Positions 1-40,068 are shown, counted from the stretch's first letter. The stretch is 40,068 nucleotides of DNA from a virus (IMGVR_UViG_3300000970_000004:1-40068); one strand, 5' to 3'. Made by a program: numbers and translations. Notes: generated by a model from the sequence alone, not told the origin.

Positions 1-120
1 CCAGTTCTGGCATGAAAATGTATAACCTAGAATTTGAAGACACGCAGACAAACGGAACGTCAACTGAATTTGGCTTTGGGACGCAATACCTTCATTCAAT
101 GGTTAAAAATCGACTAACGA
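1..120. repeat. Terminal direct repeat, copy 1 (identical to 39949..40068)
   Basis: Base-by-base comparison shows 1..120 equals 39949..40068. The repeat is bounded by the window ends and lies inside an ORF. Confidence 0.97.
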
Positions 121-887
121 CAGCAGTCGGAACCGGGACTGATTGCACTTCAAGCCATTACTTCCTTAATGAAAACTTCGACACAGGACGCTTGGAAGTC
201 CGAATGTCACCATCATTGAATGAATTGGACTATTACACTGAAGTGATAAAGACAGGGAAAATTGTCTTCAACCAGAACAACCGCCTGTATATCGAAAACA
301 ATGGCGACCAAGTTATTTTAACAAGCCGCGTTCATGGCGGGATTACAGGAATTAGTGGTTCGGGAAAAGGCGGTTCTGGCACAGGTGACTTCAGCGAAGA
401 GATTTCAATGCGTCGCCCTAACGGAACTTGGACGGCATGGCTGGCCTTCAGCACCGCCAACGCTTCAACACAGATTGCTTCGCTTCCGGCTGACGCCGAT
501 AATCGCATTCAAGTGCGCTTTAGAATAACCAAAACCAACGGCGGTTTGGTTGATTATCTGAATGGAATTTATCTAACCACGACGTGCGATAACACCTATC
601 GTGAACCATTCTTTTTGACGCAAGCTGAAATAAATCTTTCAAGCATTGTCCCGGGAAGTCGCGTTCTAATTCGCGATACGACTGACCCACAAAACAAAAT
701 TATCTTGTTTAATGAGATTGCAAGTTCTAGTGATTTCGTGAAGTTCGTTGGCTTTACGGCGAATTTGCCGCTTGAGATTAGAGTTCGAAATGCGTCTGGC
801 GTTGATAAATACAAGCCATACGAGGCGATAGGAACTTTAACAGCAAATGGCTACAGCTTAGTAGTGAACCAAGAAAGGGACGACTAA
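1..887 (+). CDS. C-terminal part of the junction-spanning beta-helix tailspike-like protein (continues from 38526..39948; 769 aa in total)
   Basis: Same frame as the open-ended ORF starting at 38526. Position 12 corresponds to 39960, and both are 0 mod 3. Stop TAA is at 885..887. The listed start at 12 is an internal Met. Confidence 0.8.
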   Translation, partial: SSGMKMYNLEFEDTQTNGTSTEFGFGTQYLHSMVKNRLTTAVGTGTDCTSSHYFLNENFDTGRLEVRMSPSLNELDYYTEVIKTGKIVFNQNNRLYIENNGDQVILTSRVHGGITGISGSGKGGSGTGDFSEEISMRRPNGTWTAWLAFSTANASTQIASLPADADNRIQVRFRITKTNGGLVDYLNGIYLTTTCDNTYREPFFLTQAEINLSSIVPGSRVLIRDTTDPQNKIILFNEIASSSDFVKFVGFTANLPLEIRVRNASGVDKYKPYEAIGTLTANGYSLVVNQERDD

Positions 888-2326
888 TGGCATTCTGGGA
901 CGATTTTAGTTTAGACGACGCAGGGGCAGGGGTTTTCGACCTTCGCCACACTTCAGGAACGACGCGCTACAGCGTCCTTGAGCTTCACAGAGCGGTTCAA
1001 GATTTGGCTGACGACGAAACAAGCACAAGTGATGACGATAACGACATTACGCGGCCCGTTCTTTCATCACGCCAGACAGACAGGGCGATTACGCTTCTGA
1101 ACGGCCTGAATATTGACGACGCCACGGCGCAGTTCATCACAGGCGGTTCAATTACGCAGGATAATGGCGACACGCTTTATTCAGGAATTGACCTTCAGTT
1201 TTTGGTTCAGCCATTCACCGCTGACGTTTACATGTTGCAAAATGACGCCCGCGTTGACCTTCCAGTTCCAAGCGGAAACGCCGTCACAGACAGCCTTTCA
1301 TTCTTGGTAAAGGTCAAAAGCGCTGGCGCTCTTATCGACAGCGGCGACCTTCGTTTTTACACTCGCGTTTTAGGGAACACAGGTTCAGACCTTGCCGTCA
1401 ATGTTTCAGGCGGCGGTTCGACAACGGTCTTCTTGGGACCGGGTAGCGACGCAAATGTTGATAATGCAGCGGGCGCGACTTACGCGGCAATTCTCGCTGA
1501 TTTGACGATTGCATTCGGCTCTTTCAGCTTTGACGTGAACAATGGGAATGGGGCGCAAAGCTATGACGCCCAAGTCACAGTTTCAAATGACAGGACGCCG
1601 CTTGAAGTATTTCAGGCGCTTCAATACGTCACCCGGGACGGCTCAACCGTTGACCTGAATGGCGACGAAGGTCAGTTCTATCGCATTGCTTCAGCAGGCT
1701 ATACGCCGCTTCCGGCAACGCCATTGGCTTCATTCGCTGGTGGTAACATTACAGGCGCGCAGGGCGTTTACTTCACAGGCTTTGACGCTCAATATGCGCA
1801 GAACTTCATTGGAACGGCTGGCAGCGGCGCTGTTCAAACACCCCCGAACACAGTTCCGATTTCAGTCACTTCAACCGTGTCAGGTGACAGGGTTGCTGTT
1901 TTCCGGGCTGACGGCGCAGCAATCGACACAGACGAATTTGCGCTTGCGGCAGGCAACGACAGCGGCGACGGGACGGTTGAAGTCAAGTCTGCTATCGGCC
2001 AAGACCATCCGCAGTCCGGCTTTGTCCGCGTGTTCAATGGAACGTCATTTGACCGCTATGCTTACTCTTCATTCAGCGGAACAACCTTCACGCTTGACGG
2101 TGTGACGCTTTCGCAGAATTACGCTGAAGACGCTGACGCATTCGTTCCATTCATTGACGCTGACAGCACAGGCGGAACTTTAAGTTCAAGCATTATTCAG
2201 ACTGTTGCAATCCCGGTCATTGTCCGCGTTCGTAACGGTTCAGAGCCTATTGTTCCATTCGAAACGACTGGCACAATCACAGCAAACGGCTTTTCTATTG
2301 GTGCAATTCGCCAGTCAGACGCCTAG
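887..2326 (+). CDS. Virion/tail-associated protein of unknown function (479 aa)
   Basis: Long ORF coupled to the upstream stop by a TAATG overlap. G/T/S/D-rich composition typical of fibre or spike accessory proteins. No motif recognised. Confidence 0.7.
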   Translation: MAFWDDFSLDDAGAGVFDLRHTSGTTRYSVLELHRAVQDLADDETSTSDDDNDITRPVLSSRQTDRAITLLNGLNIDDATAQFITGGSITQDNGDTLYSGIDLQFLVQPFTADVYMLQNDARVDLPVPSGNAVTDSLSFLVKVKSAGALIDSGDLRFYTRVLGNTGSDLAVNVSGGGSTTVFLGPGSDANVDNAAGATYAAILADLTIAFGSFSFDVNNGNGAQSYDAQVTVSNDRTPLEVFQALQYVTRDGSTVDLNGDEGQFYRIASAGYTPLPATPLASFAGGNITGAQGVYFTGFDAQYAQNFIGTAGSGAVQTPPNTVPISVTSTVSGDRVAVFRADGAAIDTDEFALAAGNDSGDGTVEVKSAIGQDHPQSGFVRVFNGTSFDRYAYSSFSGTTFTLDGVTLSQNYAEDADAFVPFIDADSTGGTLSSSIIQTVAIPVIVRVRNGSEPIVPFETTGTITANGFSIGAIRQSDA

Positions 2327-2329
2327 TGA

Positions 2330-2923
2330 ATGGCCTATAGCGTCAACCACGCAACGCGCATTGTCACGGTTCCGCGAAATGACATGCCGCTAGTTCAATC
2401 CAGCCCCGAAATTCGGCGGCTGGATTTAAGCGTTTTTCATAACAACGTCAGACAGCTTGAAGACACTGAAGAGGGCATTATTTTTCAGACTGAAGGTCGC
2501 CCGACAGGTTTAAGCGGAATAATCGCCAAGACGCCCGAAAAGTCATTTGGCGGAACAACTTTGCCGCAAGTTATTGAGCTTATAAATAACTACAATGTCG
2601 TTTTTGAAGACGGTCTTTACGCTGTGAATGTCGAAGGCGGGAACACAAACCTAAACGACAGGACGATAAAGAACCAAGTCAGCCTATCTGTCTCAAATTC
2701 CGCTGGCCTTGTGAATGGTGACATCACTGACCAGATTGTTGAAGGCGACGAAAGCGTTCGCGACGTTCTGCGCCTTATCCGGTCTGCTGTCGTCGGAAAG
2801 GCTTCAGGCGCAGCAACAAACCAAATGCGCTTCAGAGATAAAGCGGACACTAAAGACCGCATAATTGCCGACGTTGACGAATACGGCAACCGCTCCGGCA
2901 TTCAAACGGATGCAGCGGACTAA
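2330..2923 (+). CDS. Virion-associated protein, unknown function (197 aa)
   Basis: ORF sits 3 nt after the preceding stop, in the structural block. The NVEGGNTNLNDRTIKNQVSLSVSNSAGLV segment looks like beta-helix or fibre sequence. Confidence 0.65.
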   Translation: MAYSVNHATRIVTVPRNDMPLVQSSPEIRRLDLSVFHNNVRQLEDTEEGIIFQTEGRPTGLSGIIAKTPEKSFGGTTLPQVIELINNYNVVFEDGLYAVNVEGGNTNLNDRTIKNQVSLSVSNSAGLVNGDITDQIVEGDESVRDVLRLIRSAVVGKASGAATNQMRFRDKADTKDRIIADVDEYGNRSGIQTDAAD

Positions 2924-3387
2924 TGTTCGCCCCGCGCTTCTTCGGCGTTAGGCATTTCGCCCCTAGACACTTTGCGCCCGGACTTGATGAAATCCAAATT
3001 CCCGAGCCAGTAAAGCCGCGCGGCGGCGGTTATGGCGGCTTTATTTCAGCGGACGACGCCAAGCGCGCCAACCTAGCGAAGCAGGCTTTTGACAAGCGTC
3101 AGAGAGAGTGGGACGAAGACCTTTCCCAGATTATTGAAGCAGCGTTCAACCGCGAACTGAACAAGGCGGGCATTGCTGGACCGCAAAAGAAGAAGCCCGT
3201 CAAGACGATACGAAAGAAGGTCACTCGCCGCGTTTATGATGCCGTTAAGACAGATGAAATGGGCTTCAAATTGGCAGAAATCGCGCGTCTGATTGACGAT
3301 TACGCTGAAGTAATTTCGTCGTATTGGCTTGACATAATCCGCCGACAAGATGAAGACGCAATAATTCTATTATTATTGGAAGCGTAA
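2923..3387 (+). CDS. Hypothetical structural-module protein (154 aa)
   Basis: TAATG overlap with the upstream gene. N-terminal FAPRFFGVRHFAPRHFAP repeats, a basic centre and an acidic/hydrophobic C-terminus (EDAIILLLLEA). Confidence 0.6.
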   Translation: MFAPRFFGVRHFAPRHFAPGLDEIQIPEPVKPRGGGYGGFISADDAKRANLAKQAFDKRQREWDEDLSQIIEAAFNRELNKAGIAGPQKKKPVKTIRKKVTRRVYDAVKTDEMGFKLAEIARLIDDYAEVISSYWLDIIRRQDEDAIILLLLEA

Positions 3388-3388
3388 A

Positions 3389-3703
3389 ATGACCAACGCA
3401 GCTTACAAAAAAAACTACGATAATATTGATTTTTCGGACCTTCAGGGATGCACAAGAATTAACCACTCGACTGAAGAGACTGGCAAAAGAAGCAATCTTT
3501 CCGCGCCCATTATCATTGGCGACAACATTGACGTGAAGTCAATGGCTGACGGAAAGCAATACACTTCGAAGCGCGCTTTGCGGAAATCTTACCGCGAACA
3601 AGGCTTTGTCGAAATGGGTAACGAGCGCCCAAAGCGTAAGAAGCCCAAAAGAAAACCCATCCGCGAAAGCGTTGAAAAAGCTTTTGCACAATCCAACCGC
3701 TGA
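3389..3703 (+). CDS. Small basic protein (104 aa), unknown function
   Basis: ORF starts 1 nt after the previous stop. It has a K/R-rich C-terminus (PKRKKPKRKPIRE). Confidence 0.6.
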   Translation: MTNAAYKKNYDNIDFSDLQGCTRINHSTEETGKRSNLSAPIIIGDNIDVKSMADGKQYTSKRALRKSYREQGFVEMGNERPKRKKPKRKPIRESVEKAFAQSNR

Positions 3704-3719
3704 AAGGAAAAACAGCACT

Positions 3720-4745
3720 ATGACCGACGAACTATCACAAGCAACGCCTGATGCCTCAAACGCACAAGCCGCCAGCACTGCTGACGAGCCTGTTAGTTTA
3801 GAAGCGAACATTGATGCCGCATTTGACGCAGTTGACGCCAAGATTGGCGACGACGAAGCCGCTGCTGCGAAGGCTGAAACGCCTGCTGTTGACCCTGAAA
3901 ACCCAACCCCGGAAGCTGCTGCAAATCCTGACCCGGAAGCTGAAGCCGCTGCTGCTGAAGCTGCAAAAGCCGCTGAAGCTGCTGAACAGGCCTTGGCTGC
4001 GCCGGACCGTTTCACGTCTGCTGCAAAGACAGAATGGGCAAACACGCCGCCTGCTGTTCAGGCTGAAGTTGACCGAATGAGAACGGAGCTTGAAAGCGGA
4101 TTATCTCAAAAAGACGAACAGCTTAAAAAATATGAAGGCCTTGAAGAGTTCGTTTCTTTGGCGGAAAGCCAAGGCCAAACCGTCGCTGATATGGCGAAGA
4201 ATTACGCAGGAATGGAAAACATGCTTCGGAAAGACCCGATTGCTGGCTTCCAGCAGATTGCGCAAAACCTTGGATTGAACTTCCAGCAAGTCGCTGCGCA
4301 CGTCCTGAACGTCCAGCCAAACCAACAGGCCATGCAATACGAGCAAACGATTAACGGGCTCCGCAATGAGCTTTCCGGCTTGAAATTACAGTTTCAGAAC
4401 ATCGACAATTCAATGACTGAACAGAACAACGCAGCGCTTCAAGGTGAAATTGAAGCGTTTGCCAAAGACCATGAACACTTCGAAACGGTCCGCGCCGACA
4501 TGGGCGGATTGATAAGCAGTGAAATGGCGAAAGACCTTCCCGAAGCCTATGAACTCGCTGTCAAAATGCGAGGCCTGACGGCTACACCGAAGAAAATTAC
4601 GAAAGACGAAGACTTGGCGGCTCAAACCCAAAAAGGCAAGCTTTCCGTGGACGGAGCGCCAGCTTCAGGTTCAAACCCTGATAAGGCAAAGCCGCCCAAA
4701 TCAGCAAGAGAGGCCGTTGACCGCGCATTTGCGACCATCGGCTAA
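3720..4745 (+). CDS. Putative scaffolding protein (341 aa)
   Basis: A/E-rich, helical low-complexity N-terminal half with a coiled-coil-like remainder, directly upstream of the capsid gene. ATG 3720 is preferred over the listed 3606 because 3606..3703 overlaps the plausible C-terminus of the upstream gene. Confidence 0.6.
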   Translation: MTDELSQATPDASNAQAASTADEPVSLEANIDAAFDAVDAKIGDDEAAAAKAETPAVDPENPTPEAAANPDPEAEAAAAEAAKAAEAAEQALAAPDRFTSAAKTEWANTPPAVQAEVDRMRTELESGLSQKDEQLKKYEGLEEFVSLAESQGQTVADMAKNYAGMENMLRKDPIAGFQQIAQNLGLNFQQVAAHVLNVQPNQQAMQYEQTINGLRNELSGLKLQFQNIDNSMTEQNNAALQGEIEAFAKDHEHFETVRADMGGLISSEMAKDLPEAYELAVKMRGLTATPKKITKDEDLAAQTQKGKLSVDGAPASGSNPDKAKPPKSAREAVDRAFATIG

Positions 4746-4771
4746 AGTCAACATTTTAAGGAGCATTTATT

Positions 4772-5776
4772 ATGGCACTTAATCCCACCGAGCGTTTACA
4801 AGAAGCGTTCTCATTGGCGCTTGAAGATAGGTCAAAAGGCTATGCCGACTTAGTATCTAATTCGAACGCCATTCTCTACCTAATGAAAAAAAAGGGTGGA
4901 TTTAAGAAGTTCAGCGGCCCGACTATCCGGGAACGCTTGCTTTATAACGAAAGCGGAACTTACACGCGATATAGCGGTTATCAGCTTTTAAACCCCAAAC
5001 CAGCAGAGTTGTTCAACGACGCTGAATTCATTCCGAAAATGGCGGCTGTCACAGTCACGCTTTCGGGCGAAGATATTCTTAAAAATTCTGGCTCAAACCA
5101 GATTAAGGACATCATGGCGGAGCATATCAGCGCCGCTGAAACAGAGCTTGAAGACCGTTTTTACGAAGACCTTCATTCTGACGGAACGGCTGACGGCGGT
5201 AAGCAAATTACTGGCCTGAAGGCAATCGTTCCAACTGTCGCCAACGCAGGCGTTTACGGCGGTATTTCCCGCGCGGACAACGAAATTTGGCGCACTAAGT
5301 CGTTCAACATTGGCTCTGACCCGTTTGGCGACGGCAATACAACTGTGACGGCTGACACTATCCGCGAAATCATGTCTAACGTGATTATCCAAACGACCCG
5401 CAATAAGCGCTCACCTGATTGTTTTGCAATGTCTGCTGAACATTACGTGGCTTATGAAAAGTCCGTTCAGGAAATCCAGCGGATTACGACGGAAGGCGGT
5501 CTTGGCTCTCAAGGCTTTACATCGCTTAAATATCACGGCGGCGGACGCTCCGTTGACGTGGTTCTTGAAGGCGGTATCGGAACGGCTATGCCAGCCAACA
5601 CGACTTACTGTCTCGACACTAAGGCGCTGAAGTTCCGTTTCCATCCGGACCGGAATTTTGGCAAGTTTGGCGGAAAGCAAATGCCTGTTAATCAGGACGC
5701 TATCGTTCAGCATATTGGTTTCTTCGGAAATCTTACGCTGAATAATCCGTTATTCACTTCAAAGTTCTTCACGTAA
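4772..5776 (+). CDS. Major capsid protein (334 aa)
   Basis: Strong SD (TAAGGAG) 8 nt upstream. Size and position after the scaffold-like gene fit, and an intrinsic terminator follows one small gene downstream. Family assignment is from memory only (HK97-fold podophage capsid). Confidence 0.75.
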   Translation: MALNPTERLQEAFSLALEDRSKGYADLVSNSNAILYLMKKKGGFKKFSGPTIRERLLYNESGTYTRYSGYQLLNPKPAELFNDAEFIPKMAAVTVTLSGEDILKNSGSNQIKDIMAEHISAAETELEDRFYEDLHSDGTADGGKQITGLKAIVPTVANAGVYGGISRADNEIWRTKSFNIGSDPFGDGNTTVTADTIREIMSNVIIQTTRNKRSPDCFAMSAEHYVAYEKSVQEIQRITTEGGLGSQGFTSLKYHGGGRSVDVVLEGGIGTAMPANTTYCLDTKALKFRFHPDRNFGKFGGKQMPVNQDAIVQHIGFFGNLTLNNPLFTSKFFT

Positions 5777-5835
5777 GAACGTCAACCCCAAAGCCTCCCT
5801 AGCCACGGCTAGGCGGGCAATTTAAGGATTTGGAA

Positions 5836-6114
5836 ATGGTTAAATCTGTTACACCTATCGCGGGTTTTGATGCGGAAGCGGTTCATTCAGCCTCTTCAAC
5901 ATTCAAGCCGCCTCACAGTGTCGGAACAACAATCAAAGCGGACGACGGGCATGATTATATTTATTCCCGGGCTTCAGCCGCGATTGCAGCCGACACGGTT
6001 TGCATTTTGACTGAACCAGAGCTGACAATGGCGACAGGCGCGGGAGATTGGACTTCACCGTCCACCGCTCTTGAGGCTGACGACCATGCTTGGTTTATGA
6101 AAACTGACATCTAG
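5836..6114 (+). CDS. Small capsid-associated (decoration-like?) protein (92 aa)
   Basis: ATG 5836 has AAGGA 7 nt upstream, whereas the listed start 5830 is TTG. It lies between the capsid gene and a terminator. Confidence 0.55.
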   Translation: MVKSVTPIAGFDAEAVHSASSTFKPPHSVGTTIKADDGHDYIYSRASAAIAADTVCILTEPELTMATGAGDWTSPSTALEADDHAWFMKTDI

Positions 6115-6126
6115 CAAATAAGGTTT

Positions 6127-6145
6127 GGGGGCTTCGGCCCCCTTT
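6127..6145 (+). terminator. Intrinsic terminator-like hairpin after the capsid genes
   Basis: GGGGGC-TTCG-GCCCCC stem-loop followed by TTT. The U-tract is short. Confidence 0.6.
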
Positions 6146-6159
6146 CCCGTTCTATACGA

Positions 6160-6175
6160 AAACCCTGAAAGGAAA
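6160..6175 (+). promoter_or_regulatory. Conserved leader/SD motif AAACCCTGAAAGGAAA (copy 1 of 3)
   Basis: Exact 16-mer also found at 18408..18423 and 32724..32739. It ends 5-6 nt before an ATG in every copy. Confidence 0.7.
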
Positions 6176-6180
6176 TGAAA

Positions 6181-7032
6181 ATGAGCGAACAAGCGAACGG
6201 CTGGTTTTACAAAGAGGCCGTAAAAAACGAACGTAAAAGCGCAGAAGAAAAGCGCGCTGTTTTTGATGAAGTCGTTATGGTTATGATTACCATTCCCGGC
6301 GACAATAAGAATAAATTTGTGGACATCGCCAATGATGAATACAAAGAGCGTTTCCCTGCTGCATGGAAACAATACGAAGCTTCAGAAGCCCAAGTTGGCG
6401 AAGGGACGCCGCTTGAAGAGTGGCCTTTAATGACAGTCGGACGCTGCAAAGAATTGAAGTCTTTGAACATTCATTCTGTCGAGCAGCTTGCGGAACTTCC
6501 TGACCAGTTTATTTCACGCCTTGGAATGGGCGGACGTGAACTTGTCGAGCAAGCCAAGGTTCGTGTCCTGTCGTCTGACAGTGACGCTGAAAAGCTGGCG
6601 CAGCAGGTCAAAGACCTAACAGCAGAAGTTGAAGCTCTGAAGAGTGACGGCGGCGGTTCTGAAGGCAGCACTGAAGCCGAAAAAGAAACAATCGCCATTC
6701 AAGAACGTCAGATTAAAAATCTTCAGGCGGACGTTGAAACTTTGACGGCTGAAAAATCTTCGCTGTCTGAAAGCAATCAGTCTCTTCAAAATCTATTTGA
6801 TGAAGAAAAGGCCAAAACTACAAAGCTTGAAGCTGACATTGAAGCGCTAACCACGCCGCAAGAAACGCCCAAAGCTGAAGACGCAGCCAAGGGCGACGGA
6901 GCCAAGGTTGACGCTAAGGCTGCTGAAGACGAAGAGAAATCCGCCCTGCGCGCTCAAATCAAGGAAAAGACTGGTTCTGCTGTGAAAGGCAACCCTTCCC
7001 TTGAAACTCTTCGCAAAATGGCAGCTGAATAG
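6181..7032 (+). CDS. Conserved phage protein with an acidic coiled-coil C-terminal half (283 aa)
   Basis: ATG 6181 gives the same 7-nt SD spacing as the other copies of the leader motif. The listed ATG 6175 lies only 1 nt from the SD. The C-terminal half is E/K/A-rich heptad-like sequence. Confidence 0.7.
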   Translation: MSEQANGWFYKEAVKNERKSAEEKRAVFDEVVMVMITIPGDNKNKFVDIANDEYKERFPAAWKQYEASEAQVGEGTPLEEWPLMTVGRCKELKSLNIHSVEQLAELPDQFISRLGMGGRELVEQAKVRVLSSDSDAEKLAQQVKDLTAEVEALKSDGGGSEGSTEAEKETIAIQERQIKNLQADVETLTAEKSSLSESNQSLQNLFDEEKAKTTKLEADIEALTTPQETPKAEDAAKGDGAKVDAKAAEDEEKSALRAQIKEKTGSAVKGNPSLETLRKMAAE

Positions 7033-7034
7033 CC

Positions 7035-7730
7035 ATGACCGTTCTAGCCGTCATTCAGCGAGTTTGCCCGAAAATAGGGCTTTCCATTCCAACAGCCGTG
7101 TTTGGTTCAACCGAGCGCGAACACATCGAACTTGCTGAAATGGCAAACGATGTGGCTGAAAAGATTGTTGAAGCCCATGACTGGCAAGCCTTGACGGTGG
7201 AACACACTATTCAGGGCAACGGGACGACTGAAGCGTTCGACTTTCCAGCGGATTATGACCGCATGATTTTAAACGGTGACGTTTGGAATAGTCGAACGAA
7301 CAACCCCGTTGACCCTCTTGACCTGAACACGTTTCTTAGCCGCGAAGTTCGCGGTTTTGACGTGTATTCAGCTTACGTCATTCGCGGCAATCAAATAATT
7401 ATCCGGCCAATTATGGGCGCGGATGAAACTTGCCGTTTTCACTATATCAAGAAAACGTGCATCACTGGCGTTGCTGACGGCACAAGCAATCACAATGAAT
7501 GCTTCACAAGCGACGACGACGTTTTCAATCTTCCTGACCGCCTTCTTCGCCTTGGAATGATTTGGCAGTGGCGGGAAAGCAAAGGCCTTCCTTACGCTGA
7601 AGACATGGAAAACTTCGAAATTGCGCTGGCGAAAGAAGTTCGTTCAGAGCGCGGTTCTAAGGTTCTTGTTATCGGCGGGAACAAGCTTCGCGGATATAAA
7701 ACCGCATACCCCCACGCGATTGTTTCCTAA
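7035..7730 (+). CDS. Putative head-tail adaptor / tail tubular protein A-like (231 aa)
   Basis: Size and position immediately upstream of a 517-aa protein match the short-tailed phage adaptor/nozzle gene pair. No diagnostic motif. Confidence 0.4.
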   Translation: MTVLAVIQRVCPKIGLSIPTAVFGSTEREHIELAEMANDVAEKIVEAHDWQALTVEHTIQGNGTTEAFDFPADYDRMILNGDVWNSRTNNPVDPLDLNTFLSREVRGFDVYSAYVIRGNQIIIRPIMGADETCRFHYIKKTCITGVADGTSNHNECFTSDDDVFNLPDRLLRLGMIWQWRESKGLPYAEDMENFEIALAKEVRSERGSKVLVIGGNKLRGYKTAYPHAIVS

Positions 7731-9283
7731 TGCGTAAGGCGCTGAACAGAAACAGGGCGGTTGCCCGGGACAAGACGTTTGACGCCCCTGTTCGCGGCTG
7801 GCTTCAATCTGTGAATAAGGGCAAGGTCACCCCTGAAACAGCAACCATTCTTGACAACTGGTTTCCTGAAATTGACGGCATTCGCGCCCGGTCAGGAACC
7901 GAAAGATTTGCGCGCATTCCAAATCGCGTTGAAAGCATGTTTTCTTATGAGGCTGGTTCGATTGAGCAGCTTTTTGCTGCTGACGAAAACAATATTTACA
8001 ACATCACTGCGCCTGCTGACGCTGAAACGAACGTGGCTGCGACTGTGACGGGTCAGACTAACGGCAAATATTCAACAGCGACAATGGCGACTTCTGGCGG
8101 CGTGTTTCTTACGGCTGTAAACGGCGCTGACACGCGCCAAGTATTTGACGGGACGAACTGGACAACGCCCGCAATAACTGGCGTTGACAGCGCCGATTTG
8201 TCGAATGTTTGGGCTTATAGAAACAGGCTCTTCTTTGCCGAAAAGGACAGCTTAAGCGCATGGTATTTGGGGACCGAAAGCATTTCCGGCGCTGCGCAGC
8301 AGATTTCGCTGGCGGGCGTCTTTGCCAAGGCTGGTTCAATTCTCTTTGGCGCTACATGGTCGCTTGATGCTGGCGACGGACTTGACGACTTATGTGTTTT
8401 CGTTTCGACAAATGGCGAAGTCGCGGTTTACCAAGGAAACAACCCTTCAGACGTGGACGCATGGGCGCTGCGAGGTGTTTACGACATTGGTCCTCCTCTT
8501 GGTCCTGACGCATATTACAGGGTTGGTGGCGACCTTCTAATTGCGACAGAAGACGGTTTAATCCCATTATCATCGGCAACTCAAAAGGACAGAACTACGC
8601 TGTCCTTAACCGCTTTAAGTTTCAATATAGAAAACGCATGGCGGAAAGAGGTCAGTAAGCGTCATTCATTTTGGAGAATTACGAAATGGCCTGAAAAGAA
8701 TATGGCCTTCGTCACGTTTTACGAGCAAAGCGGCTCCGTTGATTATCAGTTTGTTGTGAACACTAGAACGAACGCATGGACCCGCTTTACAGGTTGGGAT
8801 ATGCAAGCGCTGGCGCTGTTCAAAGACCAGATTTATTTCGGCACTGCTGAAGGTCGAATTATGTTTGCAGAGCGCGGCGGTGCTGACGACGGTCAGCCAT
8901 ATGTTGCAACTCTCGTTGGGGATTACGACCATTTGGGAGCCCCGGCGCGCACTAAAGTCGGACGTATGGCGCAAGGCGTTTTTATTTCCAGTTTGCCGTT
9001 CAAGCCTGAAATCGGAATTTCGACTGACTTCAAAGACCAGACAGGAATTTCACCTTCTATTGCAGCAAGCCCGGTTCAGTCAGATTGGGACGCTGGACTT
9101 TGGGACGCAGCGACATGGGACGGCGAAGAGGCTCAACAAATAACAACGAAATGGGTTTCAGCGTTCCGCTATGGTCAGTATATCGCGCCAATGGTTCAGG
9201 TCGCGTTTTCAGACACAGCGGAGCCAAAAGTGAAGCTTGTCGCTGTCAATCTTACTTATGAATATGGAGAGCGCGCGCAGTGA
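7730..9283 (+). CDS. Putative tail nozzle / tail tubular protein B-like (517 aa)
   Basis: TAATG coupling to the adaptor-like gene. The N-terminal LDNWFPEIDGIRARSG segment resembles podophage nozzle or stabilisation proteins (from memory). Confidence 0.45.
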   Translation: MRKALNRNRAVARDKTFDAPVRGWLQSVNKGKVTPETATILDNWFPEIDGIRARSGTERFARIPNRVESMFSYEAGSIEQLFAADENNIYNITAPADAETNVAATVTGQTNGKYSTATMATSGGVFLTAVNGADTRQVFDGTNWTTPAITGVDSADLSNVWAYRNRLFFAEKDSLSAWYLGTESISGAAQQISLAGVFAKAGSILFGATWSLDAGDGLDDLCVFVSTNGEVAVYQGNNPSDVDAWALRGVYDIGPPLGPDAYYRVGGDLLIATEDGLIPLSSATQKDRTTLSLTALSFNIENAWRKEVSKRHSFWRITKWPEKNMAFVTFYEQSGSVDYQFVVNTRTNAWTRFTGWDMQALALFKDQIYFGTAEGRIMFAERGGADDGQPYVATLVGDYDHLGAPARTKVGRMAQGVFISSLPFKPEIGISTDFKDQTGISPSIAASPVQSDWDAGLWDAATWDGEEAQQITTKWVSAFRYGQYIAPMVQVAFSDTAEPKVKLVAVNLTYEYGERAQ

Positions 9284-9723
9284 AGCTTCTTTATGGACAT
9301 GACCAAGCTGTTGCTGAATTTGTTTCAGCCGTCGTTCCTCGCTGCGAAAATGGATTTGGCCCCTGCAAAGCAATCGGCGTCGTTGATAAATCAGGCCTTC
9401 TTGTTGGCGGAATGGTTTATTCAGGTTGGGACGTTCACGCCAAGACAATCGAAATGAGCGGAGCGGCAATAAGCAAGCGCTGGCTGACACGCGAAACACT
9501 GAAGGGATTGTTTTCGTATCCCTTTGACGTTATCGGCGTTCAAATGGTTGTAATGCGCAACTCTGAAAACCAGACCGCGCTTCATAGGATGCTTCGTGCA
9601 TATGACTTCAAAGAGTTCGTTATTCCGCGACTTTTTGGACGTGAAGAGGCTGGTCACATTTGGACGCTGACGCAAGAAGACTGGCAGAACAATAAATTTA
9701 TGAAAGGTCGTAAAAATGTCTAA
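9280..9723 (+). CDS. GNAT-fold (RimJ/RimL-like) acetyltransferase-like protein (147 aa)
   Basis: GTGA overlap start. The C-terminal pattern YPFDVIGVQMVVMRNSENQTALHRMLRAYDFKEFVIPR...LTQEDW matches the Acetyltransf_3-type tail. No canonical Q/RxxGxG loop was seen. Confidence 0.45.
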   Translation: MKLLYGHDQAVAEFVSAVVPRCENGFGPCKAIGVVDKSGLLVGGMVYSGWDVHAKTIEMSGAAISKRWLTRETLKGLFSYPFDVIGVQMVVMRNSENQTALHRMLRAYDFKEFVIPRLFGREEAGHIWTLTQEDWQNNKFMKGRKNV

Positions 9724-12181
9724 GCCTAAAGCTCCAACACCGCCAGACCCGCAAGAGACAGCGGCGGCGCAAACAGGAACCAATGTTGCGACAGCTATCG
9801 CAAATGCAACCCTGAACCAATATGACAGCTATGGCCCTGACGGTTCGACAACTTATAGCCAGACAGGAACCACGTCATTTCGCGACCCTACGACTGGTCA
9901 GACGTATCAAATCCCGCGTTACTCCGTTACGCAAACTCTGTCAGATGGTCAGCAGCAAATCTATGACCAGAACGAAGCGGCGGGGCAAAACCTTTCTGGC
10001 ATTGCGCAAGACCAGTCAGCCTTTCTGCGTGACTATCTTGCTGAACCTATTTCGTTTGACGGATTGCCCGGACGCGGCCAGTTGAACGATAATTCAGGAC
10101 AAATTCAGACAGGCTATAACCAGCAAAGCCTTCAAAATATTCAGTCAGGCGGACCCGAATTTAACGCAGTCAATGGCAGTGCTGGACTTCGTTTGACAGG
10201 GCGAAGACAGCCAAGGCTTCAGAATGGCTATGCGGCTTCAGGCATTGCTGACAGCACAAACTTTCAGGGTCAGAATGGCGACGCGAACCTTCGCCAGAAT
10301 ACAGGCTTCCAGCCTAATTATCAGAGCGGATATGACACGACGGGGCTGGAAGGTTTCACTGGAAACACGCCGCAACTTCAGCGTCAGGGCGGTTCTGCTG
10401 ACCTAAATACTGATTTGGGGACAGCCGCCCTTCGCGATTTCAGCGACATTCGGCCAGAGTTTCAACGCCAAAATCAAAGCGCAGGGCTGAACACTGAATT
10501 AAGCCGCGAAGGTGTTACGCTTCAGGACTTTGCTGGAAACACGCCTGAATATCAGCAGAGCTATGTTGACGACTTCAGCGCCGACAGAAGTCGTGTCGAA
10601 GATGCCCTAATGCAAGACCTTGACCGCCAACATTCGCGTGATGAAGAAAGCTTAAACGCGCGGCTGGCTGACCAAGGCATTCAGCTTGGCTCTGAAGCAT
10701 ATTCCCGGGCTCAAGAAGACTTTCAGGCAGGAAAGGACCGTTCACGCTTGGGCGCTATATTGAACGCAGGGCAAGAGCAGTCCCGCTTGGCTGGACTATC
10801 GCAGCAGCAGGCCGCTTTTGGCAATCAGGCGCGCAGTCAGGGCTTTAACGACGACCTTACGCGCCAAGACTTCAACAACAACGCGGCACAGCAAAGATTT
10901 GGGCAGAACGTCACTGCTGGACAGTTTGGAAATCAAGCCAGACAGCAAGACTTTCAGAACTCGCAAAGCGCCATTGGTCAAAACAATCAATATTTGCAAA
11001 GCGAGTATGACAACGCCAGAAGTCAGACCGCGTTCAACAATGATGTTTCCGGGCAGCGCTTCAGTCAGAATGCGCAGGCTGGTCAATTTGAGAACGCAGC
11101 GCGTCAGCAAGACTTTGAAAACAGCCAAGGCATTGTTCGTGAAAATAACCAATATTCGCAGCAAGATTTCGGCAATCAATTACAGGCTGGAAGCTTCAAC
11201 AATCAAGCTGCGCAGGGCAATAATGCCATTAACGCGCAGTTGGCGCAGTTCGGAAATCAGGCGCAAGGTCAGCAGTTTGCCGACAGCCTGAACGCTGCGC
11301 AGTTCTTTAATCAGGCTGGTCAGCAGCAATATCAGAACAGCTTCCAAAACCGGGCGTTCAACAATGATTTGCAGCAACAGCAGTTCCAAAACCAACAGCA
11401 GATTGCGGGCTTCAACAATGACCTGTCGTCAAATCAGGCGCAGTTCTTTAATGCTGCAAACCAGCAAGGCTATCAAAACCAGAACCAAGCTGACCTTCAG
11501 AACAATCAAGTTCGCCAAAGCTCTTTTGATAATTTCAACAACGCGACTGCGCAAAACAATCAGTATTCGCAGCAGGCCTATGACAATTATGTCAATCAGA
11601 CTGGCTTGAACAACGCGACGACGCAGCAAAACAACCAGAACGCAGCGGCGCAGGCTGGCTTCAACAATCAGGCTACGCAGCAGCAATTCAACCAAGGCCT
11701 GACGGCTGCGAATTATCAAAACGACCAGCGAGAACGCGCACTGCAAGAGCTTCTTACGCAGCGGAACCAGCCGCTTAATGAGATTTCAGCACTTATGTCG
11801 GGCTCACAAGTCAGTCGTCCGCAACAATATCAAACGCCGCAAAGCAACATTGCGACGACGGATTATGCAGGGCTTGTTCAGAATAATTACGCGAACCAAA
11901 TGCAGCAATATCAGCAGAGCATGGCGCAGCGTAACCAGTTGTTAGGCGGTGTTTTTGGTCTTGGCAGCACGTTAATCGCTTCAGATAGTCGCCTAAAAGA
12001 CATCATTCGTCCGCTGGCGAAGCTGAAGAATGGCTTGACGATTTACTTGTTTAATTACATTGGTGAAAATATTGAGCGCGTCGGGTTAATGGCGCAAGAG
12101 GTTGCAAAGCTCAAACCTGAAGCAATCGTTCACATGGATAACGGATTTATGGCCGTTGATTATGGAAGGGCTTCAGCATAA
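9716..12181 (+). CDS. Q/N-rich repeat fibre-like protein with a C-terminal S74 intramolecular chaperone domain (821 aa)
   Basis: The C-terminus SDSRLKDIIRP...YLFNY...VGLMAQEVAKLKPEAIV...VDYG (nt 11981..12178) matches the Peptidase_S74 signature. Nucleotides about 10817..11727 encode an aromatic residue every 9 positions in a Q/N background. Confidence 0.75.
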   Translation: MSKPKAPTPPDPQETAAAQTGTNVATAIANATLNQYDSYGPDGSTTYSQTGTTSFRDPTTGQTYQIPRYSVTQTLSDGQQQIYDQNEAAGQNLSGIAQDQSAFLRDYLAEPISFDGLPGRGQLNDNSGQIQTGYNQQSLQNIQSGGPEFNAVNGSAGLRLTGRRQPRLQNGYAASGIADSTNFQGQNGDANLRQNTGFQPNYQSGYDTTGLEGFTGNTPQLQRQGGSADLNTDLGTAALRDFSDIRPEFQRQNQSAGLNTELSREGVTLQDFAGNTPEYQQSYVDDFSADRSRVEDALMQDLDRQHSRDEESLNARLADQGIQLGSEAYSRAQEDFQAGKDRSRLGAILNAGQEQSRLAGLSQQQAAFGNQARSQGFNDDLTRQDFNNNAAQQRFGQNVTAGQFGNQARQQDFQNSQSAIGQNNQYLQSEYDNARSQTAFNNDVSGQRFSQNAQAGQFENAARQQDFENSQGIVRENNQYSQQDFGNQLQAGSFNNQAAQGNNAINAQLAQFGNQAQGQQFADSLNAAQFFNQAGQQQYQNSFQNRAFNNDLQQQQFQNQQQIAGFNNDLSSNQAQFFNAANQQGYQNQNQADLQNNQVRQSSFDNFNNATAQNNQYSQQAYDNYVNQTGLNNATTQQNNQNAAAQAGFNNQATQQQFNQGLTAANYQNDQRERALQELLTQRNQPLNEISALMSGSQVSRPQQYQTPQSNIATTDYAGLVQNNYANQMQQYQQSMAQRNQLLGGVFGLGSTLIASDSRLKDIIRPLAKLKNGLTIYLFNYIGENIERVGLMAQEVAKLKPEAIVHMDNGFMAVDYGRASA

Positions 12182-13413
12182 TGGCTTATCAAGGTTACGG
12201 TTCAGTTTCAAAGCAAGCAGAGCGTCAAAGAGCCTTGGCGCAACAGTTGATGCCCCAAAATATCGGCGCGCCTGTCGCTGGCATTGGCGGCGGATTAACG
12301 CAACTAGCTCAAGCCCTAATGTCCCGGAAGGCGAATAAAAAAGCCGATAAGCTTGAAGAGGCTCACCGGGTGAAAATGGCGGCTGCGCTTCAGAGCGCGA
12401 CGGCTGGAATGTCACCTGACCAGCAAGCTTTCGCCCAAGCTTTCCCTGAACTGTTTGCGAAGTCGCAGGCTGCAAATATGTTCCCGGACGCCATGAAACA
12501 GAAGCAAATGGCGCAGCAGCAATCAAACGCTGACCGTCAGTTTGGTCTTCAGACACGCAGCGCTGACCGCGCTGACCGCGCTTTTGATTATCAAATGAAC
12601 CGGGACATCGCTGGCGACAAAATCAGGGCTGAACAGCGCCAATATCAGCAAGGCCGTGACGCTCAAAACGACCAATTCAGAAACAATCAGTTCGCCTATC
12701 AGCAAGGACAGGACCGCATTTCAAATCAGCAGCGGAACCGTCAGATTGACGCCACGATTGCGAAAGCTAGCAAGACTGACCTTGGCAAAACCCCAATTTA
12801 CCTTCGCGGACAAGACGGAAAAGTCAGCATTGGACAGCTTGGAAATGGTCAAGTTGTTCCTGCAAAAATTGCGGACGGAATGTCAATCGTTGACCCTATG
12901 CAAAAAGCCATGATGCAACAACAAGGACGCTCTGAAGGGAAAACACGCGGCGAAACAGCAGCCAACATGCCAGCTATCTTAAACAATGCTCAAAGGTCAC
13001 TAAAAACAGTTGAAGACTTAATAAATCACAAGGGCATTGATGCGGGAACGGGTTTAAGTAGCGTAGTTCCGGCGCTTCCCGGCACTGACAAAAAGGCCTT
13101 TAATGTCGCAAATAAACAGCTTGGCGGTCAGGTGTTCTTGCAGGGATTTGAAGCCCTGAAGGGCGGCGGTGTTATCACTGAAATTGAAGGTCAGCAGGCA
13201 AAAGATGCTTTAGCCCGCGCAGATAAATCGCAGAGCAAGGAAGACTATATTGCAGCCCTGAACGATTATAAGGATATTGTTTCTGGTGGAATGGCTGCTG
13301 CTTACATGAAGGCAGGAATGGAACTTCCTGAAAACCTGAAGCCATACGCAATGAACATTCAGCAGGGCGGTCAGACGTTCGTTTATAATCCGCAAACAGG
13401 GGGTTTTGACTAA
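12181..13413 (+). CDS. Internal-virion/ejection-like protein, Q-rich (410 aa)
   Basis: TAATG coupling and position between fibre and tail genes. Q/R/D-rich central region. No motif recognised. Confidence 0.6.
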   Translation: MAYQGYGSVSKQAERQRALAQQLMPQNIGAPVAGIGGGLTQLAQALMSRKANKKADKLEEAHRVKMAAALQSATAGMSPDQQAFAQAFPELFAKSQAANMFPDAMKQKQMAQQQSNADRQFGLQTRSADRADRAFDYQMNRDIAGDKIRAEQRQYQQGRDAQNDQFRNNQFAYQQGQDRISNQQRNRQIDATIAKASKTDLGKTPIYLRGQDGKVSIGQLGNGQVVPAKIADGMSIVDPMQKAMMQQQGRSEGKTRGETAANMPAILNNAQRSLKTVEDLINHKGIDAGTGLSSVVPALPGTDKKAFNVANKQLGGQVFLQGFEALKGGGVITEIEGQQAKDALARADKSQSKEDYIAALNDYKDIVSGGMAAAYMKAGMELPENLKPYAMNIQQGGQTFVYNPQTGGFD

Positions 13414-15368
13414 TGACAATCACAGTCAAAGGGCCAGACGGCAACACCTATCAATTCCCGGACGGAACGCCGCCAGAAGTAATGCAAAGCGCCATGCAAA
13501 AACGTTACGGCGGTCCGCAAAATCAACAACCACAACAGCCGCCGCAAATGCAGGCGGCTTCGCCCATTCAGGGCGGCGCTAGTCTTGGCGATAGGGTTGG
13601 CGCGCTTTTGGGCGGTGGTCTTAAGGGTGCGACTTTGGGCGCTTCAGACCATGTTGAAGCTGCACTGTCTTCGTTAATTCCTGCTGACAGAATGGTTGCG
13701 CCTGACGGCTCTGCTGACATTAGGTTTGGGAAATACAAGCACAATCTTGAACAGGTTCGACGGCGCAATGAAAAGCAAAAAGATGGGGCTCCAAAAACTT
13801 ACACAGGCGGACAAATTGGCGGCGCGGTTCTAGGCCTTGGAAAACTATCATCGGCAAAAGCCTTGCCTTCTAGCTATGTAAAAGGAACGGGTCTTGGAAA
13901 AACGACGCTTGGCCTTGGTGCGGACGGTGCTGCGATTGCCGGGACGGAAGCCCTTCTGAATGGGCGTGACGCTGTAAAGGCTGCTGGTGAAGGCGGCTTG
14001 ATAGGTGCGGGCCTGAACGTCCTTACACGCGGCGCAATTCGCGGTTCTTCGCCAGTTGTTCAAAATATAAAAGCGCGCCTAAATCCTGAAAAAATGGCAA
14101 CCAATATGCTTGTGAACGCGCTGAAGAAAAGCGGACAATCTGTTGATGACATAAAGAGCAAATTAAACAGCGCCAAGGACGACGGCGTTGGCGAATTTAC
14201 CATTGCAGATGCGCTAGGCGAACAGGGTGTGCGCTTGGCAAGCGGCTTGACCCGCCAGCATGGTCAAGGCGGTCAGCGCCTTGCCGACTTCCTCAACCAG
14301 CGCCAGTCTGGTCAATCTGGTCGCATTACAAACGCACTGGACGACAGCTTTAAAACTGGCGGCAAAACGGCTGAAGATGCGACAAATGAAATTTCAAAGA
14401 CAATCCGTCAGACAGACAAAGCCAATTTTGGCAAAGTTCCTGACGAAGCGGTTCAGCCAACTTCAGCTATGGCTTTCATTGAGAAGAATACGCAGGCCGT
14501 GAAGGACGGAATTAAGCCAACCAAAATTGAAAAAAAGCTGGCGGAATATAGCGACCTAATCAAATCTGGCGGCGAAGGCGTTGGCGCGCAGCGCCTTATT
14601 TCCATTCGTCAGGATTTAGCCGACGCAGCAGACAAGGCATTTCGCGGCGGCAAGGGTGGCCTAGGAACGAAACTTAAGGATTTGCGTTCTGCGATTGATG
14701 AAGACATTCTTCGCGTTTCGCCAGCTTATAGAGATGCGAACGCCGCAAGTTCTGCTTTGCGAGGTGTTCGCGGAAATATTAAATCAGGTCAGCAGGCCGC
14801 AACAAGAGGACGTCACGAAGACATTGCGGCGGCGCTTCGCGGCACTTCCCCTGAAGGAAAAAAGGCTTTTGCGACTGGCTTTGCTGACACAAATATTGCG
14901 CGGACACAGAAGGCCGCTGAAGGCTCAAACGCAGCGCGACCATTCACTAATCAGCGCTTCCAAGCTCTTGCGTCTGAATTGAATGAAGACGGCGGGGAAA
15001 AGCTTTTGCGTCAGATTAGTCGTGAAAACGATATGTTTATGACAAGAGCGCGGGCGACTGGCGGCTCAAAAACGGCTGATAATCTTGCAGACCAAGCGAA
15101 CGTCAATCCCGCTGTCGGCCTTGGTGTTCAATTATTTCGCGGCGACCTCCCCGGCGCTGCTGGTTACATTATTCGCGGCGCTGCAAATCGGGTCACTGGC
15201 AACAATCAGAACTCGCGCGACGCGCTTGCAGATATGCTTCTAAGTAATTCAGATGATGTTTTAGCCAAAGAGACTGCTCGCCGCATAAGAAGCGGGGAAA
15301 GGCTGACTGAAGCTGAACGAAAGGCGTTGGTTCCTCTTTTGGCAGCTTCTACTTCAGGAAGTCAGTAA
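13413..15368 (+). CDS. Large internal-virion/ejection-like protein (651 aa)
   Basis: TAATG coupling. G/A-rich segments and an N-terminal VKGPDGNTYQFPDGTPPEVMQSAMQKRYG motif. Function inferred only from position. Confidence 0.55.
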   Translation: MTITVKGPDGNTYQFPDGTPPEVMQSAMQKRYGGPQNQQPQQPPQMQAASPIQGGASLGDRVGALLGGGLKGATLGASDHVEAALSSLIPADRMVAPDGSADIRFGKYKHNLEQVRRRNEKQKDGAPKTYTGGQIGGAVLGLGKLSSAKALPSSYVKGTGLGKTTLGLGADGAAIAGTEALLNGRDAVKAAGEGGLIGAGLNVLTRGAIRGSSPVVQNIKARLNPEKMATNMLVNALKKSGQSVDDIKSKLNSAKDDGVGEFTIADALGEQGVRLASGLTRQHGQGGQRLADFLNQRQSGQSGRITNALDDSFKTGGKTAEDATNEISKTIRQTDKANFGKVPDEAVQPTSAMAFIEKNTQAVKDGIKPTKIEKKLAEYSDLIKSGGEGVGAQRLISIRQDLADAADKAFRGGKGGLGTKLKDLRSAIDEDILRVSPAYRDANAASSALRGVRGNIKSGQQAATRGRHEDIAAALRGTSPEGKKAFATGFADTNIARTQKAAEGSNAARPFTNQRFQALASELNEDGGEKLLRQISRENDMFMTRARATGGSKTADNLADQANVNPAVGLGVQLFRGDLPGAAGYIIRGAANRVTGNNQNSRDALADMLLSNSDDVLAKETARRIRSGERLTEAERKALVPLLAASTSGSQ

Positions 15369-15496
15369 AGAGATAAAGCGGAATGACAACAATGGCGGCT
15401 GAAATGTAGTGATAACGGTCAGCCCATAACGAATTAAAAATGCGTTTCATGTCTCTTGATATGACACGCAGAATGAAAAGGCAATAGGAGCATAAA

Positions 15497-17566
15497 ATGC
15501 CACGTAATACGCAAAATGTTTATCAAGCGCCCCCCGGCACTTATGGCGTTTCAGGGCAAACGATTTCGTCCGTTAAATACAATGCTTTCGTTGACGATGT
15601 TGTTGCTGACCTGAACGCTGCGCGACCCATAAGCGCGGGCGGAACTGGCGCGACGAACATCGCAGCGGCGCGAACAAATCTTTCAGTTCCGTCAATCGCT
15701 GACCTTGATGCGCTTTCAAACACAGTCACAGGCCTTGGCAATACGAAGCTTAATCTTTCGGGCGGAACGCTGACAGGTGCGCTTACAGGCACGACAGCGA
15801 CCTTCACAGGCGGCGTTACAGCTAATTTGACAGGAAATGTTACGGGCAATGTTACGGGCAATTTGACAGGTGACGTTACGGGTGACGTGACAGGCAACGC
15901 AGGCACAGCCACAACACTTGCAGCGACGCGAACATTCGGAATGACAGGCGTTGTGACGGCCACAGCGCAGAACTTTAACGGTTCAGGAAACGTCACGTTC
16001 ACAACGACAATCGCGAACAATGCCCTTTCGATTGCGAAGACTTCAGGGCTACAAGCAGCTCTTGATGATAAGTTGAACGCAAGCAATTACACCGCGAACG
16101 ACGTTTTAGCTAAACTTTTGACTGTTGACGGCTCAAGCTCTGGCCTTGATGCACAGTTTCTTAGCGGAAAGCCTTTGTCTAATTTCATTACCAAGGACGG
16201 CGCAGCAACGACTGGAACGGACTTCGACAACCACACTTCAACTGATATTGTTACCCTCAACAACGGTTCAGCAAACCAGCCCCAAGGCGGCTTCAATCAC
16301 ACCCTGTTCGTTATTGGTGGAATAAACGCGAATAATTTAATTCAGCTTGATTTTCCGCGCGGCTCGACGGAAGCTTATTTTCGTTCAAGAAGCGGGTCTA
16401 TTTGGTCAAGCTGGTCGCGGTTTTGGAACAACAATAACCACGGTGCGGGAAGTGGCCTTGACGCTGATTTGCTGGACGGCCTTCAGGGTTCAGCCTACGC
16501 TAAAGTAACTGGCGGTTTAGGCCTAAGAGTGGAAAACACAAACCCGACTTTAATTCTACGCGATACGGACGGGACAGGAAACAATCACACTGGATGGGTT
16601 GGGTTTTATGACAGCGCCGACGCGCAACAAGCGTGGATTGGCTTTGGTTCGACAGGCAATGACAACCTCAACCTTCAAAATAATTATGCGGGCGGATTAT
16701 TAACCTATAACAGCCAATTAATTTATCACGCTGGCAACTTTGACCCTTCCACGAAGGCGGAAGCCTCACACACTCACAGCATTGCGAATGTGGTTGGGCT
16801 TCAGTCTACGCTTGACGCAAAGCTAAACTTATCAGGCGGAAATATTACTGGAAGCTTGAGCGTGTCACAAGCAGAGCCTTCAATTCAGCTCATAGAAACA
16901 GACCAAGGGACAAGCACAAACCAAAGCCGCTTTGTCATGTCAGGCGGCGACTTCTTCATTCAGTCTGAAGGCCCGATTAGGTTCACAGGGTTTTTAGGAA
17001 CCGACCTTACAGCGCTGACCGCAAGATTTGGAGGCGTCAATCGTGAAATTTACCACAGCGGCAACATTGGAGGCGTAGCAAACAGCACGTTCAGCATAGC
17101 TAAAACTTCAGGACTTCAGACTGCGCTTGACGGAAAACTTGACGACTTCACGACGGGAAGCTTGGCTTTTTCAACTGCCAGCGGTGACACATTACTTCAA
17201 TCTAACAGTAATGGCTTCATTCGTATTGGCCCGCAAAATGCAAGCTTCTGTCATATCTACACTGACTTACCAAGCTTCTTCATGGACAAGCCTCTTCTTA
17301 TTCAGGGAAGCACAGTTTATCACAGCGGCAACATTGGAAACGTCGCAAATAACGTCTTCAGCATTGCTAAAACTTCAGGCCTGCAAACTGCATTGAATGG
17401 AAAGGCTGCGACTTCGCACACGCATTCAATTTCAAACGTGACAGGTCTTCAGGCGGCACTAGATGCCAAAGAGCCAGCGCTTGCCGCTGACCAGAAGCGC
17501 AAAACAACCATATCGTCAGCCGCCCCTTCAGGTGGTTCAGACGGCGACATTTGGCTTCAATACTAA
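15497..17566 (+). CDS. Tail fibre protein (689 aa)
   Basis: Five copies of a tail-fibre repeat signature, for example SHTHSISNVTGLQAALDAK and FSIAKTSGLQTALDGKL. Also a (T-G-N/D-V/L) tetrapeptide run and an SD (TAGGAG) upstream. Confidence 0.85.
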   Translation: MPRNTQNVYQAPPGTYGVSGQTISSVKYNAFVDDVVADLNAARPISAGGTGATNIAAARTNLSVPSIADLDALSNTVTGLGNTKLNLSGGTLTGALTGTTATFTGGVTANLTGNVTGNVTGNLTGDVTGDVTGNAGTATTLAATRTFGMTGVVTATAQNFNGSGNVTFTTTIANNALSIAKTSGLQAALDDKLNASNYTANDVLAKLLTVDGSSSGLDAQFLSGKPLSNFITKDGAATTGTDFDNHTSTDIVTLNNGSANQPQGGFNHTLFVIGGINANNLIQLDFPRGSTEAYFRSRSGSIWSSWSRFWNNNNHGAGSGLDADLLDGLQGSAYAKVTGGLGLRVENTNPTLILRDTDGTGNNHTGWVGFYDSADAQQAWIGFGSTGNDNLNLQNNYAGGLLTYNSQLIYHAGNFDPSTKAEASHTHSIANVVGLQSTLDAKLNLSGGNITGSLSVSQAEPSIQLIETDQGTSTNQSRFVMSGGDFFIQSEGPIRFTGFLGTDLTALTARFGGVNREIYHSGNIGGVANSTFSIAKTSGLQTALDGKLDDFTTGSLAFSTASGDTLLQSNSNGFIRIGPQNASFCHIYTDLPSFFMDKPLLIQGSTVYHSGNIGNVANNVFSIAKTSGLQTALNGKAATSHTHSISNVTGLQAALDAKEPALAADQKRKTTISSAAPSGGSDGDIWLQY
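15824..15895 (+). repeat. Six tandem 12-nt units encoding (N/D)(L/V)TG inside the tail fibre gene
   Basis: aatttgacagga aatgttacgggc aatgttacgggc aatttgacaggt gacgttacgggt gacgtgacaggc, in frame. Confidence 0.9.
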
Positions 17567-18003
17567 TGGGCGCGTTCGCTAAAATTGCTGGCGTTTGGGA
17601 GGCCTTTGACCCGAAAGTCAAGGTTGCTGGCGTTTGGGAAGATGTTCAGACGGGCTATGTGAAAGTTGCTGGCGTTTGGGAAGTATTTTATTCTGGCGTC
17701 ACGCCAGTCTCACTAAATGTTGCGCCTGCATTTGTTAGCGGTCAGGGTCAAGGCCTTGTTGTCTCTGACCCCGCCACAGGGACGCCTAGCAATGGCGTTG
17801 GCCCTTTCACCTATCAATGGTCAAAGGTTTCTGGCGACACTCTTGGAATAGGAAGCCCAACAAACGCGACTTCAGTATTTAGCGGGAACGTGCCGCCAGC
17901 AGGGTCTTTAAATGCAGTTTATAGGCTTACCGTGACTGACACAGGCAATTCAAACACAACGGCGTTTGATGACGTTGATGTGACTTTGATTGATGAATTA
18001 TAG
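17566..18003 (+). CDS. Fibre-associated protein with three KVAGVWE repeats and an Ig-like C-terminal domain (145 aa)
   Basis: ATG 17566 overlaps the fibre stop (TAATG); the listed 17551 start is TTG. GCTGGCGTTTGGGA occurs three times in the DNA. The C-terminus FTYQWSKVSGD...YRLTVTD is Ig/PKD-like. Confidence 0.7.
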   Translation: MGAFAKIAGVWEAFDPKVKVAGVWEDVQTGYVKVAGVWEVFYSGVTPVSLNVAPAFVSGQGQGLVVSDPATGTPSNGVGPFTYQWSKVSGDTLGIGSPTNATSVFSGNVPPAGSLNAVYRLTVTDTGNSNTTAFDDVDVTLIDEL

Positions 18004-18028
18004 TTTTTAAAAAAGGTAGGGCTGGAAT

Positions 18029-18214
18029 ATGGATATTAGCGCAATAATTAATTTAATACAGGAAAACGGGCCGTGGGCGCTAACGGTCATTGCTGGCTTC
18101 GCCTATTGGCATGAAAAAAAGGCGCATGATGGTTCTAAAGAGAAGGAACGGACACGACTTCTTGAAGAACTTAATTATTTAAACCGTGTTCGCGATGGTG
18201 AACGCAATGTTTAG
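18029..18214 (+). CDS. Small single-pass membrane protein (61 aa), holin candidate
   Basis: One hydrophobic span (GPWALTVIAGFAYW) followed by a charged tail. Located downstream of the tail genes. Confidence 0.45.
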   Translation: MDISAIINLIQENGPWALTVIAGFAYWHEKKAHDGSKEKERTRLLEELNYLNRVRDGERNV

Positions 18215-18404
18215 AAAATTCAAAAAGAACAAGAAAATCAGCATAGACGAACTTGAAAGACGGGTTAAAAAGGCACGTCAAGAGGCCGTCGAAGTTGCCC
18301 GCAAAAGCGGTCATTTGAAAGAACTGGCTGACGACATGCTTGGGCGCATTGCTGAACGGCAAAAACCGAAAGGCAAAGCCATTCCAGTTCCATCTAAAAA
18401 GTAA
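18186..18404 (+). CDS. Small basic helical protein (65-72 aa)
   Basis: The ORF overlaps the previous stop. Possible starts are GTG 18186, ATG 18195 and ATG 18207. No motif recognised. Confidence 0.45.
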   Translation: MFAMVNAMFRKFKKNKKISIDELERRVKKARQEAVEVARKSGHLKELADDMLGRIAERQKPKGKAIPVPSKK

Positions 18405-18407
18405 TTT

Positions 18408-18423
18408 AAACCCTGAAAGGAAA
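18408..18423 (+). promoter_or_regulatory. Conserved leader/SD motif AAACCCTGAAAGGAAA (copy 2 of 3)
   Basis: Exact 16-mer, 4 nt before ATG 18428. Confidence 0.7.
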
Positions 18424-18427
18424 CAAA

Positions 18428-18736
18428 ATGAAACAACGTGATTTAACAAAGGCTGAAGTTAAAAAGATTAACGCCGTTATGAAGAAAAACGGACTTGCTG
18501 AAGTCAGTAACGCCCGCTTGGAAAACATGACTAAGAATAGGGCAATTCTTCGCTACATTCCGAACAGCGACGCCCGCGACGGAGCGCTAGGCGAACTGGC
18601 TCTTGCAAAAGCAGGAATGCAAATCGCTTATGACGGCGACCCTACGACAATCGAAGGCGGCATGGATTTTGACACAGTTCCGTTTTCGTATGTCCTTATG
18701 GTTCGCCTTCCATTGTGGAAAGAAAAGAAGAAATGA
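18428..18736 (+). CDS. Hypothetical protein (102 aa)
   Basis: ORF directly behind the conserved leader motif, with an ATGA overlap to the next gene. Confidence 0.65.
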   Translation: MKQRDLTKAEVKKINAVMKKNGLAEVSNARLENMTKNRAILRYIPNSDARDGALGELALAKAGMQIAYDGDPTTIEGGMDFDTVPFSYVLMVRLPLWKEKKK

Positions 18737-19362
18737 TGCGGTTCCTTTATCGCATTATCGCAGCGCTGGCGGTTTTCTCTCTCTTAACCGTCAGTGCCTA
18801 TGCGCAGTCTTCAGCCTCTTTGCGAAAGCAAGAGCTTGAGCGCGTATCTATTTCCGAAATTCCGCTGGCGGGATATGACGAACCGAAGCCCGGCGACATT
18901 CCCGGACCGACTGAACCAGCTTACACATATTGGGGACAAATCTATGCAATCCGTGACGTTGACACTGTTCAGGGAATGGTTGATTTGGGCTTCAACACTC
19001 ACATGTGGTTTGGCTATCGCTTTTCTGCCAATGACGGCTTTGAAATCACCAAGAAAGGCGGACGTTCCGCTTCACATGTCGCGCGTGGTTTTAAATGCCG
19101 CGATTTAATGGTTGGCTGGCTTGGAAGCAAACAGGTCTTTCCAAAGACAGCAAAATATCACCAATTCAACAAGCCAATTCGCGTTGTCGTTCAGAGCGTC
19201 AAAAGTGACAAATATGCGGAGCGCTGGCTTTTCGTTATTTACAAGGACGGTGTTAATCTGAACCAACTGGCCGCAAGGTCAGGCTGTTCGATTGTGACAA
19301 CCTTCAAATCTAAGCCGCCATTTTATCCGCGCGACACGCCGATTACGGCGAATATGAAATAA
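18733..19362 (+). CDS. Secreted staphylococcal-nuclease (SNase)-like protein (209 aa)
   Basis: Signal peptide MMRFLYRIIAALAVFSLLTVSAYA-QS. The segments IRDVDT...DLGF...RFSANDGFE...KSDKYAERW...DGVNLNQ line up with the SNase pattern DGDT...RLxGIDAPE...DKYGR...NVN. Confidence 0.5.
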   Translation: MMRFLYRIIAALAVFSLLTVSAYAQSSASLRKQELERVSISEIPLAGYDEPKPGDIPGPTEPAYTYWGQIYAIRDVDTVQGMVDLGFNTHMWFGYRFSANDGFEITKKGGRSASHVARGFKCRDLMVGWLGSKQVFPKTAKYHQFNKPIRVVVQSVKSDKYAERWLFVIYKDGVNLNQLAARSGCSIVTTFKSKPPFYPRDTPITANMK

Positions 19363-19388
19363 GCCTGTTTGATTTCCTTTCGGGCTTG

Positions 19389-19430
19389 AAGTCCCGCGTG
19401 TTGTCCCAAACTCCGCGCGGGGCTTTTTTT
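19389..19430 (+). terminator. Rho-independent terminator
   Basis: AAGTCCCGCG / CGCGGGGCTT stem (one G-U pair), a 17-nt loop, then T7. Confidence 0.75.
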
Positions 19431-19458
19431 ATGTCAAAATCTGTGTTAGGGCGCGAAA

Positions 19459-20148
19459 ATGCAGTTCTTCAATCCTATATGGCGTTATTTAGGCCGAATT
19501 TCGCCGTTTCAGCCGCTTCAGGACGTTTCTGACGAAGTTTTGATGAATGATGCCAAAGAGCAAGGCCGCTCACAGGCGCTTAAAACAGCGCCTAAGATGG
19601 AGATTGTCGAAATGCGTTCAGAAACATTCAAAAAAGCCGTTGCTGTCATATTCCGAAAAGAGGGCGGATATGTGAACAATCCGCGCGACAATGGCGGCAT
19701 GACGAACAAGGGGATTACATATAAGACCTTGGCCCGTTGGCGTGGCGTCGCCCCTCAAACAATCTCTGAACGCGACATGCGCGGCCTAAGTCGCCAAGAG
19801 GCTGAAGACATCTATTACGCCCGGTATTGGCAGGCTTGCCGCTGTGACGACCTTCCTGACGGCCTTGACCTTCTTATTTTCGACTTCGCTGTGAATAGCG
19901 GACCCGCGCGCGCCGCTAAGTTCTTACAAGCCGCCGTCCGTCAAACCCGCGACGGCATTATTGGCGGAATGACATTGCGCGCCGTTTCCCGGGCGAACAT
20001 TCCTGACGTAATTTCGAAGATTACGGCTGACCGAATTGCTTGGCTTAAAAAGCATGAAGACTGGGACGAATTCGGGAACGGATGGACGAAGCGTTTTCGT
20101 CAGATTGAACGCAAGGCCTTGAAAATAAATCATGGCGGAAGTTGGTAA
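19459..20148 (+). CDS. Endolysin, GH108 lysozyme domain plus PG_binding_3-like C-terminus (229 aa)
   Basis: Hallmark EGGYVNNPRDNGGMTNKGIT and C-terminal FGNGWTKRF. An N-terminal extension of about 50 aa is present, so the true start may instead be an internal ATG (MEIVEM...). Confidence 0.85.
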   Translation: MQFFNPIWRYLGRISPFQPLQDVSDEVLMNDAKEQGRSQALKTAPKMEIVEMRSETFKKAVAVIFRKEGGYVNNPRDNGGMTNKGITYKTLARWRGVAPQTISERDMRGLSRQEAEDIYYARYWQACRCDDLPDGLDLLIFDFAVNSGPARAAKFLQAAVRQTRDGIIGGMTLRAVSRANIPDVISKITADRIAWLKKHEDWDEFGNGWTKRFRQIERKALKINHGGSW

Positions 20149-20629
20149 GATGGAAAACGAGCAAGTTATACAAAACCGCCTTCAAAGTATAATTTCAGCG
20201 GCGGGATTTAACCCAACAAGCCTTATGATTACGGGCGCAATTACAGCCCTTGGAATTGCCGGGCATTTCGTTGACAGATATTTTTCAGGACTTGAGCGCT
20301 ACAATTCGGGCTATAGCGAATGTGAAGCGGTCATTGAAGAGGTTGAAGGCGAAAACCAGATTGAAGTTGAAGGCGTTCTTTTCAACTATCAGGAAGCGTC
20401 TGACGAAATCGAAGACGAAGTTCAGGAAATCATTGTTGACGACGCGGCGCAATCTGGCGCGACGGTTGCAGATTTAAGGGACGCGCTGGACGACTGGCAG
20501 CGCAGCCAAGACGAAAGGAAACGACGCAATGAAGAAGAACCTAAGAGCCCTTGGCATTCTGACGATGTGCCTGATGATGTCAGCTTGCGCTTCAGTGACA
20601 GAGATAAAAGCCGCCGCAAAAGCGATTGA
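20132..20629 (+). CDS. Type II membrane protein, i-spanin-like (or holin) (159-165 aa)
   Basis: One N-terminal TM span (LMITGAITALGIAGHFV) and a highly acidic remainder. Alternative start ATG 20150 lies just after the endolysin stop. The lipoprotein ORF begins inside its 3' end. Confidence 0.45.
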   Translation: MAEVGKMENEQVIQNRLQSIISAAGFNPTSLMITGAITALGIAGHFVDRYFSGLERYNSGYSECEAVIEEVEGENQIEVEGVLFNYQEASDEIEDEVQEIIVDDAAQSGATVADLRDALDDWQRSQDERKRRNEEEPKSPWHSDDVPDDVSLRFSDRDKSRRKSD

Positions 20630-20942
20630 AGTCCCTGACACGCCGCCACAGCTAACAATCAAGCCTGAACTGCTAGAAGTCCAACCGCTGACTGAACGGC
20701 CTGCTGTCGTGAAAAACGAAGACCTTGCTGAATGGGCGGAAATCACTGACGACGACCACAAGCGCGACAGGAAGCAGCTTGAACTTCTTGTGGTTGCTGA
20801 AAAGCAGCGCGACCACAATCAGAACGAAATCAATCTGAAGTATGAAGAGAAAAAGGCCAAGGCCAAGGAAGCTGTCGAAAAAATCAACGAAATAAGCAAC
20901 AGCGGGCGCGGCTCTTGGTGGAAAAAGTTCAATCCGTTTTAA
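20529..20942 (+). CDS. Lipoprotein, o-spanin-like (137 aa)
   Basis: Lipobox signal MKKNLRALGILTMCLMMSA-C and a P-rich segment after the Cys. SD GAAAGGAAA lies 9 nt upstream. It starts in another frame 101 nt inside the preceding gene, the overlapped spanin architecture. Confidence 0.5.
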   Translation: MKKNLRALGILTMCLMMSACASVTEIKAAAKAIEVPDTPPQLTIKPELLEVQPLTERPAVVKNEDLAEWAEITDDDHKRDRKQLELLVVAEKQRDHNQNEINLKYEEKKAKAKEAVEKINEISNSGRGSWWKKFNPF

Positions 20943-21259
20943 TTTTCGCCCTGCCTAGCGCTCATTTGTTGCCGCCATGCTTTTGAATTCATGTCGTGAC
21001 GAAGGCGAAGTTCTTGCTGGCTGTATAAATCATTAAATTCGTCATAATCCAAATGCCCCTTGACGCTGTTGCATGACAGACATGCGCCAACGAGGTTTTC
21101 AGGATTGCTTTTGCCGTTCTTTTTCCGGGGCTTCTTATGGTCAATCGTGAACTTTCGCTTCACGCTGTTTGGAATTCCAAAAATCATGTCTATTTTGCAA
21201 TAATGACACTTACCAAGGCATTCTGTAAAAACCCTTATTCTGCGCTCAAAAGAACTCAT
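20939..21259 (-). CDS. HNH endonuclease (106 aa)
   Basis: CHYC...TIDHKKPRKKNGKSNPENLVGACLSCNSVKG matches the HNH/Zn pattern. Confidence 0.85.
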   Translation of the reverse strand: MSSFERRIRVFTECLGKCHYCKIDMIFGIPNSVKRKFTIDHKKPRKKNGKSNPENLVGACLSCNSVKGHLDYDEFNDLYSQQELRLRHDMNSKAWRQQMSARQGEN

Positions 21260-21567
21260 TCGAACATGTCCTTTGTTTTTTCACAGCGCGGCTCTGGCAG
21301 TTCGCGGCTGTCTTTTTCGTGCTGATAGGCTTTGCATTTGGGCTTGCCCTTATGGTCGTAAACTAGCTCTTTTGGATATTCAGGCGCGTCAATATCGAAA
21401 GCATGCATAAGAACGGAAATTTCGCACCATTCGCCGTCAAAATGCGGGTCAGTCATGTCGGGTTGTTTCTTGCATGAAGCGCACCATTGCGCTTCGAAGT
21501 ATTCGCCTTCAGTCCCATTCGACGGGCGGTAAGGCTTGCCAGCGGCGTCAGGGATTATTACGGGCAT
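21256..21567 (-). CDS. Cys-rich hypothetical protein (103 aa)
   Basis: ATGA overlap with the HNH gene. Contains an NGTEGEYFEAQWCASC motif. Confidence 0.65.
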   Translation of the reverse strand: MPVIIPDAAGKPYRPSNGTEGEYFEAQWCASCKKQPDMTDPHFDGEWCEISVLMHAFDIDAPEYPKELVYDHKGKPKCKAYQHEKDSRELPEPRCEKTKDMFE

Positions 21568-21569
21568 GA

Positions 21570-21731
21570 TTAAGTAAATTCTCTTGACTTGATAGCAGCG
21601 GCTTCACGTTCGAACCTGTCAGCCTTTTGGCGGTGTTCGCGCGCTTCCTGAAGGTCAATAGCGTCACGGCATTTGTCACGGTGATATATTGACCTTTTTT
21701 GCGCCCAATTCATGCGCTCTAAGTGGTTCAT
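21570..21731 (-). CDS. Small ORF (53 aa), not in the supplied track
   Basis: Manual translation gives MNHLERMNWAQKRSIYHRDKCRDAIDLQEAREHRQKADRFEREAAAIKSREFT. The ATG overlaps the upstream stop (ATGA), and it ends 2 nt before the next ATG. Confidence 0.5.
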   Translation of the reverse strand: MNHLERMNWAQKRSIYHRDKCRDAIDLQEAREHRQKADRFEREAAAIKSREFT

Positions 21732-21904
21732 TTTACTTCAACGAATGCAGCGTGGCGAAGGCGGCTTTCAGCTTCGTTTCTTGCGCCAAAATTTAAAGGT
21801 TCGTCACATGACACACGCACTAAATTGATTAAGGCTTCAACAAATTCTTCAGGAACGGCGCGCTCTGTGACTTTCGATGTGTCTGCAATCACATGGTCTA
21901 TCAT
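21728..21904 (-). CDS. Small ORF (58 aa), not in the supplied track
   Basis: Manual translation gives MIDHVIADTSKVTERAVPEEFVEALINLVRVSCDEPLNFGARNEAESRLRHAAFVEVK. It has ATGA overlaps at both ends. Confidence 0.5.
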   Translation of the reverse strand: MIDHVIADTSKVTERAVPEEFVEALINLVRVSCDEPLNFGARNEAESRLRHAAFVEVK

Positions 21905-22110
21905 TGCTTTGTGTCCATCACGAAAATTAAATCAGTGGTGGCTTTTCCTTGCCGGGTATAACCGCCCTTGCAGTCGTAAAACTCGCCGCGCGTTGTGTGA
22001 AGCTCACCTTCGGCTTCATGGATTTGCTCAAGAACGCTGCTTTCAAGCTGGCTTTCTGGCGTCAGGACGACTTGCGTTCTGCCCTCTTTTATGAATATCG
22101 CAGCTTTCAT
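21901..22110 (-). CDS. Hypothetical protein (69 aa)
   Basis: SD AGGAAAC upstream and ATGA coupling downstream. Confidence 0.6.
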   Translation of the reverse strand: MKAAIFIKEGRTQVVLTPESQLESSVLEQIHEAEGELHTTRGEFYDCKGGYTRQGKATTDLIFVMDTKQ

Positions 22111-22258
22111 TTGTTTGGTTTCCTAAGTGTTGCTTCGCGCGCCCCATGTCTATTTCCCTGCGCAGCTTGCTAAAGTTGATTGTTTCTAAAAAGCGCGGAT
22201 GGGCTTGAGATATGCGCTTTAGTGTGACGTTTTCAAATGGATGGTTTATGCCTGACAT
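22043..22258 (-). CDS. Hypothetical protein (71 aa)
   Basis: SD AAAGGAAA lies 6 nt upstream. Its 3' end overlaps the next ORF by 68 nt. Confidence 0.5.
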   Translation of the reverse strand: MSGINHPFENVTLKRISQAHPRFLETINFSKLRREIDMGRAKQHLGNQTNESCDIHKRGQNASRPDARKPA

Positions 22259-22308
22259 TGCGATTTCCTTTTAATTTTGCAACGTCAGGCATAGGCGGAG
22301 CGGGTTAA

Positions 22309-22692
22309 TTAAGGGTGAAGAAACTGGACCAAATCAGGCTTGAAATAATCTGGCCCCTTCAGAATTTTCCCATCACCGCGAAGAATTGGCTTCCCGTCCC
22401 GGTCAAGCTTCGACATGTTTGAACGATGGACTTCAGCAAAAGCTTCGTCTTTGATGTCACCCATTCCAAGCTTCAAATAGAGCCCGTCCAAAATGTATTG
22501 CATGTCCGAAAGGGCGTCCAAAGCTTCAACCAAATCACCCGCATTGAACGCTTCATTAAATTCGTCCAATTCCTCTTGCATAAGATTTGCCTGAAGCGGA
22601 ATTGTGTCTTCGTCCAGCGTTGGCTTTCCGGGAAGTGGAAGGTTGAAGGCCTTGTTCCACTCCCTAACCTGTTCGATTGTTGTCGGAGCCAT
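22309..22692 (-). CDS. MazG-like nucleoside triphosphate pyrophosphohydrolase (127 aa)
   Basis: LMQEELDEFNEA...DLVEALDALSDMQYILDG...EVHRSNMSKLDRDGKPILRGDGKILKGPDYFKPDL matches the all-alpha NTP-PPase pattern. Confidence 0.8.
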   Translation of the reverse strand: MAPTTIEQVREWNKAFNLPLPGKPTLDEDTIPLQANLMQEELDEFNEAFNAGDLVEALDALSDMQYILDGLYLKLGMGDIKDEAFAEVHRSNMSKLDRDGKPILRGDGKILKGPDYFKPDLVQFLHP

Positions 22693-23132
22693 TATGCCCC
22701 GCTTTCGTCGTTCAGCGGGTCGTCGCCAGCCGCTATTGACCGAGTTAATTCAAGAAGCTGTCGGCGGACGCGCTTTGACTTTATGCCTGAAATGGCCTTG
22801 GCTTGCGCTACGCCGTCAGTGCTGTTGATAAAGTCATAAACGGCGGCTGTGTCGCCTTCAGGCGAAACTTCCGTTCCTTGACCGTCTAAGCCCTGAAAAA
22901 AGAAGCCAACTGGCACGTCCATGACTTGCGACATTTTGAAGAGCCGGGATGCGCCGACACGGTTCGCGCCACGCTCATATTTTTGCACTTGCTGGAATGT
23001 AACGCCCAACTGGTCGCCAAGCTTTTCTTGGCTCATTTTCAGACGAATGCGCGTTCCAACATGCACGTCAATCGGATTTGGCGACCTTGGAGCGTGTTTG
23101 CTCTTAGTCTTGGGTAGTGTTGCTGTTGTCAT
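22692..23132 (-). CDS. XRE-family HTH regulator of the alphaproteobacterial PhrR/PraR-like type (146 aa)
   Basis: NPIDVHVGTRIRL..MSQEKLGDQLGVTFQQVQKYERGANRVGASRLFKMSQVMDVPVGFFF, plus a conserved C-terminal VYDFI...VRRQLLEL segment. Confidence 0.85.
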   Translation of the reverse strand: MTTATLPKTKSKHAPRSPNPIDVHVGTRIRLKMSQEKLGDQLGVTFQQVQKYERGANRVGASRLFKMSQVMDVPVGFFFQGLDGQGTEVSPEGDTAAVYDFINSTDGVAQAKAISGIKSKRVRRQLLELTRSIAAGDDPLNDESGA

Positions 23133-23796
23133 AGTGTGTTTCCTTTCGTATGACGGTTTCGGTTGATTTTTTAAGAGCCTGTTTGTGCCAATTTAAAAGA
23201 GTGGCGGCTGTTGTGATTATGTGATGTTTGTATTTTTCCATGTCGCCAGCAGCGAAAGAAGAACAAGCTTTCTGTGATAAATACCCAATAAGCCAAAACC
23301 AGTCCCAAGCCGTTTTGATGTCGTCATGACCTTCAGGCCAGCGAATTTTTTGATGTTCTGCTTCTTTGGCTATTGCAGAAATGAAATTGTCATTTTCGGG
23401 TGTGTTGATAATGTCTTGAAGCCTTGAAACTTCGCTTTCAAGCTTTGCAATCTTTTCGCGGACAGGATTTGCACCGTTCCAGTCAGCCTTTTCGCCAGTT
23501 GCGCCAGACACGATTTGATTGACTTCGTGAACGATTGATTTTTGAGTTTTTGCTTCTGAAGCCCATATTTGCGCCTGAAGAATTACGTTCGCAATTATTT
23601 CGTCTTTTGCTTCGTTTTCTTCTTTCAGGCGGTTCACATAATGGCTTTGGCGGCGATGCCAAGAATTGCAATTACACGCCGCAATGTTACAGCTTTCATA
23701 TCCCTCTGAATTCATAAAGTGACGGCGGGCGTCTAACTCTTCTTGCTCTGAAGGGAAGTCGCCGTTGAACTTCAATAAGCTTTCTCGAATGCTCAT
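23104..23796 (-). CDS. Hypothetical protein (230 aa); coiled-coil centre, helical C-terminal domain weakly NTP-PPase-like
   Basis: Long ORF in the operon. The C-terminal EAEHQKIRWPEGHDD..WDWFWLIGYLSQKA...HHIITTAATLLNWH only loosely resembles MazG-like helices and lacks the EExGE motif. Confidence 0.6.
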   Translation of the reverse strand: MSIRESLLKFNGDFPSEQEELDARRHFMNSEGYESCNIAACNCNSWHRRQSHYVNRLKEENEAKDEIIANVILQAQIWASEAKTQKSIVHEVNQIVSGATGEKADWNGANPVREKIAKLESEVSRLQDIINTPENDNFISAIAKEAEHQKIRWPEGHDDIKTAWDWFWLIGYLSQKACSSFAAGDMEKYKHHIITTAATLLNWHKQALKKSTETVIRKETHYDNSNTTQD

Positions 23797-24011
23797 TTTG
23801 AGAACTCCACGCCCATGATTTTTGCGTTTGTTTTGCAGTCGTCTTCAGTGGCAAAATCACCGAAAACGTGCATTCCTTTGTAGCGCGTTTCGTCGTCGTC
23901 ATAACTGAACCGCCAGCGCCAAAGCTTCGTGTCTTTGTCCTTTTTGGTTTCCCACATTCCAGCAACCATAAGATTGCCAACTTTCATTTCAGCTTTGCGT
24001 TTCATTTTCAA
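23793..24011 (-). CDS. Hypothetical protein (72 aa)
   Basis: SD GAGGAA lies 7 nt upstream of ATG 24011, with ATGA coupling to the downstream gene. Confidence 0.6.
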   Translation of the reverse strand: MKMKRKAEMKVGNLMVAGMWETKKDKDTKLWRWRFSYDDDETRYKGMHVFGDFATEDDCKTNAKIMGVEFSK

Positions 24012-24369
24012 ATTCCTCTAATGGCTTCAGCACTTCCATCGCCAGTGCGCGCGGGTCATTGTGGCCAGCGGCAATTTTACGAATGGCCTCAAGAGCCGCT
24101 TCGCGCGCCGCTCTATACGTCAGAGGTCTTCGCCGCCGTTCGTCATCTTCACGTTTTCTTTTAGCTGCTTGTTCTCGCCGCCTTTTGTCAGCAGCCTTGC
24201 AGTGAACGCCGCACCGCGTCGGCTTTCCATGCTCTTCAATAACGTCATATTTGGCCTTATTTCCGCACTGGTGCGCTGACCAGTCTCTAAACATTCTTTG
24301 ACCGCAACGGCTATAATCAACATGACTGAAGCCCGTAAGCCTATCCCATCCCTTAAGAAGCTCTTTCAT
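23989..24369 (-). CDS. Cys/His-containing basic protein (126 aa)
   Basis: ORF in the operon with a putative zinc-binding C...HQC...CGVHC pattern and an R/K/E-rich centre. Confidence 0.6.
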   Translation of the reverse strand: MKELLKGWDRLTGFSHVDYSRCGQRMFRDWSAHQCGNKAKYDVIEEHGKPTRCGVHCKAADKRRREQAAKRKREDDERRRRPLTYRAAREAALEAIRKIAAGHNDPRALAMEVLKPLEEFENETQS

Positions 24370-24491
24370 TTTTCAACCCTCGACTTCAGCAGAGCAATCA
24401 GCCCCAAAATAAACAACGTGAAGCCCGCCAATCCGACAAGGTTCATTGCCACGCTTGCGGTCCACCATTCGTTATATGAAAGATAAATCAC
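24366..24491 (-). CDS. Small membrane peptide (41 aa), not in the supplied track
   Basis: Manual translation gives (GTG)MIYLSYNEWWTASVAMNLVGLAGFTLFILGLIALLKSRVEK. It has a GTGA overlap upstream and an ATGA overlap downstream. Confidence 0.35.
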   Translation of the reverse strand: MIYLSYNEWWTASVAMNLVGLAGFTLFILGLIALLKSRVEK

Positions 24492-24778
24492 GCCTTGCTC
24501 CGATTAACCCGGGCGCAAGAGAACTCCATGCGCTCTTCGGTCTTGCGAACATAAGCCGTTGAAGTTTCGAAATGGTCCGCAACTTGGCGAACGGTTTTGT
24601 CAGGATTTGCAATGGCGTATTCCGCGACCTTCAAGCCAAGGCCATGACGGATAGGGCGGGAAGGTTTGCGACGGGCTGGTTTCTCACAACCTCCCAAAAA
24701 GGAATTGCCCGCCGCTCCGTCAACCACGGGGCGCTGTGGCGACGAAATTCTTATTAAATCAATGTGGCTCATGGTCAA
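24488..24778 (-). CDS. Small HTH-like DNA-binding protein (96 aa)
   Basis: The C-terminal KTVRQVADHFETSTAYVRKTEERM looks like a helix-turn-helix. Confidence 0.55.
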   Translation of the reverse strand: MTMSHIDLIRISSPQRPVVDGAAGNSFLGGCEKPARRKPSRPIRHGLGLKVAEYAIANPDKTVRQVADHFETSTAYVRKTEERMEFSCARVNRSKA

Positions 24779-25725
24779 GACTGGCTTTCAAATGGCTTGT
24801 CGCCGGGAAACATGTCTTCGTCTTCAAGTGTTTTTGTGTCAGCAGACTTTGCGATTTGAACAAGCCTGTCTTTGAGCCCGGGGCGCAAGAATAAATCTCT
24901 GTAGGCTTCAACGTCGTTGTTTTTCATTCGCTCCATTGTCGTCTTTAGAACAGAGCCGCCGCGTTCAGCGGCACTTTCAAGCTCTGCAAGCTGATTGCCA
25001 AACTTATCAACAATCCCCCTGTTGGCTTCTTCAATCAGCATTTCGCCGTGAACGTTTCCAATAAGCTGACCGTCCTTGATGCACTCTTTGTAGCGTTCGC
25101 CAACCCGCGCATTTGTGACGGCGTGTGTTTCGCGGTCAATCGTGACATTTATGGTCAAGTCATATAAAATCTGGTTGTCACAGCATTCGCCAATGACATC
25201 TTTCTTCGAGCCCGGGTCAATGGTTTGCTTTAACCGAATGCAAAGAATGACATGCTGCGAAATCCCTAAAAGGTGATTTATGAAACGCTTGTGTTGCATT
25301 TTGGGCTTTGTCCACACATTGACCGAAACGCCTTTTTCGCGCTTAATTAAATCGGCTTCAATTTCCTCTTTGAACTCAAGAACGCCGCCGTCGCCGTCCC
25401 ATTCATGCGAGGCGCTATCGAAAATAATAACGTCGGCTTCATGTTGAACGGCGGCTTCAACAGCTTCTAAACAGCGTAGCGGGCGAAACGGCGGGCGAAG
25501 GTCAATCACTTCAAACTGACCAACATCTTCATGCCCAACATACTCTTCAGACTGTCCGTTGTGAGTATCAATGACGATAATTTTTCCGTTTGGTCCCGCT
25601 ATTCCTCGCGCCATTTTAAGGCTTGATAGCGTCTTACCCGCATGATTGAAGCCAAGAACGCCTATCTTTAAAGATTGTGCTTTTTTAACGCCGGGGCGCG
25701 GCGTGAATTCGCTTTGTTGTGTCAT
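24775..25725 (-). CDS. Sak4-like (AAA_24) recombination ATPase (316 aa)
   Basis: Walker A VLGFNHAGKT and Walker B DVIIFDSASHEWD. Its size and its partnership with the exonuclease gene also fit. Confidence 0.7.
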   Translation of the reverse strand: MTQQSEFTPRPGVKKAQSLKIGVLGFNHAGKTLSSLKMARGIAGPNGKIIVIDTHNGQSEEYVGHEDVGQFEVIDLRPPFRPLRCLEAVEAAVQHEADVIIFDSASHEWDGDGGVLEFKEEIEADLIKREKGVSVNVWTKPKMQHKRFINHLLGISQHVILCIRLKQTIDPGSKKDVIGECCDNQILYDLTINVTIDRETHAVTNARVGERYKECIKDGQLIGNVHGEMLIEEANRGIVDKFGNQLAELESAAERGGSVLKTTMERMKNNDVEAYRDLFLRPGLKDRLVQIAKSADTKTLEDEDMFPGDKPFESQS

Positions 25726-25997
25726 TTTTCTTTCCTTTTTACTTCGCCGTTTGCTTCGTAAGTAGTGACAGTTTTAATTGTCATTTTCACAGGCTGAATT
25801 GTTGAATGCCTGCACTTCACATTCCAATCTGAATGCGTAGTCTTGTAAAATTCACCGCCTGACGTTTTCCAAATTAAAACGACATAATTTCCGCCGCTTT
25901 CAGGTATTGAAACGCGGCTTTGAACGGTTGCGTCATTTAATTCTTCAAACCATTCTGAAAGGTGTTTTTCATCCCAATTCATTCTTCTAACTGCCAC
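25722..25997 (-). CDS. Hypothetical protein (91 aa)
   Basis: ORF overlapping both neighbours, between the exonuclease and the ATPase. Confidence 0.6.
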   Translation of the reverse strand: MAVRRMNWDEKHLSEWFEELNDATVQSRVSIPESGGNYVVLIWKTSGGEFYKTTHSDWNVKCRHSTIQPVKMTIKTVTTYEANGEVKRKEK

Positions 25998-27103
25998 GGT
26001 TTGAAATCGCTATCGTCAAACGCTTTCGGGTTTAGCGGTGGAAGCCAGCGCTTATTCAGGCCGTTGTTTTCCATATACCAATGATAAAGTTTTGTTGCTC
26101 TTTGAACGCGCAAATGTCCCGTTCTATACATCGAAGTTATTTTGCGATTGTCGTCATATTTTGGAAGCTCACGAAGCAAGGCGTGATTGTATTTGCCGCG
26201 CTGCTGAATAAGGAACCAATATTGATGTGAACCTGAAGCAAAGCTTTCAAGCCATTCGTCGCTTGGCATATCGTCCTTTTCGCCGTGAAAGCCAACCGCA
26301 AAATTGGTGTTTTCAAGTCCGTCTTTTAACATAAGACGCGCGACATTGACGCCCTCTTGATAGAGAAACGCGCCAGTCAAATATCCGTGGTCATGGATTT
26401 GCCCCGCCGCAGCTTCGTCAAGAACCTTGCTGAATTTATTGGCAATGGTCTTATATTCAATCTGAATGTCCGGGCGAAGATAGTCGATGCGAATTTTGTA
26501 TTTCACGCCGTCTTTAGTAAATAGAATTGAGACTTCAGGGAAACCGCCGAATAAGTGTGTTTCGTGAAGGCCATATTGTTTGATTATTTCACCCGCCCGT
26601 TTTATCTCTTCAATCTGTTTTTCAGTAAGCAAATATTTACCTTCGTTCGAAGCCTCATAATTTGCTTTAACTTCGTCGTAAAACAGCACGTCAGCGCCAG
26701 CGTCTTTCAACCTCGCCTTAAGAACGGGCATTGTTCCTTTTTCCTTAATGCCGCGCGTTTCGCAGGCCTTAACATAATCGTCTTTCATTTTTAGAAGAGT
26801 TACGCCGTGATGTGTTTCCCATTCTTCTTGAACGAAATTGTGAGCGTTGCGCGACCAAAAAACCGCTTCACCTTCAAGAGCAATATCATGCCACGCGCGA
26901 CCTTCAGCTAACGCTTCTGTCAGGTCTTCAATGACAGCTTCAGCGTCATAATCAGGCAACAATGTTGGCGCTATAACATCTTCATAATAGACCAGTGAGC
27001 CTTTATTCAGCTTGCTTATGGCCGTTGTTGAAAGGCGGTCTTGCGCCGCATACTGCTTGAATGGCAATCCAAAATAAATGCCGTCTGGTAGCTGTTCAGT
27101 CAT
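25979..27103 (-). CDS. PD-(D/E)xK exonuclease (RecE/exonuclease VIII-like) (374 aa)
   Basis: N-terminal DGIYFGLPFKQYAAQDRLSTTAISKL and a core KIRIDYLRPDIQIEYKT (D...ExK). Confidence 0.7.
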   Translation of the reverse strand: MTEQLPDGIYFGLPFKQYAAQDRLSTTAISKLNKGSLVYYEDVIAPTLLPDYDAEAVIEDLTEALAEGRAWHDIALEGEAVFWSRNAHNFVQEEWETHHGVTLLKMKDDYVKACETRGIKEKGTMPVLKARLKDAGADVLFYDEVKANYEASNEGKYLLTEKQIEEIKRAGEIIKQYGLHETHLFGGFPEVSILFTKDGVKYKIRIDYLRPDIQIEYKTIANKFSKVLDEAAAGQIHDHGYLTGAFLYQEGVNVARLMLKDGLENTNFAVGFHGEKDDMPSDEWLESFASGSHQYWFLIQQRGKYNHALLRELPKYDDNRKITSMYRTGHLRVQRATKLYHWYMENNGLNKRWLPPLNPKAFDDSDFKPWQLEE

Positions 27104-27114
27104 TTTTCAGTTCC

Positions 27115-27441
27115 TTATTTTTGCTTTACGTGTTGAATGCGGCGAAAGTTACCTCCGCAAACCTTGCATGTTTCAGGGTCGTTTTCGGTAGACTTAAAGA
27201 TGTGATATGAATTAGGGTCTTCTGGCGCTGAAGCCGCACTTAGTTCGCAACCGAGACAGCAGGTTTTGTCGTGTCTATCAACATCGTGTGAAGATAATCC
27301 AGTAACGTCAACGTCGTCGTTCATTGCGAAAAGACGCCCGTCAACAGCAACCACTTTCAACCCTAAAGACCTCAACGCGCGAAACGCATTGATTAAATCA
27401 CATAGAATTTCATTTTGTTCCGAAGTAATGTCTTTAGCCAT
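27115..27441 (-). CDS. Zn-finger-like small protein (108 aa)
   Basis: ATG 27441 lies 1 nt after the upstream stop; the listed longer start overlaps the upstream gene. Contains CCLGC...CKVCGG. Confidence 0.6.
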   Translation of the reverse strand: MAKDITSEQNEILCDLINAFRALRSLGLKVVAVDGRLFAMNDDVDVTGLSSHDVDRHDKTCCLGCELSAASAPEDPNSYHIFKSTENDPETCKVCGGNFRRIQHVKQK

Positions 27442-27442
27442 T

Positions 27443-27814
27443 TTACTTGCCCCGCATTTCGTCAATCTGACGGTCAACATAGCGCTCTTTGGCGCTGTCA
27501 GAATGGTTGTAATTATAGTCGTCAATCATGTCGCCAAGCTTGCCCTCATAAGAGCCTTCAATGCGCTCACCGTCAGCGCGGTCAACCATGTCTTCGAAGA
27601 CTTCGTTGAAAATCTCTTCAGTGACGTTTTCAGGGTATTCGTCAAAAGATGGGAAGCTGTCGGTTCTAATGTGAAGAATTAAATCGACAGAGTAGTTTTC
27701 GCATGTTTCAGCAAGGACGCCCTTAAGACTTTCGCGGGTCGCAGCGTTTGCACCCTCGACAGGTTCGCCGCCGTCAAACATCACAAATGCGTCAAATGTA
27801 ACTTGCCCTGACAT
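27443..27814 (-). CDS. Strongly acidic early protein (123 aa)
   Basis: 30 D/E versus 11 K/R (net about -19). It is the second gene of the leftward operon. Confidence 0.65.
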   Translation of the reverse strand: MSGQVTFDAFVMFDGGEPVEGANAATRESLKGVLAETCENYSVDLILHIRTDSFPSFDEYPENVTEEIFNEVFEDMVDRADGERIEGSYEGKLGDMIDDYNYNHSDSAKERYVDRQIDEMRGK

Positions 27815-28077
27815 TATCCCGGCTCATTGGTAAGTTTTCCGTCAACATAAACGGGAAATTCAAACAAGGGTCGGTCAGCCTTAACTTCGTCTTTGATGCG
27901 CCGCATACGACTAATGGTTTCGTCAACCGCGCGACTGTGAACGTCATGTAAAGACCAGCCGACTTTTTCGCATTGTTCTATAGAGCCCTCAAACATGACA
28001 ATGTTGCTTTTGTTGCGCTTGTCGCAAAGCGAATAAAGTTCACTCTTTGCATTTTTAATGATTGATAAATTTAGCAC
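27814..28077 (-). CDS. First gene of the leftward early operon, unknown function (87 aa)
   Basis: GTG start with AAAGGAA 5 nt upstream, downstream of a good sigma70-like promoter. Confidence 0.6.
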   Translation of the reverse strand: MLNLSIIKNAKSELYSLCDKRNKSNIVMFEGSIEQCEKVGWSLHDVHSRAVDETISRMRRIKDEVKADRPLFEFPVYVDGKLTNEPG

Positions 28078-28244
28078 TTTAATTCCTTTTGGTTTGTTGT
28101 GAGAACGATTGCAACTTAGGGACAGAAAAACAGGTTGTCAAATATATTTTTTAAATTGTGCTTAATTTTTTCTTAATACTTAATTGACACTTAAGACCAA
28201 ATCAGAATACCGCCGAAACAAATCAACACCTGAAAGGAACCATT
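28078..28244. promoter_or_regulatory. AT-rich divergent early/middle control region
   Basis: Leftward promoter: TTGACA (28141..28136, - strand), 17-nt spacer, TAAGTT (28118..28113). On the rightward side there is TTGACA at 28184..28189 with no clear -10. CTTAAT occurs three times and CTTAAG once between 28161 and 28195. Confidence 0.6.
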
Positions 28245-28406
28245 ATGGCCCGCGTTCAAGTCAGTATCGACAAGAAGCTTTATGAAAAAATGAAAGAGGT
28301 CGGGAAGGCTAATCGCCGCCGCGTTACGGACCAAGCTGACCTTATTATTGACATTGGCCTGCAAAAAGAATGCAAGCGCCTTGGCCTTGGATATGAGCCT
28401 CTTTAG
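28245..28406 (+). CDS. Ribbon-helix-helix (Arc/CopG-like) protein (53 aa), not in the supplied track
   Basis: Manual translation gives MARVQVSIDKKLYEKMKEVGKANRRRVTDQADLIIDIGLQKECKRLGLGYEPL, a beta-alpha-alpha pattern. SD CCTGAAAGGAA lies 5 nt upstream, and TAGTG couples it to the next gene. Confidence 0.55.
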   Translation: MARVQVSIDKKLYEKMKEVGKANRRRVTDQADLIIDIGLQKECKRLGLGYEPL

Positions 28407-28858
28407 TGGCGCGCAATCCCTACAAAAAACAGTCTTACAAGCCGCACAAATCAACAGTAAAGAGCCTGAAGTTCACCCGGGTTTACCGCTGCAACGGTCA
28501 AGGCTGTGGCATTATTCACAAAAACAAAGCGCCTGCGCAGTGTCATTGCGGTTCAATATCTTTTGACCATTTTCACAGTGATGTCGAAGCCAGATATTAC
28601 GCGCTTCTTCTGCTTCTTGAAAGCAGGGGCAAAATATCGAACCTAAAAAAACAGGTTCGCTTTCCCCTTCATACGCAGGGGCCAGACGGTCTGAAAATCA
28701 AGGTTTGCGATTACATTGCAGACTTCGAACACGACGACGAAAACGGGAAGCGTGTGGTTACTGAAGTGAAGGGCGGCATGACTGAAGTTGCCAGCCTTAA
28801 AATCAAATGGTTTGAAGCCGAGTATGGCATTAAGCTTTATATTACGAAAGGATGCTGA
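28406..28858 (+). CDS. DUF1064-type PD-(D/E)xK nuclease (Holliday-junction-resolvase-like) with an N-terminal Zn ribbon (150 aa)
   Basis: FHSDVEARYYALLLLLESRGKISNLKKQVRFPL...YIADFEHDDENGKRVVTEVKGGMTEVASLKIKWFE. Upstream of this is CNGQGCG...CHCG. Confidence 0.7.
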   Translation: MARNPYKKQSYKPHKSTVKSLKFTRVYRCNGQGCGIIHKNKAPAQCHCGSISFDHFHSDVEARYYALLLLLESRGKISNLKKQVRFPLHTQGPDGLKIKVCDYIADFEHDDENGKRVVTEVKGGMTEVASLKIKWFEAEYGIKLYITKGC

Positions 28859-28861
28859 CCT

Positions 28862-29191
28862 ATGTCAGAAGAACCAAACAACGCCACAAAGCCGGGCGGA
28901 AGCGGCAATATAAACGGGCTAGAAGACGCCATTAAGGGTCGTTTTGAAGCTGAAGTTGACGCCAGACTTGCAAGGCAAAAAATCAACGCGACTTTAAACC
29001 TTGCCCGCGCAACTCTTGAAGAGAAGGGCGTTCCTAAGAAAATTCAGGCCGTTGGTGTAACTTACATGATGTTCACGGCTGAAGAGCGCGCCGTTTATAA
29101 GGAAATGATTGATATAATCACGCCGATTATTGACGACAATTTTGAACCTGATTTATTCAAGCCAAAGAAGCCTGAAAAAAAATCTGAATAA
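28862..29191 (+). CDS. Hypothetical protein (109 aa), weak GapR/DUF2312-like resemblance
   Basis: Helical protein. The EEKGVPKKIQAVGVTYMMFTAEERAVYKEMIDII segment loosely resembles alphaproteobacterial DUF2312 proteins (from memory only). Confidence 0.55.
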   Translation: MSEEPNNATKPGGSGNINGLEDAIKGRFEAEVDARLARQKINATLNLARATLEEKGVPKKIQAVGVTYMMFTAEERAVYKEMIDIITPIIDDNFEPDLFKPKKPEKKSE

Positions 29192-29203
29192 AAGAAAAAG
29201 ATT

Positions 29204-29231
29204 ATCGGCGGGCTGAAATCCGCCGATTTTC
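29204..29231 (+). terminator. Rho-independent terminator
   Basis: ATCGGCGG / CCGCCGAT 8-bp stem, 8-nt loop, then TTTT. Confidence 0.7.
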
Positions 29232-29460
29232 GCCCTTGTATTAAAATGCAAATCATTTGAAAAAATAATTTGGGCGGCGCTGTTGAAGCAGCAACCGCCC
29301 GAAACAAACGCTGTCAGAAAGCGCTGAATATGCCGCAAAATAAAGACCATTCGCCCGAAAAATCAAGCCCTGATTTTAAGAGCAATTCAACCGAATATCC
29401 GCCAAGCATATATGACGAAGCTTTTTGGGTTTATGGTGTTGATATGAGCGAAGGCGGCAA

Positions 29461-30411
29461 ATGAGAGATTACACAAAAATATCAACTTCGATTTGGAATA
29501 GTCGTAAGTTCACCAAGCTTTCAAGCATGGGCAAGCTGCTTTATCTCTATTTTCTGACCTGTCCGAACGTCAATTCTATTGGCTGCTTTGTTATCAAAGA
29601 AGGCTACGTTAAGGCGGACTTGGATTGGAACGGTAAGGAATACGAAAAGACTTTGAAAGAGCTTTCGGACCGTGAACTTGTCCGAACATTCGCTGAAGAA
29701 AACCTTGTCAGAATTATCAATTTTCTTGATTTTGAACAGTTCTCAAATCCGAAACATGCAGCCGGGGCGCTCAAAATTGCACTTAATTTGCCTGATTGTG
29801 TCGAAAAACACCATCTTTTCCAAAATATCAAAGCGACGGCTGACTTCCTCAAAAAAGCCAGTAATTACGATGAATTTGATAGGGTATCGGATAGCCTATC
29901 GAAACAATATCGAAACACAGAGACAGAGACAGAACCCGAGACAGATACCGAACCCCCTACTGACGTAGGGGCTGGCGCTGACGCTTCGCCCGCTAAGAAA
30001 AAGAAGCGAAAAACGGCTTGGCGGGATGGTTGGCGACCTAACCCGTTAAGCCAACATATGAACGACAAGCTCCAATTATCACAAGAAGAACTGAAACATG
30101 AATTCCAAAAATTTGAACAAAACTGTAAAGCGCATAACAGACAATATGTCGATTGGGATGCAGCGTGGCGAAACTGGCTCCAAAGTGATTATGGGACATA
30201 CGGACGCCGGATTGCAGGCCAAAGCGGTCAAGGTGTTGGTGGCTCAAGCTCCAGCAGAAACGGACCGCAAGCTTCGGGGTATGGTGGGTCGTTCCAGCGT
30301 GAACTTGACAAGGGAAAATCACAAAGCGCGGTTGAAAGCTATATCGACGTCACGCCAAGCCCTGACGACGCTGACGGAACACTTCGCCTTGTCTTTGACG
30401 AAGACCCCTGA
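29461..30411 (+). CDS. Replication initiator / replisome-organiser-like protein (316 aa)
   Basis: N-terminal YTKISTSIWNSRKFTKLSSMGKLLYLYFLTCPNVNSIG is typical of phage replication-organiser N-domains. It also has an acidic TETETEPETDTEP linker and a C-terminal W-rich segment (DWDAAWRNWLQ). Confidence 0.5.
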   Translation: MRDYTKISTSIWNSRKFTKLSSMGKLLYLYFLTCPNVNSIGCFVIKEGYVKADLDWNGKEYEKTLKELSDRELVRTFAEENLVRIINFLDFEQFSNPKHAAGALKIALNLPDCVEKHHLFQNIKATADFLKKASNYDEFDRVSDSLSKQYRNTETETEPETDTEPPTDVGAGADASPAKKKKRKTAWRDGWRPNPLSQHMNDKLQLSQEELKHEFQKFEQNCKAHNRQYVDWDAAWRNWLQSDYGTYGRRIAGQSGQGVGGSSSSRNGPQASGYGGSFQRELDKGKSQSAVESYIDVTPSPDDADGTLRLVFDEDP

Positions 30412-30439
30412 AGACCTCGCAAGCGCCTTCTGGCTGGAC

Positions 30440-31072
30440 ATGATGACACGCGGCCTATCATATCGAAACGACGGCGCTGACCTTGCTGACGCGAAGCGTG
30501 ACGCATTTAAGCGCATGTTGTGCAAATATCCGCCTGACGTTGCCCGGGTTTGCTGTGAACGTCTGCGACCTGACGGCTGGTTCCCTTCAATCGACAAAGT
30601 TGAAATTGAAATCATTGAACTGCTGAAGTGGCGAAATGAGGTCTTCACGGCTCTTCTTGAAGGCGAAGTTTTGACCGACGAACAGCTTCGTCAAATTGAA
30701 ATAAGGCGGCTTGGTTATAAGCTGTCAGCGGCGCTGAAGCTGTTTCCGATTTGGGACAATGGCAAAGAGCAAAGACAAGAACAATTTGAAGAGGCCAAGG
30801 CTACGCTTTCGAATGCGCTGCGTGAGTTCGTTGAATTTTGCCCGGAACCTGAAGATTTTATCGACAGGCGCAGCGTCGCAAGCGCTGAAGAATATCTGAA
30901 ATCTGAACTGGTTCCTTACCCTTACAAAATTGAAACAGCTAAAGACCGCTCTGAACGATTGCGTCAGCGCGACCTTGAACACGAACAACGGAAGGCTGAA
31001 GCCATAGCCAACCTTGAAGCGGCGATTGAAGACGACATGATTGCTGAAATTGAAGACCAAAAGCACATATGA
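30440..31072 (+). CDS. Hypothetical replication-module protein (210 aa)
   Basis: This is the first ATG after the upstream stop, in the frame of listed ORF 30098..31072. The upstream 314 nt of that ORF overlap the initiator gene, so the start is uncertain. TTG codons near 30395..30405 are also possible. Confidence 0.5.
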   Translation: MMTRGLSYRNDGADLADAKRDAFKRMLCKYPPDVARVCCERLRPDGWFPSIDKVEIEIIELLKWRNEVFTALLEGEVLTDEQLRQIEIRRLGYKLSAALKLFPIWDNGKEQRQEQFEEAKATLSNALREFVEFCPEPEDFIDRRSVASAEEYLKSELVPYPYKIETAKDRSERLRQRDLEHEQRKAEAIANLEAAIEDDMIAEIEDQKHI

Positions 31073-31392
31073 TGACCTATAGCGAAACAACACAGCGACC
31101 AAAGAAGGCCCGGAAAGAGCATGTTTGCGACGAATGCAAGACGACTATCGCCAAAGGAACGGTTTACATTGGCAACAGCAGCGTCATTGACGGCAAATAT
31201 GAGCCCATGCGACGCCATATGGACTGCATCGCCGCCGCTGACCTATTGGACGCTGAATGCACTGTGAGCGGAACTTATAGCCGCTTTCTGCTGACTGTCC
31301 TGATTGCGAAAAACCCGGACATAAAACCCAAATTAAAAGCTCTGCTGGTTGACTTCCCTGAAGTGTTGGCGCGGCTGAATGCAGCATTATGA
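31069..31392 (+). CDS. Cys-containing hypothetical protein (107 aa)
   Basis: ATGA overlaps at both ends. Contains CDEC...HMDC. Confidence 0.6.
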   Translation: MMTYSETTQRPKKARKEHVCDECKTTIAKGTVYIGNSSVIDGKYEPMRRHMDCIAAADLLDAECTVSGTYSRFLLTVLIAKNPDIKPKLKALLVDFPEVLARLNAAL

Positions 31393-32168
31393 ATAAATTA
31401 TCTTTACTTGATTTGTTTTCAGGAATTGGAGGCTTCAGCGTTGGTTTTGAGGCAACAGGTGGATTTGAGACAGTCGCATTTTGCGAAATTGAAGAGTTTC
31501 CGCGAAAGATATTAAATAAACACTGGCCTAACACGCCAATTTACAAAGACGTAAGGGAACTAAACCGTGAAAAACTTATTGCCGATGGAATTGCCAAAAT
31601 CGACGCGCTCACAGGCGGCTTCCCCTGCCAAGACATCAGCCTTGCTGGAAAGCAGGCGGGAATTAACAGCGAAACAAGAAGCGGGCTTTGGTCAGAATGC
31701 GTTCGTCTTGTTGGCGAATTACGACCCAAAATCGCAGTCTTTGAGAACGTCTCAAACTTGCTTTCTGGCCCTAGCGAACAACGAGGGAGGTGGTTTAGCC
31801 GAATACTCTGCGATTTGGCCGAGGTCGGGTATGATGCAGAATGGCACTGTCTGCCAGCTTCCTTCATTGGTGCATGGCATAAACGGGACAGAGTTTGGAT
31901 TATTGCCTACCCCAACAAAGTCAGAATGGAAGGGCGCGCCTCGACACCGATACTACGGCAGCGACACTTACAAATCGAACTTGTGCGAAGCTTTGAGGCT
32001 TGGCCCGGAAGACCCAATTTACCCACACCCGTCTTTTCTCGAACGCATGATGGGGTTCAAGATAGGGTGGACAGAACTATGAGCCTTGGAAACGCAATCG
32101 TTCCAAGCATTGCGGAGATTATAGGACACGCAATTTTAGAAGAATTCAGCGGAATAATCCGCGAATAA
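31389..32168 (+). CDS. DNA (cytosine-5)-methyltransferase (259 aa)
   Basis: Ordered motifs: DLFSGIGG (I), GGFPCQDIS (IV, 31614..31640), ENV (VI, 31743..31751), GYDAEW, HKRDRVWIIA (VIII) and LGNAIVP (X, 32085..32105). Confidence 0.9.
   Translation: MNKLSLLDLFSGIGGFSVGFEATGGFETVAFCEIEEFPRKILNKHWPNTPIYKDVRELNREKLIADGIAKIDALTGGFPCQDISLAGKQAGINSETRSGLWSECVRLVGELRPKIAVFENVSNLLSGPSEQRGRWFSRILCDLAEVGYDAEWHCLPASFIGAWHKRDRVWIIAYPNKVRMEGRASTPILRQRHLQIELVRSFEAWPGRPNLPTPVFSRTHDGVQDRVDRTMSLGNAIVPSIAEIIGHAILEEFSGIIRE
31567..32082 (+). other. 171-codon +1-frame ORF embedded in the methyltransferase gene, carrying methyltransferase-like C-terminal motifs
   Basis: Open from GTG 31567 to TGA 32080..32082, with an internal ATG ATG at 31831. 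It reads SLRTSQ, WPRSGMMQNG, GLLPTPTKSEWKG and FLERMMGFKIGWTEL. See findings. Confidence 0.35.
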
Positions 32169-32187
32169 CGCCACGAAAGGAAATAAC

Positions 32188-32640
32188 ATGGCAAAAACGA
32201 CTAAACCAATGATTAAGGTTTCAATAATCGCATACATTCCCGCGCCGGATATGATGGACCGGGACAGCTTCGAAGCCTGTCACAATAAGCTGGAAAAGAT
32301 TGAAAGCTTCATTCGTGAAGAGGCGACGGAAGTCGCGCGCTTCGCAAAAGACCCGGTTGGGCGACAATACGACGTTGAAGAGCCCAAGGCCGCTGAAGCA
32401 GCGCCAAAGGCTGAAGGCAACGCAACCACTGCTGCGCCCTCACTTATCGGTTCAAATGTTCAGCCTGCTTCATGGGCGACAGAAGAGGGAACCGTTCAGC
32501 TTGGCGACGTTGTTTCAGCGGCGCGCCTGAAGGCCAGTCTGTCGATTGAAGAGTGGAACGAGCAGGACGAAAGCGCCCGCGAAGCTCTGATTGCTGACAT
32601 GGTTGAAGAAATGAAACTGAAGCCTGAAGATGCAGAATAG
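32188..32640 (+). CDS. Hypothetical acidic protein (150 aa)
   Basis: SD CGAAAGGAAA lies 6 nt upstream. No motif recognised. Confidence 0.65.
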   Translation: MAKTTKPMIKVSIIAYIPAPDMMDRDSFEACHNKLEKIESFIREEATEVARFAKDPVGRQYDVEEPKAAEAAPKAEGNATTAAPSLIGSNVQPASWATEEGTVQLGDVVSAARLKASLSIEEWNEQDESAREALIADMVEEMKLKPEDAE

Positions 32641-32723
32641 GCGCAAAAGCCTGTTCTGGCCGCTCACATTGGCCGCGTTTCTCGCGGTCATTTTGGCTAT
32701 CATTTTCGTGTAGCCACACCATT

Positions 32724-32739
32724 AAACCCTGAAAGGAAA
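32724..32739 (+). promoter_or_regulatory. Conserved leader/SD motif AAACCCTGAAAGGAAA (copy 3 of 3)
   Basis: Exact 16-mer, 5 nt before ATG 32745. Confidence 0.7.
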
Positions 32740-32744
32740 ACACA

Positions 32745-32960
32745 ATGGATAAAATATATGGAACAGTGAAGTTCTTCGATAAAGGCAAAGGTTTTGGCTT
32801 CATAGCGCCCGACGCTGGCGGCTCTGACGTGTTCGTTCATATCTCTGCTTTGAAAAAATCAGGATGCCCGGAATTGTCTGAAGGTGACAAGGTTTCGTTC
32901 CTTGTTACGCGCGGCAAAAAAGGCAAAGATGAAGCCAGTTCAGTCGCGTTGCTTTCGTAA
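32745..32960 (+). CDS. Cold-shock domain protein (CspA family, 71 aa)
   Basis: GTVKFFDKGKGFGFIAPDAGGSDVFVHISAL with RNP1 (KGFGFI) and RNP2 (VFVH). Confidence 0.95.
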   Translation: MDKIYGTVKFFDKGKGFGFIAPDAGGSDVFVHISALKKSGCPELSEGDKVSFLVTRGKKGKDEASSVALLS

Positions 32961-33469
32961 TGGACTGGAAAAGCGTCATAGCAAAGCTTGACGAGCTTTC
33001 AGACGACCATTCGCGGGAAGCGTCCATTATTAAGGATGCTTCCCCTGTATTCGCAGAGCGGCTTATTGCGCGCGCTCACAACTGCCGTGATTTATCAACG
33101 GCCCTTAAAGCAGGATTAAAAAAAATGAAATATGTAAAAAAACCAGTCGTCATTGAAGCGATTGAAGCAATTAAAATTGCTGAATTTATAGCTGAAGCAG
33201 GAACTAACATTCCTGAATGGGCGCAGGACGCAGTTATGGAAAAGACGCTTTATATGTCCGCTGACCCTAACGACGCAACGAAGAAAATGCTGACTGTAAA
33301 GACGCTTGAAGGCCATATGGCGGCAAATTATGACGACATGATTATTCGCGGAATTAAGGGCGAAATATACCCCTGCAAGCCTGACATTTTCGCTGAAAGC
33401 TATGACGTTTTTGACGAAAACGACATGCCTGAAGGCTACCCTCGCGCCAAACAAGCGAACATGGGTTAG
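32960..33469 (+). CDS. Hypothetical protein with a PGDYG-like C-terminal domain (169 aa)
   Basis: TAATG coupling. The C-terminal KKPVVIEAIE...TLEGHMAANYDDMIIRGIKGEIYPCKPDIFAESYD resembles the small phage PGDYG domain (from memory). Confidence 0.6.
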   Translation: MDWKSVIAKLDELSDDHSREASIIKDASPVFAERLIARAHNCRDLSTALKAGLKKMKYVKKPVVIEAIEAIKIAEFIAEAGTNIPEWAQDAVMEKTLYMSADPNDATKKMLTVKTLEGHMAANYDDMIIRGIKGEIYPCKPDIFAESYDVFDENDMPEGYPRAKQANMG

Positions 33470-33471
33470 TT

Positions 33472-33717
33472 GTGTCAGAGGCTATACCAGACAGAGTTTG
33501 CGTTGACGCAGACAGTGAGTTTTTCCACCCTGACTATAGGCGGATTGGCGTGAAGTTTGACGGCAAAGTTCGCCCTGACGACGTGCAAGAATACTGCATG
33601 TCTGAAGGCTGGATTAGAAAACAGCTTAGAAACTCGCAAGGTCGCTTGATTATGGAGCGCGGAAAAGCCAGAACCGTTAAATGGACAGGAAAGGTCGAAG
33701 CTTTTTGGCGCAGATAA
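33472..33717 (+). CDS. DUF3297-like protein (81 aa)
   Basis: GTG start. PDRVCVDADSEFFHPDYRRIGVKFDGKVRPDDVQEYCMSEGWIRKQ matches the DUF3297 pattern (from memory). Confidence 0.6.
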   Translation: MSEAIPDRVCVDADSEFFHPDYRRIGVKFDGKVRPDDVQEYCMSEGWIRKQLRNSQGRLIMERGKARTVKWTGKVEAFWRR

Positions 33718-33767
33718 AGTCTTTCCCCTTCGCCTGACAATTACCATTCACGCAGGCGATTGACTTG

Positions 33768-33791
33768 GCCCCGCTTCGGCGGGGCTTTTTT
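33768..33791 (+). terminator. Rho-independent terminator ending the middle operon
   Basis: GCCCCGC-TTCG-GCGGGGC followed by T6. Confidence 0.85.
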
Positions 33792-34049
33792 ATTGCTTTT
33801 TCATAACGCCGCATGTTATGGGAAACTTCAGTGGAAGTTGTGCACAAGCTTTCCCGCCGCACATGAGCATAGGCCGCTAAAAAATGGGCTTCGCGATTAC
33901 AGAGGTGCGTTAGAACTGTGACTGCCAAGAGAGTGTGGCAAGACCATGCGGTGGCCAACGTCTTCAAACTTCTGACCACCAAAAATTCGAATGCCCTTAG
34001 CGGCTTATAGTCAGGCGACAGACTTAACAACGCGAAGTGAATGGTTAAG

Positions 34050-34089
34050 GCCCGCTAAGTTGTTCAGACGGAAGCGGGCTTTTTCTTTG
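34050..34089 (+). terminator. Second terminator-like hairpin in the non-coding region upstream of terS
   Basis: GCCCGCT / AGCGGGC 7-bp stem, 16-nt loop, then TTTTTCTTT. Confidence 0.55.
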
Positions 34090-34169
34090 CCTCAAATTGA
34101 CAAAAAAAACGCGACCCGCTAACGCGGGTTGAAATCAATCGCTGAAATCTCAAACAGGAAGCGAATAAA

Positions 34170-34535
34170 ATGACACAAAACACACCCGACAACATATCGA
34201 ATAGCGATAATGAAAAGCCTGAATTAGCAGGACAAGAGCAGAAAAAAGACACACGTTTCAAAAAAGGTCAGTCTGGCAACCCCAAGGGACGCAAGAAAGG
34301 TTCTCGAAATAAGATAACGAAAGCCTATCTGAACGCGCTCCGAAAGGACTTCTTGGAGCATGGCGAAAGCACGCTGAAGAAGGTCAGGGAGAAAGACCCT
34401 AAAGCGTATATGAAGCTTGTCGCTGACCTTGTTCCCAAAGAGGTTGACCTTGACCCGCAAGGCAATGGCGACGTTTCGCTGTATATCGTGAAATCATTTG
34501 ATGCCGTCCCTGAAGCGAGTGACGACGAAAAATAA
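34170..34535 (+). CDS. terS: Terminase small subunit-like protein (DUF5681-type, 121 aa)
   Basis: TRFKKGQSGNPKGRKKGSRN motif. Directly upstream of terL with a TAATG overlap. Confidence 0.6.
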   Translation: MTQNTPDNISNSDNEKPELAGQEQKKDTRFKKGQSGNPKGRKKGSRNKITKAYLNALRKDFLEHGESTLKKVREKDPKAYMKLVADLVPKEVDLDPQGNGDVSLYIVKSFDAVPEASDDEK

Positions 34536-35926
34536 TGACCGTCGTTCGCCTTCCAAACAACAACTGGCGTCCGCGTAATTATCAGCTTCCGTTTTGGAAT
34601 GAATGGGTTGTGAATGGCAAAGACCGAGCCATTGAAATCGCTCACAGACGTTGGGGCAAGGACGACATTGTTCTGCATGGCAGCGCGATAAAGACGCAAG
34701 AGCGCGTCGGGAACTATTGGCATTGTATGCCGCTCTATAAGCAGGCCCGGGTTGCGCTGTGGAACGGCATAAACGCCCATACGGGCAAGCGCCGCATTGA
34801 TGAAGCCTTTCCAATGGAACTGCGAGCTTCGACCAGCGACAGCGACATGATGATTAAATTCAAGAACGGTTCGACATGGCAGTTGATAGGCTCTGACAGC
34901 TACAACAGCTTAGTCGGCGCAGGAACGGCGGGAATAAGCTTTTCAGAATGGGCGCTGTGTAACCCGTCAGCTTGGGCTTACTTCCGCCCCATGCTTGAAG
35001 AAAACCAAGGATGGGCGACATTCATCACGACGCCGCGCGGACGCAATCACGCAAAGCGCATGTTCGACATTGGCCGCAACAGCAAGCGTTGGTTCGCTGA
35101 AGTCAGCAGCGTTGACCAGACTGGCGCATTGACCAAGGCCCAACTGGACGAAGCGCTTCAAGAATATGCGGCGGTTCATGGTTACGACATGGGCTTGGCG
35201 CTGCTTCAACAAGAATATTATTGCAGCTTCAACGCAGCCATTCCCGGCGCTTACTACGCCCGCGAAATGCTGGCTGTCAGAAACGAAGAGCGCATTACAG
35301 CCGATTGCATCGCTGTCGAAGGCCAGCCCGTTCACACTGCATGGGACTTGGGCGTTTCGAAGGGCGCGCTCTGCATATGGTTCTTTCAGGTCGTTGGTCA
35401 GCAGATTTACGTTCTTGACGTGATGGTGACGGGCGACCTTGGCATTGACAACGCGAAAGATGAAATCCTGAAGCGGCGCGAACTATACGGCTGGACTGCT
35501 GGCGTTGACTTCGTTCCGCATGACGCCCGCGTTCGTGAATTAGGCGCACCCGGCGCGCGGACAAGAGTTGAAACAATGCGCGCTGAAGGCCTGCGTCCGT
35601 CCATCGTTCCACAGCAAACGCTTGACGATGGTCGCAACGCTGTCAGACAGACTTTGCCCTTCTGCGTGTTCCATCCGCGCTGTGAAGAAGCAGGCATTGC
35701 AGCGCTTGAAGCCTATCACCGCGAATGGGACGACGACAAGAAAACCTTCCTGAATAGAGCGGTCCCGGACTGGTCTTCGCATCCCGCCGACGCCTTCCGC
35801 TATCTGTCAATCAGTTGGAAATCAGTTGAAAAAGCTTTCAAAAAAGACAAGAGAGTTCAACCAAGCGGCACTGTTATTCTTCAAGGCGCGCCAAAACCAA
35901 CCAGTTCAAAAAGGATTAGGTTATGA
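34535..35926 (+). CDS. terL: Terminase large subunit (463 aa)
   Basis: Deviant Walker A IAHRRWGKDD and an ATPase-coupling segment FKNGSTWQLIGSD...GISFSEWA. C-terminal RNaseH-like nuclease residues are present (HTAWDLG..., FVPHDA). Confidence 0.85.
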   Translation: MTVVRLPNNNWRPRNYQLPFWNEWVVNGKDRAIEIAHRRWGKDDIVLHGSAIKTQERVGNYWHCMPLYKQARVALWNGINAHTGKRRIDEAFPMELRASTSDSDMMIKFKNGSTWQLIGSDSYNSLVGAGTAGISFSEWALCNPSAWAYFRPMLEENQGWATFITTPRGRNHAKRMFDIGRNSKRWFAEVSSVDQTGALTKAQLDEALQEYAAVHGYDMGLALLQQEYYCSFNAAIPGAYYAREMLAVRNEERITADCIAVEGQPVHTAWDLGVSKGALCIWFFQVVGQQIYVLDVMVTGDLGIDNAKDEILKRRELYGWTAGVDFVPHDARVRELGAPGARTRVETMRAEGLRPSIVPQQTLDDGRNAVRQTLPFCVFHPRCEEAGIAALEAYHREWDDDKKTFLNRAVPDWSSHPADAFRYLSISWKSVEKAFKKDKRVQPSGTVILQGAPKPTSSKRIRL

Positions 35927-38280
35927 ACGAGAACCAAGACACAGAGCAAAAGCGCGTTGATTTTGGGACATCGCAACACTGGAAAGAAGCGCTGCAAGAC
36001 AGCTTCAGCGCCTTCGAAGATTATCACTCGAAATGTGACAGCATAGCCAAGCTATATGCGACGCTGAAAGGCGGCGAAAGCACTGAACGGGAATTCAAAA
36101 TCTTCTGGTCTAACATCGAAGTTCTGAAGCCGTCAGTTTATGCCCGCCCGCCTGTCCCGGTTGTCGTTCCGCGCTTTAAAGACCTGAAAGAGCTTCCGCG
36201 CACTGCTTCTGAAATGCTTGAACGGACGCTGATAACGAACTTTGAACTGCAAGACCTCGACTACACAATGAAAATGGCGCGCGACGATTATCTTCTGTTT
36301 GGTCGCGGCATTCTTTGGAACCGTTACAAGTCTGAAGGCGGCGAACCGACTGTTTCCAGCGACGACGCCAAGGTTGACTTCAGCGAAAGCGCTATTGTCG
36401 AACACGTTTCACGTCGTGATTTCCGCCATGACCCGGCGCGCAAATGGTCAGAAGTTGGATGGGTTGCCAAGCGCTCTTATCTGACGAAGCCGAAATTCAT
36501 TGCCCGATTTGGTCAGCAATTTGCGTCTGTCGAAGCCAAGAAGGTCAAGGACAATGACGACGAAGCTTACGGCGAAGCCAAGGTTGAAGTTTGGGAGATT
36601 TGGGACAAGACGACGAAAAAGGTCATTTGGGTAAGCCCTGCGTCTGAAGTTATTCTTGATATGCGCCCGCCTCATTTACAGCTTGAAGGCTTCTTTCCAT
36701 GCCCGCGCCCCTGCTATGGCTCACTGGTTGAAAACACGCTTATTCCCGTTCCTGACTTCGTTTACTACAAGGACCAAGTTGAAGAGATTAACGAACTGAC
36801 GGCGCGCATTTCCAAGCTGTCTGAAGCGCTCAAAATGAAGGGCTTTTATGCGGCGGGCGAAAGCGAGTTAAAGGACGCTATCGAAGCGGCTATTGCGAAT
36901 GAAAGCAACAGCGCCGTCCTTGTCCCGGTTTCGAATATGGCTGCGTTGGGCGGGAAATCGCTGAAAGACAGCATTGTTTGGCTTCCTGTCCAAGAGGTCG
37001 CGGGAATTATCCAAGTTCTTATTGGTCAGCGTAAGCAGCTTGTTCAGGACGTTTACGAAATCACTGGCATTTCAGACATCGTTCGCGGCGCGACTGACCC
37101 GAACGAAACAGCTTCAGCGCAGAAGATTAAGGCGCAATGGGGAAGCGTCCGCATTCGTGAGCGTCAGGGCGAACTTGCCCGTCTATCGCGCGACACAACG
37201 CGCATAATGGCTGAAATCATGGCTGAAAATTATCAGCAGCAGACGTTCGTTCACATGTCGCAAATGGACGTTCAGACTGACGAAGCTGTTCAGCAGCAAG
37301 TTCAGCAAATCCAACATGGCGCACAGCGACACATTCAGCAGCTTCAGCAGCAAGCGCCGCAACAGATGCCGCAACAGGGCCAAGGTCCACAACAGCCGCC
37401 ACAGCCACAGCCTGAACAAATCATGCAGCAAGTTCAGGCCAAAGTCGCGGAGCTTCAGAAGACCGTCACCTTCGAAAAGGTCATTTCACTGTTCAGAAGC
37501 CAGAAGGCCCGGGCGTTCCTTATCGAAATCGAAGTGGACAGCACAATTCAACCTGACGAAGACGCTGAAAAGCAGCGCAGGACGGAATTCTTGACTTCTG
37601 TCGGCGGCTTCGTGTCTCAAATCTTGCCAATGGTTCAGAGCGTTCCACAGACAGGCGAATTCGCCGCTGAAGCGCTCAAGTTCGCTGTCGGCGGCTTCCG
37701 GGCTGGTCGTCAGCTTGAAGGTGTCATTGAAGAGATGTCAGACAAGCTGAAGCAGCTTTCCAAGAAGCCGCAACAGGAAGGTCCGACGCCCGAACAAATC
37801 GAACAGGCCGTGGCTAAGAGTGTCGAAGGGAAGCGTGTTGAAGTCGAAGCCATTAAAGCCAAGGGCGCGGCTGATAAAGCCCAACTTGAACTGCTGAAGG
37901 TTCAGCGGGAAATGAACACACCGCCGCCAGCAACGCCGCCAGTCGATAACAGGCCGCAAATCGCTGCGAACAATCTGAAGCAGCAAGAATTGGCTATGAA
38001 AGAGCGCGTTGAAAAGCAGAAGATTGCGGCCAATATCGAAGTGAAGCGCATTGAAATCGCCGCGCAAGCCGCCATGAAAACGACAGAGAGCCAGCAGGCG
38101 CAGACGCTTGAAGCAATCCCTCAAGAGCCCACCCCGGACCCTATGGCAGCAGTCGCGCCAATGCTGGAGCGCTTGACACAAATGGTCGAAGAACTTACGG
38201 CGGCACAAACGGCCCCGAAACAAGTCGTTCGTGACGGCGCTGGAAATGTTGTGGGGATTGAAACAGCACGAAGAGGATAA
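35923..38280 (+). CDS. Portal protein with a long Q/P-rich, helical C-terminal extension (785 aa)
   Basis: ATGA overlap with terL. The size and the N-terminal 480 aa are portal-like (FKIFWSNIEVLKPSVYARPPVPVVVPRF). The C-terminal 300 aa or so are low-complexity and coiled-coil. Confidence 0.7.
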   Translation: MNENQDTEQKRVDFGTSQHWKEALQDSFSAFEDYHSKCDSIAKLYATLKGGESTEREFKIFWSNIEVLKPSVYARPPVPVVVPRFKDLKELPRTASEMLERTLITNFELQDLDYTMKMARDDYLLFGRGILWNRYKSEGGEPTVSSDDAKVDFSESAIVEHVSRRDFRHDPARKWSEVGWVAKRSYLTKPKFIARFGQQFASVEAKKVKDNDDEAYGEAKVEVWEIWDKTTKKVIWVSPASEVILDMRPPHLQLEGFFPCPRPCYGSLVENTLIPVPDFVYYKDQVEEINELTARISKLSEALKMKGFYAAGESELKDAIEAAIANESNSAVLVPVSNMAALGGKSLKDSIVWLPVQEVAGIIQVLIGQRKQLVQDVYEITGISDIVRGATDPNETASAQKIKAQWGSVRIRERQGELARLSRDTTRIMAEIMAENYQQQTFVHMSQMDVQTDEAVQQQVQQIQHGAQRHIQQLQQQAPQQMPQQGQGPQQPPQPQPEQIMQQVQAKVAELQKTVTFEKVISLFRSQKARAFLIEIEVDSTIQPDEDAEKQRRTEFLTSVGGFVSQILPMVQSVPQTGEFAAEALKFAVGGFRAGRQLEGVIEEMSDKLKQLSKKPQQEGPTPEQIEQAVAKSVEGKRVEVEAIKAKGAADKAQLELLKVQREMNTPPPATPPVDNRPQIAANNLKQQELAMKERVEKQKIAANIEVKRIEIAAQAAMKTTESQQAQTLEAIPQEPTPDPMAAVAPMLERLTQMVEELTAAQTAPKQVVRDGAGNVVGIETARRG

Positions 38281-38285
38281 CCAGC

Positions 38286-38522
38286 ATGGCTTCAGCAACT
38301 AAAACAGAGATTATTGAAGCCCTGATTTACGCCCTTGATGAAATTGGTTCGCGCTCTACGCCGCCGATTGACCTACAAGACGAAAACGAAGTGACGCCGG
38401 AATTCGTCAAAAAACATCATCTTTTATTTGACCCGCTTTCACGCGAAATGGATATGGTCCCTGAATGGTTTTTGGTTCACGCGGACACAATCAAGACAGG
38501 CCTGAAAAGACTGAAGGGCTAG
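38286..38522 (+). CDS. Small hypothetical protein (78 aa)
   Basis: ORF between the portal and tailspike-like genes, 3 nt from the next ATG. Confidence 0.6.
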   Translation: MASATKTEIIEALIYALDEIGSRSTPPIDLQDENEVTPEFVKKHHLLFDPLSREMDMVPEWFLVHADTIKTGLKRLKG

Positions 38523-38525
38523 AAA

Positions 38526-40068
38526 ATGGCGACGATTACAGTCAACACGGACCAAAACTATTCCGCCCTGACGACGCTGGTTGATAATGATATTATCTCG
38601 CTTACAGCTTCAGCCCGCCTGACAATCGACACTTCAACAGTTGACGTTCGTCGTTGGGATTGCATCACAGACGGCGAGTTTTACGTTGAAAACACAACAA
38701 CAACGCCGCGATTTATTCACGTCGGTTCGACAGGGACAAACCCAAGAATTCGACTTGAAGCTGGCGGGCGCTGGACCTGTCGCGGCGAACTTATCACAAT
38801 CGGAACCAGCGACGGAACCGCAAACCAGACGTTCACATTGCCAACTGACGGCGCTGAAGAATATGGCCTTTTAGGTGGCGTATTCGTTGACATGCCGACG
38901 CCTGACACGCTTCTTTTGACGCCTGAAGTTGAAGTTCCGCGACTAATGGCGCGCGTTGAAGACTTGACGAATGCGCTTGGACACGAGCGCCGGGGCGCTG
39001 TTTTTGAACATGACATTGCGAATAATCGCATTGTCTTTGGTGACGGAACTGGCGGCTGGATACCGCCAAACGGCGCGGTCATTAAAGTGCCAAACATTCA
39101 AATCAAATGCACGAACACAAGCACTGCGCAGCCTATATTTGACCTTGCTTTGTCTGGTCGTTTGGATTGGGACGGCGTGTCTATTTCAGGTGGAACGACT
39201 GACGTAACCACAATGAATTGTGACTTCGATAACGGCGCTGGTCAGACGCTAAAGAATTGCTGCATTCACTCTAAGGACACGACACCTATAAACTTCAACG
39301 TCAACGCCGGACGTGTGACGCTTGAGAATGTCGTTCTGTCAGTCGAAAAGGAACTGATTGTTTCGGCTGGCGCGGTCCCGCCTTCAGTTTTAAATCTTTT
39401 CTTAATGAGCCGCTATAACCTCAATAATGATTACGGCATTGAATGCTTCAATAATACGGGCGGAACTTTTGACAATATCGTTGTCGTGCAAGGCGATATG
39501 AGCAACGGAAGCGCCTCAAGGGGCGCATGGGCTGGTTCGTCGCAAAACGTCACTATCGGGCGTCTTTGGACGGCCTCTTATAATCCAGCCTGTTACTTCG
39601 CAACGGGCGCTTCAAACTGCGTTTTGAAAGAGCTATACCCATGCGGGCGTGGTTCGAGGTCGCAAGGTTTGCCAAGCACAAAAACAGCCGTTGTCAGAAC
39701 AACAACCGCCAGCAACATCACGGTTGAAAACATCATTAACGACATGACGATTGCTGAAGGCTACATGTCGCACCGCGAAGCGTTGATGTATTGCACGGCG
39801 GGCTCCAAAGACGTGACGCTTTTACAGGCGACGCATAACGCGAACGGTCAGCTTGACCATATTACGAATGAAAGCGGCTCAAACACTCGCATTGCAAATG
39901 TGACGATTGAAGGGCAGTTGTTGAACAAGGTTTCAGAGCTTCAAACCGCCAGTTCTGGCATGAAAATGTATAACCTAGAATTTGAAGACACGCAGACAAA
40001 CGGAACGTCAACTGAATTTGGCTTTGGGACGCAATACCTTCATTCAATGGTTAAAAATCGACTAACGA
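38526..40068 (+). CDS. N-terminal part of the junction-spanning beta-helix tailspike-like protein (runs off the window end)
   Basis: Manual translation from ATG 38526 finds no stop through 40068. Recurrent short beta-strand rungs rich in N/G/T/V (NVTIGRLW, SNITVENII, KDVTLLQATH, TRIANVTIEG) are typical of right-handed parallel beta-helices. Confidence 0.6.
   Translation, partial: MATITVNTDQNYSALTTLVDNDIISLTASARLTIDTSTVDVRRWDCITDGEFYVENTTTTPRFIHVGSTGTNPRIRLEAGGRWTCRGELITIGTSDGTANQTFTLPTDGAEEYGLLGGVFVDMPTPDTLLLTPEVEVPRLMARVEDLTNALGHERRGAVFEHDIANNRIVFGDGTGGWIPPNGAVIKVPNIQIKCTNTSTAQPIFDLALSGRLDWDGVSISGGTTDVTTMNCDFDNGAGQTLKNCCIHSKDTTPINFNVNAGRVTLENVVLSVEKELIVSAGAVPPSVLNLFLMSRYNLNNDYGIECFNNTGGTFDNIVVVQGDMSNGSASRGAWAGSSQNVTIGRLWTASYNPACYFATGASNCVLKELYPCGRGSRSQGLPSTKTAVVRTTTASNITVENIINDMTIAEGYMSHREALMYCTAGSKDVTLLQATHNANGQLDHITNESGSNTRIANVTIEGQLLNKVSELQTASSGMKMYNLEFEDTQTNGTSTEFGFGTQYLHSMVKNRLT
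39949..40068. repeat. Terminal direct repeat, copy 2 (identical to 1..120)
   Basis: Exact 120/120 identity to the window start. Confidence 0.97.

Follow-up and report, generated by a model that had tools for sequence, protein, structure and literature searches.

Few components of short-tailed phages are as poorly understood as their ejection proteins. P22 gp7 (PF25688, PHROG 598) and T7 gp14, ejection proteins of the IVP-B class, form an outer-membrane pore or extracellular channel and are about 200-240 aa long with 2-5 hydrophobic segments; for canonical gp14/gp7-like proteins as a whole, a review gives 181-240 aa, a size variation of <30%, and 2-5 predicted membrane helices. In P22, where the gene order is gp4, gp10, gp26, gp14, gp7, gp20, gp16, the gp7* channel is a 12-mer, the contacts of gp7* and gp20 are N/Q hydrogen bonds, and the Gly-rich hydrophobic C-terminus of gp7 (...AAIGGGIGLLGSLF) is embedded in the outer membrane. 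Peptidase_S74 domains, defined by a Ser-Lys dyad (SDxxxK), are trimerisation chaperones whose cleavage before the Ser is trimerisation-dependent; in K1F endosialidase, the T5 L-shaped fibre, and the MYRF ICA the domain follows the triple beta-helix of a fibre or spike.

We describe here a gene in a 40,068 nucleotide stretch of viral DNA (the window) in which an S74 domain occurs in a different setting. Rather than a receptor-binding tail fibre, ORF 9716-12181 most likely encodes the first of the ejection proteins of a short-tailed phage, lengthened by a predicted helical repeat array of 300 residues. Its product is probably an ejection protein of the gp7/gp14 (IVP-B) class that has an optional S74 cap and a helical shaft able to expand, and on balance we regard it as equivalent, in position and in architecture, to P22 gp7 and T7 gp14.

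Gene order and family membership

The window carries, in order, an adaptor, a hub, a GNAT-like IVP-A gene, ORF 9716-12181, a gp20-like gene, a gene for a 651 aa protein, and a tail fibre gene (Table 1). P22 gene 14 and T7 gp13 are the counterparts of the GNAT-like IVP-A gene (Hardies 2023), and the ORF, flanked by the gp14-like/IVP-A gene on its 5' side and the gp20-like gene on its 3' side, takes the place that gp7 has in P22. The same gene order surrounds the homologs in Brucella Tb, Rhizobium RHph_N2, P0001, and P0088. The ORF shares 8 nt with the gene before it and runs right up to the start codon of the gene after it; its own start codon is right, the N-terminus MSKPKAPTPPDP agreeing with the family consensus MGKPxAPxPPDP. 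An earlier note on this DNA had remarked that the position is unusual for a receptor-binding fibre, and it is, because the gene belongs to an internal-virion/ejection-protein operon.

Table 1. Coordinates of the gene, its parts, and its neighbors in the window.
Feature	Position (nt)	Strand	Basis or remark
Adaptor	7035-7730	+	SU10_adaptor match; synteny with Brucella Tb and RHph_N2
Tail hub/nozzle	7730-9283	+	phrog_5107; synteny with Brucella Tb and RHph_N2
GNAT-like IVP-A gene, heads ejection-protein operon	9280..9723	+	phrog_4470
Whole gene, PHROG 6121 family member in IVP-B/gp7 slot	9716..12181	+	821 aa; phrog_6121, 360 bits
Conserved N-terminal domain, aa 1-125	9716..10090	+	many positions >=90% conserved; pLDDT 80-88
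Variable G/Q/N/T-rich insert, aa 131-290	10106..10585	+	predicted disordered, pLDDT <50
Conserved helical block, aa 291-367	10586..10816	+	predicted helices 287-319 and 327 onwards; pLDDT 80-93
Q/N/aromatic repeat array, aa 368-671	10817..11728	+	34 nonads, ~17 18-residue units; predicted alpha-helical
Conserved C-proximal block, aa 672-741	11729..11938	+	conservation; downstream anchor inside
Gly-rich hydrophobic tail LLGGVFGLGSTLIA, aa 742-755	11939..11980	+	most hydrophobic 13-mer of the protein
Peptidase_S74/intramolecular chaperone auto-processing domain, aa 756-821	11981..12178	+	Pfam; pLDDT about 94
First downstream ejection-protein candidate	12181-13413	+	P22 gp20 PHROG, phrog_2534, E=1.1e-13
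Second downstream ejection-protein candidate, 651 aa	13413-15368	+	phrog_5880
Separate tail fibre gene	15497-17566		PTR and tail-fibre PHROG matches

We collected 477 homologs of the protein. Brucella phage Tb/Pr gp23, Rhizobium RHph_N2 gp012, the Sulfitobacter pCB2047 protein, and phiGT1 gp17 belong to the same PHROG 6121 family, whose members seen in this analysis are as short as about 330 aa and as long as 821 aa (the window protein) or 869 aa (P0155). These four share the N-terminal domain, helical blocks, hydrophobic tail, S74 domain, and synteny of the window protein, but at about 330 aa they have essentially no array and no insert corresponding to residues 131-290; the window protein is about 490 residues longer. 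Residues 83-327 of Tb gp23 match PHROG 4287, annotated "DNA ejection protein". The phiGT1 protein (tblastn coverage 99%, E=3e-30) has been published as "IVPB/gene7", with a spectral count per kDa of 1.3 as against 0.67 for the 12-copy portal and 0.15 for the 6-copy hub (Hardies et al.), these counts coming from a phage other than that of the window. The protein gp17 of Pseudoalteromonas phage H6/1 ("putative ejection protein; pfam13884"), whose gene lies 3′ of a P22 gp14-like gene, is chimeric: its body is of the gp7 type (PHROG 598, aa 11-165, E=3.7e-16) and not of the PHROG 6121 type, and lacks the 18-mer array, but its C-terminal module, with S74 following a Gly/Ala-rich tail, is homologous to that of the window protein (PHROG 6121, aa 221-357, E=1.2e-20, S74 domain included), the two S74 domains being 41% identical.

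Comparison of the family with P22 gp7 gave no supported sequence homology (hhalign probability <1%), and neither PF25688 nor phrog_598 matches the window protein; what links the family to gp7 is therefore its synteny and architecture, the one chimeric relative, and the label given in the literature. Specifically, i) the window protein resembles P22 gp7 and T7 gp14 in gene slot, in its Q/N-rich, predicted helical body, and in having a homolog that is abundant in virions; ii) like gp7 it would end in a Gly-rich hydrophobic C-terminus after the predicted removal of S74; iii) against membership of the class, it is 821 aa long and has a single hydrophobic stretch of about 14 residues, and the 18-residue shaft, the predicted disordered insert, and S74 are absent from gp7 and gp14; iv) also against it, a precursor assembled by S74 would be a trimer and the gp7* channel is a 12-mer; and v) again against it, an extra small gene in the operons of Brucella Tb and H6/1 could be the true IVP-B.

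An 18-residue repeat of quantized length

The earlier note reported more than 25 in-phase nonapeptides with a recurring F or Y from nucleotide 10817 to about 11727, and a Ser motif at 11981. These coordinates are correct, corresponding to residues 368, 671, and Ser756, and the array consists of 34 nonads with F/Y at position 1 in 27. Position preferences are strong: F/Y/W at position 1 in the same 27 of 34 (background 11%, binomial p=8e-20), N at position 3 in 28 of 34 (background 19%, p=2e-15), and A/L/V/I at position 5 in 22 of 34 (p=1e-8). The aromatic residues at 368, 377, and onwards to 566 keep the reported phase, with spacings of 9 or 13+5/18, but a single 11-residue step intervenes between 566 and 577, after which the array is back in phase up to residue 667. 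The background, said to be almost pure Q/N, is 44% Q+N over the array; K, P, C, W, and H are all absent.

Although aromatic residues do recur with a period of 9, the true repeat unit is 18 residues and its halves are non-equivalent. Array self-identity is highest at offsets of 54, 18, 72, and 36 (0.28-0.33) as compared with 0.22 at offsets of 9 and 27; Q occupies nonad position 8 in 9/12 odd units versus 1/11 even units, and N occupies position 3 in 12/12 versus 6/11. Across the family (463 units) the 18-mer reads F-x-N-x-A-Q-x-Q-x-[FY]-x-Q-x-l-a-x-a-q, with N3 in 99% and Q8 in 96%, and on a helical wheel its two conserved seams fall at 2 and 180 degrees, on opposite helix faces. The duplication of "about 60 residues" described earlier is real, with a size of 54 aa (aa 404-457 versus 458-511; 44% identity in protein, 52% in DNA), and the close relative P0001 lacks exactly 54 aa at this point. 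No DNA-level tandem repeat was found in the array by TRF, which argues that the array is old and diverged. The array had no Pfam match, no PDB sequence match, and no structural neighbor, bearing out the suggestion that it is not a described fibre repeat.

An upstream anchor, GQEQSR (aa 352-357, in the block leading into the array), and a downstream anchor, RNQPLNEISALMSG (aa 683-696), lie 86+18n residues apart in 90 of 100 homologs. Nine of the 10 exceptions, the window protein among them, are 18n+7, +11, or +14, and one (78) fits neither pattern; steps of 18, 7, 11, and 14 residues correspond to 5, 2, 3, and about 4 turns of an alpha-helix. Close relatives differ by indels of 54, 65 (=54+11), and 90 aa, and the extent of the array is highly variable, from about 0 to >30 nonads. 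Length steps of 9 or 27 residues, which a beta-solenoid or triple beta-helix would allow, were not seen among the 100 homologs, so that the fibre or beta-solenoid reading put forward in the earlier note is unsupported; the array is also proline-free, and AlphaFold2 predicts it to form long alpha-helices both in the window protein (77-sequence alignment; helices 327-435, 446-527, and 574-694) and in the 534 aa homolog P0046 (helices 228-322 and 329-406). These models are of monomers, with low pTM (0.29-0.30) and an array pLDDT of only 55-80.

Of the flanking parts, the N-terminal domain consists of a KAPxPPDPxETAAAQT motif, a helix, a long beta-hairpin, and further helices, and is common to the short homologs Brucella Tb gp23, RHph_N2 gp012, and phiGT1 gp17. 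The insert at residues 131-290 is made of units of about 30 aa, is missing from the short homologs, and differs from that of P0001 by a 30 aa indel; P0002 and P0003 have larger deletions.

A hydrophobic tail and an optional S74 domain

The S74 autoprocessing domain and Ser motif recognized earlier are genuine: residues 756-803 match positions 1-56 of the PF13884 profile (E=1.6e-5; 25.5 bits, gathering cut-off 22 bits), the S-x4-K dyad is present as S756-D-S-R-L-K761, and S756, D757, and K761 each reach at least 90% conservation across the 77-sequence alignment. As in K1F endosialidase, the T5 L-shaped fibre, and the MYRF ICA, the SDxxxK dyad lies toward the C-terminal end of an elongated protein; unlike in them, the domain here comes after a Gly-rich hydrophobic tail, the protein is encoded in an ejection operon, and close homologs can do without the domain. 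Neither Pfam nor AlphaFold2 revealed a receptor-binding or enzymatic domain ahead of S74, where only the hydrophobic tail is found, and no triple beta-helix stalk was seen there, residues 717-750 being helical in the AlphaFold2 monomer model, a weak test.

The tail becomes C-terminal only on S74 removal, and LLGGVFGLGSTLIA is the predicted mature C-terminus after release of S74. Homologs that lack the domain end at nearly the same place. Where S74 is present, an RNQPxNE anchor is followed 70-78 aa later (mode 74) by the cleavage Ser; of 13 S74-less members that retain the anchor, 12 end 69-81 aa past it and one at 90 aa, and several S74-less members have Gly-rich hydrophobic ends of the ...SLLGGLLGLGSGALMGGYI type. 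The gene of one S74-less member, P0088, is complete and occupies the slot that ORF 9716-12181 has here. Because such same-slot homologs exist, S74 is an optional module in the family and not a defining part of the protein.

A possible ejection mechanism

We infer the ejection, membrane insertion, cleavage, oligomeric state, and role of length of the protein from its parts, which in order would be an N-terminal domain, a disordered lineage-specific insert, a helical shaft, a conserved block, a hydrophobic tail, and S74. The protein would be packaged in the head and expelled at infection, and would form the beginning of a DNA conduit that leads from the tail hub into the outer membrane, the Gly-rich hydrophobic tail presumably being the membrane-inserting end. 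S74 would trimerise the precursor, mask or organize the hydrophobic tail during assembly, and then cut itself off before Ser756, leaving a gp7-like C-terminus that ends in ...LLGGVFGLGSTLIA. If the shaft gains or loses only whole helical turns, the two seams would keep their register relative to the conserved flanks. With its seams about 180 degrees apart, the helix would be suited to lateral packing, many helices or hairpins making up a sheet or barrel, and a many-helix barrel or sheet needs just this arrangement; the P22 gp7* and gp20 channels are the kind of assembly we envisage, although the 12-helix periplasmic barrel of gp20 and the 36-helix gp7*/gp20 outer-membrane domain are analogies only. 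Shaft length may then set the reach of the conduit.

We offer a more specific version of this scheme only tentatively and think it rather doubtful: the protein may be a length-adjustable conduit in which many copies (for example 12 helices or hairpins, as in P22 gp7*/gp20) associate side by side through the two non-equivalent N/Q/aromatic seams, and S74 may be a trimerisation-gated safety cap. The first part of the DNA channel would be built of the 18-residue units, and the reach of this part would be adjusted in fixed steps (18 residues of helix measure 2.7 nm) to how thick the host surface layers are. S74, recruited from fibres, would hold the membrane-inserting tail inactive up to assembly and would then cut itself off.

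Alternative readings

The protein could be a tail needle or central plug, analogous to P22 gp26, SU10 gp18, and Pa223 gp58: a trimeric rod whose N-terminus plugs the hub channel and whose S74-cleaved distal tip touches or pierces the outer membrane. S74 implies a trimer, a long helical rod with a hydrophobic tip is what a needle might look like, P22-lineage hubs are sealed by a trimeric needle encoded beside the hub gene, and we could find neither a gp26 homolog in the window nor any gene between the hub and IVP-A genes; in addition, the operons of Brucella Tb and H6/1 contain an extra small gene (138 and 172 aa, respectively) that could be the true IVP-B. We nonetheless consider a needle unlikely: hhalign gives the family a probability of 0.1% against gp26, the IVP-A gene separates the ORF from the hub gene, homologs without S74 are found in this slot as well, the abundance per kDa of phiGT1 gp17 far exceeds that of the 6-copy hub or 12-copy portal, the H6/1 gp17 body matches the gp7 profile, a simple three-helix coiled coil is hard to reconcile with equal conservation of two seams on opposite sides of the helix, and the window phage, phiGT1, and RHph_N2 would be left with only two ejection proteins. 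Another internal virion protein, core- or scaffold-like or DNA-organizing, with the array as a spacer or self-associating module outside the conduit, would accommodate the abundance of a homolog in virions, the variable extent of the array, its prion-like composition, and a weak resemblance of the N-terminal domain to HU/IHF. That resemblance is not significant (E about 0.05-1), however, helical-phase quantisation and the invariant N and Q favor a defined packed structure over a spacer, and the conserved hydrophobic tail, like the gp7 chimera, speaks for a protein acting on membranes, making this reading quite improbable.

The remaining readings both make the protein a trimeric fibre. In an alpha/beta coiled coil each 9-residue unit would comprise a beta-layer and about 1.7 helical turns; beta-layers are common in phage fibres, S74 suggests a trimer, and the array shares with the nonads of Thermosinus Tcar0761 and Actinobacillus OMP100 a period of exactly 9, a hydrophobic residue at 1, Asn at 3, and a small residue at 5, equivalent to a, c, and beta2 of IENKADKAD and IANMATKDD. 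In the register a-b-c-beta1-beta2-beta3-e-f-g, a is hydrophobic in 82% and beta2 is A/V/L/I in 65% of units, but most of the other beta-layer rules fail (beta1 hydrophobic or K in 21%, beta3 D/N/T/S in 44%, e K/R in 3%, g D/E/Q in 41%). Since the real unit is 18 residues with non-equivalent halves, the single-nonad length steps to be expected are never seen, and S74-less members have no known trimeriser, we think an alpha/beta coiled coil very unlikely. The receptor-binding fibre of the earlier note, a trimeric beta-helix or solenoid of nonapeptides folded by S74, is still harder to credit. S74 is typical of tail fibres and spikes and chaperones triple beta-helices, F1, N3, and A5 alternate like one face of a beta-strand, and NCBI names prophage homologs "tail fiber domain-containing protein"; yet AlphaFold2 predicts helix in two proteins, the length steps are 18, 7, or 11 residues, nothing resembling a receptor-binding domain precedes S74, the domain itself is optional, and the gene sits in an ejection-protein operon with a separate fibre gene downstream.

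Implications for ejection proteins and S74 domains

As a gp7/gp14-class protein, the preferred reading, the family would break the review's rule of a small and nearly constant class in three ways: in size, in the setting of S74, and in being chaperoned. Growth has come largely from added 18-residue units, predicted to be helical and strictly phased in number, and the family thus offers a natural length series for asking what sets conduit length. S74, usually read as a tail-fibre marker, also occurs on ejection-operon proteins, directly after a hydrophobic tail and as an option; this suggests that it solves the problem of making a membrane-active protein in the cytoplasm, and cautions against naming such genes for a tail fibre domain. 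Should the conduit and safety cap be real, they would represent a new job for S74 and a new repeat class for ejection proteins. We also observe that the family includes diagnostic Brucella phages and many rhizobial prophages.

Gene neighborhood and relation to P22 gene 7

Relatives of the gene encoding the 821-residue window protein are detectable only at the protein level, and megablast with its nucleotide sequence gave no match among 50,697 phage records. Its known relatives in PHROG 6121 (Brucella Tb/Pr gp23, Rhizobium RHph_N2 gp012, and Sulfitobacter pCB2047/phiGT1) are about 330 residues long and align with the window protein at its two ends only. The order of adaptor, hub, GNAT-like gene, window-protein family gene, and then large proteins and fibres is conserved. 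The GNAT-like gene encodes the internal virion (ejection) protein IVP-A, a homolog of P22 gene 14 (Hardies et al., PMC10386132), and the 410-residue protein encoded downstream in the window matches the PHROG of P22 gp20; with the gene 14 homolog before it and the gp20-like gene after it, the window gene is placed by synteny in the exact slot of P22 gene 7. The window protein departs strongly from gp14-like proteins, which are described as about 200 residues long with 2-5 membrane helices. The operon of Tb, like that of the Pseudoalteromonas phage H6/1, contains one additional small gene.

A family member, phiGT1 gp17, is tabulated as "IVPB/gene7", and its spectral count per kDa in the virion is 1.3, compared with 0.67 for the 12-copy portal and 0.15 for the 6-copy hub (Hardies et al., PMC10386132); a literature search for pCB2047 proteomics yielded nothing useful. 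A needle present in 3 copies, or a few fibres, would hardly account for such abundance, and we regard it as unlikely that the window protein is a needle or plug. Comparison of the family by hhalign with the single sequences of P22 gp7 and the P22 tail needle gp26 gave no signal for either, and comparison with a 121-sequence gp7 alignment after trimming of the S74 domain and the repeat array gave a probability below 1%, a weak negative given how shallow the gp7 profile is (Neff 1.5). Significant sequence homology to gp7 itself appears to be absent, and the reading we favor, a gp7-class ejection protein, draws on gene order, the published label and virion abundance of phiGT1 gp17, and the C-terminal features described below.

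A repeat array built from 18-residue units

The earlier note had reported an aromatic residue recurring every 9 residues, and both the periodicity and its coordinates hold up. F or Y recurs every 9 residues over residues 368-671, with a single 11-residue step at residues 566-577, giving 34 nonads with the consensus F-N-N-Q-A-x-Q-Q-x. Enrichment is far above chance at position 1 (F/Y/W in 27/34 units, binomial p=8e-20), position 3 (N in 28/34, p=2e-15), and position 5 (A/L/V/I in 22/34, p=1e-8); Q and N make up 44% of the array, and K, P, C, W, and H are absent. Tandem Repeats Finder detected no DNA-level repeat in the gene, which rules out recent slippage as the origin of the periodicity. The array is rare and mostly restricted to this family: used alone as a query against 1.84 billion cluster representatives, it matched only 44 proteins, mostly family members, some with up to 30-32 in-phase units. 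A few proteins (P0123, 936 residues; P0135, 1268 residues; P0132; and P0133) contain extended arrays of this type, with up to 32 in-phase aromatic units, between N- and C-termini unlike those of the family, so the array is not strictly tied to one architecture.

The true repeat unit is 18 residues, not 9. Self-identity within the window array peaks at offsets of 54, 18, 72, and 36 and is lower at 9 and 27, and nonad position 8 is Q in 9/12 odd units but only 1/11 even units. A family profile of 463 eighteen-mers drawn from 84 distinct homolog arrays has F at position 1 (63%), N at 3 (99%), A at 5 (75%), Q at 6 (68%), Q at 8 (96%), F/Y at 10 (87%), and Q at 12 (60%). When array length was measured in 100 homologs as the distance between the GQEQSR and RNQPxNE anchors, 90 followed 86+18n, the main values being 86, 104, 122, 140, 158, 176, 194, 212, and 230. 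Nine of the ten off-series distances (129, 133, 136 in two homologs, 147, 219, 241, 277, and 331) deviate from the series by 7, 11, or 14 residues; the tenth, 78, is 8 residues short of 86 and 10 above 68, and fits no explanation. No homolog among the 100 is offset by a single (9) or triple (27) nonad, and array indels among the four closest relatives are 54, 65 (54+11), and 90 (45+18+27) residues.

Fold of the array

Steps of 18, 7, and 11 residues correspond to 5, 2, and 3 turns of an alpha-helix. Plotted on an 18/5 helical wheel, the conserved residues fall into two distinct seams, one (F1/A5/Q8/Q12/A15) centered at 2 degrees and the other (N3/Q6/[FY]10/L14/A17) at 180 degrees; since these are non-equivalent, inserting 9 residues would exchange them downstream, and hence only 18-residue steps survive. 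AlphaFold2, run with a 77-sequence alignment and yielding low-pTM monomers, models the array as long helices both in the window protein (residues 327-435, 446-527, and 574-694; pLDDT 55-80) and in P0046, a 534-residue Sinorhizobium prophage homolog (residues 228-322 and 329-406). The beta-solenoid proposed in the earlier note does not survive the predicted helices in two proteins together with steps of 18, 7, and 11 but never 9 or 27. An alpha/beta coiled coil of nonads, a structure that nonads can form within trimeric coiled coils (PMC4786415), was weighed seriously, as the array shares the pattern phi-x-N-x-A with the known nonads IENKADKAD and IANMATKDD; we scored it down because most residue rules for the beta layer fail (position e is K/R in 3% of units, and beta1 is hydrophobic or K in 21%) and because the model does not predict 18-residue length steps. 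We conclude that the array is most probably an alpha-helical shaft.

Fully extended, the helical region (residues 327-694) would by our computation span about 55 nm, and about 28 nm if folded into a hairpin; the corresponding region of the ~330-residue homologs is much shorter. In the P0046 model the helix is interrupted at the exact midpoint between the anchors, in the window-protein model at other positions, and the hairpin fold-back is possibly an artefact of modelling a monomer. Foldseek found no PDB match to either model at E<=0.001, and the only match in a PDB sequence search was spurious (a sperm protein, E=0.85). A likeness of the N-terminal helix and long beta-ribbon (residues 12-95) to HU/IHF (E~0.05, rmsd ~12 A) was dropped as evidence because the second model did not reproduce it, and is probably not meaningful.

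The S74 domain and the C-terminal tail

A C-terminal S74 chaperone domain, as the earlier note recognized, is present: residues 756-803 match Pfam Peptidase_S74 at 25.5 bits (curated cut-off 22), and the SDSRLK motif bears the Ser/Lys dyad defined for S74 (PMC3742443), which is conserved across the family. Some members lack S74 and end in a Gly-rich hydrophobic tail (e.g., ...SLLGGLLGLGSGALMGGYI and ...GGFLGGLANLAPFLF), the same kind of end as that of P22 gp7 (...AAIGGGIGLLGSLF), whose tail a 2026 preprint places in the outer membrane, within a 12-mer channel running from hub to membrane. One of them, P0088, occupies the same slot as a complete gene. S74-bearing members have the cleavage Ser 70-78 residues past the RNQPxNE anchor, and S74-less members keeping the anchor end 69-81 residues past it in 12/13 cases and 90 in the other; because these ends coincide, the predicted self-cleavage would leave the C-terminus at which the S74-less relatives naturally end. 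Residues 742-754, just before the predicted cleavage site, are the most hydrophobic 13-mer in the window protein.

Phage H6/1, which has P22-like coat, gp4, gp10, and gp14 genes, encodes a gp17 annotated "putative ejection protein; pfam13884" that matches the gp7 PHROG over residues 11-165 (E=3.7e-16) and the PHROG of the window family over residues 221-357, S74 included; thus an N-terminal body with a gp7 profile does exist with the same S74 cap. In L007, a phage with an S74-less family member, a separate 365-residue gene with Peptidase_S74 (12476-13573) lies downstream of the ejection operon, so related phages have the module on different virion genes. S74-like C-termini also occur in podophage proteins of MW202675.1 (10016-10216, hit H98) and OK041467.1 (10462-10665, hit H99) annotated "internal virion protein D" and "putative chaperone of endosialidase", which suggests that S74 is more widespread on ejection-operon proteins.

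The family itself, with its S74 domain and IVPB label, is already known from databases and one paper. We found no description of i) the class of 18-residue helical repeats, with its strict quantisation in whole turns; ii) the expansion of the family to 821 residues and beyond; or iii) the match in position between the S74 cleavage site and the ends at which S74-less homologs naturally stop.

We propose that the window protein would be made with S74, which would trimerise the precursor and shield or organise the hydrophobic tail; that S74 would cleave before Ser756 after folding; that the mature protein would be packaged and be first out at infection, its tail entering the outer membrane; and that the helical shaft would form or lengthen the first stretch of the conduit, probably packing side by side along the two seams, perhaps with the gp20-like protein as a partner. 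How a trimer-inducing S74 is compatible with the 12-mer channel of P22 gp7 is not obvious.

Other features of the window

Coordinates of the window protein and other features of the window
Feature	Position (nt)	Strand	Remarks
Head genes	12-2326
ORF	12-887		no PHROG match
ORF	887-2326		479 aa; no PHROG or Pfam match
Coiled-coil protein	6175-7032		285 aa; DUF7491-like, phrog_20268
Putative tail hub/nozzle (tubeB)	7730-9283		517 aa; phrog_5107
Window protein	9716-12181	+	821 aa
N-terminal helix and beta-ribbon	9716-10090		aa 12-95
Second repeat region	10106-10585		aa 131-290
gp20-like protein	12181-13413		410 aa
Repressor-like regulator	22692-23132		early region
Exonuclease VIII-like protein	25979-27103		early region
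DnaD-like loader	29461-30411		early region
DNA methyltransferase	31389-32168		early region
Large terminase	34535-35926
Portal	35923-38280

The second repeat region, different from the array and rich in G, Q, N, and T, consists of ~30-residue units (GxAxL...F.G..P.[YF]Q) that AlphaFold2 leaves disordered; it shows a clean 30-residue indel relative to the close relative P0001, P0002 and P0003 have larger deletions there, and the short homologs lack it. Residues ~84-173 of the gp20-like protein are Q/N/R-rich and array-like, with aromatic spacings that include 9, 18, and 11, and may hint at co-assembly with the window protein.

Synteny, with the adaptor upstream and IVP-A downstream, identifies the 517-residue protein as the predicted tail hub/nozzle, and the PHROG and RefSeq name of phrog_5107 ("amidase / lysis") looks misleading. 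The coiled-coil protein, encoded immediately before the adaptor and conserved in Brucella Tb (gp19), is another candidate needle or head fibre. With terminase and portal at its end and head genes at its start, the window resembles an almost complete podophage genome of ~40 kb in circularly permuted form; it has no tRNAs. The 479-residue ORF is apparently conserved on the P0001 contig, and GC content drops to 0.43 at 28-30 kb.

Follow-up and report, generated by a model that had tools for sequence, protein, structure and literature searches.

A 40,068-nucleotide stretch of viral DNA (IMGVR_UViG_3300000970_000004, referred to here as the window) carries the gene for a C5-cytosine methyltransferase, here called alpha and read in frame 0, and on reading the ORFs of the window a second one, beta, is found in the +1 frame of the same strand, lying wholly within alpha. 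The dual coding is established as firmly as comparison of sequences allows: purifying selection on both frames is shown by the comparisons described below, both frames are kept open, and beta has start signals of its own. The two products are likely to form, together, one two-subunit C5-cytosine DNA methyltransferase, in which beta would be the small-domain subunit and both chains would be needed for methylation. The pair in the window joins a known but rare kind, the nested alpha/beta methylase, and the scale of the family and its missing annotation are the more interesting part. The features of the two genes are collected in Table 1.

Table 1. Features of the overlapping alpha and beta genes, with positions counted from the first nucleotide of the window.
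Feature	Positions	Strand	Remarks
Alpha gene	31389..32168	+	Frame 0, ATG, 259 aa; C5-cytosine methyltransferase large domain, out-of-frame linker, motif X
Alpha motif I, FSGIGG	31416..31433	+	AdoMet binding; upstream of beta
SD-like TAAGGGA	31552..31558	+	Within alpha codons V-R-E, 8 nt upstream of GTG 31567
Beta gene	31567..32082	+	+1 frame, 171 aa from GTG 31567; alternative ATG 31585
Dual-constraint segment	31617..31907	+	Alpha motifs IV, VI and VIII over the N-terminal half of beta
Alpha motif IV, GFPCQ	31617..31631	+	
Alpha motif VI, ENV	31743..31751	+	
Beta RTSQTC	31744..31761	+	In dual-constraint segment
Beta WPRSGMMQNG	31816..31845	+	In dual-constraint segment
Alpha motif VIII, RDRVWIIA	31884..31907	+	
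Beta-selected segment	31914..32054	+	Beta variable region from LLPTPT on; alpha an open, unconserved, disordered linker
Beta ERMMGFKIGWT	32041..32073	+	Motif-IX-like helix and GF(P)-loop at the beta C-terminus
Beta stop codon	32080..32082	+	
Alpha motif X, GNAIVP	32088..32105	+	Begins 6 nt past the beta stop codon

Two open frames and the selection acting on them

A preliminary description of this DNA had placed both ORFs where they are found here, and had quoted a number of +1 peptides, all of which are in place: SLRTSQ at 31738..31755, WPRSGMMQNG, GLLPTPT from 31897, and a stretch closing on GWTEL at 32079. The frame-0 motifs I, IV, VI, VIII and X are ordered as it claimed, as seen in the alpha translation and in its match to PF00145. 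It had also drawn attention to three pairs of motifs that are related by a shift of one nucleotide; these are present, and are accounted for by a single long +1 overlap that crosses the conserved motifs of alpha. The beta peptide ERMMGFKIGWT, for its part, overlaps the conserved DG.P.RVDR segment that precedes motif X in alpha.

The +1 frame is open across motifs IV to X, as had been claimed, and shuffling shows it to be open beyond chance. In the window it runs for 172 codons without a stop, compared with a mean of 71 in 100 synonymous-codon shuffles, which preserve the alpha protein and its codon usage and none of which reached 172; the longest open run in the +2 frame is 37 codons. Eighty homologs of alpha, with 47-82% identity, were fetched from IMG/VR, and comprise about 70 distinct genes with a GC content of 0.42-0.63. 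Their +1 frame is open for 156-289 codons, in most cases without any stop from motif IV to motif X. Over the same interval there are 5-13 stops in the +2 frame, and synonymous shuffles of the homologs introduce on average 2-6.5 stops into the +1 frame; the observed open length was reached in 0-2% of shuffles at nearly all loci. In most homologs the +1 ORF ends about three codons or less from motif X (GNA[VI]), and in many of them the tail of beta overlaps the GNAVVP codons of alpha. The same open +1 pattern is present in six annotated phages, and for the three of these with low GC the observed length was reached in 0/300 shuffles.

Synonymous sites in alpha are constrained only within the overlap. 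The entropy at the third codon position of alpha, 1.4-1.7 bits ahead of beta, drops to 0.6-1.0 bits at residues 111-160 and is back at 1.5-1.7 bits directly after the beta stop. The synonymous codon diversity of alpha, which is 0.61 upstream of beta and 0.64 downstream, is 0.36 across motifs VI-VIII (p=1.4e-12 against codons outside the overlap) and 0.27 at the IX/X junction (p=2.9e-6). The beta sequences of the homologs also resemble that of the window by more than the alpha protein would impose: their mean identity to it is 0.47, compared with 0.29 when the alpha codons are resampled synonymously, and in 65 of 70 homologs the identity is above all 100 null replicates. It is worth adding that the preliminary description had named two signs that would together count against a real gene, namely that the +1 translation should match only +1 translations of other dcm genes, and that there should be no excess synonymous constraint. 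The first is formally what was found, for all the +1 matches examined; the second is not, the constraint being strong.

Selection passes from one frame to the other and back along the gene. This was followed using pairs of segments with 75-97% nucleotide identity, in which each codon with one difference was classed by whether the difference is silent in alpha or in beta. Before beta (segment A) the silent fraction is 0.92 for alpha and 0.07 for beta, and after motif X (segment D) it is 0.89 and 0.10. From motif IV to motif VIII the fractions are 0.68 for alpha and 0.26 for beta. In the segment that follows motif VIII and stops 12 codons short of motif X, the silent fraction is 0.18 for alpha and 0.79 for beta, and 64% of the differences in this segment fall at alpha codon position 1, which is position 3 in beta. 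In the final 12 codons before motif X the fractions are 0.41 and 0.56, both frames being constrained. A beta-guided alignment has normal beta-frame codon periodicity over NP..vE.LMGFP.GWT, and in this frame the variable region, which is prone to insertions, can be read as LPTP..KG modules.

The stretch 31911..32048 is selected as beta protein and not as alpha protein, because the silent fractions there are 0.79 for beta and 0.18 for alpha. An earlier remark that frame 0 in this stretch looks like off-frame filler therefore holds: changes are mostly silent in the +1 frame and mostly alter the amino acid in frame 0, and the same residues are disordered in the alpha model, with a pLDDT of about 41-62. 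The alpha frame is nevertheless stop-free across the beta-selected segment in all 71 loci. If beta alone were constrained, 2.6 stops would be expected per locus, and only about 6 loci would be expected to be stop-free. Since alpha stays open in every locus despite selection for beta only, alpha must be read through to motif X, and beta must be read too. Four further loci, which had been left out by the motif filter, also have ORFs of alpha length, except for one that is cut by the end of its contig.

The start signals of beta lie within the codons of alpha. In 69 of the 71 loci there is an in-frame ATG at a distance of 9-30 codons upstream of motif IV and not separated from it by a stop, compared with 22 by alpha-synonymous resampling. 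Such an ATG accompanied by an SD-like 5-mer 4-12 nt upstream is found in 44 of the 71, compared with 2.7 by resampling (maximum 8). The usual layout is GGAGGTG, GAGGTG or AGGAG in the HWPEVP codons of alpha, followed by an ATG formed from the alpha Y-D or H-D codons. In the subgroup to which the window belongs, beta begins 17 codons upstream of motif IV, and the start at this position is ATG in three loci (L017, L048 and L070) and GTG in the window and in its closest relative, L010. The window beta does not have the canonical ATG and GGAGGTG of the family, and K replaces the nearly invariant P of MGFP; L010 has the same noncanonical start and the same K. The putative Shine-Dalgarno sequence of beta in the window is TAAGGGA. 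Among the four explanations offered at the outset, with no choice made between them, that of a genuine second gene is supported by the open frame, by the constraint and by these start signals.

Relatives of beta and the reach of the nested arrangement

Beta matches phrog_1008 ('DNA methyltransferase') with E=2e-16, residues 13-134 being aligned to profile positions 39-156 of 329, and scans against Pfam and NCBIfam gave no match, even at E up to 10. A search of the protein database gave 258 relatives of about 180-270 aa with 34-67% identity, none of which has a Pfam domain; they share an N-terminus MTM.EN.Q..LF.ETELP and a C-terminus MGFP.GWTEL. When beta was compared by tblastn with annotated phages, the match was always in the +1 frame of an annotated methylase CDS. 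The phages compared were six, from five host genera: Sulfitobacter, Bacteroides (two), Gordonia, Synechococcus and Paenibacillus. Five plasmid matches all lie under dcm or cytosine-methyltransferase annotations, as judged by annotation and not by frame. The record for Paenibacillus phage Lily lists a cytosine methyltransferase, gp62, and in its +1 frame gp63, described as 'g62 internal gene'. Internal ORFs of this kind have therefore already been noticed and clustered, as the Lily annotation and the match to phrog_1008 demonstrate.

The family is a large one. A search with a beta profile identified 25,573 cluster representatives at E<=1e-3; a cut-off of E<=1e-10 leaves 14,307, and one of E<=1e-30 leaves 2,711. 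Beta occurs in more than 10 phyla, with no Pfam model. The association was also examined in reverse, using 80 loci from bacterial genomes that were picked by a beta motif alone, and which come from Proteobacteria, Bacteroidota, Chloroflexota, Patescibacteria, Cyanobacteria, Planctomycetota, Bacillota, Acidobacteriota, Gemmatimonadota and others. A C5-methyltransferase reading frame is present at -1 in 80/80 of these loci. Motifs I, IV, VI and X are found by pattern in 61 of the 80, and in 60 of these 61 beta ends before the alpha stop; the median ORF in the third frame is 38 codons. The exceptions that were inspected resemble frame-switch mosaics, which probably arise from indels. In all, more than 150 independent loci have the two-frame layout; they derive from isolates as well as metagenomes and include low-GC phages.

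Gene callers retain one ORF of the two. This is usually alpha, and on two metagenomic contigs examined, in which both frames are intact, it is beta that was picked and not alpha. As only one ORF is called per locus, many phage methylases would therefore be recorded in databases as half-enzymes. Our inclination, held with some reserve, is to see the nested alpha/beta arrangement as the norm for a very large clade of short C5-methyltransferases from phages and prophages, with sequence clusters numbering in the tens of thousands and spread over more than 10 bacterial phyla. In this clade the whole small domain, the one for DNA recognition, would come from an unannotated +1 gene of about 170-200 codons. 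If this is true, few of the same-strand overlapping gene pairs known from prokaryotic viruses would be as long or as widespread, and thousands of proteins of about 255 aa that are annotated as 'DNA cytosine methyltransferase' would be half-enzymes, their specificity residing in an ORF that is not called. Should the variable region be carried by beta, the annotated protein would not suffice for predicting which target sequence the methylase has, and the prediction of specificity bears on phage anti-restriction strategies and on methylome data. The region also offers a clean natural system for the study of overprinting, being a dual-coding region of more than 500 nt that is ancient and spans phyla, and in which selection moves between the frames and returns.

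A probable two-subunit enzyme and its alternatives

The alpha protein has the motifs that define a C5-methyltransferase, I (FxGxG), IV (PCQ), VI (ENV), VIII and X (GNAV), in order. It has at least 8,000 relatives, and it matches phrog_363 over its full length (E=2e-70), TIGR00675 (E=3.4e-41) and Pfam PF00145 (E=1.6e-45), the last over residues 5-185 only, which correspond to profile positions 2-169 of 324. The AF2 model has a mean pLDDT of 76, and is confident at residues 1-175 and in the motif-X helix at 239-258; residues 180-234 have a pLDDT of 41-62 and are almost without secondary structure. Foldseek matches this model to M.HhaI, M.HaeIII and DNMT1 (E of about 1e-14), the alignments being confined to the large domain, some 180 columns. 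With profile and fold matches covering only residues 5-185 or so, alpha has no small domain (TRD plus motif IX) in its own chain, and residues 180-234 combine low model confidence with no selection in the alpha frame. The gene lies in a phage early region, and no restriction gene is evident in its neighbourhood.

For beta, the predicted structure has a pLDDT of about 50 at residues 1-110, and these N-terminal 110 residues are predicted to be disordered. At residues 112-170 the pLDDT is 69-93, with a helix at 155-162 over PSFLERMM. Foldseek gave no match for this model in the PDB, and a profile of the beta family gave no methyltransferase match among PDB sequences. A chimera profile was also built from 34 loci, consisting of alpha 1-174, the C-terminal part of beta and motif X of alpha, and was searched against PDB sequences. 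It aligned 'lnpelveklmgfpigw' to 'LHPRECARVMGYPDSY' (motif IX) of M.HhaI and GNAVVP to GNSVVI (motif X), with a weak score. The second collinear stretch of M.HhaI obtains 4.0 bits with the chimera profile, compared with 0.4 bits (motif X only) with the native alpha profile. Relative to the native profile, the gain is about 7 bits for 3lx6 and 3me5 and 6 bits for DNMT3B, the alignments extending to the C-terminus, and HaeIII and DNMT1 are slightly lower. The alignment hints that the C-terminus of beta may be motif IX.

Joining alpha 1-174 by hand to beta 114-171 and then to alpha 231-259 in a single chimeric sequence produced no gain against Pfam or TIGR00675. This comparison is uninformative, because the profiles stop short of motifs IX and X even in the single-frame enzyme of Gordonia phage Gudmit. 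BLASTP of beta against Gudmit gp58 gave nothing significant, and nor did phmmer of the Gudmit C-terminus against the PDB. Plain chimeras of the beta C-terminus with the alpha C-terminus are not clean, because the beta tail often overlaps the GNAVVP codons of alpha.

We propose that the enzyme is assembled as follows. Alpha, read in frame 0, would form the catalytic large domain with motifs I-VIII, followed by a linker of about 50 residues of which the sole requirement would be to contain no stop codon, and then by the motif-X helix, which is structurally part of the large domain. Translation of beta would begin within the alpha gene, from a ribosome-binding site and a start codon that alpha codons spell out, and the N-terminal 110 or so residues of beta would overprint alpha motifs IV-VIII. 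Its C-terminal 60 or so residues would contribute the small-domain elements that are absent from alpha, these being a motif-IX-like helix-loop and a variable (target-recognition-like) region, the latter probably supplied by beta. The two chains would then associate after translation, as has been demonstrated experimentally for M.EcoHK31I.

The evidence for dual coding is silent on what beta does, and a beta that is real and translated could have a function unrelated to completing the methyltransferase, for example in regulation, in anti-defence or as an accessory that binds DNA, in which case alpha would be a self-sufficient minimal methylase. Such a function would be compatible with the predicted disorder of the N-terminal 110 residues, and with the outcome of the sequence and fold searches, in which beta was not significantly matched to the small domain of any solved methyltransferase. 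We nevertheless consider it unlikely. In alpha, nothing between motifs VIII and X is conserved or structured, and canonical C5-methyltransferases, as described in PMC3404938, require a small domain with a TRD and motif IX, which make the sequence-specific contacts to DNA. The conserved C-terminus of beta is motif-IX-like, and ends exactly at the start of alpha motif X. In the 80 loci picked by beta, it was never found apart from the alpha frame, and the precedent of M.EcoHK31I (PMC2836561) favours the role of a subunit.

A single chain could also be made by means of two programmed ribosomal frameshifts, from 0 to +1 near 31900..31915 and from +1 to 0 near 32075..32085. The preliminary description had raised this in the form of an enzyme with its middle segment in +1, brought in by recoding or a double frameshift. 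The part concerning the middle segment stands, since this is under protein-level selection in the +1 frame, and the order of the selected segments (alpha, beta, alpha) is that of the canonical motifs I-VIII, TRD, IX and X, with the beta stop adjoining motif X. There is no need for the recoding itself, and two facts speak against it: both frames are maintained open over their full length, and beta is equipped with a ribosome-binding site and a start codon of its own, the start codon and SD being conserved. Frameshifting would have no need for a +1 frame that is open for about 110 codons upstream of motif VIII, or for a frame 0 that is open across the beta-selected segment, yet the first is kept and the second is kept in 71/71 loci. 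Frame 0 reads straight through the proposed sites, with no frame-0 stop or other pause element, and in many homologs the beta tail lies over the GNAVVP codons of alpha, which means that the junction is not a clean abutment. We therefore regard a doubly frameshifted chain as very improbable. The locus was also considered for the class of programmed-frameshift genes, and was not assigned to it: beta has an independent SD and start, and frame 0 is open to motif X in 71 of 71 loci.

That the +1 ORF is a non-functional shadow of frame-0 constraint or base composition, or the result of sequencing or assembly indels, a frame-0 shadow and assembly indels having both been suggested earlier, is scarcely credible, for although all +1 database matches examined are +1 translations of other dcm genes, and the conserved motifs of alpha force some +1 similarity (the null identity of 0.29), the shadow is refuted by shuffles that preserve alpha and almost never leave the +1 frame open, by synonymous sites that are constrained in the overlap only, by the excess identity of beta and by middle-segment substitutions that are silent in beta and not in alpha, and the indels are refuted by the recurrence of this two-frame layout at more than 150 independent loci.

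Comparison with known systems

The reading that alpha and beta are the subunits of one enzyme has its closest precedent in M.EcoHK31I, which the preliminary description had not identified. Characterised C5-methyltransferases are described as almost all monomers, the exceptions being M.AquI and M.EcoHK31I (PMC3404938). M.EcoHK31I, from E. coli HK31 (Lee, Kam & Shaw 1995), is a C5-methyltransferase of two polypeptides, with beta encoded entirely in another frame of alpha (PMC2836561, PMC3404938). Its alpha is described as having motifs I-VIII, motif X and the predicted TRD, and its beta as having motif IX, both chains being required (PMC2836561). By this published description the likeness is one of topology: the window beta is nested wholly in alpha, on the same strand and in a different frame, and the window alpha carries motifs I-VIII and X. 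The first 42 residues of the M.EcoHK31I beta are reported to be dispensable in vitro, and internal Met codons to be usable as starts (PMC2836561). The variable start positions of beta in the family of the window resemble these internal starts, and fit a dispensable N-terminus of about 40 residues. There are also differences. The TRD of M.EcoHK31I is reported to be in alpha, whereas here the stretch between motifs VIII and X is selected as beta and is a disordered linker in alpha; and M.EcoHK31I belongs to a restriction-modification system, unlike the window gene, with its position in a phage early region and no restriction gene evident nearby. A blastn search against complete E. coli genomes gave no match.

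M.AquI from Agmenellum quadruplicatum (Karreman & de Waard 1990) is a natural two-subunit C5-methyltransferase that is split in the variable region, the larger subunit having motifs I-VIII together with a portion of the variable region and the smaller one the remainder with motifs IX and X (PMC3404938). The enzyme proposed here would resemble it in having two subunits, divided between the large and small domains. It would differ in that motif X is on alpha and beta is fully nested, whereas in M.AquI motif X is on the small subunit, and nesting is not part of that description.

Among phages, the nearest case is gp62/gp63 of Paenibacillus phage Lily, which likewise is a methylase with an internal +1 gene, and which is an annotation without functional interpretation. 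A literature search, with most subscription journals lying outside it, found no paper that describes a nested beta as a general feature of phage C5-methyltransferases.

Finally, M.HhaI, M.SssI and M.MpeI have been engineered in split or circularly permuted forms, in which the two polypeptides are the two domains (PMC3404938, PMC5944983). The division between alpha and beta proposed here would follow the same domain logic. The engineered enzymes are laboratory constructs made from separate genes, unlike the window pair, in which the link between motifs VIII and X is the coding sequence of beta translated out of frame. Nature appears to have reached the domain-wise split of the engineers, with motif X tethered to the large domain, as it is in tools for targeted methylation.

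Intact nested loci and their gene calls

On the metagenomic contigs L004 and L007, both alpha, the C5-cytosine methyltransferase, and beta, the +1-frame ORF nested within it, are intact, with lengths of 257-261 and 180-184 aa, respectively. The gene call of the collection lists only beta at these two loci, the methylase having been displaced by the shorter nested ORF. In the window, the alpha/beta overlap is also faced by an antisense ORF. Given that the counterparts of this ORF in L004 and L007 have only 64-69 aa, it probably arises as a side effect of the double constraint on this sequence.

Coordinates of the ORFs discussed
Feature	Positions	Remarks
Antisense ORF, 108 aa	window 31541..31867	- strand, opposite alpha/beta overlap
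ORF, 316 aa as listed	window 29461..30411	same strand as next
ORF, 324 aa as listed	window 30098..31072	same strand as preceding
Upstream ORF, 107 aa	window 31069..31392	
Cold-shock-protein gene, 71 aa	window 32745..32960	phrog_729, E=2e-18
L004 alpha / beta	2847..3623 / 3001..3555	metagenomic contig, two intact ORFs
L007 alpha / beta	2847..3632 / 3001..3543	metagenomic contig, two intact ORFs
Gordonia phage Gudmit gp58 methylase, 461 aa	L003 1287..2672	
L154 mosaic ORF	763..1716	beta, then alpha
L128 mosaic ORF	510..1673	alpha-like/beta-like switch
L164 alpha frame / +1 ORF	666..1241 / 697..1719	MAG contig

Genes around the methylase

The ATG of alpha overlaps the TGA of the upstream 107-aa ORF in the sequence ATGA (31389..31392), which suggests that alpha would be translationally coupled to that ORF, within a tightly packed early-gene block. 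Just 5' of the methylase block, the two long ORFs share about 314 nt, which they read in different frames. The second of them, which has no PHROG match, may have its true start further 3'. The cold-shock-protein gene is located two genes 3' of the methylase, on what is a phage-like contig.

Gudmit gp58, mosaics and L164

In Gudmit gp58, the C-terminal LLPTP modules are encoded in the alpha frame, together with GNGV and the motif-IX-like segment EWMMMLPAGWV. The catalytic region of this methylase is overlain by a +1 ORF of 245 codons containing WPKTGSMRGG and three further LLPTP modules.

Some database proteins and ORFs switch part-way between alpha-like and beta-like sequence. In P0054, motifs I and IV are followed by beta; in P0087, beta is followed by motif X, and in L154 by alpha. 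L128 is another such mosaic. The switches are probably due to single-base indels, arising either from sequencing errors or in decaying prophage copies.

On the MAG contig L164, the alpha frame has 192 codons and stops shortly past motif VIII, and the +1 ORF extends over 341 codons with four LPTP modules. L164 may be either a split enzyme resembling M.AquI or a damaged copy.
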